From the NCBI GenBank assembly GCA_010356995.1, contig ML996705.1, forward strand, positions 558,001 through 622,000: a stretch of 64,000 bases of DNA, in the 5' to 3' direction. Both the position numbers and the translations under genes were made by a program. The notes below the pieces were generated by a model, which did not search any database, had not been told where the DNA came from, and was given only the letters and a program-made list of their open reading frames with translations. This document shows, piece by piece, positions 1-64,000 of this stretch. Each line of letters opens with the position of its first letter. Position 1 is the first letter of the stretch. Source of the DNA: Trichodelitschia bisporula (taxonomy: Eukaryota).

Positions 1-3000
1 GTGGTCGCGGTGCTTATAACAGTAAGCCTAATGACGCGCCAGCGGGCACCCCTTCCTCTAGTGGACCCACACCCGTTAACGCCGAACACTAGATTCCTCA
101 GATTCTATCGAGGGCGCCGCCGATGGGCCTGCGCCTCCTGCTTCGTCTACCCAAACCGATCCGCCTCGTCAGTGGTCGGGTGATGGGCCTGCTCAGCATG
201 GTCGCGGTAGGGGTCGGCGTAATCAGGGGGGCCGGAAAAAGGACGGTGACGAGAGCAAGGAGAGTGAGAGAAAGGATTGATTTTGTGGCAGGTGTGGTGT
301 TGATTTCTTTACTGTGATCATATGGTTATGTGGATCGGATTACTGTCTTCGGTTCAGGTGCACGGAGCCGAAGCATGGTGCGCATGGAGTCTGCTTGTCT
401 CGATGCGCTTTTCTGCGATATGCTACATACTAGGTGGAATGGATGCGGGAAGGCGGGGCTATGCTATTCGTGGGATGCTTTCAGCTGGGCGCTGGCTGAT
501 GGTTCTTGCGGTTGTTCGTCTCATAAAACGGATTTCCTCCAAACCTCTCGGCCTGCGTGTGCTGTGTGTATTTTCTGTGACTCTTTTCTCGGAGCAGTGT
601 TGAGTGTTGTGTGAGATACTCCCTATCTTACTTCACTTGGTGCGTTTGCGTTGCGTTGGGCTTGATGCTGGTTGCTTTCGTTGGTGCTGTCGGCGGGGAC
701 TGCTGGGAGATATGGGGGTTATTCGGTGTGCCTTTCGTGTATGATGCGATGCTATGAGCCTGAATGGCGCGAGCTATTCGTAGTAGATCTTAGAGAATAA
801 GAGGTTGAGTTCGAGGTTGAACTTGAGGCGCTCGGCTTTTCGCATCACGGTTGCCATAATCACGTGAGGATGGTGCTACAAGAGCCGAATTGGGCAGGAA
901 GACGAGGATTTATGATTCGGCTATGATTCTGGTCACTATCTGATGTTGCTACCGCATGCTAACGTTGGGGTTTCTGCATGGCGTCCAATTTCCATGGGTA
1001 TCGTGGAGTTTCAAACACGATCACGTGGCCTAGCATCCTTTGTGCTGGCATGCGGCTGCGTGATCCCGACCAGGAACGGATGCTGCCGGTTTGGTCACGT
1101 CGCTGAGGTGCTTCTGCAGGGCATTTATGTCGTTGTCTTCTTGGGGTTTGGGTAGGATTGACAGGGTTCCGGAATCGGTAGGCTAGTTCCGTAGGGGCTG
1201 GGTTCCCCTGCTGGTGATGACGAGGGTGGCCCACCAGTAGGATGGACGGGAGGTGACGATGGTACCTGATTTGAGGATGCGGGGCATGCTCTCGTGGAAG
1301 GCTGATGTGGGGAAGGGTCTTTGTTGTGAGTTGGGAGTTGGAGGTTGTAGAGTATGTGGTCTAGGGACAACACGAGAGTTTCTCGGATGCGACATGAAGG
1401 TGCCTGTAGCCATCCTTTCGTGTTAGCAACTCGACTACTTTGCAGCGGATGAATGGGAGAAACGAGCTGGCCTTTCACCAGACGAAAGTCTTCAAGCAGG
1501 CGGTCCTGCACTTCGGTCCATGTGATGTCCTCCGGCCGCGAGCCTGGAAGTGTGCATTTCGGCAGCTATTGAAACCAGGGACTGCTGTTGAAGCTGCTTC
1601 ATCCTCGTCGCGGATCAAACGCTCGTCCCTTACATGCTGAATATGCCCGATTTTATTTCGTAGCTGAATCATCTCTTGCCAATTACCGTCACGCTATCGA
1701 CCCGCTGCCGGGCGTTTCGATCGTTCTGGTGATTCCTCCGCTCGGACTTGCCGATGGAACGTTGAAGGGGTACCTGGTATGTGAAGCAAGTCAACGGAAG
1801 AGGTTGGAGCAGTTTGACTCCACTTTACTGTGTCGAGCTCGCATATGGCTATGCTTGGACTTTCACCAAACTCTTTCAAGCAGGATGTTAGCCGGCAGTG
1901 CGCGGCTCCGTCTGTCGAGTGGTGTTGCAGCTTGGATCGAAGCAAAAGACTGAAGGAGGAGCCAGTCAACCGGTCGACGGAGCCTGGTCCCTGTTCTCGT
2001 CGACAGGGACCGCTTACTACCCGGCACTAACAGGTCTCCGGGATCCACCGGGTCGACGGCTCTCCGCACGGCTGAGGGAATTGCGGGGAGATCCAAGGGA
2101 TGATGTCGCTGGGGCCTCAAATCGGGTGGTACGGTACAGTGAGCGCGAGGGACCGTGGAGTGGAGAGGAGTGTCTACCGTACAGTAACATCGGGCACTCC
2201 CAAAAGCTGTCGAAATTAGCGTCGAATATGGACCGTAGCATCAAACTGTCGGCAAGGTCTAGACGCTTGCCATTGGACTCTGACGTGGTTCTTTCGTTAT
2301 GAGAGATTGCAATCATGGATAAAGCACACCGAAGGCTGTGTAGCCGAAGGATTGACGTTGGGGACTAGTATCGGAAGTTGAAGAACGCGCAAGCCTTGAG
2401 GGGACATTATGACAAACAGTGGGGTGCTTTGTGGGGGAAGCTAAGGGGCTGTTGCCTTGTGGACCCTTCGTAAGGCCTTCAATCCGCTCTGACGTCAAAC
2501 CCATCGCACCCATCGATGAGCCCACGCTAACCATTTGCTCCATCTGAAGTTCAACGCTCGTTCCGACTTGCTAGTTCTACTGTATCCGTAGTTCCTTAAC
2601 GGCCTCTACCATGCTGTTGGAACCTTACCGCATCGTGGGTAACCTACTCCGCAACATTTGCATTTCTCGATCCCACGCTTCCAATCGCCGAGCAAAAACA
2701 AATGGGAGTCACAATCTCTTTGATACTGGCGCGTTAATCCGCGCTTACTTCGTACGGGCTGACGCCGGATGGCGCTTGGGCTTCCGAGGGAGCCAACCGG
2801 CGCTTGTGTTCCGATACGGTATATGGTGACGATGGCTTTGCCAAATCTCCTCAGCCATTTCTTCTCAGACCACCCATCCAATATCTTCATCAGCACAGAA
2901 GTAAACATCCTCGCATCGCACCCGAATGTGTTGAGAACCGCCCCACTCAACGCATAACATTGAGGTACGTTCGCTTAAATAACGGGTGTGGCTGCCGCTG

Positions 3001-4451
3001 CAGATACCTCCGCATTCGATTCCTTGGCTGACAGTTCCCCTGAGTCGGTGGTCCGCGGCCTTACGGTACGGAACTATGTGGCTGATTGGTCCAGTTTTGC
3101 ATATCGGTACCAGTACGCTCACGGGATAGCATATGTGCCGCTGTTGTTGTGATGATTTCGCTGCAGACAAATGAGCTTTTGCGTTTGACTTGGATTCTCC
3201 CGCAGTACGTACTGATATGACATTTCAGCTTCGCTCGGCCGGATCTGAATGCCCCAAAGGCACGGGATAGGGACGTTAAGGCCGTTCGGGCGCCACTATA
3301 CTTCCGATATCCGACTTCGCCTGCAGTTCTGAAGCACACGCGTACCGTAGAGGACTATTTTCGCATCCATGAAATGTCTCAGTGGTCGTGAAATATCGCC
3401 AATCATAATCGAGGGTCCCACACTTCGATCGATTGCTCCTTCAATTAGAAATAGTGCGGAACTTTTCCCGTAGCACCACAGTCTAACAGTGCCTTTAAAC
3501 TCTAAACTGTGATAAGGGCGAAGCAGGTATGAAGGCTGTCTGTGATATGAACGGCCATCATGAAGCGCGACGGTTTTCTGCATGAATTTGTTATCATGTG
3601 GTAAGCTGCCCAATGAGGTGCTGAAGATCTCACTGACCTGGGTTCTGGTTGGCCTCTTCTCGAAGTATATTTCCTAGCGGCATCATCACTGCCAACTCCA
3701 GCAGTGACTTGGCGAAGTAAAAGGCCCTATGAGGCCATGGCGACGCAGGACGATATATAATTGAACATCTCATGTTGCAAACCGGAATGACTGCCAGCAG
3801 TCAGCGCAAAACACTGCTAAAGTGAGAATCTCCAGAGTGGTGAGCATGATGCCCGGCATGGGAAGCATTTCCACATCTCGGCCGTCATCGATCGCCCTTC
3901 ACTTGATGATTTCCAACTCTCATGCAAGCCGGACCCAGATGAAGCTGCAAGTGTCCCGAAGTGGAAAGGTCCGGTTTCGAGGATCAAGCATGAGCACAAG
4001 TGGCGTCAGCCCCAGCACCTGACAGTTGGTCATGACCGAGCTCAAGACCTGGCGCTAAGATCGCTTGCGAGAACTTAAATTCTTTCCTTTTGCGGGGATG
4101 ATCCTTTCGGGCTGTCGGGCCTTGGGCCCTTGCCCCCGCATTCTTCAGCGAGGCTGGAGGCTAGTAGGCGGACGCCAACATGCTGCAAGTGGGTTGGTCG
4201 TTTCTGTTCTACCGGGGATAGCAAGCGGGAAGGAACATCAAGGCCCAATGGCGAACGCCATACTCCAACCGTACGTCCCATCCGGGTACTTGACCCATCC
4301 ACTCACCCCAGTCGAAGGGTTTTATTTCTTTTTTGTCGTCTCTCTCACTCACCTCTTCTATCTCCAAACTTTGACAAGGCATTACGCTTGGGTTGGGAAC
4401 ATCTCCAGGTCTCAATAACATGTCAGACGCCCTGACGATCAATTCAACACC

Positions 4452-5754
4452 ATGTCTTCGACGGACGACCGCATGCCGTCACGGGCACACGCTCAGGCAG
4501 TGGTAGCGATCGTGTTTCTTGCGCTCGCATGGCCATTTGTCCTACTTCGCGTGTGGGTGCGAAAGTACATGATGAAATCTTTTGGTTGGGACGACTGGCT
4601 CATGGTTGTGTCTACTGTGGGCTCTTCTTACTCGTTTGCTCCGACATCGCTAACCGCGCAGTGCCTCTTCACTGCACACGTCGCCATACTACTGGAGGTA
4701 ACTGCCCATGGCGGCGGTACGGATACGCAAGACTTCAAAGAAATTGAAGTTGCCGTCAGTGTAAGCAGACCCTCACTGCTCTGGAAGTGACTAATAGCAA
4801 TCAGTTTGTCATCGCGAACATCGCCATATTCCTAGTGACGACGATGTTTCTGAAGCTGTCGCTTGGCTTCTTCTTTTTGAGGATTGCTGTCGTGCGGTGG
4901 CAGCGGTGGTTCATTTACGGAATCATGGCACTTTCGACTGTTGTCCATGTGTGCAACACCTTCGTTGTCCTGTTCCAATGCAAAAACCCCAAAGACACCT
5001 TGTTGAAGACCCTCCTGCATCAATGCCTTCCGCGAGACGTCATCCTTGGCTTTGCATACGAGCAGGTCGCCGTTGCAACATTCTGCGATTTCGCATTAGC
5101 CATTCTGCCAGTTTCGATCCTTTGGAACACCAAAATGAACAGTCGCACCAAGTTCTCAATCGGTTGTCTACTGATGCTTGGCACTATGTGAGTAATCCTT
5201 GTGGTAAATGATCGAAATATAGAGTACTAACACCGCCAGAGCAAGCATCTGCTCGGCGATCCGGATACGTTATATTGTTGGGCTCGTCGCGATTGACGGC
5301 TTTTTGTGTGAGTGCGTGGCAAATTTCAAGCATCACATACTCATTTACCGTAGACCATGCTGCCAATGCCGCGATCTGGAGCACAGCCGAGATGGGTATC
5401 GGAATCATATCTGGATCGCTCGCCACCTTACGACCACTCTTCCGGAAGCTTGCGTACACCACACGCTCATTGGTTGTTCCACTCCCTTACAAATCGCTTT
5501 CCAAAGGAACCGGGACGCAATCGAGTCGGGGCCAGGACCCAAAAGCTGTGGAGGTGAAGCATATCGGAGTACTGAGCTCAGTAGCCAACATTGAGCCTGA
5601 TCCAGAGCAGGGAGACGTTGAACTTTTGTCGGTTGGGCAGCTTCGAGATGGACAGGAGGATCGACGGGACGATACTTACAGCCTGAATGACGACAGAAGC
5701 TTCCGGAACAGTCCTACGACCGAACAGGCCCAGTCAACCAGGGAAACTGTGTGA
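4452..5754 (+). CDS. PTH11-like (fungal rhodopsin-domain/SAT4 family) integral membrane protein without a CFEM domain; 5 exons
   Basis: Motifs LRVWVR..FGWDDWLM, KLSLGFFFLRI, CDFALAILP..LWN.KM..RTK, IWSTAEMGIGIISGSLATLRPLF. Introns at about 4617-4661, 4761-4804, 5188-5238 and 5309-5352 with GT..AG ends. Confidence 0.88.
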
Positions 5755-8662
5755 GTTCCGCAGTTCTGCGGGTCCTGCCCCACAGGCATTCCATTCTTAA
5801 TTTCCAACCGGTGGCATACCAGGCGCCCTCGACGGGACAGCTTTGAGGCCCAGATCCCAGCTGCATCACAGGAGTCTCAAACCATGCTCTTCAGGCAACT
5901 GCCCCCCTCATGAAACCCACTGGTTTGGTAGCTTCTCCGGAAGACATGGTGGGAGTAGGACAGCCGAGTGGATGGATCTTGTTTGTGGATCTATGGATTC
6001 TCCACGGCGACCACCGGCAATGGCAACGCCACCGACACCACGTTTAGCGACTTGTCTCATTATCACCGCTCAATCAAGGGCACGCGGCGCCTGAACCTTT
6101 TGACAGGCATGGAAAATCTGGACCATGGGCAAGGCAGACCCACCGACTCCATCCGTTGAGTTTTTCACCAATCAGTCGCTCCGGGAACTTCGCATGTTGG
6201 CATGATGTACATGGCGAGCCGATCTTCTGGACTTTCAGGCATTTGGTCACAGATTTTGGCAACTACTTCAAGCCGGAAGAGCTCCGCCCGATCGTCTTCG
6301 GAACGGCACAGCGAAAACTCCCAGATTACCTGGTTCGCGGCATGCGAACTGTGTAACCGGATGCTGAGGCACAAGCTGTGTGCCGGAATCCACGCCCTAC
6401 TGTCCACAACCAAGACGGCGAGACTATGACGTGATGGTCAAAGCGTGAGTCTCCCGAGCTGTTTACCCGTACATGAGCTAACAGCTGAAAAGGAAATGAA
6501 ACTTGTACACATGAAGAGCTAAGCGAAATAGCGGGGAGGTGGGAAAGAGCAAGAAGGAAATGACATTGTAAGGGACATTACTGGGATTTTCTCGTCTCGA
6601 TGCCGATGGCTCTTCGACTGCCGCGAAGGCGACGAGTCTTTAAGGCCACCGCGGAGATCCATCACAATCATGATTATAATAAGTCTCGATGGCGGCCTTT
6701 AAGACTGCACCACTACGCGGTTATCGGGGAGCCACCGGCTCGCGCGTTTCGAAGCCTGATTCCGGGAGCAATTCGCTGGATATTCTGAAATTATTGCTGT
6801 CCTGAAGCGACGGCTTTGAGAAGTTCGGTTTTTGACGGCTGGCTGCGTCTCAACGTGGCTCCAAATTGTCCACTACATCAAGTCTTTTTCCTGAGGCGGA
6901 CTAGGAGGCTGGCCAACACCCGCCGAGCGCTCTAAGATACGCTGGGTGGAATGAGTCCTGGGAATAGATATTGACGGTCGAACTCTTTCCTGGCGCAACC
7001 TCACCCCTTCATAGCTCTTCCATCTTCAGTCGTTGGTGTCTCCCCGAAGGAGTATGTGGACTGAAATAATATCACACCAGTTCGAACTGATTTTTGCCGT
7101 CTTTAGTGTACTCACGCAGTGACTCACCTGGCGCCGGAGAGCCCGTCCAACTCCGATTCACCGCGGAGTATCCAACTTTCTGGCAAGCCTGCCGCGTCTT
7201 CGCTGCTGAAAGAAAAGCAGACGCCTTCCGGTCGCTGCTGAAGTGGTCGTGGCATCTCACCCGCCTGTGGGCCCTTGGTGATCTGGTTTACATCGGCTAC
7301 GGTGTCTGGGAGACGAGATGCCCATTTCTGGCGCTGATGATTCCCGGCTTAACGTTCTGGTTTCAAACAGCCACTCCGAGCCATAGGCCAGCATCGACTA
7401 TGGCCGCAGATATGGAAGACGAACTGCTAGCACGACGGTGAGAAAATTCGATTCATCTTGAGCACAGTCCATAATCGGCGTTTTACTGTTGACCAGCTGG
7501 TACGAGGCAGGAGCATTTTTATCAGGAAGGTGCATACTTATCTGCGGAAGGGCCGTGATGTAATGTGTGCATGATAGGAGGTAGGAGCAAAGAAAGGCAG
7601 TTAGCATCACAGTGTATTCAGTCTCGAGCACCTTTGACTCTCTCCTCTCTTCATATTTCTCACAACCTTTCACTGCACACCGGAACTATTGCATGTGTCA
7701 AGCCTATGCTCCATTACAAGGCGACTAAAGAGCGAAGTAGGATGCTACGGCGGCCTGATGGTCGGCCTTCGTTTGAGGGTCGTAACTGTGGAGAACGTAC
7801 GTATAGCAAGACCTTGCCGATTGCTAGTCCGCTAGCTTTTGCAGTGATGTGATGCCTCCTAGAATCCCAAACTCTCAGTTTCGAGTTGGAGAATCTCTCC
7901 ATTGAGAAAGTGGGTCTTCGAAGTCAGCATTTTCAACCGTTTAAGCTAGCGATACCAAAGGGACAAACTCGCCGCTGAGGTGAGTTCAAGCTTCGGACCT
8001 GCAGCCGAGTCTGTACCACAAGCGGCCGAACACCCGAAGCCCTCGGTTTCACAACCCGTAGGTCCCCACTCCGAAGGTCCTAGGCCACCCACCAACCGCG
8101 AATTCGCACTTCATCCCCGCACCAAACTTCAAGATCGTCGGTGGGATTTCCAAAGTGGCGCCCCATCACGGGATCACGCTGCGCCGCTTCGCATAAAGCT
8201 TCGCGCTAACACTGGGGTAGGCTGACCGATTAGAACTAGGGCTGGGGGTAGAGTACCAGGCCACGACAACCACGGACCGTGAAGACAACACCTCCGCTTC
8301 TTAGTCCAACATTTGGAACTGTAGTCCTGAGAACATCGTATTTTCGAGACCTGCTGTGCTTGAGGCGGTGGTTTAGAAGGTATGTCGCGCTTTTTGCTGT
8401 CCTACTGCTTCTAGTTAGCTGGATATCATGGCTCTGTGCCCCACGGTGTCAAGGTACTGATCTCGTTAAGTGTCTATCTGGTGCCTGGGGAAAACGACAT
8501 GCGGTGGTCGACGTCGGCTTCACCTTCGTTATGACAGAGGCCTCGCCCTGGCCATCATCACTGGCTTTGCCGCTCTTCTTCATCTACAGGCGTCAACAAC
8601 AACACCATCCAGCTGCCTTCGACCCTCCACCGCCCACCTCCTCCACCGGCTTAACCACCACG

Positions 8663-10153
8663 ATGGGACCCCCGCACCCTCCCAACGGCGAGTTCTTCCC
8701 TCCCTCCCTTACCCCCCGCCGTCCCGATCCCACCACCGCGCGCGCAGGAGACCGGGACAGAGCCCTAACCCTCAAACTCCACCGCTGGGCCTACACGCCG
8801 CTCCTCCCTTTCCCCACTCCCACAGCCCTGCACCCCCTCACCCCAGACCTGTGGTCAACAACCCACCCCCCGATATCTCCACAACCCCACGCACCCCTCC
8901 TGCATCTCCCCGCCGAACTCTTCTCAGCAATAATAACTCAACTCGCCCCCGAATACACCGTCTCCCTCTCCCTAACCAGCAAACTCGCCACCTACCGCCT
9001 CTACAACCACCCCTGGTTCGCCCTGCACCGCACCCTCGCCTCTCTCCAGAGGCATACCATAACCACCCTCCTCAGGCGCGACGCTCCGCACCGCCCGTGC
9101 CGCACTTGCCACACGCCCCACGAGAAACCCGCCCAGCCCACGCCCTCCCCCGACTCATCGCGTTACACCTGCCACCGCCGCCCAACCTGCCTCGCCATTC
9201 CCATCCCCCTCGGCCAGCGCTTCTATTACGCAACAACCCGCTGCCACGCAGCAATGGCCTGGCGCGCGCGCCTCGCTCCCTCTTCTCCCGTACCCGCCGC
9301 GCCCCCGGGCTGGACTCCCTGCCCGCCCGCCGCCGCACCGCCGGGCCCGTTCTGTCCCCCGCTCGAGGGAGAGAGCATCTTCGCCTTTAGCAGCGTGTGG
9401 ATGCGCGTCGCGGCCCTTGAGCCGGCGGAGGGGCAGCTGGTGGCTGAGGCGCGGTTCTGCGGGTCCGGCCACAAGGCTGGTACCACGGGCGCGGACGAAC
9501 TCGACACCGCTGCCATCCTTATCCTTCACCTAACGGCGCGCATTGTAACGCCCGGCCCAGCGCCGGACTGGGAGCTCCTGGCGCCGTGCGTTCATACTAG
9601 GATGGGAGCCTTGATGCGCCGCCGCAAGCTGCGAGGGCGCCTCCTCGCGTGTGCACACTGCGGGGTTGAATTCCGCGGGACCGTGTGGTGGGGGGTGGGG
9701 GCGTGTCTTGCGAGTGTTGAGGTTTGGATTAATCTCGGGGGGCGGGACGGACGGGGAGGGGTGTGGGATGTCAAGGGAGGAGAGGTGGGCGGGGGGGATG
9801 TAAGAGTTATTGATGCTCCGGACCCGTGGGAGGGGATGGATGTAGAAATGGGGACGGGGGTGGGGGAGGGGGAGTGTTTGGCGCGAAGCTGGGAAGACAG
9901 AAGTATACCGAAGCAGGTGGTGAAGGTGCCGGAGTGGGATCCGTATCGGGATTTTTGGGCGAAGAAGCCGAGGCCGGCGCTGAGGGGGCCGAGGCCGGGG
10001 ATATGGACTTGTGTGAGGGCGTGGGTTGGAGCGGTGGTGGATTTTTGCAGAGAAGAAGGGGGGGATTATTGGGGGCTTGATATGAGGACGATGAAGTACA
10101 TGAGCACTAACGTACTGGCAAACAGGGAGGGAGAAACAAGTTCCGAGGAATGA
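8663..10153 (+). CDS. F-box-like domain protein with Cys/His motifs (hypothetical)
   Basis: Long ORF, likely ATG at 8663. LLHLPAELFSAIITQL..SLSLTSK is F-box-like; CRTCH, PCVH and CAHCGVEF..WINLG follow. Confidence 0.65.
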   Translation: MGPPHPPNGEFFPPSLTPRRPDPTTARAGDRDRALTLKLHRWAYTPLLPFPTPTALHPLTPDLWSTTHPPISPQPHAPLLHLPAELFSAIITQLAPEYTVSLSLTSKLATYRLYNHPWFALHRTLASLQRHTITTLLRRDAPHRPCRTCHTPHEKPAQPTPSPDSSRYTCHRRPTCLAIPIPLGQRFYYATTRCHAAMAWRARLAPSSPVPAAPPGWTPCPPAAAPPGPFCPPLEGESIFAFSSVWMRVAALEPAEGQLVAEARFCGSGHKAGTTGADELDTAAILILHLTARIVTPGPAPDWELLAPCVHTRMGALMRRRKLRGRLLACAHCGVEFRGTVWWGVGACLASVEVWINLGGRDGRGGVWDVKGGEVGGGDVRVIDAPDPWEGMDVEMGTGVGEGECLARSWEDRSIPKQVVKVPEWDPYRDFWAKKPRPALRGPRPGIWTCVRAWVGAVVDFCREEGGDYWGLDMRTMKYMSTNVLANREGETSSEE

Positions 10154-10320
10154 GAATGCGGAGACGAGACGGAGGTGTAATTATAATGCTAATCCAACCA
10201 ACAACAAGGAGATCGAGATCGAGGTTATATCCCCCACCCCTTCTCCACAACGGATCCGTATTCATGAGTCATGCCGTGCGTAGCGATCGTCAGTGCAATC
10301 GTAAACCCGATAACTTGGTA

Positions 10321-11979
10321 TTAAACAGCCGTTTCCTTCCCTACCGCCGGGGCCCCGGACGGCACCCCCGCCGTCGCCGTTGCCGTCGCTGTCACCGTTC
10401 CCGGCGACGTAGTTGCGGCCGTCGCAGCCGGTTGCGGGGCCTTGTCCACTGCCGCAACGCCCTCATGCGCGCCGGCCGGTGCCTCTGTGGGGGTGTGCAC
10501 CTTCTCGGCATCGGAGATCGTGCCCGTCGTCTGGGAATTCGTGGGGCTGACCGTGGCAGCGAGGCTGCTCTCGCCCGTGCCCTGCCGACTAGGCGCGGTG
10601 GGGGAATTAGGCGGGCTAGGCATGGGCGGGAGGGTAGTGTAGTGGCCGGCGGACTGGTGGAGGACGTCCCACCACTTTGCGGCGTCGATGGGGGTGTGCG
10701 CTTTGAAGTGGTACTCGTGGGTCATGGACATGGTGTTTCCGATGCGGCCCTTAGACACGTCTTTGCCTTTGACGTCGAACTTGTCGCCTGCGATGCCGCC
10801 GACCATGCACTCGGGCAGGTAGAGGGAGAGTTCTGGGGTTGGGTCCTTGATGAAGTTGTCGTCTGTCTTGTATTCGTGCAGGTAGTGCGCGGGCGTGACA
10901 ACGTAGTAACTCGTTTCGTACTTGCGCATGAGCTTCCCTTTGCGGTCCAGGCTGCCGGAGATGAGCGGCTGCGTCGTCATATGGTTCTGGTTCGGGAAGC
11001 CGATGTTAGCGATGCTGCGTGGCGGGGCCTCTGGGTCGATGAGCACACCCTCGGAACGGCGCACGAAGGCCGCCCACTCGAAGTCTGGCGGGATGCGTTG
11101 CGCGATGGACACCATCTCGCCGTAAAGGCTCTTGGTCAGGTCGGACTGCTTCGTGATGATGGTGTTGAACTGCGCGAGGCCGTGCTGGATTGTGCTTACG
11201 ACGTGGGCTTCGAATTGGGCGAAGCTGCTCTGCACTTGCAACAGGTCCTGCCGGTTGTTGTTTTCTTCTTGCACCTGCTTGTGCAGGCGGTGGAGCAGGC
11301 CGCGCTGCAGGACGTAGGGATCTTCGGGCGCGGTGACCTTCCCCGTCGCTCCGCTCTCCACCGTCGCCGTCGCCATGGCCAGTTGTTGGATGTGCTTCTG
11401 AGTTACCTCGCGCGCCTTGTCGACGGCCTTGCTGCCCTTGCCGGCGCCCTTGGCCAGTTCCTTGTTCTTGCTCTTGATCTCGGCATGCAGGCGCTCGAAG
11501 GTGGGCAAAACGCCGGTCTTCAGCGCTTTTGCCGTCTCGTAGTGCGAGTTTGCGATGCCCTGTACGATAAGCTTGCGGCCTCCCTAGACGCGGGGAAAAA
11601 AATGCGGACCTGCGTGTTGGACCGGATGTTTTCGAACATGCCAGCTACGCCTCCAAGACTCTCGTCGAAGTGGTGCGCTTCACGCAACGGGCGCGAGACA
11701 TGCTACGCGGGTCAGCGGCGCTATTTGAGGCTGTAAATTTCTCACCTTCAGAATCTTCTCATGTGCTTTTCCTTGCTCCGTCTGCAGCTTCTCCAGCGAT
11801 GTGAGGTACTCCTCGAGGTAGCCGCAGGCATGCTTCCAGGCCTGCAGGCGCTCGGAGAAGAGACGTGTCACCTCGCTGGTGTCTTCGCCGGAAAGGACAT
11901 CGTCGTCACTGAGGGTTGAAGAGCGCGTAGCGTTGGTGGCACTACGCTTGGGGATGGTGCTTTCGGGTTGCGAGGCCAT
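10321..11979 (-). CDS. SLM1: Slm1/Slm2-like BAR-PH domain protein; 3 exons
   Basis: ERLQAWKHAC.YLE N-terminus and PH domain GSLDRKGKLMRKYETSYYVVTPAHYLHEYK..PELSLYLPEC. Introns 11703-11745 and 11560-11609 join the ORFs in frame. Confidence 0.85.
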
Positions 11980-13937
11980 TGTCGCGGTGGGTTGGCGGGT
12001 TCGTTATGAAGAGGGAGGGGTGGGTGAGGTGAGGGGAAAAAGGTGAGTGGGGGAGAAGCTGAGTAAGGGTACACAGACGCTAAACCTAGGGGCCAAGGGA
12101 TGCGACTTTGCTAGTGATAGATGAATTAGGGCGCTGGGAGGAACGCGTCGAATAGCTGATGCCTCGATTTGATACAAATGGACGATGATATGGAGAAAGA
12201 GAATGATAGAATGTGACGGAGATAGAGACGAGGGGCAGATGACAGGCTCCAACCCCTTGTAGATCGGCCCGAGAGCCTTCGATGACGTTTTGCCCTCGTT
12301 CTTCAAAGCCACTTCGCCAAGCTGAGGGGGGGAAACAGCCACACCGACTGTTTCTTGATAGTGGCGTATTGGCGTCAACTACTTTTGGTTGTCTCCTGGA
12401 CAAACATCTGTCATGCATCTACATCTGATATACGCGCCGAACGCACTGCACGTGCTGCTGAGAGATGATGAATATGCTTGCTGCTCAATGTCAATCAGCA
12501 GCTGCTTTGAGAGTTGACTGGAGTTGCCTCATTGCGGCTTGTGTGGGGGTCATGGATAACAGCGTTGGACATGTTATCAACGTCGGATCGCTAAACAAGC
12601 CTGTGCTCACAGAATGGAAGTCAACTGAGAACTCCTCCGCCACAAAGGACCATATTCAACCGGTTCAAAGGGATTCCAGACTTCCACTAACAGGCAGTCC
12701 GCCCAAAATCAGCCAGCAAGACAGCACACGTCGTCTCACGCTTGTAGGTGGTAGCAGGTCGACCGAAGGAAACCTGAAGTTGCGATCAGCGAATCGTCAA
12801 ACCTTAGCGTAGGTGCCAGTCGGTGCGGCCCGATGTCGACACCTAGAAAAGCGAGATTGCCCGGGATCGTGTGTCGAAAACCGTTGACTTCACTCTCTGT
12901 CCAAGTCCTACAGGAAGACGCGCCAGCCATGCTACTGCAAAATGCGGACAGCCGATCGATGGCAAAGACTCTATTGCAGTAATAAGAAGATACGAGCCAT
13001 ATATTGTTCCGTCTCGTCCTCTGCCCAGTGAGCTGACGGTTCTCGGGTCTCGCGGCTGCCGGCGCTTCCGGCGGTCGTCAATTGCGTAGAAGCGCGAACA
13101 AAGGCGTCACCAGAGTAGGAGTTGGCCGGGACACGGAGAGCGCGCCGCGGAGTCGAAAGGGTGCTATAGGATCGGTCCGAGAGAAGTGGGATTGTAACCG
13201 GGGCCCAAGGGTAGGGGATGGTGTTGCAATCTCGGAGTATGGAGTAGGTACACGGCGAGACCTTCTAGAATGCCCACAGAATGAATGGACGTCCAGGCTT
13301 GTAGGCCAGCTGCGGTGGAACATGTACTCGGAGCTGAGGGGTCGTTGGGCATGATGCTTTTGATACTCCGTAACCTGTCCCGATCGTGTGGGGGTTGAAG
13401 AGAAAGAGTGAGAGAGAGAGGGGAAAAGGACAAGAATAGACCACGGAAATCAAAGGGTAGTTCTAGAGCCATTAAAACAGCCCACCCGCCCCCAAAAGGG
13501 CCAAGAGGCCAAACGCCTTCCCCCTTAGGGTCTAATCACCCCCATCTCCCTAGCATCAAGCCCTTGCATTCCTCCCTAAAGCGCAAAAGTTTACAGGCTT
13601 CAAGGCGTCAAGACGTGGGCCTAACAGACGCCACACCCCTCTCTAATACGCTCAGTTGTGCGACAAGCGGAGTACAATCTCTCTCTACCTCGCTGGAGTG
13701 TCTGTCTACCACCTGTCCAACCTCAACACCAACTTCCCTCGTGTCTCTCTTGTCTTCTTCCACTTCTTCACATTCATCACGGACCTTTATCTCTCCCTCC
13801 ATTTCATGCTGCACCGACGGCCGCCCCAACCTGACTCCGAGTCCCGTACGAACATCTCATGCTCGCCCCTTCGCCGCCCTCTGCGACGCTGCGCTCCGTG
13901 AGCCTGTCGGCACATCTACATTCCTCCACCCGCCCAG

Positions 13938-16900
13938 ATGCAGGTGAGTGCGAGTACCCTTCCCTGCACATTCAAACAAGCCCACACCCCTCCCCCTCCG
14001 CGCTCCGTCCTCCGTAACTACACCACTCAAACTCCTTACTCCGCAATCCAACCCCTCTCTCTTCCATATACCCCCACACACACCTACTACCTATAATTCA
14101 ACGCCTCCGAAGTGAGCGAAACCCGGCCTTTCGCATGCTAACAGAACCGTCTCGCCGACAGGCCTCCCAACGAGCGCGAGAGCTGGAGCGGGTGTACCAG
14201 GCACGACGCGGCCATGCCCCCAAGATATCCATCAGCGACGATAACCACCACGTCACAGAAGCCATCGGCGACATGTATGGCAGCGATGAGTTCACGTCCA
14301 ACCGCAACTCTCGTCCCTTGAGCTTTTTGCCTTCGCCGCTCGGAGATACATTTGACACGGTCGAAAAGAGCGCAGCCTATTACGAGCCGACAACCCGTTC
14401 TAGTCCACTGGCGTCATCATCATCGTCACGGTCCAACTTCTTGGAAGCACCGTCGAGTGAGAGGAGACCACCACCCAGTGAGCGAATAACGACGGCAATC
14501 ACGCCGCCCAAACCTGGTATAGCACGTAGCGAGTCTGGCGGCAACCTCAACGGACAATCGCACAATGGCTCGTTGTCGCCGCCGCAGGCCCAGTCGCCGG
14601 GCCAGCGGTCACCGCCCGAGACCGCCGGAAAGTCATTCCCGCTGCCCGATATCGATTACGAGTCGAACCCCGCTGCCGTGGCACAGGAGTTGAGTAACCT
14701 GCAGGCCATCCGCCGCATGTCCATGGACGTTCACGCCTCCGATCCCGACCTGCCAAGCTTTGGCTCGAGCTGGGGTGTACCGCCCGTCGCGCCCAGCCCC
14801 GACGCCGACGAAGAGGACCCCTCTCGTCTCTTCTGGGTGCCCGCGCGCTTACACCCGGAGCTGGCGCCCGTCGAATTCAAGACTTTTATTCAGGATCGGG
14901 CCAAGACCATCAAACGGTCGAGTTTGAGCGATGATGCGCTGTCGCCGAATAGCACACAGAGCGGGAGCTTGCGTCGGAAGAAGTCGATGCTCTCGCGACA
15001 AGTCAACGACGGCACCGGCTACGAGGACGGCGCCGAGCGGTTAGAGCGCAAAAGGTCGGGCCACGCTGGGCCGGATCGGACAGCTATAAGCTTGCACCAA
15101 CTGGAAAACCTGGTCAACGACCCCTCGGGCATAGCGCGACGGATGAGCATCGACTCGCCGCGGCCATCAATGGATTCCGGGTCCGACGCTTCGGCCAACG
15201 AGGACGTCCCTATACTGCCGCCGAAACCGGCTGGGTCGACGCTCAAGCGCTCGACGCGGACAACATACCGACGGGGTAGTCTGAAGAAGGGCGAGCGGGT
15301 ACCATATTCGCGGCGCGCTGCGCTGCGAAATGCCGCCGAAGCGGACGAGGAGTCGGGTGGTCCACCCCAGCTGCCTGCGCTACCCGACCTTGAGCAGCTC
15401 GAAGGCGCATTCGGGCTCACGAGAGTTCAGACCGACCCGCTCCCCCAACCGCGGGCCGTGGAGAACTTTTCTAGACCAGGAAGGAGGGCGCGCACGCCCC
15501 CGATGCCGCACTCTGAGTTTGACCGCCCTGAATCGCCGTCATCACCACCGCCCGATGAGCGCGCAGTGTCTCCCCCTCATTCACACTATGTGAATTCTAA
15601 ATCTTCACCCTCTCTGCCTGTACCAACGATTATCGAAACACCACCTCCAGCTAGCGACCACTCCCGTGCGCACTCTTTGCCTACGATTCAGCACCCCGAG
15701 CGGACTTCATCTCACCCCGAGCGGAGTTCCTCAATCGACCCGCATCAGCCCCCTTCACAGCCTCCGACAGGCCCGCTTCCAAGCAGACCGGCGCGGCCGC
15801 CACTCACGCGGCCCGGCACGCTAGAAAAGCAGCACCGCCAGCCATCTGTCAAGAGCTCCAGCTCGACCGCGACGCTTGATGACATGGCTTCTCACCCATC
15901 CCCTCTGCCGGTAAGCGGCATGAGGACTGATTCCTTATCCATTATTCCTACGTACACCGAAGAAAAGAAGGGTGATCGCAAGTCAAAAGAGAAGAAGGAC
16001 GAGTCATCAGGACGCAAGACGAGTTGGGGCTGGCTACGGGGCAACGAAGACAAGGAGAAGGAGAAGGACCAGTCAAAGAAGAAGGACAAGCGGGACCGCC
16101 TCCAGAAGCCTACGGAGAAGCAACCGCAGCATCACGATAACACCCGCCTCGACGTGTTGCAGTCGTCGATTGACGGTAATCCCGGACGCAGCCGTGAGAG
16201 CGTCGTACTTGATCGCCGAGAAGTGCAGCTGGAAGTCGAATTCGACAAGCGCCCCGTGCGCAAGGCGTCGCACGAGGGCCGCAAGGAGAAGGAAGAGAAG
16301 GGCCTATTCTCGAGCCTCTTCGGCGGCAGCAAGAAGTCGCGCGACCGCGACTCGCACTCGAAGAAGTCGGGCTCGTCGCTCCGCGGCGTGTCGCCAGACC
16401 CGGGCCCGGCGAAGCGCCTTCGGCCCGACGTCGACTACAACTGGAGCCGTTTCAGCATCTTCGAGGAGCGGGCTATTTACCGCCTTGCCCACATCAAACT
16501 CGCCAACCCGCGCCGCGAACTCTACTCCCAGGTCCTGCTCTCGAACTTCATGTACTCCTACCTCGCCAAAGTGCAGCAAATGCACCCGCAAATCCAGATG
16601 CCACAGAGCGCAGCTCAAAAGAGCGCTGCACGTCAGGCCCAGCAGCAGCAACAAAATGGCCGTTCCCGCTCCGACTCTTCCGCCTCCCAGTCTTCTCAGT
16701 CCTCCCAGCAGCCCGCCCAACAGTCGGAGGAGTTCGCACAGTACCAGCGCTACCAAGAGGTGGGTGAATAAGGCCGCCGCTTTCGTATAAGACTAACAGT
16801 ACCAAGCAGCAGGCGCGGCTTGATTCGTCGGGTGACGCGGCGGGACCGGGGGTGGATGAGGACGAGGAGAGGGGAGGCAGACCGGAGGACCGGTATGCGG

Positions 16901-16986
16901 CTGGAGGCCGGAATGGCGATGCGTATACAGTGAGCAGTAGTGCGGCGCTGGTGGGCGGGGCGGGCGGGTATGGCCGCGGAGCGTAG
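13938..16986 (+). CDS. ZDS1: Zds1-like PP2A regulator / telomere silencing protein; 3 exons
   Basis: LFWVPARLHPELAPVEFK and Zds_C motif RFSIFEERAIYRLAHIKLANPRRELYSQVLLSNFMYSYL. Micro first exon ATGCAG (13938-13943), intron 13944-14161, intron 16760 to about 16809, stop TAG at 16984-16986. Confidence 0.9.
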
Positions 16987-17361
16987 GCCGGTGGGGTGTC
17001 TTTGCTTTTTAGGGTTGATGCGCGGCGCTGGCTGGGAAAGACTTGGGTGGACTGGAATGGGACTTTCGCGTGAGTTCGCTTCTGAGGCGAGGCGGGGGCG
17101 CCGTGGGCGTTTTTCTTTTTTCGAGGTGTGGCCCTGTGTGTGTCGTGCGTGGGGCGGATGAGATACGTAACGATGGATGGATGGGATCCTGATGATGAGG
17201 GTGTTTATATACGCGGGACGAGCGACGGTCCTGGGTAATGGCGTCGATATGTGCGCTTTTGGGTTTTGTCTATTGATGCCGCAAGATGCGCCTCCATGCC
17301 CCCTCTAAAACGCCTATCAGACACATCCACATCCATCCAACCCGTCAAAAAACCCCCCCCC

Positions 17362-19293
17362 CTAACCCCCCAACGCCCTCCTCCACACCACCGCCGCCGC
17401 CGCACCCGCACAAACAACAGCCCCCAACGCAATCCACCCCCCAAGCCCCTCCCTCTCCTCCCCCTCCCCCTTCGGCCTCGCCTGCGCAGGGAACATAGCA
17501 CACTCCGCTAGATGCACAAACACCTCCCCAATACTCCCCCACCGCGCACTCACATGCATGGGCACCGCGTATCCCTCCCCCTGCGCCCACTCATCCGGCT
17601 GCATCTCCGCGCGCTGCATCGCCTTGTCCGCATCCGCTTTGGTCGCTACGAAAACCGCGGGACAAGACGCTAGCGCCGGGTACCGGGACCGGAGATCCAG
17701 GATGCGCGACCAGGAACTGGGGTCCGAGGAGTCGTAGCAGAAACAGAGCAGGTCGGCGGCTGTGATGCGTTGGGTGTGGGCTAGGATGGCGGGTTCTTCA
17801 GACCCGGGCTCGTGCAGGATTAGGTAGGCTTGCCGGCCGCCGCGGAGTTCGACGGCGTTGACGGCGGCGCGGGGTTTTATGGTTGGTGAATAGGTGGTTC
17901 GGTGTGGGCGCGCGAGGAAGGCGTCGAGCAAAGCACTCTTCCCTGACCCGGGCGCGCCGAGGACGTACGCGCTGAAGACGTGGCGATCGGTCCTAGGAGC
18001 GGGTTTTGGCGAGGGGCGGTGGGGGCGTGTGGTGCGGAGGGCGGCGGTGGGGGAGGGTTCGAAGCCGAGGTACGCGAGGTATTCGAGGGTTGTGTGGGGG
18101 GTGGTGAAGGTTGTCATGCTCCATTGCGCGAGCCAGCCTTGTAGCGTGACGTAGCCGGCTTCGTTGTGGACTGTAGTTGAGGGGAAGGAGGAGTCGACCC
18201 ATTCTGGGGGGAGGCCGGGGGTGGGGGCGAAGAGGGTTGCGAGTTCGGTGTCGTTTAATACGCCATCGCTGTCGCGGTCGTGGCGCTGGAAGAGATCGAG
18301 GAAGAATCTGTAGCCTGCGGGGGAGAGTTCGGTGGTGGAGTGCGCGGGGACGTCGTATTTTGGGTGCAGGAAGGTGGGTTTTAGGGATAAGGAATCGGTG
18401 TAGTGGAAGGAGCGCAAAAGGGCCCAGATTGTTTCGTGCCTGCCCGTTTCGGCGAAGTTTTTGTTGAGGAGCAGGAAGCCGAGCGCGGTTATGCCCGCGT
18501 CAGTGGCGCCCGCCGGGTCCAGACCCCGGATCGCGGATTTGATGGCGCTGGTTTCGGAGGTGTCGAGGGTGCGGCCGAAGGTGCGTTGCTGCAGGGCGAG
18601 GAGCTCGGTGTCGTCGAGGACGCCGTCGCGGTCGCGGTCGCAGAGGTAGAAGATGCGTTGGAGGGCGGCGACGGCGGCGGGTTTTAACGCTGCTTCTTTG
18701 GCGTCGTAGAGGGGGGATATGGGGTGTGTGACGGCTTTTTGGCACAGGTAGAAGGCTTCGTTGACGTTCCTGTGCTCCTTTGCGGAGGTGCGGATACACG
18801 TGTCTATTTCCTTCCACTCGTTCATGAGGGGGAGCATTTCGTCGTCGATGACGGAATCCGTGTCCGCCGCGGTGGAGGCATCGGATTTATTGGCGCACAG
18901 CACGACGGGCACGTTTACGCCCAGGGAGCGGAAGAAGGGCATCCAGAAGAGCCCGACGCGCTCGTAGGAGTAGTGATCTGAGTAGACGAGGAGGATTACA
19001 TTCGCTTTGCGGAGTTCTTTGCGCAGCGCGTCGCGGTCCTGGGGGAGGGCGGAGGTGTCCGCGATGGTGGTGGTTACGTTGTCCGGGGTACCGAGGGTGG
19101 CCGGGAGGGTTATGGTGGGGAGTTTGGGCTGGATTTTGGTGGTGATGAAGACGTCTTTTACGAGGCCGGTTATGAGGCTGGATTTGCCGGTGCCGTCGTC
19201 GCCGCAGACGCAGACGCGGACTGGAGGGGGTTAGTTTGATAGGGACAGAAATGGGGGGTGAGAGCGTGGGAAAGAGATTTTACCTGTAGCCAT
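17362..19293 (-). CDS. GEM1: Mitochondrial Rho GTPase (Miro); 2 exons
   Basis: Spliced start [21 protein letters not shown] (intron 19221-19283), EF-hands [10 protein letters not shown] and [10 protein letters not shown], second GTPase [12 protein letters not shown]-terminal tail anchor. Confidence 0.96.
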
Positions 19294-19889
19294 GATGGTT
19301 TGTGATGGCTTGCTGTGATTGTTGTATGCGTATTGACCCTATGCTATGAGGTATGGTTGGTGTTTATGTATGAATTTTGGCGTGACGTTTATGAGTGGCT
19401 GGGCAGGTCTATGGGCACGTGATACTAGATGTTCGGGTTCAGGCCACTCTTTGATGCTGTCTCTGGTGACTTTCTGGATAGCCTTACTTGTTCTCTTTCT
19501 GCTCGAGACCCTATGGCGTTTGCCTGGTGTTCTAGGTAGCAGCTAGATATATGATCCAGAGTCTTGACTTTAGACAGAAGGAAATCTTTCTTCCTCACAG
19601 TCACGTTGAGAGCAGATCATGTCGTCGGTTTGGATAGAGTTTGGCGGTAGACACAGAGTGGGTCTGGTGTAGCAGAAAGGAATCGGTCGCAACGTTCCCC
19701 CGGCTGACGGCCCGCACGCTGGGGCCTGCACTGACGGGCGCGCGGAGTTAGCGGTAGGAGAGTCAACACCACGTTGCTCGCCGTTTGTTAGACAAGTCTA
19801 TCCAAATCATTGACGCCCATCCGTCTCTGCTTCTCGTGTACCTTCTTTGCGACCTCCTCCCAGCCCTCTCCTCTCCCCTCCGCCCCATC

Positions 19890-22284
19890 ATGTTGTAAGT
19901 CAATCAGGTTCCCATTTCCCCAAGCCACACAACTCGCTTTCCCCCCGCACTTTCTTCCCCTTGCGCCAATCCCATCCCCGCGTCGCAGCCACAGTGCCGA
20001 GGGAGACGCAGAACTCCCGTTGAACTTGCGCGTGGGTGGCTTGGGGGGAAGGGTGGAAGATACGGCAGTGCGGACGTGCAGTATGCGCAACGTCGGCGGA
20101 AGATCACCTGTTAACTTGAGCCGATACCGTCTCTTGTCACTTCGTCCCTTCAATCTTCCCTTCGTCTCCGAGTCTTGAATGCTCAACTCATCAGCCATCT
20201 TCTCCCCCGTCCACATCCCCTACACTCACCCCACTCCAACCTCCACCCTCCAGCTGCTAACCAGCAGCGTCCTCCCCCCACCCCCAAAGTACCCCACAAT
20301 CGCCACCACGGGTCCCATACTCGAGCCCAACAACACGCTGGACCCGACCACGGGGCCAGAGCACCAGCTCTCCGTCGGCGAAGGTGCGCTTCCCACCCAC
20401 TCCCCACCACCAGCTATCTAACCCCCTCAAAGGCACCTACATCCCGCGAGACACCATCCTCCTCGCAACCCCTCCGCCTCACCCCTCCGAAACCCCCCCT
20501 CCAAACCCCAACCCGCTCGCAACAACCCCCCACCCCCCAACAAGCGGCACCAAGCTCTCCCTCGCCCGCCTACACTCCGCCCCAGTCCCGCGCCCCGAAT
20601 CCCCCCACAGCCGCACCAGCACCTCCACCGGCGACGCAAGCAACCCCTCCTCCGCCCCCCCCGCCGGTCCCGCACCCATCTTCGGGTCCGGCAACCCGCT
20701 CCTGTCGCCCACGCCCGGCGCCACCCCCGTCCCCGCCTCCAAGCGGCGCAAGCCGAAGAGCAACATCGTCAAGAGCAACTCCAGCTTCATCAGTCGCGTC
20801 ACCGTGCACGAGGGTTTAGCAAAACGCATTGCCGAGGCGGGGGCTGCGGGGGCGAGCGGGTGGGCGTTTGCGAACGTCAACCGCGCGCTGCAGTGGCTGG
20901 ACCTGGGGGCGCCTGGGCGGGCAAAGCTAGACCCGCTGGTTAAGATCCTGTTTACGCGCGCGCATGCCCTGTGCCACGACGTCAATCCCGTGACGCGCAG
21001 TGCCGGGCATCTCGATGTGGCCGTGGGCTTCAGCACAGGGGATCTCATGTGGTACGAGCCCGTGAGCGGGAAGTACAGCCGGGTGAACAAGAACGGAGTC
21101 ATCCACGCAGCGCCCGTGGCGGACGTGCGCTGGATGCCAGGGAGCGAGAACCTCTTCCTTGCGGCGCATGTAGATGGGAGTCTCGTGGTGTACGACAAGG
21201 AGAAAGAGGATGCGGTCTTTGTGCCTGAGTGTGCGGATGCGCTTACCCCGGCGCGGATCGTGGTGCGCAAGAGCGTGGGGAGTAAGAGCCAGAAGACGAA
21301 TCCGGTGGCGTGGTGGAAGGTGAGTGCGCAGCGGATTAATGCGGTTGCGTTTGCGCCGGATGGGCGGAGGGTTGCGGTTGTGAGTGAGGATGGGTGTTTG
21401 AAGATTTTGGATATGCATCGCGAAGTGTAAGTGCACTCCCATCAAGGCGTCTCCATGGTGTAGTCGGTTATCACGTCGGTCTCATACGCTGTTATGATCC
21501 GGTCGAAGACTGGAGCGATCCGAAGGCCGCGAGTTCGATTCTCGCTGGGGACATTTCTTTTTGCCCTTCCCCATCACACCCTACCTAACCCCCTGGCCCT
21601 TCAACCCTAATTAACCTTTTTTTATCCAGCCTCCTCGACGTCTTCACCTCCTACTACGGCGGCCTACTGAGCGTATGCTGGTCCCCGGACGGGCGGTACG
21701 TTATCACAGGCGGGCAAGACGACTTGGTATCCATCTGGGCCGTCGACGATGCCGCCCTCGTCGCCCGCTGTCAGGGACATAATTCGTGGGTCACGGCTGT
21801 GGCATTCGATCCCTGGCGCTGCGATGAGCGGAATTATCGTTTTGGGTCAGTGGGGGAGGATTGTAGGTTGTTGCTGTGGGATTTTAGTGTGGGGATGCTG
21901 CATCGGCCGAGGGCGGCGAGTGTGAGGAGGGCGGGTGGGGGGAGCATTGCCGGTGGGGTCGGGGCTGGGGGTGGGGTTGGGAGGGGGAGTGAGGCGCAGT
22001 TGACGCATTTGAGGAGCGGGTCTGCGGTTAGTGGGCGGAGTTTTTTGGATGGGGCGTCTGATGAGGAGGGGAGTGCGAGTGAGGAGGAACAGGAGATTGT
22101 GCATCCTGTTGAGGCGAGGGCGAGGACGGCGGTCCTTCCGCCGGTTATGGCGAAGTGTGTGGATGGGCATCCGCTTGCTTGGGTGGGGTTTGAGGAGGGG
22201 GGGGTGCTGGTTGCTTGTACGGAGGGGCATGTTAGGGGGTGGGATAGGCCGGTTGAGGGGGGAGGGGAGGGGGAGGAGGAGTGA
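19890..22284 (+). CDS. creC: Carbon catabolite repression WD40 protein CreC; 4 exons
   Basis: Spliced MFVLPPPPKYP..VGEGTY..LATPPPHPSE; KRRKPKSNIVKSNSSFISR; WD40 region SYYGGLLSVCWSPDGRYVITGGQDDLVSIW and GHNSWVTAVAFDPWRCDERNYRFGSVGED. Introns 19895-20267, 20384-20432, 21427-21629. Confidence 0.95.
21449..21553 (+). tRNA. tRNA-Met(CAT), elongator type, with 31-nt intron (21487-21517), nested in creC intron 3
   Basis: Acceptor stem GTCTCCA/TGGGGAC plus A73; A-box TGGTGTAGTCGG; anticodon arm TCGGT-CTCATA^A-TCCGA; T arm GCGAG-TTCGATT-CTCGC; followed by TTTCTTTTT. Confidence 0.92.
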
Positions 22285-24432
22285 GGGAGGGAGGGGGGTT
22301 GGAGAGTGGGGGAGAGGGGAGGTGAGGAGGGAGGATAGTGTGTGGTGTAGGATGTGGTATGGAGGCGAATGGGATGGTGCCTTGTGGCGCGGAGACGCGG
22401 GGTAAGAGTAGATTGGGAAGTTGTGCTCGATCGGGTATGGATCAGGGTCGGGGAAGCTATTTCGGGCACCGGTCAGGTGCGCCGGGAAGCGGACCGGTCG
22501 CCACGCGAGCGGGTGTCGGCACGGTATGTAGCACATAATGAAGCATGGCTTCTGGTTTGTAACTCCGAACTGGCTCGGGGTTAATCCCCTCTCCTTTGAA
22601 CGGTTGCGATCACCGGTGCGATCGCTGGTAGAGCGCGGTTGGATATTAACGCCCACACCTACGCGGACGCTGAACCGGAGCTGCGTCGCTGCCTGTGAGG
22701 ATCGACGGTGGAGTGAGAGGGGGGAAGGGGGGGTAATATATCGGCCGTTGATGCGGGGTCGTAGGGTTTGGGGGTTGTGGATGGGATCCGGGGAACGGGA
22801 GCGAGGCTGGGTCACGTGCGTGGACGTCAGGCGCGCAAGGCTGGTATTTCCCAAACAACGATCGCCCGCAACCCGCTTCTAAACATCAGATCATTCTCCT
22901 AAGCCCAGCCATGGTAGCAGATGCTGGTGATAGAGCTAGACGCCGGTTGCAGTAGTACCTTTCTGAAGTCTCAACTCTAGAAGGCGTTAGTAGAATCCCA
23001 CGACTCAAATGATGAAGATACCTCTCAGCATACTGAGCTTCGGTTAACCATCACGTTCTTATGGAGTTTCACCATCGTCGGTACGTGCCGAATATGGCAC
23101 AGGAGCCTCTGTGGAGCAGGCACTGAGTCTCCTATTTCGTATCTAGAGGGCGGACTTCGCATGTCTATTCCTTAGTCGCCCTTTCCATTTCACTACATTT
23201 GAAAAACGGAGGATGCCCAGAGAAGCGCGAGATAAAGTGTATGCCAGCCCTCCCTTACAAGCATGAGCTAAAGAACCTTCGATGTCGTCTGGGTAGAGTT
23301 GAGATCGTTGACTCCATTAACAGATCGCCGGATCAGGCTCCGGTTAGACTTGCCAATTAGGTAGTACTCATACGCGGACTCTGGGCAGCTAGTATAACCA
23401 GACTCCAGATGTGACCATCGCCTTTTTACACCCGAACTCTGCACTTCTCTCAGCTATGGTTCAGTCTCAGTAACGAAACAGCATCCCTTAGACGGGCTAA
23501 TTGCCGACAGGTAGCTTACAAGTACATCCTCGCCACCACCAACGCTACCCGCTCTCCCAACTCCGACAGCCTTTGTCAACGACACGCCCATTTCCTAGAC
23601 TCCGCAACAAGATATCCAATAACCAGGCCCCGCAAACACACCCGGAAGAGACTGAAAACGTAGCTCGCTAAATAATCCAGTAATATAGTTATGGAAGGAG
23701 CATTCACATGTAAGCCAGGGACATGATGTAATGAGTGCAAGATCGAAGGAAGGAGCAAAGGAGGACACTTGGCATCGTGCAATTAAATCTCGAGAGTCTC
23801 TTCATCTCTTCCTCTCCTCGTCTTCTACTCCAATCTTTCAGTTTACAACAGATGTTTTGCCCGTGCACGAGCTCCGCTCCCATCATCAAGTATCGATATC
23901 CTGTCCCCGCCCCATCGAACCACTTCTCCGGAACCCCGTACCCCGCACCGGGAAACAGTCTCCTTGCCCCCCTGGTCTGGGGGTTATAAACCCCGCACCC
24001 CCGAGCCTCCGCCTCCTCACGCCCCGCGGCGTTCTCCCCCTCATCCCGACTGCCCTTTCCCCAGCGTTCTTCTCCTCTCCTCCGTCCAGCTATGCTCGCC
24101 ATCCGCGCGGAGCGACGGCGAGGCGAGGCAGGCACGCCACATGTAGCCGCGCGGAAAGGCATACTGTGTTACGCAGCACACAGCGTGGCAGAGGAACATA
24201 GACAACATAGCACAGGCAAGTAGCGTAGCAATTGAACAGCCATTAATTCAGCCTAGGCACACAATGATCTAGGCACACAATGATAGACACACACACACAC
24301 TCATACATACTCACACGGGTATCCCTCTCAAACCGTACGCCCTCAAAAAACGCCATCGGAATCCATCTCGTTCTCATCCCGCTTCACTCTACTCCCTGGA
24401 TCTCTACTCCGTCACCCCTCTCCTCCCTCAAC

Positions 24433-26232
24433 CTACTCCCCCCCAACACCCACCCCCCGTCCCTCAACAACCTCCTCATAAAGCGGCAACCCGCCCTCCC
24501 CAGGCGCCCCCCCAACATCCCCACTCCTCACCGCAGTATTATAACTCGGCGTCCTAGCCAAAGCCTCCATATCATACACCCCCCCCCCAAGGAACCCGGG
24601 CACCGCAGCGATCGCCCCCGCGGGATAATGAAACGAACTCCGATTACTCGCCGCCCCGCTCCCCGGCTGCGCCCAACTCAGCGTCTGCGCCCAACTCGGC
24701 CCCGCCGCGCTCCCCCTCCTCGACGCATCGTGCGCGAACGGGGCGCTGATTCGTGCGTCGAGGGGGGGGGTCGGGGGGCCGGAGTGTGTCACGCCCGGGG
24801 GTAAAGAGGCGAGGCGCGCGTGCAGCGTGTGTGGGTTTGGATGAGGGGCGGTGAGTGTTAGGGCGGGGGGGGCGAGGGAGTCGGATACCGCGCCCACGAG
24901 GCTTGCGCCGCGGAGGTTTTCGTAAGAGGGGTTGCGGGAGAGCGCGGCGGCGGAGAAGGGCGTGTTTGCGCCGGAGAGGAAGGCGGCGGGGTCGATGTCG
25001 TCGTAGAGCGTGTCGAGGGTGTGGCGGCCGTAGGTTGGGGGGACGTCGGGCGCGGTGGAGGCGTGGGCGGGATGGTGGGGGTGAGAGAGGGTTAGAGGGG
25101 CTGTTTGGCCCATTTCGTCGACGGGGAGGGAGGGGGAGAGGAAGAGGTGCACGAGGTTGCGGATTAGGAGTTGGGAGACGTGTCCGTCTGGGTTATGGAG
25201 GTTGACGTAGATCTTCAGATTGTGGTAGATGCGGATGTGTTCGCTCTCCACGCTCTGCCGGCAGCGGTTGAGGGAGCGCTCCAGGGGGAGGGTTACCCGG
25301 AAGTGGTGTGATTCGTCGGGGAGGCCGGTTGATTCTTCGGTCATGGGGGGGAGGGGCGTGGTGCCTGTTGGCATGTCCTGCTCGGTGGCGAGGACGACGG
25401 TGTCTTTTTGGTGTTGGCGTGCGCGGTCGGTGTGTAGTGTGACGCGCTCGACGAGTTCCATGCGGATTTTGCCGATGGTGACGCCCTTGTGCAGCGGGCA
25501 GAGGGTCAGTTCGGCGGTTATGGCCGTGCCGTAGATGTAGTAGCGGGTGGGGAGGTAGATGTGGTACCAGAGCTTGTCGCGCCAGACATCCTCGTTGCTC
25601 TGCTTTTGTCAGCCTCGCGCCTTTCAAAACCCAACCGCAAGGAAAACGTACGTATGGCAGCGGCACCGTATCCGACACATCCCGCCCTAGCGTCCGAATC
25701 ACACGGACATGCTTCGTCGCCGTGAGCGTCTTACTCATATACCCCCGATCAATCTCAGCGTGCAAATCATAAACAATATACGCCCCCGGCAAGCCCTCCA
25801 AACTCTCCGGCATCGCGGGGTCAAGCGTGAACTTAAACGGCCACTCGTGGTTCCCCGGCGCAATCTTGTGCGTCGCGCCGCTGCCGCCTTCAGTCGGGTA
25901 CAGCAGGCGTTCTTCGGATATCACGCTGCCTTTATCTCGGACGGCTGCGCCGGCTGCCCCGCCTTCCACCGGCCAGGACACTTTCCACTTGCCCTCGAGC
26001 CGTATGCGCACGGCCCGCACGTTCATGTGGTCCGGGCAGTTGAGGTGTAGTGTGCCCGCGAGCGTGGCGGGCTCGGCTTCGGCGGCTTCGCCCGTGAAGA
26101 CTACGAAGGGGGTATCGAGGCTAGGGAGCGTTAGCTGTACGTCTAAAAGCAAGCGTGACGTCACGCCACTTACCGAATCTCAAACTGCTTCGGGAAGCGC
26201 GTCCTCGCGCCCCCGCTGAATACCCCCGCCAT
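24433..26232 (-). CDS. creD: CreD/Rod1-like alpha-arrestin (Rsp5/HulA adaptor); 3 exons
   Basis: Spliced MAGVFSGG..FEIRLDTPFVVFTG, arrestin fold HEWPFKFTL..PESLEGL..HVRVIRTL, PY motifs PPTYGRHTLDTLY, PSYNTAVR and LPLYEE. Introns 26121-26173 and 25600-25651. Orthology (CreD versus ApyA-type paralogue) not certain. Confidence 0.8.
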
Positions 26233-29200
26233 CTCACACAGCTGCGTGAAAGCGCGGGGCGGAGCGGACTTGCGGCGGCCGGTAGGATAAGCCTCGCGCG
26301 GCGGAGTCGGCGGACCAGAATCAGGATCAGGCGACGCAGAGGACGAGTGCTTAGCGATAACGGAATGATAACTCGGCGGACGACGGGGCCGCGGGAAACG
26401 CGCTTGCAGCGGGGAGAGGTATGACGCGGGCGCGGGCGCGGAGGGAGAGGCGTGGGTAGCCAGGGTGGGCGGGTGGTCGGGGGGATAAGGTTATATGGGA
26501 AGGCTGAAGGCGATGCTTTTTTTTCTGCACCCCCACCCTTGTTCGGGAGCGCAAGGCAGCGACGAAGATAATATGACGGAAGGATGGCGATTTGGCCGGC
26601 AGTGGGGGGTCTGGCTTCTAGCGTGGGACCGGGGGGGGGGAAGTATAGATGAGTGTGCTGGGGCTTCTGGACCGGTTGAGTGGAGCCCTGTGTGCGTGTG
26701 TGAGGAATTTCGGAGGGGGGGGGGGAAGCGAGATAGGCGCGATTACTGAGCTCGCAATATGTAAGTATTCGGCGGCGACTGGTCTGCGGTGCCGCAACGA
26801 TGCCCTCTCGTCGAGGCCCGGAGCAATAAAGGCGGATCTGCGTCTGCCTTCTCTTCCCTTTCGCGGGGGAATTGCCTCTCTCGATCGGCGGTGACGAGCA
26901 AGGAGCCGAGAATGCCGATTGCTCTTGCACAAGGATATGCGCTCCTCCCAGGCAGCGAGCAAAAGAGCCTAGCCCGCGGCTTGGAGCACTATCACAGATT
27001 GCAATCTGTGCGCGGTCGATGACGCCAGGGAGGGGTAGGCGGGACCGGGGCGATGGGCGGGACGGCGTAGAGTAGGCGAGCCGAGCGTCGAAAAGAAAGC
27101 CTTGCGTCCAAGCGCCGGCAAAAAATGTAGCTGTAGAACACAACGTCGTGGCACAGGCTATGTCAACCGGCAGGCAGCCGTATCACAGGCTACGTCAACC
27201 GACAGCTGCGGGCAACTCTGCCACGCAAACGGGATCGGGACAGCTGCGCTCGTGGTCTGGTCTGGCCCGTTGGTAGCCGGTTCTCGCACGGGTCCGCTAG
27301 AAGCCCGATCCGGGCCTAGAGACGGGTGGCGGCGCTGGGCCACTCGGGTCGGCGGGTCGGCGGGGCGGCGGGGCGAGCGGTGACTAGAGTGGGCCGAGGC
27401 GTATTCTGTATGGTAGGGCGGAATGAGTGGGACGAGTTGGCGTGGAAGCGGGGGGATTATTTGTGAGCCACGGGCTGGACCGTGGATTTGTGAGAAAGAA
27501 CGGGCTGGGCGAGGCCGGTTTGTTAAGCTGTGCCTGGAGGGCGAGGTCTGAGATAACGACCGCTGGTGGTGAGATGGTGGTGAGAATGGAATGAGGTCAG
27601 TGGTGAGCTGGTGGTGCGACCGATTGCAGAAAATCCTTCAGCTATCAGACGCGGGCGACGCGCTCGTTACATATCTATCCTTCCCACGCAGGTCGCTCGC
27701 CAGCAAACGCCAGCCCGGCCATCGAAACGGGGCATTCGTGCCGTGTATCCCCCTTCGCCTCGCATAATCCATCGCATACCCACGCCCCGGGTACGCACTT
27801 AGCCTACCGTAGGTTGTTAAAGCGCTGAACAGGAAGCCACCTAGCCACCGGCGCACCCATCTCATGCCGTATTCAGCCCATCCATCACCACGTATCCCAG
27901 CCCGCCGGCAGCCTCATGACACCTCAAACCCCCCCCCCCCACGCTACAAAACTAAGAAGGAAAAAGATCTTACCCCTCCCCAACAAATCCCACACATGCC
28001 ATCCCAGCCCACGATCCATCCCCCTCCCAGGAACACGCACACCCCGCCCCACGCGCACCGCACACCACCCTGCCCTAACAACCACTCCAAACACAAGAAT
28101 AGGCCGCCATCCCCCCCACCAGGATCCCCACGCCTGCCCGAACAAGCGAGCACGCTGCCCAGCCCACGTTCCCGGGAAGAAAGGACACTACTGACCGAGT
28201 TCTCAACACCACTACCGGGCCAGTATCCAGCACGCCAACAAAAAAAAGTGTTTTTCTTCTTCGCAATGTATGCGTAGCGAGGCAAGGTGAGGCACCACGA
28301 TATCGCGCCCACACTGCACGTCGAAAACCCCCATCACGCCATGCGCGCCAATCGTGCCCCGCCACACCCTGCCCGTCCCGCAGCCGGTATCGCTGCTTTA
28401 GTGGCCCTGCGTCAGAGGCCTGCGTCAGTGTCGGTGTCTCCATGCTGCGATCCTCCGATCTTGGCACGTCGCACGAAGGCGGCGCGGCCTGCACGTGTTG
28501 CCCGTCGCCAAGGCGTGTATATTAGGGCGGGAAGAGAGGGCAGGATGGGGCGGGATGGTTGAGGAAGGTATATTGGGGGCGTGGTATTGTGCTGCTGCCT
28601 TGAGCGGGGTTGGTGAGGGTGTGGAGGGGGGTCGTCATGTGATCTCGGAGTTGGAAGTCGGGCTCGGAGTTGCGCTAATGACGCGAGGTGAGGCACGGCT
28701 CGGAGTCGGTTCGGGGCCCGATGACCGCCTTCGGGATGCATGTCTGCCGATCTCACTGAAACCCACTTTACGGTACCTGACAGGGGCCGAGCGCCATGGT
28801 GCGCTTAGCAGCAGCGGCTGATTCCGCTAGCGGGCGAATTGGCGTGAGGGCGGAAGAGAACCGCGTACTACGGTAGTGTATGGCACACACTCGTTCTGGC
28901 GCCTGCCGGGCCCGGCATGATCACAAATACTTGACTTCGGCAGCGAGGCAGGACGAGCCCCCGAGGTTCCCTCACGAGTTGGCGGAGTCGTTCGGTCGGG
29001 ATCCAAATCTTCGGACCGATCGGTGAGTGACGGTGTCGGCATCGAGGCATGGGCCGGCCGGGTTCAATGCGAGTAGCTGAGTTGACAGACTAGGAGTGAT
29101 TTGACAGACTAAGTTGAATTGACGAAATGGGGGCGGGGACGGACCTGACTGAGCTGACATACCGGCCTGAGTTGATGCATCGACTTGAGGGGACGCATCT

Positions 29201-29802
29201 TCCAGCGCGATGCCGCGGGATATGCCGGCCACGGTGCTGATTTCTGCTCTGAGGCTGTTAATGGGAGCAAGGCTCTTGATATGCAACAGGCGAATGTGAA
29301 AATCTGAAGTTTGAAATAAAGATAAGGAAAGGAAGAGGGTCGAGAGACTCTCTAGAATATATATACCCTGTCCTCCGTAGGTCCTTCCATTGCTATTCGC
29401 ACGTCATCGGTGCCTGCCTCAGTCGTGCGCACATTATGACATGTACGCCTTTCTTTGGCAGGCACCATCCTCGAATGGTACGTTTCTTCCCAAGTAGATA
29501 TGCTGCCCTGTAACCATATCTGCCCTACTGCCTTGATGGCTTGTGCACCCACATTAGCTGTGATTGAGGGCGACATGGGACGTGGCGAAGGGTAGGGCGT
29601 GGGGTACGAGACTTTTGCGTGTGTTTGCATGGCGGCACGAGTGAAAATTGGCCTTGCATACTGTAGAACTAGTATACGGAATGAACTGGTAGGGTGATAC
29701 ATTACTCATCAGACAAAAGATATGCTCAAAATCCCCCATTGATACCGAACCCCGCACAACGCCCCGAAGCCTAACCCGCGTCTCAGAAATGCAATAACAA
29801 GA

Positions 29803-30903
29803 CTAGATGGGAAATCTCTCGTAGCCCGAATTCCGGTGCGGGGGTTGGTGGTACACGCTTGCTGCATACTCGGACGCCGTGTCTTGATACAACGTCGTGC
29901 GCCGGTTGTCGTCCGGTAGCGGTTCCTTGATTTCCCAGTTGTTTTGCTTGAGCACGCTGAACTCGAGGTCTTCCTTGGTGATGGAGTCCCAGTACTGTTG
30001 CGTTGTCAGCCGTAAGCATCCCAAACAGGAAAAGCAATATCCATACCTTGTACACCATCATCACCCCGAGCAGATTGGTGACCGTGGCAAAGAGGAGGCC
30101 GTCAAGATAGTGCGACGCAGCCTCGCAGATCTTGCTGCTGAACACGTACATGATCACCTGACCAATGATGAACAATGAGACGCCCGCGGCAATATCCCAG
30201 AGGGGCCAGCGGTCCTGAAGCGTGTTCATGACCAAGAAGACCTGCATCACAACATACACCAGCAGGAATATCCCGTTGATGATGTACATGACCACAAACA
30301 GCCCAACCGTGTTGGTGGGACCGAGGCCCGCCCACCCTTTGAAGGTCAACAGCGAGACGGCGCCCGATACGATGAACATGGCCAGCGACACAAGCCGCAG
30401 CAGCCACACGGACAGCGTCGTCCCGTCCTCGTACAGCTGGAAGCCGACGAAGCCGTTGATAAGTAAGCATGTGCAAAGCGCCGACGTCAGTCCGTTCTGC
30501 ACGGCCACGAAGTACGGGTACGAGCCGGATCCTGGCGGCGCAACTCCGGTGTCGAGAATGAGCGAGGCGAGCGAGAGAATCATGTAGACGTAGAAGAAAG
30601 TCATAATCTCCTTGCGGCCTGAAGCTGTTAGCAGGGGCGAAGCACCGCACGAATGCAGAACGCACCAACGGCAGTGAACTTGTTCCGCACGTGGAATATC
30701 ATGATGGACGTCATAACCATGGCCAGAATGTGCGCAAAGCCAACGGCGCCCTGGAAGATGATGGTGTTGGCGAGATCAACTGAGCGCGAGTAGCACTCCG
30801 TCTCCACGCCCGTCTTGCCCGAGATGTGCGAGACGGGGCCTACGAGCGGGCACAGAGGCAGTGCCGCCGTCTCGCATATGCTCTGGAAGTCGCCGAAACC
30901 CAT
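29803..30903 (-). CDS. CHS7: Chitin synthase export chaperone; 3 exons
   Basis: MGFGDFQSICETAALPLCPLVG, CYSRSVDLANTIIFQ, GFVGFQLYEDGT, YWDSITKEDLEFSV. Introns 30619-30665 and 29995-30046. Confidence 0.96.
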
Positions 30904-32023
30904 TGTGCGCGGTTGACTGCTGATCGCATACGAGGTGGGAGGGGAGGGGAGGGTGCGGCGCTTCGGCCAGAGGACGAGAGGTTCGACGAGATCAGGGCGG
31001 GGTACTCCGTAGAGATAGGATTAAAAGAACGGAGGAATATGCGATTGTCGATGAACGAGGAGTGAGTGTGCGGGGAGCGATAAGTAACCGGAGGTGCTGG
31101 TCGGCGCCTTTGTGTTGTGAGGTTGGCGAGTGGTGGTTGTTGAAAGGAGACGCCCAAAACAAGGGTCGCTTGGCTGCGCCACGGGGCAACCCGCTGGTGT
31201 CATCTAAATGCGTCTCAGGAATTCAGGCAGCAATTTTCATGCGAAAACATCACGTCTACACTGTTGAAGAGAGACGGATGTCTTTGCATGATACATACCA
31301 CCGCCGGAGGTTAGGCGATACCTATGGATGAGGAGGGCGGCAACGCCGTGAGAAAGCTCATACTCCTAGTTGCTTCATATGCCCATGAATCTCGAAGCCA
31401 GAGCCCCATCTACTCGAATCTCTACATTCCTCCTCTCCTAGCTAACGTGGAGTCGGCATCAAGCGGAAACTCGTAGCAGAGGTTACACGCTCTTGTGATG
31501 GTCAGCTGTTGACGAAGCTTGTGTTGAAGATTCCCCTACTATCTAGCTAAATTTTCCGCTCATCACCACCGTTAGCTCTCCACAGCTCAAGGCGAGGATA
31601 CCGAACGTGCTCTTAATGATGGGTGTCGTCTGCGGAGCGTTGAGCCTTTTCCGGACCATGCAGACAGTGTTCATATCGCGCGATGATCAACTGGGCGAAC
31701 CGTCTCTTCCGTCATGCCGCTTACCGTACTTGCGAATCCCAAAGTCGCCGGACCCGGGGATTCGCACATCAATTCCTGTCTCCCTGGAGGCTCAAGATGC
31801 CGCCGCTTCATTGGCAGGCACCGATCTCCGCGGACGTTTTAAGGTACCAAATCGGGCTTCTCCCTTCTCGATCTTTGATTAAATTAATACCTGGTGGGTG
31901 CACACTCTGGAACATATACCTTCATTTGGGCTTCACTCCAGATGGTGATGGAGGGACGATAGACCTTTATACCCGCCGTTCACCGGTTTCTAGCACGACT
32001 GAAGCCACCGCCATTTCTCCAGT

Positions 32024-33505
32024 ATGAGATCCACAGTCTTTTCCGTGTTGCTGGCAGCGGCTAGCTGCCTCGCCGAGCCGACCATCTTCCCCGCCAACAA
32101 GGCAACGAACGTCAACCCCGACACGCATCTCATCCTCACCTTCCCCAGCCCGCCCAAGATCGGTACATCGGGATTGATTCGGATCTACGATGCCGCAGAC
32201 AAGAAGCTCGTCGACACTCTCGACATGAGCATCTCGCCGTCGCCGAACCCCTCCGGCCGCGCACCCAATGCCAACGGCCAGACCAAGCAGCCTGGTCCCG
32301 CGGACCCGAACGACAATAGCAAGTACCAAGTCACCATGATCGCTGGGGTTGACTTTCACTTCTTTCCCATCATCGTCCGCAATAATACCGCCACCGTATA
32401 TCCGCACCACGGCGCGCTCAAATACGGCCACTCGTACACCGTTAAGATGGACCCCACCGTCCTGACGCCTGCCGCGGGCGCTTTCTCCGGGTTTACAACA
32501 GACACAGCGTGGACCTTCACGACCAAGGCTGCGTCCCCTACAAACAGCTCGCGCATCGTCGTTGCGGCGGACGGAAGCGGCGACTTCAACACCGTCCAAG
32601 GGGCAATCGACTTCGTCCCAAGCTCCTCCAGCAAACGCATAACCATCTTCATTAAAAACGGCTTCTACGAGGAGCTCGTCTACATGAAGGGCAAGAACAA
32701 CATCATAATCCGCGGCGAGAGCCGCGACAAAGTCATCGTCGGCTACCCGAACAACAGTGCCTTCAACCCACCCAAATCCGGCCCCTCGCGCCGGCCCGCC
32801 TTCACCATCACACAGTGCAAGAGCGTGCAGCTAAGCAGCTTCACAATCAACAACTACTTCGTCGGGCAGGCGGAGGCGCTGCTCGTGCGCGGCGAAAAGG
32901 TGGTCCTTGACCACATGACGCTCAGTGGGTCGGGCGACGCCTTCACAACTTACGGCTCCATTTACTTCGCCGACAGCAAGCTAACGGGCCACGGCGACAC
33001 GGTGCTCGGCTACGGCGCCGTCTTCTACCTGCGCAGCGAAATCCACTCCATCGGTCCGTTTACCTGGACGCGCACGCCGGCCGGCCAGCACGGCAATGTC
33101 TTTGTCAACAGCTCGCTGATCTCGATTAACGAGCCGCTGCCGTGGACGGTGACGGAGGCGCGACCGACGGGCCAGGACAGTAAGTCTACGTTTGCGCGGC
33201 TGCCGCGCAACGGCGGCCCGACGGGCGTGTCCAATTTTCCCAATGCGGAGATGGTGTTGATCAATGTTAAGACGAGCGGGGTGCCGCCTGAGGGGTGGGG
33301 TCCGATTCAGAGTGCGCCGTTTGACACGTCTAACGTGCACTTTTGGGAGTACAATACTATGGACTTGGATGGCAAGCCTGTCGATATGTCCAAGCGTCAT
33401 CCTGTGTCGAAGCAGCTGAAGCTGCCGACTGATGGGAAGACGATTGCGGATTACAGTAACCCGAAGTTTGTGCTAGGGTGGGAGCCGGTGATCGTCGGGC
33501 CGTAG
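32024..33505 (+). CDS. Secreted CE8 pectinesterase-family protein with N-terminal Ig-like domain, intronless
   Basis: Signal peptide; FPANKATNVNPDTHLILTF Ig-like start; VVAADGSGDFNTVQGAID, IFIKNGFYEELV, IRGESRD, QAEAL and FWEYNT pectinesterase motifs. Confidence 0.9.
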   Translation: MRSTVFSVLLAAASCLAEPTIFPANKATNVNPDTHLILTFPSPPKIGTSGLIRIYDAADKKLVDTLDMSISPSPNPSGRAPNANGQTKQPGPADPNDNSKYQVTMIAGVDFHFFPIIVRNNTATVYPHHGALKYGHSYTVKMDPTVLTPAAGAFSGFTTDTAWTFTTKAASPTNSSRIVVAADGSGDFNTVQGAIDFVPSSSSKRITIFIKNGFYEELVYMKGKNNIIIRGESRDKVIVGYPNNSAFNPPKSGPSRRPAFTITQCKSVQLSSFTINNYFVGQAEALLVRGEKVVLDHMTLSGSGDAFTTYGSIYFADSKLTGHGDTVLGYGAVFYLRSEIHSIGPFTWTRTPAGQHGNVFVNSSLISINEPLPWTVTEARPTGQDSKSTFARLPRNGGPTGVSNFPNAEMVLINVKTSGVPPEGWGPIQSAPFDTSNVHFWEYNTMDLDGKPVDMSKRHPVSKQLKLPTDGKTIADYSNPKFVLGWEPVIVGP

Positions 33506-34433
33506 AGTACTGTAGATCGTTGAGATCAATTCGCATGGCTGAACTTCTTCAAATGGTGATCAGATGGAGAAGTGCATATTAAAGTCGTTGCTCATAACAC
33601 GGCTATGGTCTGCCTGGACTGCGTTCTACCACTTTCCCCAGAAACCCTGCTCCACTCGCCCCGCCTGAGCCACACCTCCACCTTGAGGTGACGCTTCCAC
33701 CGGACATCTACACAGTACGCTTCAACGGTACACTTGACATCACCACCGACCATGCCAGCACTCTATCCATCGATGATACAATCCTCTCTACTCGACCGTT
33801 GATGCTACAATAGCCCATTCTCTTTCGGTAGGTCTTGTCTCACGCCTAATCGCTACTGGTCTCGTCGTTTGACAGCAAGCTGAACCATATATCCTCAAAT
33901 ATCAAACCGTTTGCCTGAGAGACATCGATTTCCTGGCGATGATAGGATCTTAGTGACACCCAAGCTGTGATCTCTAGCGGAGAGACACATCTGAGATTCT
34001 TGAAGCCAATTGTTGTCTCTGCCTCTTTCATATCCTTCCTACTCCAAGGGCCACTTCAAGGAACATGTCCCTCAGCGGTTAAGGCCTTTATGGTCTTTGA
34101 TAGTAGTCTTTACTATCACTGCTACTCTCTAACCGCACAAGCGGAAGACAGTTATACTCACTGCCTTCATTCACGAACATCTATTGCTATTTCAAAAGCC
34201 CATTTCAGCATCTACCACCAGCTTCACCACATCTGCCAGCGGCACTCTATCACCTCTCCACTCTCAGCATATCTCCCACTCCACTCCTTGCACATCCCCA
34301 TCCCCTCCCGTCCCGTCCCACAATACACATCACCAACCTGCCTTCCCCACGAGTTCTAGACCCCACCACACCTCCGGTCCCTCCTACCCCTCCCCCGCCC
34401 GGAACCCCGCTAATCCCCAGCCCACCCATCCTC

Positions 34434-35058
34434 ATGCCCGACCTCCCGCCCTACCTGAGCAAATACCTAAAAATGACGCCCGCGGCCCTCTCCCTCGCGG
34501 ACGACGACCGGCTCTGCCCGTTGGACAGCTCCTCCACCGACGTAGAGCTAGTCTACGACGCGCGCATCGGCGCTTTCACGGCGCATGAATGGTCACAAGC
34601 ATACCTGCTTAAGATGGCGCGGAAAGGTACATCCCCTCCCAGCTCGGTCTTCAACCCGGACTAACGCACCAGACACGAACATCCACCTCGCCCGCATCCC
34701 TGTCACGGGCATGGACATCACGCTCCGCCGACGCGACCTATTCAACGACAAGGAGCGGGCGCAGCGCGAGAAGGCGGGTGAGAAAGACCTCAACCGAGTG
34801 CTGCTGTTTTGTCGGGTTGGGTACTTTGTTGCACGGGACCGGAAGTACGTGTACCTCGTTTCGAGGCGGGAGACGCAAACGACGCGTGTGGACTACTCTC
34901 AGATGGAGAATATGCGGCCGGGGAAGAGGGTCACGGTGAGGGATTTTAAGGCACAAGGCTTGCATCGGGTGGAGGAGGGGGAGTCGATGGAGGGCGTTGA
35001 GGAGGAGGTGCATGGCATTGTGACGATGGATGGGCGGAGGGGTCCCTTGGGCGGTTAG
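34434..35058 (+). CDS. Hypothetical protein; 2 exons
   Basis: Two ORFs joined in frame by intron 34627-34672 (GTACAT..CTAAC..CAG). No recognised domain. Confidence 0.6.
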
Positions 35059-35554
35059 TGTGTGGTTGATGTGAGGGAGGTCGCGGCGTTCTTTGTCTGG
35101 AGTGTTTTCCCCCGGAGATGGCGTTATTTTAGTAAGTGAGATGTCCTTCCACGGCTTAGAACAGAGACATATGAAATTGTCCATTGTTCGTGCTGTGCTC
35201 AGAGTGACGCGTGGATCGAGCAACTTGGATCATCGTGAACGGAAGAATGTTGTCCCGTCCAGTGTACAGTAGACTCCAGACGTCGAACACCTACGTCAAG
35301 CAAAGACCGCTTTGATTGAATACACTAGAACTTGTATAATCAAGAATCCAACCGCCCAAACTATTCTACTGCGAACTGCCCGTCGAATATCTCAACGTCT
35401 CATAACGACAGACAAAGCCTATCAATCTATCTTCATCGGTTCATGGTCCGTCGTCACTGGCTCCATCATCACCACCTTAGAGTCAGGCTCGTGGACTCTC
35501 CCAGATCCAGAGACAGGCTGCTGGTCCGTCATAACCACCTCGGACTCAGGTTCC

Positions 35555-36562
35555 TCAACCTTTTTCAACTTTAGACACAGGCTCCTGAACATTCTTAGTC
35601 CAACGAACCGGCCCCAACAACTCAGTCATCTCCTCATCCCCAAGCACCAACTTCCCAAAATACCTCAACTGCCTAACCACGTGCTCGCCATACCGGGCCA
35701 ACATATCCCCCTCCCGTACATCGCGCCTCACATCGCTCCAGCCCCCACCGAACGCCACTTTCTTCAAATCTCTGAACTGCCCAAACCCCCACTTAAGGTG
35801 GAGCACCTCATCCATCCTCCACAGCCGCCTCAGATAGTCCCTAAACGGCTCCCTCGTCTCCTCCGCCTTGGCCGAGTACCCCAACTCCGCCCGGTACAGC
35901 CGGAACGCGTCGATGAGCAGGTCCGCTGCGTCGGCGAACGGCCGGTCGTACAACCATCTGCTGCGCAGCAGATCGGTGAAGGGCCAGTGCGTGGGGACCA
36001 GGTCGGCGGCGGTGGGGATCAGGGGCGCGGGCGGAGGGTTGACGGAGGGGAAGGTGGGGATGGCGGTGGGCGGGGGGGTGTCGACGGGTGCGCTGGTGTC
36101 GGCAGCGGCTAGAGCGATTGCACCGTGGCCCATGTAGTTGCGGAACGCTTCCATGGCTGCGGCGGGGGGGGGTGAAAAGTAACTGCGTCTGCGGCGCGCA
36201 GACGGTTCGCTCGGCTCCCCCGTCTTCAACACGTCCGGTGCGTCTCCCTCTTTTTCATTTGGAGATTCGCCTGGGACGGAGGGGTTAGGCTGATGAGAGG
36301 GGATGCGCGGGACTTGGCTGAGCGGGTCTACGGGACCGCCGGAGGGAGAGTTGACTGGGGAGACGGCGCGAGAGCAGGGGTGAGGGGGGGAGGGCTTGCT
36401 GGACTTAGGTGTGCCGGCTGGGTTCTCGGCGTCGCGTCCCGCGGCAGCGGTGCTCCCTTCTATGGACGTTTTGAGCCGCTTGCCGATGTGGGGCTGGTCT
36501 GGGTCGTTGGTCGTTTCTTCGGGTGTGGCATTTGCTTTGGGGGGTGCGCTCTCCTCTGACAT
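35555..36562 (-). CDS. Hypothetical protein, Pro-rich N-terminus; C-terminus may extend to 35422 across a 1-nt indel
   Basis: 335-codon ORF with a globular-looking second half. Repeat-like coding continues in a shifted frame after the A5 run at 35561-35565. Confidence 0.6.
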   Translation of the reverse strand: MSEESAPPKANATPEETTNDPDQPHIGKRLKTSIEGSTAAAGRDAENPAGTPKSSKPSPPHPCSRAVSPVNSPSGGPVDPLSQVPRIPSHQPNPSVPGESPNEKEGDAPDVLKTGEPSEPSARRRRSYFSPPPAAAMEAFRNYMGHGAIALAAADTSAPVDTPPPTAIPTFPSVNPPPAPLIPTAADLVPTHWPFTDLLRSRWLYDRPFADAADLLIDAFRLYRAELGYSAKAEETREPFRDYLRRLWRMDEVLHLKWGFGQFRDLKKVAFGGGWSDVRRDVREGDMLARYGEHVVRQLRYFGKLVLGDEEMTELLGPVRWTKNVQEPVSKVEKG

Positions 36563-37421
36563 GCTGATTTATTTGTAATGGAAGTTTGGTAAGCGATGGG
36601 ATGGTATTGGCCCGGGGTGGGATTGTAAGGGTTAAGTGTTTGTATTAAAACGGGTGGTGGATAGAGGTGGTAGATGGTTGGGGGTTTGTTTGGTGGTGGT
36701 AGTTGGTGTGGTTTATAGGCGCAGCGGGCGTGGAGTGGTGATGGTTGAGGAAGGTACGGAATATGTAAGCGCGATGAGAATAGCGGGAAAGCGGGAGGGA
36801 GGAGCTCTCGCACCAGATTGCGGATACTTACGCCTTATGGAGGCATGATCGTGCTTGTACTATCAAGATGAAGGCTAATTTTGGCAGATCTGGAGATGGC
36901 ATATCACATCCCGGAATAGCAGCATCACTCACTCAGATTGGCAATATGGCAGTATCACCCGAACTGGCAGCATCATATCCGAAGACAGACGACCAGAGAT
37001 TCGCCCAAGACGAGGCAGTCAGCAACAATGTCATTCGGCCTATTTGATCGGCTCGGTTGCTTGCCGTAAAGGCTGTTATCATCGAACTCCTTCAGTAACC
37101 TCTCATGGAAACTGACGTCGACAGGACAGGGACGCCACAGGGTTCAATGTCGACGGGAAGGAGGTATCTTCCTTCGACCGGAAGGTCCAGAAGCCGGCGG
37201 GCACTCGTACAAGCAGCCGAATCCCGGAGACATAATAATACGTCTACCGAGAAACGCGGCCCCGGCCCCGACGCTGGCGTTCCGTCCGGCCTCGACTTCT
37301 TGAAGGGCACGGAGAACGGATGTCAGTTCATGCTTGCATGTATCCTCATTGCTAGATTACAATTGCCATGGAAATCAGCCCTGATGCCGCTGCACTGGTC
37401 TCTGTGGAAGGGCCATGTCCG

Positions 37422-39900
37422 CTACCTGCGCAACCTCTTCGTGCCCCTCGGATTGTCTGAGGCATCCTCCACATCCGGTCCCCTTTTTGTCGTCTCGATG
37501 TGCGCCTCCGGCCCTAGGTTCTCGGGTCCTTCGTCCTCTGGCACTTCGTCCTCCATCTCTTCATCATCTGACTCTTCGTCCTCCATCTCTTCATCCTCTG
37601 ACTTTTCGTCCTCCACCTCCAGTCTCCTTTTCACCGCCTCGATTTCCGCCTCCAAATCTTCAGCTTCCTGCACGAGCCCCTGGTCCCGGTATACGAGCGC
37701 CAGACCGGCCATGGCCCACAATCTCCACTGATGCTCCTTCCCATATGTTCTCTTGTTCCCTTCCACTAATTGCATAAGCACCTCTTCGGCCTCCTTCATG
37801 CGCCCCTGATCCCAGTATATCCCTGCCAGGTGGTTCATGGCCCCCAATGTCCACTGACGCTCCTTCCCATGTGTGCTCTTGTCCACTTCTGCCAATTGTA
37901 CCCACATCTCTTCGGCCTCCTTCACGCGCCCCTGGTCCCGGTATACGCCCGCCAGATTGGCCATAGCCACTAATGTCCATCGATGCTCATTCCCATATGT
38001 TCTCTTGTTCCCTTCCACCAATTGTACAAACACCTCTTCGGCCTCCTTCATGCGCCCCTGGTCCCGGTATACCTCTGCCAGACGGCTCATGCTCCATGAT
38101 GTGTTCCCATTCCATTTCCCTAATACCCTCTCACACCATTCTACCACTTGCACGAGCAGCTCTTCGGCCTCTTCCAGGCGCCCCAGAATCCGGTATGCCC
38201 CCGCCAGGCTGCCCATGCCCTGATATGTGTATATGTTCTCCGTCCCCAATACTCTCTTTCTCCCGTCTACTACTTGTAGTAGCAGCTCTTCGGCCGCTTT
38301 CGCCCGTCCCTCGGGAGCACTTCGCCAAGCCGCAAAATCACCGTACGGGCCCGCTGAGCAAGGAGTTGTTGCTTGCGAAGCCAGTTTCGAGTCGCGAGGT
38401 GCACCAGCAGGTGAAGAGACACCGTGTCGCTGTCGATTCTGTGAAGAAACCGTAGGCGCGGAGAGTCACGATCGCATCTATCTCTTTTTTCCGAGGTTGC
38501 CTTGCAGGAAGAACAAGACTCAAGGGAATGACTTTCGAATCAATTCAAGATATGAAGGAAAGATATCCCGCTGCCAGAGGGGTATGGCATCGTATGTGCT
38601 CAAAGGAGATCAGCCATGTGGTGGCTACAGGGTCTGTTTTGCTTCGATGTGGGCCATCTTCTAGAAAACCCTCACTGAGAACTTCGATAACGTCCTCTTC
38701 TTGCTCCCCCAGTAGCGCCATGTAGTCCGCAATTCCAATTCCGCTCTCATTGATGTAGGCGGCAGCTTGAGCAAGAGCCAAAGGAAGATGAGTGAGCTGG
38801 GTAAAGAGCGCTTTGGCGTTCTCCGGGTCATTTGTGAACAACCCTTTTTTTTCAAGATAGCTTTCCATCAACGTGAAGGCCGACTCATCATCCAGGGGCT
38901 CGAGAGTGGAGATGTTGTGCTCTGCTAATCGGAGCGCCACCTTTCTGTCGCGCGTTGTGGAGAGGACGAAACCTTGCTTGCTCCTCGGGAGGCAGTCAAT
39001 CAAACGACCAGACTGCTGTTCCGGTGGATACCACATTTCAATGTCATCGGCGTTGTCGAAAACCAAAATCCAGCGACCGGCGTCGTCCTTGCTGAGATAA
39101 CTCTGCAAAAGCTGTGGAATGTGAACATCGGTCTGGTCCCAACCAGGTACATTGAGCTGTTGAGCTGCATTGCGGTAACCCTGTTGAAGGTTCGCCATGC
39201 TGGTTGCTGAAATCCAAATGACGGAGCAGTCGGTGTACTTTTCCTTTGCTCGTTAGGCCAGCTCCAAAGCCAGTTGTGTCTTGCCCACTCCTCCCAGGCC
39301 TGTGACGGCGATCGTTCGGCGTTCTGTTGGCACGACCATTTTTTCCTCGAGTTTGGCGAGCTGCGAGTCCCGGCCCGTAAATCGTAGATTCCGGTCGTAA
39401 GGAACAATCCAAGTTGCAGCTGCACAGAAGTTAGCCTTAATGTCACAATGCGAACGCGGCACTAACTGATCCTTTCCTAGTCGGCGGCAGCAGCAGTATG
39501 ACCCCTTTTGCGCACGCTGCCGCAGTTCCTGCCGCAAAGTCCTGCTAGCGGTCGTTCTTGTGTGAATCCGCGTAATCGCATATCCCGCGCACCACAAGGC
39601 ATGGAAGCTGGTTTATGAGCCCTGCGGCCTCCATCTCGAAGCATAGAACTCTGCCAAACTCCTTGCTGAGCCTGTCCCCTGATCACCGCTTTTTTTATGG
39701 CTTGATTGCCGGATGCGATAGTGCCGAAGTGGATGACGATATCCTCGCGACACTGCAGCCGCAGCACTTGGTGCTCTGCCATACATTTTGTGCAATCGCC
39801 CTCGTCTTTCTTGTGGGTGTAGTGAGCGTCGAACAAAATATCTGGCCCAGCGTCCTCCCTCCGAAACTGCATTTGTCGACCGGGTTTCACAAGATGGTCG
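37422..39900 (-). pseudogene. Degenerate fungal NLR: PNP_UDP (partial) - NB-ARC - TPR
   Basis: IHFGTIASGNQ and [12 protein letters not shown] (PNP_UDP); P-loop GLGGVGKTQLA; Walker B WILVFDNADD; LPLALAQAAAYI; about 5 to 6 TPRs of 42 aa. In-frame stops at 39545-39547 and 39253-39255 plus frameshifts. Confidence 0.88.
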
Positions 39901-40292
39901 ACAAGTTGCAGACTACCTTCGCGCTGTTTAGCCTTGAAAGTAGGGAAACCGGATGAGGGCGGCCACGACTTTTTCAGGTAGCCAACAGACGTTACTTCCT
40001 TAGCGGCCCAAGTGCACGGAATGATGTCACCAAAGCAACAACTGCTAGACGCCACCCAAACGCCATGTATACGAGCCTACAAATGCGCCCGGTAATCGCA
40101 CCCTACACGGCTTATACATGTGACGACGTAGCAACAAAGCCCTCAGCTGAGAACTTTCCCTCTCATCGCACACCCTTCTCCGCCTACGACACTACCTCAT
40201 CAACCTGACCACACCGACATATATACAGTACAACCTCACCACCAAAGCCCCTAAACCATCTCCTCACTAAAGTCGCTCAATCTGTCCGACCC

Positions 40293-40883
40293 TTAGCCTC
40301 CCATATAAGGCGACGCACTCCCCAGCGTCGGCGTCGGCGGCACAGGCGGGTAATACGACCCGCGGTCCGCAGCCGGCGGGCTATCCGGGTAAGGCGCTCG
40401 GGGCGAGCCCGACAAACCAAGCGGGCCGGATGCGCGTGAGCGAGACGAATCCGAGCCAGGCGTGCGCGGAACCGGTGCCGATACGCGCGCCGTCGCTTCC
40501 TCCCCTCCCCTCTGCACACCGCCCGCCGCCGGGCCAGCAGTCCCGCCGCGTACGGGACCCGGTGTCGGAGGATGCGGCTTGTCACGGTAAGACGCGGGTC
40601 GTGAGCTGTCCTTGGACCAAGTCGTTGAGCCTTCCATTTCGCGGAGCGGAGTGCGGCGGCCGGGGGCTGGGAGGATGCGCTTGTTGTATGTGGAGTTGGG
40701 GGGTGAGGGCGGGGGAAGGAGGGTGGTTTTTGGGCCAGGAGTGGATGGGGGGAAGTTGTAGGTGCGGTGGCGGGTGTGTCGGAGGAAGAGGGTTACGGCT
40801 AGGAGGGTGAGGAGGGAAGATATGATGGTTGTTGCGGCGAGGGCGAGGAGGAAGGTTTGGAGGGGGATTTGGGGGGGGGACAT
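40293..40883 (-). CDS. Small single-pass membrane, Pro-rich protein (hypothetical)
   Basis: N-terminal hydrophobic helix LLALAATTIISSLLTLLAVTLFL followed by basic RHTRHR and a disordered tail. Confidence 0.55.
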   Translation of the reverse strand: MSPPQIPLQTFLLALAATTIISSLLTLLAVTLFLRHTRHRTYNFPPSTPGPKTTLLPPPSPPNSTYNKRILPAPGRRTPLREMEGSTTWSKDSSRPASYRDKPHPPTPGPVRGGTAGPAAGGVQRGGEEATARVSAPVPRTPGSDSSRSRASGPLGLSGSPRAPYPDSPPAADRGSYYPPVPPTPTLGSASPYMGG

Positions 40884-42565
40884 TGTGGTCGGAGATGAGG
40901 TGAGGAACGCGGCTCGTGGAAGATGGAGGCTACCTTCGCCATCTACGCAGAGGAAACATGCACCTACGGCACCCGGCCAGATATATCATCCCCCGACGGC
41001 AGGCCCACCATCACGGTGGGCTGCCATGTTCGCAACCGGCATCACTGCACCGCTATGCTTGCAGCTAGATCACAACGCCATCTCCGCCTAAACAAAGCAC
41101 ATATGAATCGTATGGCAGGCAGGTCGCGTTTCCAGGCGGGCTGGCGCTTAAATGCAGGCGCATGTTTCAGCGCTGGGCTCGCGCGATGCGGGATCTCTGC
41201 AAGATTTGGCCTGCAGATACTCTTCTCACTAGTTTACGCATCCCCTTCGGAGCAATATACTCACCCAGACGGACTGGATATCCACGGCCGTGAATTCGTC
41301 GTGCTGATGGCGACGTGAAGTTGCGATCCTAGTGTGTGGAGATATGACCCGTGCGCAAGGCTGAGCAATTCGGCGCCCCGCAATCAGCGGGTCCACCACG
41401 CGGAAGTGGAGACTGTCGACTCGGCATCACACACCAGGGGGCGCATAAAAGCCATTCCGCCCGCGATTTCTTTCCTCGCTTTGCACGCATTGCTATCAAG
41501 CCTAAACGGGCGGAGAGGCGCAGCATAGCGTGCGGGTGTTGGAAGCTGTATGCAGCTTCACGATTGGCGCGGCGCGGGTTTCAGAGTGCGCTGCTGGGGG
41601 CCTGGATGTGATGCTTTTACGGCATTTTTGGTCGGTTACAGCCAGTCTCGCGATGCTTGTGGCGCTAATGCGGTGCAATTAATGGCCTTTACACCTGCCT
41701 GATCGTCTACACTCACATTCTGGACCCCAGTGCACCATTAATGGCTCTCATATCTTGCGGCATGCACGCATGAGATACAACCTATTGTAGATCCCCGCGC
41801 TCTGATGTTGCCCTAAGGCAGGCGCATCGTGCCGTTGGAAGGAACATTCATATGTATCCTAGGAAAGTGCGCACCAATATCAGAAGAAGCTGTATCTTTT
41901 ATTCTTGGAGGGCGCACCAACATCAGAAGGAGCAGTAACCTTATCCCTTATTCTTGGAGGAAAGGACAGGCGGATGCTTTCAATACGGGTGCATAAGGGA
42001 TCAAGGCATTATGCCAGGTATGACTACAAGACAGGATACTTAGTTCGAAGGACTATAGCACTCTTAAGAGAAGGGGCTTGCCAGGGGAAGGCGTAAATGT
42101 CATGAGATGCATATGCGCATGACTGACGTATCCGTGGTATCTTAGCACGGCTTCGCCGCTCCCTCTCCCTCCCATCTCTTCACTCTGCACTCGTCGCCCG
42201 CACATGCTTACGCTATGCCCATCTACCAATGAACACAGCACACACACAAATCCCGCGACACGCAACCAACTTTCAAAACCAGCATCGAATTCATCAAACC
42301 CTACATAACCCGGAACCCGTCCGTCCGGCTAGCCAGCATCAATCATGACCCGCCAGCATCTCGCATCCATCCCCAAACTCTTAGCGACAAGATTACACAG
42401 TAACCCTCCCGTCATACAATCGAATCGAAGAAACCCCAATACACGCCAAAAAAACCCGGGGTATATCGCCCACCATGCACACCATACGCGCGCCCAGGCC
42501 CAGCCGGGGACCCCGCGAAACCCCAAACACCCGAACGACTCGTTAACTCAAAAGCGTGGCCCAGC

Positions 42566-42943
42566 CTACACCAAAACCACTCCCGCCATCAACGCGGCGA
42601 TGCCGACTCCCCACGCGCCCACACGCACCGCAGCACCCCCGTTCGTCCCAGGCGTATAAACCGCCGGACTGGGCGCCTTCGGCACGCCCGTCCCTGTCGC
42701 GATAGGGGCCACGCGCGTCCCGTTACCGGCGAAGTGAGACGGCAGCGCGGTGCCGTAGCTGGCGGGCCAGGTGGAGGCAGGGACGACGGGTGGCGGCGTG
42801 CCGGTGTGCACTTCGGTGGTGACGCGGACGACGGTGCGGGTGGAGGTGAGGGTTGTTGTCCCGGTGTCAGCGGAGGAGGCGGCGGGGGAGGGGGCGTAGG
42901 CGGCGAGGGCCAGGGCGGGGAGGGCGAGGAGGGTGAAGCGCAT
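42566..42943 (-). CDS. Small secreted Ser/Thr/Pro-rich, probably GPI-anchored cell-wall protein
   Basis: AAAATG start, signal MRFTLLALPALALA, Thr-rich body, NGT sequon, C-terminal NGG plus hydrophobic tail VGAWGVGIAALMAGVVLV. Confidence 0.8.
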   Translation of the reverse strand: MRFTLLALPALALAAYAPSPAASSADTGTTTLTSTRTVVRVTTEVHTGTPPPVVPASTWPASYGTALPSHFAGNGTRVAPIATGTGVPKAPSPAVYTPGTNGGAAVRVGAWGVGIAALMAGVVLV

Positions 42944-45214
42944 TTTGGTGGTTGGGATGGTGAGGTTGGTAAGGAGGTGGTTGTAGTTGGTAGGTGGTGA
43001 GGTGGAGAGGTGGTGGTATGTTCTGGTGAAGTATGTGCTTGCACAAAACGTAATCGATATCGAAGCCGAAAAGAGTGACGGCCTGCGTAAAGAGCGAGTG
43101 ACAGAGATCGAATCCAAGTGAGCGTGATTGCGTTCCAGCGGAAAAAAGACTCACACGAAGCCGGGCGACACCGCCCATTTACATCCCCTCCGTCGGGGGG
43201 AGGCTCATTTCCCTCACCCCACCGCGCCCGTACAGACCTCCCAGTCATTTCCCGCAAAACAAGGGACGGGTGCCCAAACAAGGGGCGCAGCGGAGCGCCG
43301 CCGTCCATGGGCCCAAACAAAGCGCGGTCCGCCTCCCGCCCTGTCCACACAAAGATCCCTGACTCCAGTGGGTTCATTGGTCGAGTGGACGCCGTTTTCG
43401 GGCTAGTCAGGTACGCCGCGGAGGCTGGAGTGAAACGGCGGCGATGGGTGGGCCCGCGCCGCGAGTGAGGGAGTGGAGCGGAGATGGCGCAGGATGCAAT
43501 CGATAACCCGCAGCGACAGCGCATGCGTAGCGGCGCGATCGCATCGCACCGCATCGCGTGAAGGATGGAGCCGCGATGGAGCCGCGCTCGGTCGGGTCTC
43601 CACAGAAGCACAACGTCAACCGACCTCGCCTGACTGCGCACACAACCCATTTCCGACTCCGAACCAAACGCCCAACCCCCCCCCGGCTCTCAGCGTCTCA
43701 GGTGTCTCCAGCGCCTACGCCGCAGCAGTGACTCGTACCAACTTACCGCGGGCCCGCCCAGCAAACTCAACCCACGAAATGGCCGGCCAATGTGCGATCG
43801 ACGTCATCTCCGGTCCCAGGGCAATCCGCGGCCCGGGCACTCGCACACCCTCATTGACCGAGGAAGTGCAGTCGACGAATCGTGGCCCCTCCCCGAGCGG
43901 GGGGAAACGTGGTTAGGGCCGGGGGAGGGATGGGGCCGATCTCGGTGGTGGTGTGCTGGCGCACACCTCACCTTCACCGGCCTTGTGGGCATGGTAACCA
44001 TGGTGCCACGGCATATATCCAGCCGCCGCGAGAACTGCGTGCGCTGTTCGTATCGCATTCCCCCTCAGCACAGCAGGTGCAGGAACTCGCGCCGCCCGCT
44101 CTAGTTCTACAGTTCGGAAATGCGCGAGTGCGACGCCGTGACGGTGCACCAGGCACGGACGGCGGAGGTGATTTGCGCGGGGCGGGGATGGCCCGGTTGT
44201 AGGTTCGGTATGGGTAGGGGTTTGTGGGTTGGGGCCGAGATGGTTTACGGCGCGCCGGTTGAGTAGTCTGATGCTGCGGGAAGGAGTCAGACGCGGAGAC
44301 CGGGCCGGTGGGGAGGGAGAGGTGGGGTGAAGGGTGAGAGGTCGGGGACGACGTTGAGGGTCCGGCTTCGGCGTAGTCAGGTTGCGACGTCGTCGGTACG
44401 TAGACGGTGAGCGATGGCAGGGATATCGCGTGCGCAACTCCAAAAAGCGAGCGCTCAACATGCACTCTAAGCGTGGAACACACATGGAAAACCTCGAAGC
44501 GCAAGCAAGGGGTACACATTCGCACCGCACTGCACACAGATCCCTAGGCATATTTTTCCGGTCCCCCACTGTCGTGCTCCCTAGGCACCACCATACATAC
44601 GAGCAGCTACCTCATTCCTACATCCGGACTCGGGCAACAACCAGCCGGATACGAGCCCAGCATCACATCTATCATAATTCTACCATAGCACTCTATCCAC
44701 CCCCGCCGCAAATCGTAAGCGTTACGGCAAGGCAACCAGCCCTATTACCAGACCTCGCCCCCATGAACTCAAGCGCTGGGCCGTCGCCGGAAGTGTGGCC
44801 TGTGCGGCGCGCGTTGCCGTTGTGATTTCGGCGGTGCTCTATGCGGTTGTTCTATGGAGTTGCTGCTTCCGGCGATATAGTGAGATGTTTATGCGGGCAT
44901 TCCCCCGCCTGTTATGGGTCTGTTGCGGCGCAACGGCGAGCTTGCTTGCGCGGAGCCGGTTTGTGATGCCGAATTTATGCACAACTATGTTGTGATATGT
45001 GCTGGCTGCTATTGTAAGCTCGGTCGTTGTTGTTGCTCTATGGTGGGGGCTGAGGTCGTGAGGTTCGCGATGGTGATTATGCCAAAAACAAAGACGTCAA
45101 TCGCGCAATCCCGCCACATTCCCCTCCTCAAAGCGCAAAAAGCTGTCACATACGCCACATGTTACGATCAGACAAAGAGAATGGTCAAAGAAAAAAAAAA
45201 AAGTATAAGGGCAT

Positions 45215-45307
45215 TGAACCCGACCCGACTTGAACGGATAACCTTCTGGAGACTCGTCGTCATTCCATTTGCTGGAATCAGATGCGCTACCGTTGCGCCA
45301 CGGGTCC
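45215..45307 (-). tRNA. tRNA-Trp(CCA) with 21-nt intron (45251-45271)
   Basis: Minus strand reads GGACCCG TG GCGC AACGGTA GCGC A TCTGA TTCCAG^T CCAGA AGGTT ATCCG TTCAAGT CGGGT CGGGTTC A; T12 terminator downstream (A run 45191-45202 on plus). Confidence 0.92.
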
Positions 45308-45867
45308 AATTTTGATGACAAAAAAGGTGTTAGGCATAATGTTAAATGCTTATTAAGTGTTCAACCAGTGATGTCAGCGCCTTCCTCCCATGAAAGACCA
45401 AGGGCTAACCAAAAAATGTCATGCCGCCCCGGCGACTAGTTCTAGCCCTCTGCCAAATTTTGGAGAGAGGAGGACATGACTTTTCCAGGTAGCCCTTGGA
45501 GGTCTGCAAGATCCAGTCCTGTCGTTCTTTGACGGGCGGAGGTCCGTACTTAACGTCTTTCAGAAGTTCATTGTCCGTTGCCATGAAAGGCATATTCCGC
45601 ATCATTCAGGTCAATTCCCTTCAGCGATACACACGCTCTAGATTCCGCATCCCGCGCTAGCCAACTTCCAAGGTTGAACTGTTGATCGACACCTCCAGCT
45701 CGCTGCAGGCGTGACATCACCACAAACGCCGCGCAGCATGAAAGGCCGCGCACCCGCAGCGCCGGTCCGCGGGAAGCATTTGAACCTACAAAGAACTTCT
45801 CGGGCACTTGCAAACACGCCTCGGACACCTACATATCTCATCTCAAACCTCATACAAACACTGTACC

Positions 45868-46200
45868 ATGCCATTCCTCCGCCTCATCCCCGTCCGCACC
45901 CTCCGCACCCTCCGTCCCCAACCGCGGGCCCCACGCTATCTCCAGTCTCGCGCGCTGTCTCTCACCCCGCGCTGGCAACTGAAAGAAGACGGCGACCGCA
46001 GCCCCGAGCAACTTGAGAAGAAGAAGCAGGAGCAGATCGAGAAGCAGAAGAAGGGGGAGGGGCATTGGCATGAGGAGCTGGCGAGCAGTGGGGAGACGGC
46101 GGTGAAGGCGGATCGCGAGGATGTGGATGATCATGGGGAGCATGTGGAGAACTTGCAGCAGGAGACGGTGGAGCAGACGAAGGGGGATAAGGGGCGGTAG
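45868..46200 (+). CDS. Small fungal protein with mitochondrial-presequence-like N-terminus
   Basis: Arg-rich, acid-free leader RTLRTLR..RALSLTPRWQLKE, then motif KQEQIEKQKKGEGHWHEELASSGETAVKADR. Confidence 0.78.
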   Translation: MPFLRLIPVRTLRTLRPQPRAPRYLQSRALSLTPRWQLKEDGDRSPEQLEKKKQEQIEKQKKGEGHWHEELASSGETAVKADREDVDDHGEHVENLQQETVEQTKGDKGR

Positions 46201-47563
46201 ATGAGGTTGGGTACGGCACTGGATTGCAGTACCAGGGGGCAGAGGTTCTTTGATTTTGGTTTGGAAGACCTCAGCGCGATGAGCCAAAGTCCAAAGCGGA
46301 GCCTTTTCAATATGAGCAACATAGACAGAGACTGTCGTTTTCCCTAGCTACCGCGCCGGACGGACCCTTCCCCCTCGGGAGGAAATCCGATATCCATGGC
46401 GCAACAGTCTTGTCTGGGTTGTTGATGTTGAACAGGCATCGCTTTGGGTTTTGGCCCGTCTCGTTCAAGTCTTTCGAATCAATGAGACTCTGACATACAT
46501 CCGTATAGGAAAGTGATTGGAGGGGATGGGTTGCTTTTGATGGGGTTTGCTGACAGATCCGACTGCTGGTTGGAAGGTGTAGAGTTGCACATAGCACCAT
46601 TGCACGCGATCACCGCCGTTGGCGAAGGATAGGTTCTTGCCATTTAAACGAGAGTCGATTTATCACCAACTGTTGCACTACTTGACTTGCTCCTTGAGTC
46701 CTCAGCTATGAATCCTTGAAGGCCCGCATACATCTGTTGTCTCTCCCAACGGAACCATTCGCAGCGAAAGTCAGGACGTTTATAAATTAAAAGTCGAATG
46801 GATTGACGAGCCGAAGTAAGAGCTGGCTTTTCGCCGACAGGACATCCAGCATTTGCCGAGAGCAGCCGGGAGCGGAACTTGCCCGCCTCGCGTGATGGAC
46901 ATCTAGAAGCTCTCCAGAGACGGCAAGCGGTAGACTATGGAGATGAAGCGGGTAAAATCCTGGATGCTTGCGTCGACACAGCTTGCACTCCATAACCATG
47001 AGCAGAAAATAGATGACTGCAGAGCAAGGCGTGTCAACACCTGTTTTCGTAGCAAAGCCGAGGGGTAAGCTGCAGCAAGAACTAGGATTGTTTTTGTTGA
47101 ACAGCAGAGAATGACGGGCGAGAGATGGCAAGCATCAGTCAATCAACGTTTCGATCCCATCCTGACGACTCGCTTTCTAACGTCGATCTGAGAGGTGAAG
47201 CAACAGACGAGTCGCTGTCGGAGAGTTATTGTCACCGTCGTTTGTCATCGCCACAGTCGCGAACACCAGCCACGTGCGTGCACGGCCACGAGTTACCTCA
47301 CTGTTAGCCAATTCCTGGGCCAAGTGCAAAAGGAGCAACTTGTTCCTCCTCTCTCTCACCGCGACTTCCCTTTCAACCCACAACTATCACCGAAATAAGA
47401 CGCACAACGCCATTACTCCCCGCTACTGCTGGCCGACCACCTCCCGGGCCATCCTCATTCCTCTCCGCCTCCTACATCCTCCACCAACCGCCGGTTCTCA
47501 CCCATCCAACCTCCTTCCTCACCCATCCACCACCAAACCCCACATGTCACTCCATTGAGAGCC

Positions 47564-49757
47564 ATGGACCTCTCCCCCAGTGGCGCCTGCGCCCGCGGGT
47601 TGGCTGCGCCGGGCCAACGACACACAACGCACCTCACCAGCAACGGCACCGCCAGCACCACCCACCCGCCAGCATCAGCACACGACCCGCGCACCGCGCA
47701 CGCCGAACCCGATCCATCATCCAGCGCGCCCAGATCACAACAAGGGCAAGCGGCGTCATCGCATCAGCAGCCGCAACAACAACAACAACAACAACAACAA
47801 CAACCACAACCCTCTCACCAACGCACGCACTCCCCCCCCCCCCCCCCCCCCCNNNNNNNNNNCAACCCTCTCACCAACGCACGCACTCCCCCCCCCCCTC
47901 ACCCTCCCACCCAAACCCCCACCGGAGAAAACACCTAGTAGGAGGCAGCCGCCTCACCCAGCGCACCGCCTCCGCGCGCGCCCTCTCCCGCGCCGCCTCC
48001 CAGTCCTCGATCCACCCGCCCACGCCCAGCGGGACACACGTGTCCTTCGCCCCTCCGCTGCACGCACGCACCGCCTCCGCAAACGCAGCCTCCGCGTCCC
48101 CCAGTCCGCGTCCCCAGCCCCCCCAGGTGCGTCGGAATGCCTCCGTCCTCGTAGCGCCGCGCACGAGCAACCTGGCCGCCCTGAAGCGCAACGCGTCGTC
48201 CGGGCAGCTGCCGCGCGCCGCGAGCCGCTCCGCGTTGGCGAAGAAGCCGGTTCAGGCCGAAGCGAGTACCGAGCCCCCGCGGCCGCAGCCGACGGTAAGG
48301 TTTGCACTGGGCGAGGATAAGAATAGCGACGAGGAGGATTCGGACGACGGGTGGACCGAGGAGAGCGCCTCGCAAGGCCATAATAGTCCCGAGGCCACGC
48401 GCCGCAATTCCATCGCCGGCGGTGAGGCCATGCGCATTGCTGCTGACATGCCCTCGGAACCCGCTGAGCCGGCACCGCCGGCGCCCAAGCGCATCGTGAG
48501 CGACACGCCACGTCTCGCACCGCCGCTGCCGAATCAATCCTTCCTTCCCCGCACCGTGTCCGCCGATGTCCTCACCAGCCGCCTGCTCTCCCGCACCTCG
48601 AGCGCTACATACGTCGCGCCGCAGCTCAGCATCGTGTCTGCAACCGGCGTGCCTCTCCTCCACGGCTCGACCCTGAACCACACGCCCCAAACCACCGATT
48701 CTTACCCTCCTGTCCCGAGCGGGTCTTCAGGCCGCGACCTCGTTTCCCGATTCATAACCCCCGGCACAGGGAGCGCCAGCACGCGCAGTCCTCACCTGTC
48801 CAAAACGCCGCCTTCACGCACCAACATCTCTCCTCCACCGCGGCAACCGAAATCGCCAGCCTCGTCCCATCCACCTGGAGCGGCGCTGAGTCTCCCCCCG
48901 AGCCGGACACAGAAGAAGTTACTCCTCCAAAGAGCGAGCTCGAATCTCGAACCACCGCGCCAGGGCGTAGTTCCGGCTATTCTACCGAGCGGCAGGCCAG
49001 GCGCAACCAAGCTCCTCCAAGCCCACCAAGCCCAGGCCCTCGCCGCGAAGGCCTACGCCCAAGCCCAAGCCCAAGCCCAGAACGGCGATGACGGTGCGGG
49101 GGGTCTTGGGATTGTGGGCATGCCGGGGCCTGTCAATGCTCCGGGCGCGGGTGTGGGCAGGCCGATGGCGGGCGGGATAGTACTGGGTGCGGGAGGCTTG
49201 CCGGGGGTTAATCTCCCCGCGCAGATTAGAGCTGTGTTTGAGCAGGCTGGACGGCAGTACGGTGTTGTCCGCCGTTTTAGGGATCCGCTTAGGGATGCGG
49301 TTGCGCGGATGGGGGTGGGGGAGGAAGACGAGGGGAGTGTGAGGACGGAGAGTACGAGGGCGGGGAGTGAGAGGACTGTTGTGGAGGGGGGGGGGGATGG
49401 GAGACGCCAGCAAAGACCCGTGCAGCGCGGCAGCGTGTATCCGTCGGCGGTGGAGAGTAGGCCGGGCACGGCGGCGGAGGAGGAGCATGAGCCGCTGCAT
49501 CGGCCGGGTACGCTTACGGCACCGCAGATGCAGGGGCGGCAGCAGCGCCGGGCTCCGAGGGTTAGTTTCGATCTTCATCCGAGTAGTAGGGCGAGTGAGG
49601 AGGGGGATGATGATAGTGGGGGGAGTACGNNNNNNNNNNNNNNNNNNNNNNNNNNNNNNNNNNNNNNNNNNNNNNNNNNNNNNNNNNNNNNNNNNNNNGG
49701 GATGGGGGGGAGGAGGTTTGTCGCAGGCTTTGGGGGTTGGGGATGGGGGATGGGTGA
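47564..49757 (+). CDS. TCO89: TORC1 subunit Tco89-like protein (interrupted by two assembly gaps)
   Basis: RKHLVGGSRL, LKRNASSGQL, SRTQKKLLLQRASSNLE, YGVVRRFRDPL; probable end EEVCRRLW..TGA at 49757. N gaps at 47853-47862 and 49630-49698. Confidence 0.72.
47774..47803 (+). repeat. (CAA)10 microsatellite encoding polyQ
   Basis: Direct reading of the sequence. Confidence 0.9.
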
Positions 49758-50368
49758 TTGTTTGAGGGGAGGATAAGAGCGAGCATTAAGGCATTGGGAG
49801 GAGTGTGTGTACATGGTGTCTGTCGTGTACTGGTCGTAGTATCGGTATCGGAGGGGGAGGAGAGGAGAGGAATGGTAACAGTCTTATAGGGTTAGAGTCA
49901 TGGTTGTGTTGAACGGGTACGGTGTATGTTCATCCAAGCATTGCCAATGGAGCTGGGTATGGTATGATTGCGTCAACATCAACGGAGGTGCATATCTGGT
50001 CCGGTGTTCCCCAAAGCTTATTCTTCATGTCTGTTGTACTTAGTCTTAAGGCTTAAAAGGGAGTGATGTTGTAGCTTCATCCAAGCAATCACATCACCAA
50101 CAGAGCTGCATGCATATCCGGTGTCTCAAAGCCTAGCATTTCATATGTCCATCGTGCCCCAAGCCCTACTCCAAACTCTCATCCCCAGGAACAACATCGC
50201 CGCCGTGGCTGGCGACGTAAACCACGCCCCCCATCCATCGCTCGCTCTATAGCGTACCCAACACGATACAATAAACGCCCGCAGTATGCCGCTCAAACAT
50301 CCGCAGCCGTCACCCTCCAGCTCAGACTTCTTCTCTTCCACAGCGAGGCAGGCCGCCCGCGACCTCCC

Positions 50369-50370
<2 letters not shown>

Positions 50371-50416
<46 letters not shown>
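50371..50416. repeat. Poly-C/poly-G homopolymer, about 46 nt
   Basis: Uninterrupted C run on the plus strand. Confidence 0.9.
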
Positions 50417-50419
<3 letters not shown>

Positions 50420-50619
50420 ATTCCCCTCCCTTCCACCTGATGCATGCTTGCGCAGCGAGGGCGTAGCACAACAGTAAAAACTACCATTCAACCCACATAC
50501 ACAACCCCAAACGCCTTATCCCTTCCCAAGCAAAGGAGCATGCTAGATTCCCAACTCCGCTTTTGATCCATTCGGCAGCCGCATTCCCTTCTCCTGCACA
50601 AACACACACCGTCCCGAAC

Positions 50620-52529
50620 TCACACATACTCCGGCCAATAATTATACGGCATCAAAGCAGGGCCCCTCCAGCGCTCCCCATACGGGTTCACCCTCTGCCC
50701 CGCAAAGAACCCATCGTGCGCGTGCTCGATGACGGCCATCCAGGAGGAGGGCTCGGGGTGCTTCAACCACTGCGACCACATTAGCCCCTCTTCTCAAAGC
50801 TTCAAACGCAGCACCCCAAAAGGGCAGAAGCGCAACGTACCTGGTTATGCACATGATAACTCCAACTCCCCCTATAGAAATTCTCCAACGTCCGATTATT
50901 CGCCGGGAACTTATCCTCGCTCACCACATACTCTCCAATCGCCCCCGCGCGCCGCAGCTCCGCCTCCTCAGCACTCGTCGCCGCGAACGAGTCCGTAGGC
51001 TCCGGTTCCGGGGCGGTAGGTGGATTCGCCCCCCTCCTCCTAAGCCCGACGCGCGTCGGCTCGTGTTCCGTCTCAACCGGGGGATCATAACTCTCCCACT
51101 CATCCTTGACACTCCCGACCTTGCCCTTAAACGCCGCGCCATAGTCGCGCAAACAAGGCACCGTACACCGCCCCTCGCGATCCCAATTAAACTCCGTCCA
51201 GAGCGGATCGAACACCGCCGTTTCGAGCATGAGCAATTCCCCATCACGGCCATCCTTCCACGCCATTCTCCCAACAACCCTAGGATGGAAGTTCACGCCC
51301 ATGCGCACGCCCCCGCGCAGCAGGTAACTCGACAAGCTCGAATTGGCAGAAAGGGACAGCACAGCCGTGTTATAATCCCCCGGATGACTATGCGCCGCCC
51401 AGCGCTCCGCAAACGCATGTTCTCGCGGCAGCAGCAGCGGGCGCATATCCCTCAGCAGTAGCACATCCATGTCGAAATACGCGCCGCCATGCAAGTGCAG
51501 AACCACGAAGCGCACGGCGTCGGAAACGGCCTGCGGGAGGAAGGTCATTTGCTTGGGCGTGAGGACGAGCCACTGCTGCCCGGACGCATCCTCCACAATA
51601 CCGTCCGCGACAATAAGCTCGCCCTTTACATTCTTGCGCTGCGGCGCCTTGTAGTACCCGAGCCCGTCGGTATGATCCTGCCCCGCGGGGAGCGGGATCC
51701 GGGAGGGGAATTTCCACGTCCGGAGCACGACATCCCCTCTTTCAACCAGCGGTAGGAACCGCGCAAAGAGCGCATCCTTAGTGAGCATCTTCTCCACCGC
51801 GCCGGGGATGTTATCAGCATCGAGCCAGATGTTCAGCTGCGAGCAGGCGAGGTTCTGCGTGTACAGGTAGCTCTTGACGAAGATCTCGAGGCGCCACGTT
51901 GCGGGGCCGGTCCAGTATGTGTGGTAGGGGATGATGGGGCCGGGGCACGTGCCGCGGCTGGTTTTGTTCGGGGCGGCGTATGGCTCGTAGTGCGGGAGCG
52001 TGTTGGCGTGCCCGTCTGCGTTGGCGTATTCCGCGTTGTGCGGGTCCTGCGCCGAGGCGCGGTCGGCTGGGGGGGGGAGGTGGAAGTAGCGCTCGCCGCC
52101 TTCGGACAGGAACGTGAGGCAGGCGTGCACGTTGCGCATCTTCTCGAGCCCGGCATACGTGCCGCGGCATTCTTCGACGAGCAATTTCAAATCCGCCTCT
52201 GTATCCACATGCGGCCGGGGACCCAGGTAATCATCATGCGGGACGACGGCCGACTTCGGGCGATTAAACACATTCGCGTGCGGGTTTATCGTGACCGCAC
52301 TAGACGACGCGGCGAACTTGACCTTGACGCCGGCCTTGGTCGTCTTGAGTATGTCGGCTGGGCCTGATTTATCCAAAAAGGCGGGGATGCCGAGTTTGCC
52401 GCGGACGTTGGCGGGGCTGCGGGCGAGGATTATGATGCCGAGGATGAGGGCGTGGAGGAGGGCGGCGAACGTTAGGTTGCGGAGGAGGATGAGGATGTTG
52501 CGCAGCCGGGGGCGCGCGTCGGGGGACAT
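50620..52529 (-). CDS. GT32-like (DXD) glycosyltransferase, type II membrane protein; 2 exons
   Basis: N-terminal TM anchor; YHTYWTGP; SDAVRFVVLHLHGGAYFDMDVLLLRDMRPL. Intron 50770-50840 adds WLKHPEP..NPYGERW..WPEYV*. Confidence 0.85.
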
Positions 52530-53082
52530 GCTGTCATGCGAGGGGGGGGGTGGGCAGCGGGGGCTGCAAGATGGTTGTTTGGTGTGTGCGCTGCGAGACG
52601 TTGAATGCAGATGTTGTGAGATGTGGTCGCGTTGTCTAGCCGGAGGGATTGAGGATTGCGTGTGCTTGTTGTAATGGTGGTCGCCGTTTTGACTAGCGTG
52701 GAGGCGAGGGTGGAGAAGAGGAAGGGTTCGGTAGCGTGAGGCGAAGCGAAGCGACTTTTAGGGAGAGAGGAAGAGAGAAAGGGACCTGCGAGTTGGAGGG
52801 GTTGGAGGAGTTGGAGGGCTGCAGCGGCTGGCAGGGCCAAGCTCGTGGCTGGCTGCAAGCTGATGGAGGGCGGGCGAGGATTAGGTACAAAAAGTATGTA
52901 CGGCGTTGCGGATAAGAGTACGAAGTTGAGTGTCGCGGCGTGTCAGAGAGACGGGAGAGGGAAAGCTGATTAGCAAGAGAGCGTGTAACAGTAGCATAGA
53001 CAGAAGAAGGAGAGCAATTGGACTGCAAGAGTCTCGAATAAAGTGAGCTTAGGTCTCGTTTGAGGGAGTGAAGTACGAGAAG

Positions 53083-53112
53083 GAAGAAGAAGAAGAAGAA
53101 GAAGAAGAAGAA
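53083..53112. repeat. (GAA)n microsatellite
   Basis: About 10 GAA units. Confidence 0.9.
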
Positions 53113-53286
53113 GGAGAAGAAGAGGAGAGAGGAGAGGGACTGGGGAAAGTGAGGAGAAGGGGACGAGAGTTAGGGGGGGCGGAGTTGCGTGGGTGGTGGG
53201 CGAATTGAGAGTGGAGCGGAGCAGAGGAGTGGGGGCGGCCAGAGGAGAGGAGAGCCTTGGCTTTGGGGTTGGTCTCCTAAATTGGC

Positions 53287-53531
53287 AGGCAGCCAGGCAG
53301 CCAGGCAGCCAGGCAGCCAGGCACACTTGGCAAAAAGTCTTTGTTCCTTTTTATTTCTGGACTGCAGAGATGTGAAGATGTGACGACGTGACGATGTGAC
53401 GATGTGACGATGTGACGATGTTTCAACCTCCCGTCATAAGCTTCAACCACAACGCGATGAGATGGACAAACGGGACGGCAACGACGGCAAGATGGCCACG
53501 ACGGCTAGATGGCCACGACGGCAAGATGGCC
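53287..53531. repeat. Minisatellite cluster: (AGGCAGCC)4, (GATGTGAC) about 6.5 copies, 17-mer ACGACGGCAAGATGGCC x3
   Basis: Arrays at 53287-53318, 53369-53421 and 53481-53531. Confidence 0.88.
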
Positions 53532-53984
53532 ACGACGACAACGCCAACCTTATGCCTCTCTTTATCGCTCCCCGCCAACAACCCAGAAGTCATGCCCTCC
53601 ACACAGTATCGTCCAACCCGGTCACCCATCCCCCGTCCTCGCCGCCATCAGCAGGCCGAAAATCCGCCAGTCCCAGTCACAACCGCATCGCTTAGCCCCC
53701 CATCCCGTATTCTACTAACACGCGTACCCCACCGTCCACTTCGTATGAGCGGAGTATACTTCGTCCCAGATTCTGCCTTGCTTGTGCTCTGCGACAGAAA
53801 ATGCGGGGACGCGCACGCTATCGACGCGTCCAGCAAAGCGGCCGCAGCTAGCTTTATGTCCAACCGTGTGTGTGTGTGTGGATCACGGTATCCGACGTCA
53901 ACTGTCTGTGAGACGTGAGCGCCGTTGCAGCAGCGTCGCGACACAGCAGCGAAGCGCACAGTGACGGACATGGCAGGTCATCGC

Positions 53985-54156
53985 ATCCTCCCATCTCGGC
54001 GCTCTACTTAGAGAAGGCACACAGAGTGCTCGGCATATCACCCGTAGCACACTCGGATCCTGCACGATCCTCCCATCTCGGCGCTCTACTTAGAGAAGGC
54101 ACACAGAGTGCTCGGCATATCACCCGTAGCGCACTCGGATCCTGCGCGATCCTCCC
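53985..54156. repeat. 82-bp tandem duplication
   Basis: Copies start at 53985 and 54067 with two mismatches; ATCCTCCC recurs at 54149. Confidence 0.92.
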
Positions 54157-54711
54157 CCCAAATCCTCTCACTCTATCCTATCACCACCAATCCTTCGCAC
54201 ATGGAATAACCGCAACCTGCATACTGTCAAATCCCCTTGGCATAGATTGACCCTATCGCAGACTCTGACGTGCGATAATCCTCCGACCGCCCACTTATTG
54301 ATAAGAACATTCGGCCTGCGCAAACTGGGCATATGCAAGGCACGTCAGTTTCCCACACAACCAAACCTGCATGACGCTGTCCGCTCAACAAGGCACTTTG
54401 GCATACGACCAGTCTGGACCATGCACCATATTGCACCTTCATAACCTTAAATGGCCTCGACGCCCCATGGCGAAATTGCGTTCAATCAACACACCAAAGT
54501 CTAGCCGCGGCTAGCTATGCGAGTAGCAACGCCATCACGTGACCATTTCGATGGGAGCATCACCATCACGTGACGCCATTCAGAAGATCAGAAGGCTGAC
54601 ATTCAACTTCAAGCTTACTACACAGTACAAACTACAAAATCCCCCTCCAACAGCGAATCATTTACAAAAGTTTTTGACAGAAAAATATCCACCCCACACC
54701 AGACGACCCGC

Positions 54712-55236
54712 CTACTGCGCCTCCACCTCAGGCACCTCCTCCTCAACTTCCGGCTCAGCCGCCTCAACAGCCGGCTCATATGCGTCCTCAGCCTCATTCT
54801 CCGGCTCGGGCCGTTGCTGCTGCGGCCGTCCCTGCTGCGGGCGCCCCTGCTGCGGGCGCGGCTGATTCTGCCACTGCGGGCGCGGCTGGTTCTGCGGGCG
54901 CGGCTGGTTGCCGCTGCTCGGCCACGGGCGCACCTCGATGGTGACGCTGTCGTCGCTGTCGTCGTCGCGGCCGGGACGGCCCTGTTGAGGACGTCCCTGC
55001 TGGGGGCGGCCTTGCTGGGGACGACCTTGCTGGGGACGGCCTTGCTGCACGTACTCCTCGTCGTCGTCGTCGCGCGGTGCGCCGCCGCGGGGAGGACCGT
55101 TGCGCGGCGCGCCGCCGAAGCCGGCGAAGCCGCCGGGGCCGCCGAATTGGCGCGCCACGAGGGTGGAGGAGGACTCCGGGGCGGGGAGCGCGGTGGCGGC
55201 GCTGATGGCCAGGGCGAGGGCGAGGATGAAACGCAT
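54712..55236 (-). CDS. Secreted low-complexity protein with QQGRP and NQPRPQ repeats and acidic tail
   Basis: AAAATG start, signal MRFILALALAISAATA, propeptide LPAPE..LVAR, 15-nt repeats with synonymous variation. Confidence 0.85.
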   Translation of the reverse strand: MRFILALALAISAATALPAPESSSTLVARQFGGPGGFAGFGGAPRNGPPRGGAPRDDDDEEYVQQGRPQQGRPQQGRPQQGRPQQGRPGRDDDSDDSVTIEVRPWPSSGNQPRPQNQPRPQWQNQPRPQQGRPQQGRPQQQRPEPENEAEDAYEPAVEAAEPEVEEEVPEVEAQ

Positions 55237-56767
55237 TTTGCTGGTTGGTTTGAGGGTTGGGTGAATGAGTGGATTGGGTTGGATGAAAGAGTGTGGTGTT
55301 GTTGGTTGGTGAGTGTGGGTTATTGAGAGTGGGTGAGGGGGGTTTTATGTCGCTCGCTCTCAACGGTTTTGCGGTTGTGGAGTGAGGGGGCGACGTACAC
55401 TTACAGTGGCGAGCTTGCGTCCGTGAGAGGCTATTGTGGTTCCAGCTATTATTACTTCATTCCACGGACTGGGCGCTGCGCTTTCCACCTGTTGCGTGCG
55501 CGGGAGGGGGTGCGTGGCGCGTTCGCCAGAGTGTATTGCGCTGACGGCGGGTGTTAGATGAGGGGAACCAGTGGACGGGTTGGCGGGCGGCATATTGGGA
55601 TGGGGGATGGGGTGTGGGGTGGGTTGAGAGCGGGGAAGTGGCGACCTGTTTGCGTACGATGGTCAGTCAATGAGGTGAGAGAGGGGTCAAACCTCGTGCT
55701 CGGTTTCTCCGAAGGATACTTTCCGAGAGTACTTTCGGGATGGATGGAAGCAATCTGGTTCCTGACGCAATATCTGGTTCCTGACAAGCTCGCCACCCGT
55801 GCCTGGCGATGCCCTTCTTTCCTGGCACGCTGTTGCGCCCTGGCTTCTTCGCCTGTGCTCCGGCCGGGAGATCGTGTGTCGGCACAAGCTGGCGGGGAGT
55901 TCGGGTTTGGCGCGGCAGTGACTCGCTTTGCTGGAGTGTGAGGCCACAGAATGCATCTAATGCACCAAGTGTAAGCCGAATCCAGGTCCCAAATCTCGAG
56001 GTAATTCTTAACTCAACTCTTGACACCACGCAAAGCCTTTTGGCACCTCTTCGCTCTGCCCTACGACCAGGTACGCATTCCCGGATTTCCCGGGTCCGCC
56101 GCCGTGGCAATAACGCGGGAAAATGGTCTGGGCACGAGCGTGATATTGCTGCCGGTCTGGCCTCACCTCGACCCGGCGCACATGTCAGCCGCGTGGCCTG
56201 GCTAGAACTAGCCCTGCGGACGGAATTACGTGCGTGCCAGCATCTCCGCATATCGTGGCTGGGCCGGGGCTGGGCTTAATATCGACGTCGTGCCTCGCTC
56301 GCCTCCACCACGCGTCACACGAGAATAGTCCTCGCTCGGGAATTAGCCCACTCGTCTGGTTTCTATTCTGGTCTCGAAACACGCCACGCCATGGTGGTGA
56401 CATCGTGTACTTCGTGTTAGCGGCTCGTCTGTTTCTTCGATATGTATATGCCGACCTATGGCCCTGGATCGAGAGTTGTTCGGCGTCGGTGGTAGAGTGC
56501 CCAGGGTCTGGGCGCGGCCTCCGCGCGCACTGAGCGGATTAGGGTTCCGCGCTGTGCGGACAGCGGAAGCATTTCGGCTCGCTTGGTTAGCGGATGGAAA
56601 GTGAGAGGGGGATTGCGCGGATTTGTTTCACGCGGCCTTCTCCACATCGATCGGGCAAGCGGGTGGTGGGGGGAGGGGGGGGTATATATCCCGCCCTGCA
56701 CACGAAGCACGAAGCACCACCCACCACACACTCCCTTTCTACTACCAGCAAAGTCAGCGAAGTCAGA

Positions 56768-57494
56768 ATGAAACTCACTCTCCCCCTCCTCACTCTCTTC
56801 GCGTACGCACCTCTCTCTCTCTCTCTCTCTGTAGAACCCGACTAACCGAAGCAGCGCCCTCGCGGCCGCGCACGGCCCGGACGGAGATGACGACCACGCT
56901 CCTGCGCCGGTTCCTACAACGACTACGACGCCGGCCGTGGTTGTGAGGCGGCATGGCCCGGACGGCGATGATGATCACGCGCCGGTGCCTGCGCCGGTGA
57001 CGACGGCTACGCCCGCGGTTGTAGTGCGGCGACACGGGCCGGACGGCGACGACGACCATGCCCCTGCGCCTGTGCCCGCCCCCGCGAACACGACTACGCC
57101 GGCGGTTGTAGTGCGGCGACACGGGCCGGACGGCGATGATGATCATGCCCCTGCACCGGTGCCCGCCCCCGCGAATACGACTACGCCGGCGGTTGTTCGG
57201 CGGCACGGGCCGGACGGTGATGACGACCATGCCCCCGCTCCTGCGACTACGGCTACCCCGGCTGTGGTGGTACGGCGGCATGGGCCGGACGGCGATGATG
57301 ACCACGCTCCGGCGCCGGTGACACCGGCTACGCCCGCGGTTGTGCTCCCTGCGCCGGTGACGACGGCTACGCCTGCCGTGGTTGTGAGGAGGCACGGCCC
57401 GGATGGAGATGACGATCATGCTCCGGCGCCTGTGCCGGCGACGCCTGCGCCTGCGCCGATACCCACGACGCTGGTGCCTGTTGTGAGGCGCTGA
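56768..57494 (+). CDS. Secreted Kex2-processed repeat precursor (7 x HGPDGDDDH units separated by VVRR); 2 exons
   Basis: ATG 56768, intron 56803-56854 (GTACGC..ACTAAC..CAG), signal MKLTLPLLTLFAALAAA. The peptide core is invariant while codons vary synonymously. TATATA at about 56683. Confidence 0.88.
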
Positions 57495-58028
57495 AGGCCG
57501 GGATTGTGATGAGAAAAAAGGCGCGAAGGAACTGTAATACTGAAGTTTTGAAGTAGAAGACAAAGAGAGGAGAGGAAGAGAGGAAGAGACTTAAATACAC
57601 GATGCCGAGTATCCTCCTTTGCTCTTTCCCTCTGTCATGCGCTCATTAAATCGTGTCCCTCGATATGCCCCTTCCTGACATGACAATGCTCCTTTCATCT
57701 CCACAGCAGATTGAATGGGGAGGTCTGGTGGAGATAGATGGTGGGAGATGCTTGTTGAGGGTGGAGAACGGCGGAGAAGGTGACTGAAGCTTGAATGTGT
57801 CAGCCTGCATTCGACGATGTTGAGTTCGGGGATGCGCCTATTCCATCATACACGGCTTATGGGCTCGGCCCGCACTTTGGCTTCACGTTCCCGATGCCGT
57901 TACCTACGCCGCTTCGAGATAACCCGGACTCGCCGATATCGCAGGCTGCCCTGAGTGTATCTATTCATCCACAGCCCATCAGTTCGGCCACCTCAGCCTC
58001 TTATTCTCATCACCGCCTCCCCACCACC

Positions 58029-59044
58029 TCACTCCCACATCTGCCTAACATTCAAATTCACCCTCTTCCCCCCCATCCATCCCCTCCACGCCTCATACTC
58101 CGCCTCCCTCCCCGCCGGCCACTCCCCTAACTCTCTCGGACACGTCCCGGGCACCACCAGCGGAACCCCATGCCAGGCAAACCGCGCCGCACCCGTCATA
58201 TACACCGCATCGCCCGACCTCAACCTTACGGCGATAGCCTTATTCCCCTCGTCCCCCTCCTCGACCCCCACAACAAACACCCCCTCACACCCCACACTAA
58301 CACTCACCAGCCCCGCCCCACACTCCTCGCTCACATCCCGATGCAGACTCAGCGTATCCCCGGGGGAGTAGAAATTCACAATCGCAGCCTCGGGTCTAAG
58401 TGCGGGATACAAGCCCGTCAACAAAGCCGCGATATCGGGCGGGAAGGGAGGAGGTGGGGTGGAGGGGTAGCGCTTTGCGGTCCAGTCATATTGCCCGCCC
58501 AGCGTCACCCAGCGCAGTTTCTTGCGCAGAAACGTCCCGTACTGGAGCGGCTTGTGCAGACTCGCGTCGAGCGGGGGTAGAGGCGGGGCCGAGCGCGGCA
58601 AGGCGAAGAAGGAGGTCCCGCTGGAGGGGAGCGTGTAGTGTAGGTGTGTGTTTGTGCGGTGGACGGGGTTGGAGAGGTCCCGGTGGAGGAGGCGGGTGAG
58701 AAGGGTGGTTTGGATGGCGGGGGGGAGGAGGGAGGGGGTTATGTAGAGGCCTGGGATGTTAGCTGGGGCTATTAGACAGTAGATATTGGAATACCTGGTA
58801 CAGAGGGATGCTCCCACACCGGCGCATCATCCGTCTCCCCCGTCCAGTCCTCATCAAACGCACCGAAGACCTCGCGCAGCCGTGACCCCTCCACCGTGCC
58901 TACGCACCGCATCCCGTGCGCCTCGCCGCGGGGATCGACAACCAACTCATCGCGCTCCAGATCCTCGGCTGGCAGCTTCACATATCGTCGGTAAAGCTCC
59001 TTAAACGCATCGGGCGGCTTCGCGTGCGGATCGAGGTGTTCCAT
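58029..59044 (-). CDS. AlkB-family (ALKBH1-like) 2OG-Fe(II) dioxygenase; 2 exons
   Basis: LRWVTLGGQYDW, EAAIVNFYSPGDTLSLHRD (HxD), WHGVP, RVNLNVRQ. Intron 58751-58794. Confidence 0.92.
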
Positions 59045-59175
59045 AGTGCTTGTTCGCCGTTACGCGGAAATGTCGTGTGGCGCGGCGCGGCGATCTGCGC
59101 GGCCCGCAAACTCGGCGATCGATCCAGGGCAGGCCAACCGCGCCGAAACCTCACTTCAACCACAAATACACCACA

Positions 59176-60237
59176 ATGGCCACATCACGAATCGCGCGGC
59201 CGCTGGCCAGACGGCTCAATGCGCGCCATGTGCTATCTACGCAGGCGACTCCGCTCCGCGCGTTTTCCTATGCGCTTCCTGCGCGCTCAGAGCAGCCCCC
59301 GCGCACGACACACTTCGGCTTCGAAACCGTGCCAGAGGACGTAAAGCAATCGCGCGGTACGCTCCCCAATACCCCCCCCCTCATCCATCCCTCCTCCCTC
59401 CCTCTCACCTCCTACTAACCCCCCCCCCCAGTCGCCTCAGTCTTCTCCTCCGTCGCCACATCCTACGACACCATGAACGACCTGATGTCGCTGGGCATCC
59501 ACCGCCTCTGGAAAGATCACTTCGTGCGCGCCCTCGACCCAGGGATAAACCCGCTCATCGCAACCCCGGGCGCGCCTCCTTTATCCATCCTCGACGTCGC
59601 GGGCGGGACCGGGGATATCGCGTTCCGCCTCCTCGAGCACGCGGGTCGGGTACACGGGGATAATACCGCGCGGGTCATGGTTGCGGATATCAATCCCGAT
59701 ATGCTGGCCGAGGGGCGGCGGCGCGCGGCGGGTACGCCGTATCTAAGCCAAGGGAGGTTGGAGTTCGTGGAGGCGAATGCGGAGGTGCTGAGCATGGTCC
59801 CAGACGCGAGTGTGGATATTTACACCGTGGCCTTTGGGATCAGGAACTTCACGAACATCCGCAAGGCCCTGGCTGAAGCACACCGCATCCTGAAACCCGG
59901 GGGCGTGTTCGCATGCCTCGAGTTTAGTAAAGTGGGAAACCCGGTGTTGGATGCTGTGTACAAGAGGTGGAGTTTTGGGGCTATTCCGCTGATAGGACAG
60001 GTTGTTGCTGGGGATAGGAAGAGTTATCAGTATTTGGTGGAGAGTATTGAGAGGTTTCCGAGTCAGACGGAGTTTGCGGGGATGATTAAGGAGGGGGGTT
60101 TTTTGCTTCCTGAGGGGGGCGGGTGGGAGGATTTGAGCATGGGGATTGCGTGTGTGCATAAGGGGATTAAGCCCGTGGAGGAGAAGGTGAGGGCGGAGGA
60201 GCCGGTGAAAGCGGAGGTGCCGCCCGTCATGGCGTGA
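59176..60237 (+). CDS. COQ5: Ubiquinone biosynthesis C-methyltransferase, mitochondrial; 2 exons
   Basis: Presequence, THFGFETV, VFSSVATSYDTMNDLMSLGIHRLWKD, ILDVAGGTGDIAF, YQYLVESIERFP. Intron 59357-59431. Confidence 0.97.
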
Positions 60238-60496
60238 GGGACTGCGAAATGTAATCATATTCCACTGCACATGCGTTTGAACTTAGAAGCCCATCTATAT
60301 CCGCCCATCTAACCCAGCCCAAATCCCATACTAGAACTAAATGTCTCCAACATGAACTGCGCCCTACCGCCTACCTATGCTTTGAACGATGACCCATCAC
60401 GCCTTGCAACCAGCTCTGTGACACCCACGGAAACCCCTAAAAAGATCTCAAATTTTCCACCCCAAGACCCAACCAGATAACACCTAGCCAGAACCC

Positions 60497-61906
60497 CTAA
60501 AGCTCATCATCCTCCTCCTCATCCTCCCGCCCCATCTCACTCGACAAAATCACCCCCTTCCCCCCCCCAGGCGGCAGCGGAATCCGCCACCCCACCAAAC
60601 TCTGCGGCAACGCCCCCCTCCCCTCCCCCAGCAAACTATCCTGGCTCCACCACCACGCCTCCCCTTCTGCTCTCCCAGCCCCAGTCCCTCCAGTCCCACC
60701 CGTAGACTGCGGCGCACTCGACGGCAACTCCTCGCCCTCGGTCTCCGTCTGCGAGGGCGGCGGTGAGTGGGCCGAGGGCGGGCGAGTAGAGCCTGGGTTC
60801 GTGGGCAGCGGGTGAGTGGAGAAGAAACTCGACCTCGGCGCACTCGACGGCGGATAGCTCGGATACCGCGGACTCGCACCCCCCTCCTCCTTCACCGGGC
60901 TCGGCCCTAGATCCGGGACCTGCGACTCCTGGAACCCGGTATCTCGCGCCCTATGTCTAGCCAAATAACTCATCTCCGTCTCGAGCTGCGAGTCTGGCTG
61001 GGAGTCCCAGAACGGGCCCCTCGGCCTGCCGAGCTCATTCCTTCCGAGCTCGTTCCTTGTCAGCTCGTTCCTTGCATGCTCGTACCTCGCAAGCTCGTCC
61101 CTCACTCGCCGCGGCGAGGGCGAGAGGTCCAGCGGTGGTGCTTCGGGGGACACGGAGCTGGGTACTGGGGGGCGGGATGAGAAGGGTGGGGTGCGGGGGG
61201 GTGGGAGCGTGTGTTGCGTCATGAAGAGGGGGGATTCGGTTGCGGCCTGGAGGGCTGCGGTGGCTTGGGTTGCTTCGCCGTTTTGGCCGAGGCCGATGTT
61301 GAAGCGGTCGAGGGGGGGTGGGGGGTAGGATTCTTCGTGCGAGTGGTGCGTTTCGTGCTCGTCGTGCTCCTCGTTGTGCTCCTCCTCGAGGTCCTCGTGC
61401 TCCTCATGCTCCTCGGCATGCTCCTCGTCGTGCGCCATCTCGTGGTCCTTGTTGTGGTCCATGTCGTGCTCCTCGTCGTGCTCCTCGTCGTGCTCCTCGT
61501 CATGCTCTTTCTCACGTTCCTCCCCGTGAACCTCCTCGCGCTCCCGGCCGAGGTGGCCATTAAACCGGGCCGGCGAGGCAGGGCGATACAACGAAAATTT
61601 ACCACGGTCCTTGTCCCCTGCTTCCGAGGGTGAGGATGAAGGTATTTCGGGAAGCTCTATCCAGGCCATTTGCGTAAGGGTAGTTTGATCGAGGGCCTTT
61701 TTGGGCGGGCGGGGGAGCCGGGCGGGTTGTGGTGAAGAGGGCCGGGCGAGACGTCGTGGCTGAACGAAGGGGAGTTGAGTTAGAGTTGATTGTGCTAGAT
61801 CACGGTCGCGCTTTTTAGGTTTGCGTCGCTGGGCGGTGGTGGGTGGTGTGTCGTTCTCGTCGTCGCCGGTGGTGGGGAGGGCGGCGCGCTTGCGCTTTGG
61901 GGCCAT
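60497..61906 (-). CDS. Disordered, probably nuclear hypothetical protein with QxTLTQ motifs and (EEHD)n tract
   Basis: MAPKRKR NLS-like start at 61906, QSTLTQ and QTTLTQ, His/Glu/Asp repeats, SQ/TQ-rich C-terminal half. Confidence 0.7.
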   Translation of the reverse strand: MAPKRKRAALPTTGDDENDTPPTTAQRRKPKKRDRDLAQSTLTQLPFVQPRRLARPSSPQPARLPRPPKKALDQTTLTQMAWIELPEIPSSSPSEAGDKDRGKFSLYRPASPARFNGHLGREREEVHGEEREKEHDEEHDEEHDEEHDMDHNKDHEMAHDEEHAEEHEEHEDLEEEHNEEHDEHETHHSHEESYPPPPLDRFNIGLGQNGEATQATAALQAATESPLFMTQHTLPPPRTPPFSSRPPVPSSVSPEAPPLDLSPSPRRVRDELARYEHARNELTRNELGRNELGRPRGPFWDSQPDSQLETEMSYLARHRARDTGFQESQVPDLGPSPVKEEGGASPRYPSYPPSSAPRSSFFSTHPLPTNPGSTRPPSAHSPPPSQTETEGEELPSSAPQSTGGTGGTGAGRAEGEAWWWSQDSLLGEGRGALPQSLVGWRIPLPPGGGKGVILSSEMGREDEEEDDEL

Positions 61907-62699
61907 GGTTAATATGGTGGTGGGATGCGGCGATACCGGAGTAGGAGATTCAGGTCCAGTTGTGTTAGACGAGGTCGATGGGCAGGGCCGGTGTGAGAGG
62001 CTACACTGTTTGGTGTGACTACTGTGCTGCACTGGAGCTGACATTGATATGAATGAAATGGATTTGAGGTCGTTGGGACGCGCGCCGCGATTGGTCGTGC
62101 GCGTCTCGCGTGGCGCGTGTGCACGTGGCACTGAGGGCTAGGCACATGGAGAGTTGGGGTTTGGGAGGCATAAGATAGGGAAGGAGGTGTTTGGATTTAT
62201 TGAATATGCTTTTGAATGCTTTTTGTGTGGTTTGGCTGGTCTTGTTTGGGGAGATTTTGTTGTGTGTGTTCTCTTGCTGTTTTGGGCGCCAAGTGGGCTC
62301 CGTCGCGGCAAGGCTGATGGATCGGGGACGACAGATCGTGCATTGCGTTGGGGAGTTTGGGCTCAGCCTGCGGGCTGGGAGGAGGGCTTGCTGATATTTA
62401 TTAGAATATACTTCAGTAGTGGGGATGGTTTCCCTTCGTCTTTTGGGCCTTGTCATGATGGGTAGACAGAGATTTCTTGTTAGGCAAATGTCGTCGTGGG
62501 GGGCATCCTCTGCCTTGCGTTCGGCTACAGTGGAGGAATATCCGCATATGGCACACTAGTTTACTACTCATACACTTTATTACTTGCACAGAGACTAAAA
62601 GTACAACGTTTTGACAGTTCGCTCATACATCACTTCCGCTTTCCTCCCCCAAGTCCGGCAAGGGGCCTACCTTTTTAGGCGGGGGTCAGACCCCTTACC

Positions 62700-64000
62700 A
62701 GGCTTCTACTCCGTCTCCGGTTTCTTAAGCCCAAGCATGACCTCCAGGTCATTGCTTAAGGCAGAAATTTCCTCGTTCATCCAACCATATGAGCTCGCAG
62801 CGGGATACGTAATCTCAGATTAGACTCTGCCGTAAAGAACAGCAAACCGGTCATTTATGACCCGTTGCTGAGCCTGGGGTTTAATTCTGCCCCCATTCAT
62901 GAACGGTGCGATTTTTTTGATAAAGTTGAAGGGTATTTTCCTTCCGTTGGGCGACCGTAAGGACTTGCGAGCCAGAAGGCAGCGACCGGCCATCTTCACA
63001 GCCAGCCTTATTTGCATCGCTGACTATCTTCATCAAGAGCCGGCGAGCGTTGTACAAATTGCCGCTAGCATCCTCGAAGGCCTTGCTCGCATTATTGCTC
63101 CTAAGCGCCTGCTGCATGATTTGTTTTATGTCGTTGAGTATTTTCGATGCCTCTCGGCACCGGACTTGCTCATCCTGGACCGTCCCTGCCAGTCGCTTGC
63201 TGAGATTCTCCTTTAGGGCAGCTGTCTTCTGCTGGGCCTCCGTCGGCGGTTTAAAGACAGGCCCCTTACGCTTCTTATGCCTATTTCCCTTTCCCTGGTG
63301 GGGCGTCTGTTGGAGAGATGACTGAGGCGGTGCCGAGCTCGGGCCGCTGCTCCACCCGCTCGCGCCCAACCCCCTGAGGGAGCTGGCGAGCTATGTGGAG
63401 AAGCAGCCGACGGAGTTTCCACCGGAGCAGGCTCGGAGCGCGAGAGTGCTGGAGGCGGAGCAGAGTGAACAGCGGGAGCAGTCTGGCTCCACCTGCTCTG
63501 GCCCAACCCCCCTGAGGGAGCCGGCGAGCGAGCCGGAGTCGCAGCCCGGGATGTTTGCCGAAACGCGCGCTTGGACGCCCACTGGGGTTTAGTGAGACCG
63601 CGGGAAGGAGCAGGTGTTGAAGAGGTTTTCAGCCTCTTACACATCTCAAACTTCTTCTCAGGGTTCATCGTGTGCTTGCTGCCCGCCAGCTGTGCTGGGG
63701 GAGTGCGAGTCTGACGGGCGGGGTCGGCCGTCTGTGAGGCGGTAGTGGGAGTTGGGGGGGCAGGGGCGGGGTCGGCCGTCTCAATGGCGGGAGCGGTCGT
63801 CCGAGGGGCGGGGGCGGGGGCGGCCGTCTCAAGAGCGGGAGCGGACGTTTGAGGGTCGGGGGCGGGTACTGTTATGTCGGGGGCAAGTGTCTGAGCAGTA
63901 GTCGCGGCGTTATTGGCAGCGGAAGCTGGCGTCCGAGCGGTGGTAACCGGGTCGTACAGCCACTTCCCCAGCTTCGGCTTGGCTGAGGGCGCCGGTGCAG
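62700..64000 (-). pseudogene. 3' part of a Pro/Ala/Thr-rich gene entering from the right edge, frameshifted or decayed
   Basis: Frame open from 63998 to 63213; continuation needs indels at homopolymers (about 63370 and 62915) and crosses TAA/TAG stops. Confidence 0.5.

Follow-up and report, generated by a model that had tools for sequence, protein, structure and literature searches.

An intron-bearing tRNA-Met(CAU) gene lies within a spliceosomal intron of the creC homologue of Trichodelitschia bisporula

Introduction

Nested tRNA genes are known in nematodes, flies and plants, and the locus described here is a fungal addition to these. In Caenorhabditis elegans, 44% of 609 tRNA genes are intronic and 56% of those lie on the host strand (PMC4999229). 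In the worm, as at our locus, complete tRNA genes with internal promoters reside inside introns transcribed by Pol II; sup-7, within intron 3 of C03B1.2, is one such case. About half of the worm genes share the orientation of their host, and each partner can affect the other (PMC4999229). The worm introns are roomy, however, and nesting in them is as frequent as expected by chance, whereas the fungal host intron normally measures 46-71 nt and has grown fourfold. Caenorhabditis species also conserve their host-tRNA pairings (PMC4999229), whereas the pairing described here is unseen in 71 other creC loci. In Arabidopsis, 19 host genes carry canonical sense-strand tRNAs in introns or UTRs, with host splicing unaffected (PMC6152437); our locus resembles these, its host being represented by spliced contigs, although one case is a plant and the other a fungus.

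A sense-strand tRNA fold can also form part of a Pol II transcript from which an RNase P-type release is possible, as in tRNA-Sec of Trypanosoma brucei and GUT15 of Arabidopsis. Our locus shares this arrangement, but those two elements are described as being without a working Pol III promoter, whereas the tRNA studied here has A- and B-box regions and a T-run (PMC2943599, PMC6152437). Since these regions are intact and the T-run is its own, this tRNA should not be in need of its host. Finally, Pol III complexes stand in the path of Pol II at a MIR in intron 1 of Polr3e and at the TFIIIB roadblocks of yeast, as would be the case here (PMC5358760, PMC5052057). The Polr3e MIR is antisense and conserved across mammals, whereas our unit is sense and lineage-restricted (PMC5358760); the yeast roadblocks are intergenic, whereas our unit lies within a gene (PMC5052057). 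A literature search, partial in its coverage, for a nuclear tRNA gene in a fungal spliceosomal intron brought up cases from mitochondria, animals, plants and trypanosomes only. Two features set the present case apart: its host intron is ancestral and very small, and the tRNA is itself interrupted by an intron.

We analysed 64,000 nt of Trichodelitschia bisporula DNA, referred to below as the window (GCA_010356995.1, contig ML996705.1, forward strand, 558,001-622,000). All coordinates are window positions, and all features given lie on the + strand.

Results

The host gene and its product

In a protein search with the reading frame of exons 2-3, 8000 candidates were scored, of which 1052 matched at E<=0.001. 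Among the best 120 of these 1052 matches, many carry PF00400 and have 'catabolite repression protein creC' as their source name. Matches among those listed share 47-56% identity with the exon 2-3 query over 84-98% of its length, in proteins of 330-674 aa, while exon 4 aligns with the C-terminal parts of CreC relatives (best matches 64-65% identity). This full-length collinear similarity, together with the WD40 repeats, points to the host gene being creC. CreC is the WD40 partner of the CreB deubiquitinase and acts in carbon catabolite repression.

To define the exon borders, contigs of two public sequencing runs (X1 and X2) were mapped onto 19700-22700. The run type is unrecorded for both ('RNA?' is a guess), and we take them as RNA from their three GT..AG joints. 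Coding exon 1 (19890-19894) supplies only the 5-nt coding start ATGTT, and a joint in both runs (19894>20268) removes intron 1 (19895-20267, 373 nt, GT..AG). After this joining the protein begins MFVLPPPPKY, matching homologues and a 372-aa public protein of the same species (P0001). Exon 2 (20268-20383), whose frame also agrees with that of P0001, is separated from exon 3 (20433-21426) by intron 2 (20384-20432, 49 nt), which is placed by the joint 20380>20430 shifted by +3 ('cut +3'). By contigs and reading frame, exon 3 ends in ..LKILDMHRE plus GT, in phase 2. Its frame, ..LKILDMHREV, meets TAA as the first codon inside intron 3 (21427-21629, 203 nt, GTAAGT..CAG) and reopens after ..TATCCAG at 21630, where exon 4 (21630-22284) starts with LLDVFTSYYGG and runs to WDRPVEGGGEGEEE, with its stop TGA at 22282-22284. 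The three contig joints thus yield a CDS of four exons (19890-19894 + 20268-20383 + 20433-21426 + 21630-22284) with 1770 nt and a product of 589 aa.

Contigs of X1 and X2 join 21426 directly to 21630, skipping the 203 nt with GT..AG borders. A single 1397-nt contig of X1 covers exons 2-4 as 20268-20380 + 20430-21426 + 21630-21916, with zero differing letters. Three exact intron removals at borders predicted by homology are the pattern of spliced mRNA. The sequence-only reading of this DNA had proposed that a 203-nt intron 3 is needed to join ..LDMHREV to LLDVFTSYYGG, and had named junction reads across 21427-21629 as the check; the contig joints and the collinear homologues bear the proposal out. 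X2 also has contigs inside intron 3 (21459-21537), and one X2 contig (21539-21659) crosses the 3' splice site of intron 3 unspliced, so that some unspliced molecules are present. The X2 contigs in intron 3 may stem from pre-mRNA, retained-intron mRNA, pre-tRNA or DNA.

The same reading had described intron 3 as about four times the usual size. This holds at this position, where orthologous introns measure 46-71 nt, but not gene-wide, as intron 2 is 49 nt long and intron 1 is 373 nt. Intron 3 contains two candidate branch sites, CTAAC (21585-21589) and CTAAT (21607-21611), which fit the branch-site consensus CTRAY.

The public protein model of the host gene

The closest match among those listed is P0001, a hypothetical protein of Trichodelitschia bisporula with 99% identity. 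It terminates exactly at ..LDMHREV, having read GTG TAA into intron 3. Full-length CreC homologues read ..DYLKEQLLDAFTSYYGG.. unbroken where the window splits ..LDMHREV | LLDVFTSYYGG... The public creC model of this species, at 372 aa, is a truncation, and the true product has 589 aa. When proteins of 119-380 aa were searched with exon 4, no match exceeded 66% identity, and a near-identical model of the last 218 CreC residues was absent among proteins of 119-679 aa.

We considered whether the tRNA is the sole cause of the truncated public model and rejected this, because the public creC models of Cenococcum, Geoglossum and Trichoglossum end at the same junction, where no long intron is shown. 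At one metagenomic locus with a Cenococcum-like peptide (L056), that creC junction holds an ordinary 55-nt intron.

An intact elongator-type tRNA-Met(CAU) gene inside intron 3

Intron 3 contains a complete tRNA-Met(CAU) gene of elongator type at 21449-21553, on the creC strand, which is 105 nt long with its intron and 74 nt when mature, without CCA. Rfam RF00005 aligns over its full model (1-71/71) and scores 52.8 bits, well above the gathering score of 29 (E 1.7e-08 over the whole window), and a repeat scan limited to 19500-22800 found the same tRNA with an E-value of 8.7e-10 and no RNA besides it. The window's other tRNA gene, which is intergenic, scores 46.7 bits. Taking the Rfam coordinates and contig joints together, the tRNA gene lies wholly between the GT donor and the AG acceptor that creC uses. 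Both candidate branch sites are downstream of it.

The anticodon CAT occupies 21483-21485 by sequence and Rfam alignment. U8, A14, G18G19, A21, U33, a purine at 37, G53-U54-U55-C56, A58, C61 and R15 with Y48 are present; these are the usual tRNA invariants, all of them kept. Two pairs are non-standard, U13:U22 and U31:U39, and they account for both 'v' marks of the Rfam alignment; U31:U39 is normal in eukaryotic elongator tRNA-Met. An initiator tRNA-Met is marked by A1:U72, A54, A60 and three G:C pairs closing the anticodon stem. The nested tRNA has G1:C72, U54 and U60, and its anticodon stem, UCGGU/UCCGA with U31:U39, has two G:C pairs next to the loop. By these identity rules, G1:C72, U54 and U60 indicate an elongator rather than an initiator tRNA.

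The regions aligning with the D arm and T arm of the Rfam consensus include tRNA positions 8-19 (TGGTGTAGTCGG, 21456-21467), presumably the A box, and AGTTCGATTCT at 21532-21542 in the T arm, presumably the B box; both assignments follow the usual box consensus sequences, and both boxes would serve as promoter elements. Directly after the discriminator A stands the T-run TTTCTTTTT (T3CT5, 21554-21562), a likely Pol III terminator. CCA is not encoded at the 3' end.

The tRNA carries an intron of its own, 31 nt at 21487-21517 in the canonical 37/38 position. In the Rfam alignment, the 33 unaligned bases after ..CUCAU correspond to A37, the 31-nt intron and A38. TATGA within this intron (21493-21497) is complementary to TCATA of the anticodon loop. 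When the cloverleaf arms were fixed, the fold paired UCAUA with UAUGA and formed a second intron hairpin, with the 3' cut site adjoining an unpaired stretch; the minimum free energy fold of the precursor without constraints did not recover the cloverleaf centre.

These findings support the structural reading that had been made beforehand. The tRNA-Met(CAT) that it described is found by Rfam at exactly the same coordinates and on the same strand. Its A and B boxes agree with the letters of the D and T arms in the Rfam consensus, and its T31:T39 pair appears as U31:U39 in the alignment. Its 31-nt intron, with TATGA complementary to the anticodon loop, is matched by the Rfam insertion and the constrained fold, and its T-rich stretch, the putative terminator, is in place. 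Rfam, the fold, the spliced contigs and homology together describe a spliceosomal intron of creC that holds, in sense orientation, a tRNA gene with an intron of its own.

A search with ARAGORN gave a different outcome. With default settings it overlooked the nested gene; with introns allowed, its tRNA ends agreed with those above, but it called a tRNA-His(atg) that has a long extra arm and, at 31/32, a 12-nt intron. We reject this call, because an intron at 31/32 is non-canonical and the Rfam alignment gives CAU and a variable loop of the standard 5 nt. Nor would tRNA-His be expected to show a long variable arm or the anticodon AUG. Both the miss and the misreading are explained by the 31-nt tRNA intron.

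An old and normally small intron position

To follow the history of the intron position, metagenome contigs were scanned with an alignment of 22 CreC proteins, which gave 79 creC loci; these are loci rather than species and include some duplicates. Eight stop short of the intron-3 junction and 71 cover it. An intron of 46-71 nt is present at the junction in 35 of the 71 and none in the other 36. Among the intron-bearing loci, 32 were sized by motif spacing and 3 were estimated from tblastn gaps (~58-59 nt), while the intronless loci comprise 23 determined by spacing and 13 by tblastn gaps. All 32 of the motif-parsed intron-bearing loci have GT..AG at the same offset and in the same phase as the window. 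The best of the 79 loci share 57-64% identity before the junction and 82-86% after it, and there is no close relative among them.

No real tRNA was found in or near creC in the 79 metagenomic loci; the single ARAGORN match there is spurious, with a 2500-nt 'intron'. The orthologous position is thus tRNA-free in the loci that cover it. By these comparisons, the intron at this position is ancestral and usually small; its tRNA guest came later, in this lineage. An ancestral host intron with a lineage-specific guest makes the direction of the event clear, namely insertion into a pre-existing intron.

Intron 3 without the 105-nt tRNA still measures 98 nt, which exceeds every orthologous intron, so flanking DNA must also have come in. 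Since the tRNA retains its own intron, it would have arrived as a DNA-level copy and not as a retro-copy of mature tRNA. When the whole tRNA, each of its halves and the intron flank on its 3' side were compared by blastn with the 79 loci and the window, only chance matches of 9-20 nt were obtained, with no sign of a second copy, a repeat family or a target-site duplication.

Discussion

The reading that we favour, with a probability of roughly 70%, is that of an ordinary Pol III elongator tRNA-Met gene that entered an old phase-2 creC intron as DNA and is now a free-standing passenger. A nuclear elongator tRNA-Met(CAU) gene with a canonical 31-nt intron would have been inserted into the ~50-nt phase-2 intron of this WD40 gene, which thereby grew to 203 nt. 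Because the set of Pol III gene parts is complete, we take the tRNA to be transcribed on its own, from the internal A and B boxes to the T-run, with normal tRNA maturation: RNase P and RNase Z would trim the precursor, and the tRNA endonuclease and ligase would splice it. Pol II would traverse the same DNA, and the spliceosome would discard all 203 nt, tRNA included, to give the 589-aa CreC. The tRNA would then exert at most a generic interference on creC. In budding yeast, however, TFIIIB blocks Pol II at 132 of 272 tRNA genes, with Pol II read-through at none (PMC5052057). By this measure, occupancy of a tRNA gene that lies within a gene read by Pol II should cost creC transcripts, and 'passenger' may be too mild a word.

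Since the tRNA shares its strand with creC and falls wholly within the transcribed intron, it could instead be cut by RNase P and RNase Z from the creC pre-mRNA or from the excised intron, in which case some tRNA-Met would be made by Pol II and cuts before splicing would destroy creC message. The downstream position of the candidate branch sites would place the tRNA in the lariat loop. Precedents can be cited: T. brucei tRNA-Sec is made by Pol II, in a paper whose authors also note intron-encoded tRNAs of worm and fly (PMC2943599); the tRNA-like GUT15 RNA of Arabidopsis is processed from a last intron (PMC6152437); and the worm study floats tRNA excision from introns as possible (PMC4999229). 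We nevertheless regard this origin as unlikely. The GUT15 element is not transcribable by Pol III (PMC6152437), whereas the nested tRNA keeps everything that a Pol III gene needs, including the adjoining T-run, and promoter boxes and a terminator that look intact would speak against a promoterless intronic tRNA dependent on Pol II. The spliced creC contigs in X1 and X2 imply that any such cleavage is compatible with mRNA formation, and the canonical nested tRNAs of Arabidopsis are reported to have left host splicing unaltered (PMC6152437). At the opposite extreme, the tRNA might be a pseudogene that has lost transcription and survives as intron filler. Its two non-standard pairs, the failures of ARAGORN and the lower Pol III occupancy reported in the worm study for same-strand intronic tRNA genes (PMC4999229) would fit such a relic. 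But the nested gene scores higher in Rfam than the window's intergenic tRNA gene, its invariant bases, promoter boxes, anticodon-intron pairing and T-run are all intact, U31:U39 is what an elongator tRNA-Met normally has, and the ARAGORN failures are accounted for by the 31-nt intron. A silent relic is therefore improbable.

TFIIIB and TFIIIC bound at the tRNA might also act as a regulatory roadblock, stalling or terminating Pol II in exon 3. Departure of the Pol III factors, as might happen when nutrients are limiting, would then raise the amount of full-length creC mRNA, and a carbon-catabolite regulator would thereby be tied to signals of growth rate. In yeast, the stalling of Pol II by TFIIIB takes place ~65 bp upstream of the tRNA gene (PMC5052057), which here would be at ~21384, in exon 3. 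Expression of Polr3e is reportedly reduced, through transcriptional interference, by a Pol III unit nested in its first intron (PMC5358760), and host promoter activity and intronic tRNA expression affect each other in worms (PMC4999229). The Polr3e effect, however, is reported for the antisense and not the sense orientation (PMC5358760), while the nested tRNA here has the sense orientation; some contigs run from exon 3 into exon 4; and the arrangement is missing from 71 of the 71 other junction-covering creC loci, so it is not conserved in creC regulation. We consider a regulatory roadblock very unlikely. Slightly less probable still is a nutrient-sensitive valve, in which Pol III factors would stall Pol II in exon 3 during fast growth, or RNase P and RNase Z would be drawn to the unspliced message, leaving less full-length CreC or a 372-aa form without the C-terminal WD40 half, and Pol III shutdown would restore read-through. 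Were this true, a carbon-catabolite regulator would be wired directly to translational capacity. The sequence-only reading had suggested such a coupling of creC output to tRNA synthesis, through Pol III occupancy or through RNase P, RNase Z or SEN cleavage of the pre-mRNA.

In practical terms, the public creC protein is corrected from 372 to 589 aa, and default tRNA finders can miss or misname the nested tRNA. Since fungal introns are tiny, a 105-nt Pol III gene in one of them is a compact natural test case for two questions: how Pol II passes a tRNA gene of a kind that would block it strongly in budding yeast, and whether the spliceosome has to compete with RNase P and RNase Z for a tRNA in sense orientation.

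Two smaller points concern the other sequences of the gene. Intron 1, at 373 nt the longest, is also spanned by one unspliced 433-nt contig; it has zero Rfam matches at E<=1 in the scan of 19500-22800, and, with the tRNA as that scan's sole yield, it is without a known RNA family. Retention of intron 3 would lead to an immediate TAA (GT|G TAA GT), as had been pointed out from the sequence. Wherever GTAAGT follows an exon that ends in phase 2, the frame reads xxG TAA, and the immediate stop is thus generic, with no special meaning.

Gene models and intron turnover at the creC junction

The public 372-aa creC model of Trichodelitschia bisporula (P0001) was compared with the window at 19890-21430. 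The model has its first exon, of only 5 nt, and introns 1 and 2 right, but continues into creC intron 3 (21427-21629). This comparison, taken together with the contigs of the two sequencing runs, suggests that P0001 may stem from a retained-intron transcript, because a 5-nt exon would be hard to predict without transcripts.

The coding part of this exon is ATGTT, and the intron after it is 373 nt long (exon and intron together, 19890-20267). A 433-nt contig with this first intron unspliced was present in both runs, and an Rfam scan of the intron found no known RNA family.

The junction that corresponds by homology to 21426/21427 is also the precise end point of many public creC models, both of other fungi and of metagenomic origin. 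These include the homologue proteins P0006, P0084 and P0108, and also P0018, P0022, P0047, P0067 and P0074; C-terminal ends of such models read ..DFLKEQ, ..DYLKEQ or ..DFLKEK. For the metagenome models, a stop at this position is expected from metagenome gene callers. In the genome annotations of Cenococcum, Geoglossum and Trichoglossum, such a stop may reflect frequent retention or misprediction of the intron at this position.

Among the 79 metagenomic creC loci (L001-L079), 71 cover the junction homologous to 21426/21630, and a phase-2 intron is present there in 35 and absent from 36. We therefore consider that this intron has been repeatedly lost among ascomycete lineages, repeated gain being less likely.

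A second tRNA gene in the window

A second tRNA gene lies at 45215-45307 on the minus strand, where it appears to be intergenic, and is followed by a 12-T run. It was found by a local Rfam scan (46.7 bits), having been missed by the whole-window scan at the gathering threshold. The Rfam alignment leaves a 26-nt insertion unaligned in the anticodon arm. ARAGORN called the gene tRNA-Leu(CAG) by default and, with introns allowed, tRNA-Trp(CCA) with a 21-nt intron.

Follow-up and report, generated by a model that had tools for sequence, protein, structure and literature searches.

A candidate Kex2-processed precursor with seven identical His/Asp-rich heads in Trichodelitschia bisporula

What is encoded by a short repeat array in the genome of Trichodelitschia bisporula in which the same peptide head, HGPDGDDDH, recurs seven times, and what could its product do? 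The array lies near the end of a 64,000-nt stretch of contig ML996705.1 (assembly GCA_010356995.1, positions 558,001 to 622,000 of the forward strand), which was analysed as a whole and is called the window below; all coordinates count from its first letter. A sequence-only reading of the window had proposed a secreted Kex2-type precursor whose peptides would bind metal or, alternatively, be modified as ribosomal peptides (RiPPs).

A two-exon gene

The candidate gene, as read from the sequence, has two exons whose joined coding sequence of 675 nt, from the ATG at 56768 to the stop codon TGA at 57492-57494, specifies a protein of 224 residues. Its features are the following.

56683..56689, + strand: TATA box (TATATAT), 79-85 nt 5' of the ATG
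56768..56802, + strand: exon 1, 35 nt, with the ATG, the first 11 signal-peptide codons and 2 bases
56803..56854, + strand: intron, 52 nt, 5' GTACGC and 3' CAG
56855..57494, + strand: exon 2, with the final 5 codons of the signal peptide (up to 56870), the seven units and the stop TGA at 57492-57494
56871..56897, + strand: core 1 (HGPDGDDDH), immediately after the predicted signal-peptidase site
56946..56978, + strand: RR site 1 (56946-56951) and core 2
57027..57059, + strand: RR site 2 and core 3
57114..57146, + strand: RR site 3 and core 4
57198..57230, + strand: RR site 4 and core 5
57273..57305, + strand: RR site 5 and core 6, in a unit with an additional core-less half-unit of spacer
57387..57419, + strand: RR site 6 and core 7
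57486..57494, + strand: C-terminal RR and stop codon

The ATG has an A at position -3, and the TATA box is the single match to TATAWAW in 55237-56767, where the window-wide rate would predict 0.22. Read without splicing, the ATG frame meets a stop after 25 codons. The exon-2 frame has no ATG 5' of the repeats, and the only start given for it in the ORF list is a GTG at 56937; its translation, starting at 56856, is referred to as P0001. Inside the intron lie a (CT)10 tract (56811-56830) and a branch-site-like CTAAC (56842-56846).

Contigs assembled from sequencing runs bear on this intron, which the sequence-only reading had added to the ORF track. Those from two DNA runs (X1 and X2) pass through 56803-56854 without a break. 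Those from two further runs (X3 and X4), whose kind, RNA or DNA, is not recorded, cover 56400-56800 and 56855-57044 with two letters of the record between them, so that exactly the 52 nt of the proposed intron are absent. The absence reflects splicing if X3 and X4 are RNA, or an allele whose coding sequence is uninterrupted if they are DNA, and the joined frame exists in both cases. Because the X3/X4 contig extends 2247 letters further upstream, across an intergenic region, these runs could be of DNA, or of RNA that contains some DNA; no RNA run is among the sequencing runs on record. The intron lies where it had been placed, as do the other elements of the proposed gene model, from the signal peptide to the seven dibasic-bounded units.

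The locus is almost certainly a real fungal gene, and one that is apparently missing from the annotation. No annotated protein was found for the P0001 sequence in a collection of 15 billion proteins, though the product of a neighbouring gene (P0017) is present there and was the only one of ten window ORFs to find an exact match (NCBI, UniRef). Small intron-containing repeat genes can be missed in deposited annotations, as here. Rfam gave no match in 54000-59000. The divergent neighbour (54712-55236, - strand) encodes a small secreted repeat protein without dibasic sites, and P0017 is the product of a pectinesterase-like gene in the window.

Seven units with an invariant head

The first 17 residues are signal-like. 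They carry Lys at position 2 and Ala at -3 and -1, and their hydropathy in a 9-residue window is about 1.9-2.5 across residues 7-13 and drops sharply past residue 17; on hydropathy and the -3/-1 rule, the only grounds used for the signal, the protein is very probably secreted. A second Ala-x-Ala pattern lies two residues upstream, so signal peptidase might also cut there. The first HGPDGDDDH directly adjoins residue 17, and the seven cores start at residues 18, 45, 72, 101, 129, 154 and 192. Each of the seven units, which are 27, 27, 29, 28, 25, 38 and 33 aa long, runs from HGPDGDDDHAP through a Pro/Thr/Ala spacer to (V)VVRR, and RR closes every one of them, the last as RR-stop. This is the layout that had been claimed earlier, including the A-A-A at the end of the signal.

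Outside the signal the composition is extreme. The exon-2 protein has 14 basic residues, every one of them within the seven RR pairs, and the mature part is built only of P, A, V, D, T, H, G, R, N, L and I, with no Tyr, Trp, Phe or Cys and with about 21% Pro (43 of 207 residues). Pfam holds no family for P0001. An AlphaFold model of the precursor has a mean pLDDT of 39.4 and a pTM of 0.22, its only strand-like elements being two V-V-V-R stretches; the predicted disorder fits a peptide precursor, not a folded protein.

The earlier suggestion of selection on a nine-residue core held up, and the invariant block is longer, at 11 residues (HGPDGDDDHAP). Back-translated, the core pattern occurs 7 times across the 64 kb of the window; 100 shuffles gave an expectation of 0.00. 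Among the seven copies, 10 of the 11 codons vary at the third position, through at least 13 changes, and all 22 first and second positions are constant, so that not one amino acid differs (mean pS 0.78, pN 0; P about 2e-9 under a crude uniform-mutation model). The tail before RR is conserved as well, with a pN of 0.08. Because ten third positions vary without an amino-acid change and a form lacking the intron exists, the frame on the + strand is coding and under purifying selection, and the synonymous sites of the core are near saturation.

A probable Kex2-processed repeat protein with one distant relative

Fungal genomes commonly encode Kex2-processed repeat proteins (KEPs), about five each, and few of these have a known function, among them pheromones, repellents, candidalysin and some RiPPs. 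According to the accessible text of Umemura 2020 (PMC7329392), a KEP has a signal peptide, called there with SignalP 4.1, and at least three repeats, each 8 to 100 aa long, that are bounded by KR, KK, RK or RR sites. The seven RR-closed units of 25-38 aa, behind a signal recognised by hydropathy and the -3/-1 rule, correspond to this published definition, in agreement with the Kex2-type precursor first proposed, and the protein is likely to be Kex2-processed. Kex2 takes K or R at P2 and R at P1 (PMC8528282, in part), Kex1 trims basic residues, and Ste13 requires XA or XP dipeptides (PMC6339444, in part); all six internal RR sites are followed by H-G, not by XA or XP. In the proposed pathway, the 17-aa signal would direct the protein to the ER and be cut off after Ala17, and the Thr/Pro-rich spacers would probably be O-mannosylated. 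In the late Golgi, Kex2 would then cut behind each of the six internal RR pairs and Kex1 would remove the C-terminal Arg, yielding seven peptides of 23-36 aa, each with a net charge of about -4 and a free N-terminal His.

Alpha-factor-type precursors share the signal, the repeats and the Kex2/Kex1 logic as outlined in PMC6339444, but the units here are long and variable in length and lack the XA/XP spacer of Ste13. The signal and the at least three dibasic-bounded tandem units are likewise those of KEPs catalogued, in the sections available, by Le Marquer et al. 2019 (PMC6339444) and Umemura 2020 (PMC7329392). Of the 7878 KEPs in the latter catalogue, 2560 are given as 'stand-alone', and like these the precursor is an orphan in sequence within a known precursor class. 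No HGPDGDDDH head turned up in the accessible text and supplements of the two catalogues, a match remaining conceivable in Table S2 of Umemura 2020, which apparently lists accessions only, and their main texts, as accessible, mention neither 'metal' nor 'copper'. A literature text search for HGPDGDDDH and four shorter variants found nothing. The earlier remark that the core was not recognised from any described family stands for Pfam, this literature search and the catalogue supplements, with the same proviso for Table S2.

A phmmer search of 1.84 billion representative proteins returned 15 matches, of which only one, P0016, shares the precursor anatomy. This is a 210-aa protein from a public run assembly, a singleton cluster, with a weak library-wide phmmer E-value of 8.6e-4 and a pairwise BLASTP E-value of 5e-11. 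It has a signal-like N-terminus followed by three KR-HGPD(D/G)D(D/E) units with Pro/Ala-rich spacers, and its three Arg residues all stand in a KR immediately before HGPD. The two proteins are similar in length. P0016 differs in having KR in place of RR, three units in place of seven, and Met at position 9 or 10 of its heads where the T. bisporula protein has its second His. A stretch between its signal and the first KR is also rich in Met and His, and its C-terminus in Met; in all, Met accounts for 24 of the 210 residues, and there are seven MxxM motifs. The dibasic site before the head is kept in both proteins, as RR in one and as KR in the other, which indicates selection for its function. 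With seven heads here and three in P0016, a His follows the predicted cleavage site in 10 of 10.

Wider searches added no further kin. P0016 has no Pfam family and found only itself among 1426 candidates in a protein search. P0001 had no match with E up to 0.01 among 8000 scored candidates of near length, a 47-aa core query had none with E up to 10 among 238 longer proteins, and two metagenome pattern scans gave 600 and 267 matches that included no relative. The ESM Atlas held no usable match for P0001 and linked P0016 to fungal 'hypothetical' clusters at scores of at most 0.80, which is chance level. No orthologue set suited to cross-species conservation emerged from the protein and metagenome searches.

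The best phmmer E-values, down to 6.5e-13, belong to bacterial Peptidase_M56 (BlaR1-like) proteins (P0005-P0008 and P0010), with C-terminal 29-aa repeats that carry R-H-G-[VIL]-D-G-D-D, a near-identical eight-residue motif at a near-identical period. These are, however, membrane proteins of 700-880 aa (Pfam Peptidase_M56 for P0005 and P0006), in which Ala-Arg and not a dibasic pair precedes the motif and no Pro/Thr spacer follows; their repeats have a regular hydrophobic pattern with few prolines and are apparently helix-forming. They were set aside as probably convergent because of this different sequence context. Of five other long matches scanned against Pfam, three have unrelated domains: P0002 carries a FliK hook-length domain and a weak Lysostaphin_N match, and P0009 and P0013 have beta-propeller repeats. 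P0003 and P0004 have no Pfam family, and the core motif occurs in none of P0002, P0003, P0004, P0009 and P0013.

Possible metal binding and its rivals

Could the conserved heads be metal ligands? The best explanation overall, held tentatively, is a secreted KEP with metal-binding heads. As to function, the one favoured, again tentatively, is that the head may bind a divalent metal in an exchangeable Cu(II)/Zn(II) site, serving as an extracellular buffer or shuttle. His1 would contribute its free amine and imidazole, as a 'histamine-like' chelate, His9 its imidazole and the Asp residues their carboxylates, with Pro3 blocking the recruitment of backbone amides. Copper is the more favoured candidate metal because P0016 has Met for His9 and many MxxM motifs, and the replacement and the motif richness are an indirect hint towards copper binding. 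Ca2+ could instead be bound through the D-x-D-x-D pattern. The metal reading draws on composition and on one distant relative.

Precedents for such a site lie outside the fungal catalogues. In the accessible text of PMC10466376, the amine and imidazole of a His-1 together form a ligand for Cu(II) and Zn(II) that makes Cu(II) complexes more stable below pH 6; the semenogelin fragment SgI-29 described there has a proteolysis-made free His-1 and a downstream His, as predicted here, but it is an animal peptide, cationic and unrelated in sequence, whereas the head here is strongly acidic and has Pro3. MXXM and MXM are copper-binding motifs of CTR transporters (PMC11509074, in part). A literature search for KEX2-linked metal-binding secreted peptides found none of relevance.

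The head matches neither of two familiar kinds of N-terminal metal site. The ATCUN (amino-terminal Cu/Ni) motif needs a free N-terminus with His at position 3, and the head has His at 1 and 9 and Pro at 3. Histidine-brace copper proteins (LPMO, X325) have an N-terminal His directly after the signal and draw the second His from the folded domain around it; the precursor shares the N-terminal His, with no folded domain in the AlphaFold model and no Pfam family. In the promoter (55237-56767), no CuRE, ZRE, GATA or Crz1 motif was found, and PacC-like motifs number 4 against 1.6 expected and Ace1-like motifs 2 against 1.0, all by consensus sequences that may not be the host's.

A bolder and rather doubtful extension is that the gene stands for a whole class of ribosomal peptide metallophores in fungi, with a KEP that would mass-produce short glycosylated peptides for extracellular capture, buffering or delivery of Cu or Zn. 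The site (His1 amine and imidazole, His or Met at 9 or 10, carboxylates) would form only upon cleavage by signal peptidase or Kex2. If so, proteolysis would be the ligand-creating step, and the gene would, with P0016, be a eukaryotic counterpart of the bacterial peptide chalkophores. The design would expose an identical N-terminal His before an acidic stretch in the seven heads and in the three of P0016, and, should the peptides bind Cu or Zn, they would be the first fungal ribosomal, protease-generated metal-binding peptide set.

The precursor may also be cut as described and release peptides that carry no metal, being wall-bound, surface-active and repellent-like, or acting as signals or effectors; this is possible, though on balance doubtful. 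Rep1 of Ustilago maydis, a secreted pre-pro-protein of 652 aa, is cut by KEX2 into ten peptides of 34-53 aa and one 229-aa protein, and the peptides form amyloid fibrils in the wall, by the available text of PMC3133707. Signal, repeats, KEX2 sites, peptides of some tens of residues and the absence of a Ste13 signature are common to Rep1 and this precursor (PMC3133707, PMC6339444, both in part). The predicted peptides of 23-36 aa would also join an acidic head through a stiff Pro/Thr linker to a hydrophobic V-V-V tail, the P-A-V-V-V of which is conserved (pN 0.08); two of the V-V-V-R stretches are the only strand-like elements of the model. However, conservation is strongest in the charged His/Asp head and not in the hydrophobic part, the high Pro content of the peptides disfavours amyloid, and no similarity to a named repellent surfaced among the 15 phmmer matches, none of which has the repellent anatomy. 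This metal-free reading also leaves the Met/His enrichment of P0016 unexplained. For a signalling role, spacers that vary so much in length (25-38-aa units) would be unusual in receptor ligands, and no Ste13 XA/XP dipeptides stand behind the RR sites. An effector role gains from P0017, since a pectinesterase-like product suggests a plant-associated lifestyle, in which repeat effectors are common.

An uncut product is unlikely. The protein would then be a secreted O-glycosylated, acidic and disordered glycoprotein of wall or matrix, with RR pairs that are structural or partly used. Fungal wall and mucin-like proteins typically contain disordered repeats rich in Pro, Thr and Ala, the mean pLDDT here is 39, and the divergent neighbour is itself a small secreted repeat protein that lacks dibasic sites. 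But every basic residue falls in an RR pair at an exact unit boundary and the C-terminus is RR-stop, P0016 keeps a dibasic site, as KR, at the same place, and no GPI-type hydrophobic C-terminus is present. The first head, moreover, stands at the signal end, and seven identical free N-termini arise only if cutting occurs.

Dikaritin and ustiloxin precursors need a core Tyr for cross-linking, and neither Tyr nor any other aromatic residue, nor Cys, occurs in the mature part here. That the gene specifies a modified ribosomal peptide, dikaritin/ustiloxin-like or of a new kind, is very unlikely, and this side of the earlier proposal finds no support. The KEP-type anatomy is that of ustiloxin and dikaritin precursors, and a DUF3328 gene lies near 22% of KEP genes (PMC7329392, as accessible); 2OG-Fe(II) oxygenase and methyltransferase genes also occur within 3 kb downstream. 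Yet Pfam found no DUF3328/UstYa, tyrosinase, P450 or other tailoring domain in 86 of the 88 ORFs of at least 100 aa in 44000-64000, a scan whose two remaining ORFs overlap the gene's own 5' region and which takes in split exons only down to 100 aa and DNA only as far as 64000. By similarity, the methyltransferase is of the Coq5 type, with a whole-length match to yeast Coq5 (E 1.1e-79), and the oxygenase is ALKBH1/AlkB-like (E 5e-18), both being housekeeping types. With no tailoring gene nearby and such neighbours, the RiPP reading is unsupported; nor do the 25-38-aa units, with their variable spacers, resemble short RiPP cores.

That the array is a non-functional GC-rich minisatellite, open in one frame by chance, is highly improbable: its opposite strand is open too (56790-57563), no RNA run is on record and the 15-billion-protein collection has no annotated product despite the neighbour's presence, but the core changes are all synonymous and fall at third positions of the + strand, a canonical intron, without which a form exists, joins an ATG and a signal-like peptide in frame to the repeats, a TATA box is present, and P0016 repeats the same anatomy elsewhere.

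A reading frame joined across 52 nucleotides

The gene for the predicted Kex2-processed repeat protein (KEP) is read from the forward strand as two exons, and its spliced coding sequence comprises 224 codons followed by TGA.

Features of the KEP gene and its array
56683-56689, + strand: TATATAT box, 79-85 nt 5' of the ATG
56768, + strand: start ATG, with A at -3
56768-56802, + strand: exon 1, joined in frame to exon 2 by the splice
56803-56854, + strand: intron of 52 nt, with 5' GTACGC, a (CT)10 tract, CTAAC at 56842-56846 and 3' CAG
56855-57494, + strand: exon 2, running to the TGA
56937-57494, + strand: GTG-started ORF of 185 aa, from the ORF list
56790-57563, - strand: Arg/His-rich mirror ORF of 257 aa, opposite the repeat array

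Left unspliced, the ATG frame at 56768 meets a stop after 25 codons. Upstream of the repeats the exon-2 frame itself offers no ATG, and its sole start in the ORF list is the GTG at 56937, so it is through the splice that the repeats acquire their start codon along with an N-terminus resembling a signal. Contigs from four sequencing runs (X1-X4) cover the gene. X1 and X2, which are DNA and possibly the source of the window, have contigs continuous across 56803-56854. X3 and X4 represent one other sample from another study, and their RNA nature is only a guess; each contributes one contig in which two record letters separate 56400-56800 from 56855-57044, lacking exactly 52 nt and otherwise identical to the window. 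No contig carrying the intron was found in X3 or X4, and their depth in the bin 56808-56858 (8.9 and 3.8) comes from four exon bases of the same contig. Microsatellite slippage does not account for the gap, since this ends 24 nt past the CT tract. The X3/X4 contigs extend 2247 letters 5' of 56400, through an intergenic region, so these runs may consist of DNA, or of RNA against a DNA background. If they are RNA, the contigs record a spliced transcript; if DNA, an allele with an uninterrupted reading frame. Under either, the joined reading frame occurs in nature, and the intron proposed from the sequence alone coincides to the nucleotide with what these contigs lack.

Selection on the repeats and predicted processing

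Seven units (27, 27, 29, 28, 25, 38 and 33 aa) follow the signal-like stretch, each leading from the head HGPDGDDDHAP through a Pro/Thr/Ala/Val spacer to (V)VVRR, with the final RR followed by the stop. Tandem Repeats Finder gives array periods of 75-87 nt, and the back-translated 9-aa core of the head has seven matches in the window against 0.00 expected. The mature part is built only of P, A, V, D, T, H, G, R, N, L and I, with 14/14 basic residues inside the seven RR pairs. Across the seven copies of the 11-codon head, ten of the 11 third positions vary (at least 13 changes) and all 22 first and second positions are constant; pS averages 0.78 and pN is 0, with P ~2e-9 under a crude uniform-mutation model. 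The five codons preceding each cut site are conserved too (pS 0.62, pN 0.08). The + strand frame is coding and under selection. The sequence-only reading had described seven such units, with variable spacers and an RR-stop end, and had suggested selection on the core; both stand.

All variable sites being third positions of the + frame, the 257-aa mirror ORF is rejected as the gene. Gene conversion is likewise rejected as the source of the constant heads, because it would homogenise the synonymous sites as well, which are not homogenised, and a non-gene reading of the array is excluded for practical purposes. An intron-blind gene caller could choose the mirror ORF or the 185-aa GTG ORF over the real gene.

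The 17-residue N-terminus has Lys as its second residue, then a hydrophobic core, and Ala at both -3 and -1; hydropathy drops sharply right after residue 17. On this heuristic reading of hydropathy and residue pattern it appears signal-like, in keeping with the 17-aa signal that had been placed directly before the first head; a signal-peptidase cut two residues before its end is possible. KEPs are defined in PMC7329392 by a signal peptide and at least three repeats of at least 8 aa, none longer than 100 aa, between KR, KK, RK or RR. With its seven RR-bounded units the predicted protein falls within this definition, which agrees with the earlier proposal of a Kex2-type precursor. For Kex2 to cut, P1 must be Arg and P2 either Lys or Arg (PMC8528282); Kex1 afterwards strips the basic residues, and Ste13 trimming is limited to XA/XP dipeptides (PMC6339444). 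By the Kex2 and Kex1 rules, seven peptides of 23-36 aa would be released, each with a net charge of about -4, a His-Gly-Pro start and a Val-Val-Val end, which Ste13, given its XA/XP limit, is predicted to leave untouched. The hydrophobic P3/P4 residues at the sites agree with the subsite preference of Kex2. AlphaFold predicts a disordered chain (mean pLDDT 39.4), in line with what a peptide precursor should look like.

Relatives and candidate functions

The protein has no Pfam family, and neither a word-indexed search of 5.8 billion clusters nor a 47-aa two-head query against the longer proteins among 5.8 billion clusters returned a relative. When 10 window ORFs were looked up exactly in the protein collection, the pectinesterase-like product P0017 alone was present (NCBI, UniRef); with this neighbour in the collection and the KEP protein not, the KEP gene seems to have been left unannotated in the deposited genome. 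The head motif did not turn up in the literature searched or in the available supplements of two KEP catalogues, one table of which apparently holds no sequences, and the core thus remains as unfamiliar as the sequence-only reading had found it. KEPs are a known, very diverse class, and the Umemura survey counts 2560 of 7878 without a homologue, so an orphan is expected and unsurprising.

A phmmer search of 1.84 billion representatives gave 15 matches at E <=1e-3. The core motif is absent from P0002, P0009 and P0013, which carry unrelated Pfam domains, and from P0003 and P0004, which carry none. P0005-P0008 and P0010 are bacterial proteins of 700-880 aa whose C-terminal repeats of ~29 aa, matched in Pfam only weakly by LRV, contain R-H-G-[VIL]-D-G-D-D four to nine times; Pfam identifies P0005 and P0006 as Peptidase_M56/BlaR1-like, and also P0014 as Peptidase_M56, in which the H-x(1-3)-DGDD pattern is unmatched. 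Motif and period come close to those of the fungal head, but the setting is that of a membrane sensor-protease, a dibasic pair is lacking, and the repeats are regularly patterned in hydrophobic residues and poor in proline; the likeness is probably convergence.

The sole match of the 15 with the anatomy of the KEP gene is P0016, a 210-aa singleton from a public run assembly (E 8.6e-4 library-wide by phmmer, 5e-11 by pairwise BLASTP). It has a signal-like N-terminus and Pro/Ala-rich spacers; its only three Arg belong to three KR pairs, and HGPD(D/G)D(D/E) stands directly after each KR. It has no other relatives in the protein collection, and two metagenome scans with P0016 and the KEP protein (P0001) found none. 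His follows the predicted cleavage site, whether of signal peptidase or dibasic, in 7/7 units here and 3/3 in P0016, the dibasic pair being RR in the KEP protein and KR in P0016, which argues that selection keeps a free N-terminal His.

What might such peptides do? Metal binding is tentatively favoured. The free amine and the imidazole of His-1 would together chelate Cu(II) and Zn(II) in 'histamine-like' fashion, a mode described as especially stable below pH 6 (PMC10466376). A second His eight residues further and the four Asp between could serve as the remaining ligands, and since Pro at position 3 should block backbone-amide coordination, the site would be exchangeable, not ATCUN-type. P0016 has Met in place of His9, and 24 Met in its 210 residues with seven MxxM motifs; MXXM and MXM are Cu-binding motifs in CTR transporters (PMC11509074). 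In a copper ligand, such a swap of His for Met with the rest kept would be expected. Against metal binding, one relative stands behind this argument; no metal-responsive promoter motif was seen upstream of the gene, and the D-x-D-x-D pattern of the head could equally serve Ca2+. Metal binding by protease-generated peptides, if true, would be a novelty among fungi.

Alternatively, the peptides may be bound to the wall or active at surfaces, as in the repellents of U. maydis. There Rep1 combines a signal with 12 repeats and KEX2 sites, and the 10 peptides it yields, 34-53 aa long, assemble into wall amyloid (PMC3133707). The conserved hydrophobic tail of the units agrees with this; how much Pro they contain and how strongly the charged head dominates do not. 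The protein may also stay uncut as an acidic glycoprotein, with which the placing of basic residues exclusively at unit boundaries is at odds. A RiPP precursor, the alternative raised from the sequence alone, is unlikely: the mature part has no aromatic residue, and a Pfam scan of 86 of the 88 stop-to-stop ORFs that reach 100 aa in 44000-64000 gave no DUF3328/UstYa, tyrosinase, P450 or other typical tailoring enzyme and no sign of a cluster around the gene. A pheromone precursor is unlikely too, the Ste13 spacer being absent and the units long and variable in length.

Genomic neighbourhood

Neighbouring genes
32024-33505, + strand: P0017, single-exon ORF of 493 aa, a Big_5 Ig-like domain followed by a pectinesterase domain
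54712-55236, - strand: small secreted repeat protein of 174 aa, nearest upstream gene, divergent, 1.5 kb off
58029-58826, - strand: AlkB/ALKBH1-like 2OG-Fe(II) dioxygenase, downstream, convergent (Pfam 1e-32; PDB 6ie2, 5e-18)
59419-60234, + strand: full-length Coq5 methyltransferase, downstream of the ALKBH1-like gene (PDB 4obw, 1.1e-79)

Upstream of the KEP gene, Pfam also marks a DXD glycosyltransferase-like ORF and a TCO89-like ORF. The 174-aa product is Gly/Pro-rich and lacks dibasic sites; its N-terminus is signal-like, its repeats are of QQGRP/NQPRP type, Asp is concentrated in two patches, and the C-terminus is rich in Glu. Pfam offers a weak, sub-threshold 'Pro-rich' match only. GC in its region reaches ~0.76, and an X3/X4 contig is common to it and the KEP gene. 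Intergenic sequence upstream of this gene holds a tandem repeat (53985-54156; 82 nt, 2.1 copies, 97% identity), and several short microsatellites lie at 53078-53543.

About 80 nt past the KEP stop, 57573-57670 is highly repeated genome-wide by word depth (23661 vs ~183 in X1, 28172 vs ~355 in X2), and many contigs break or diverge within it. It has no second copy in the window, no inverted repeat and no Rfam match, and could be a dispersed short element. Further upstream, P0017 hints at a plant-associated fungus.
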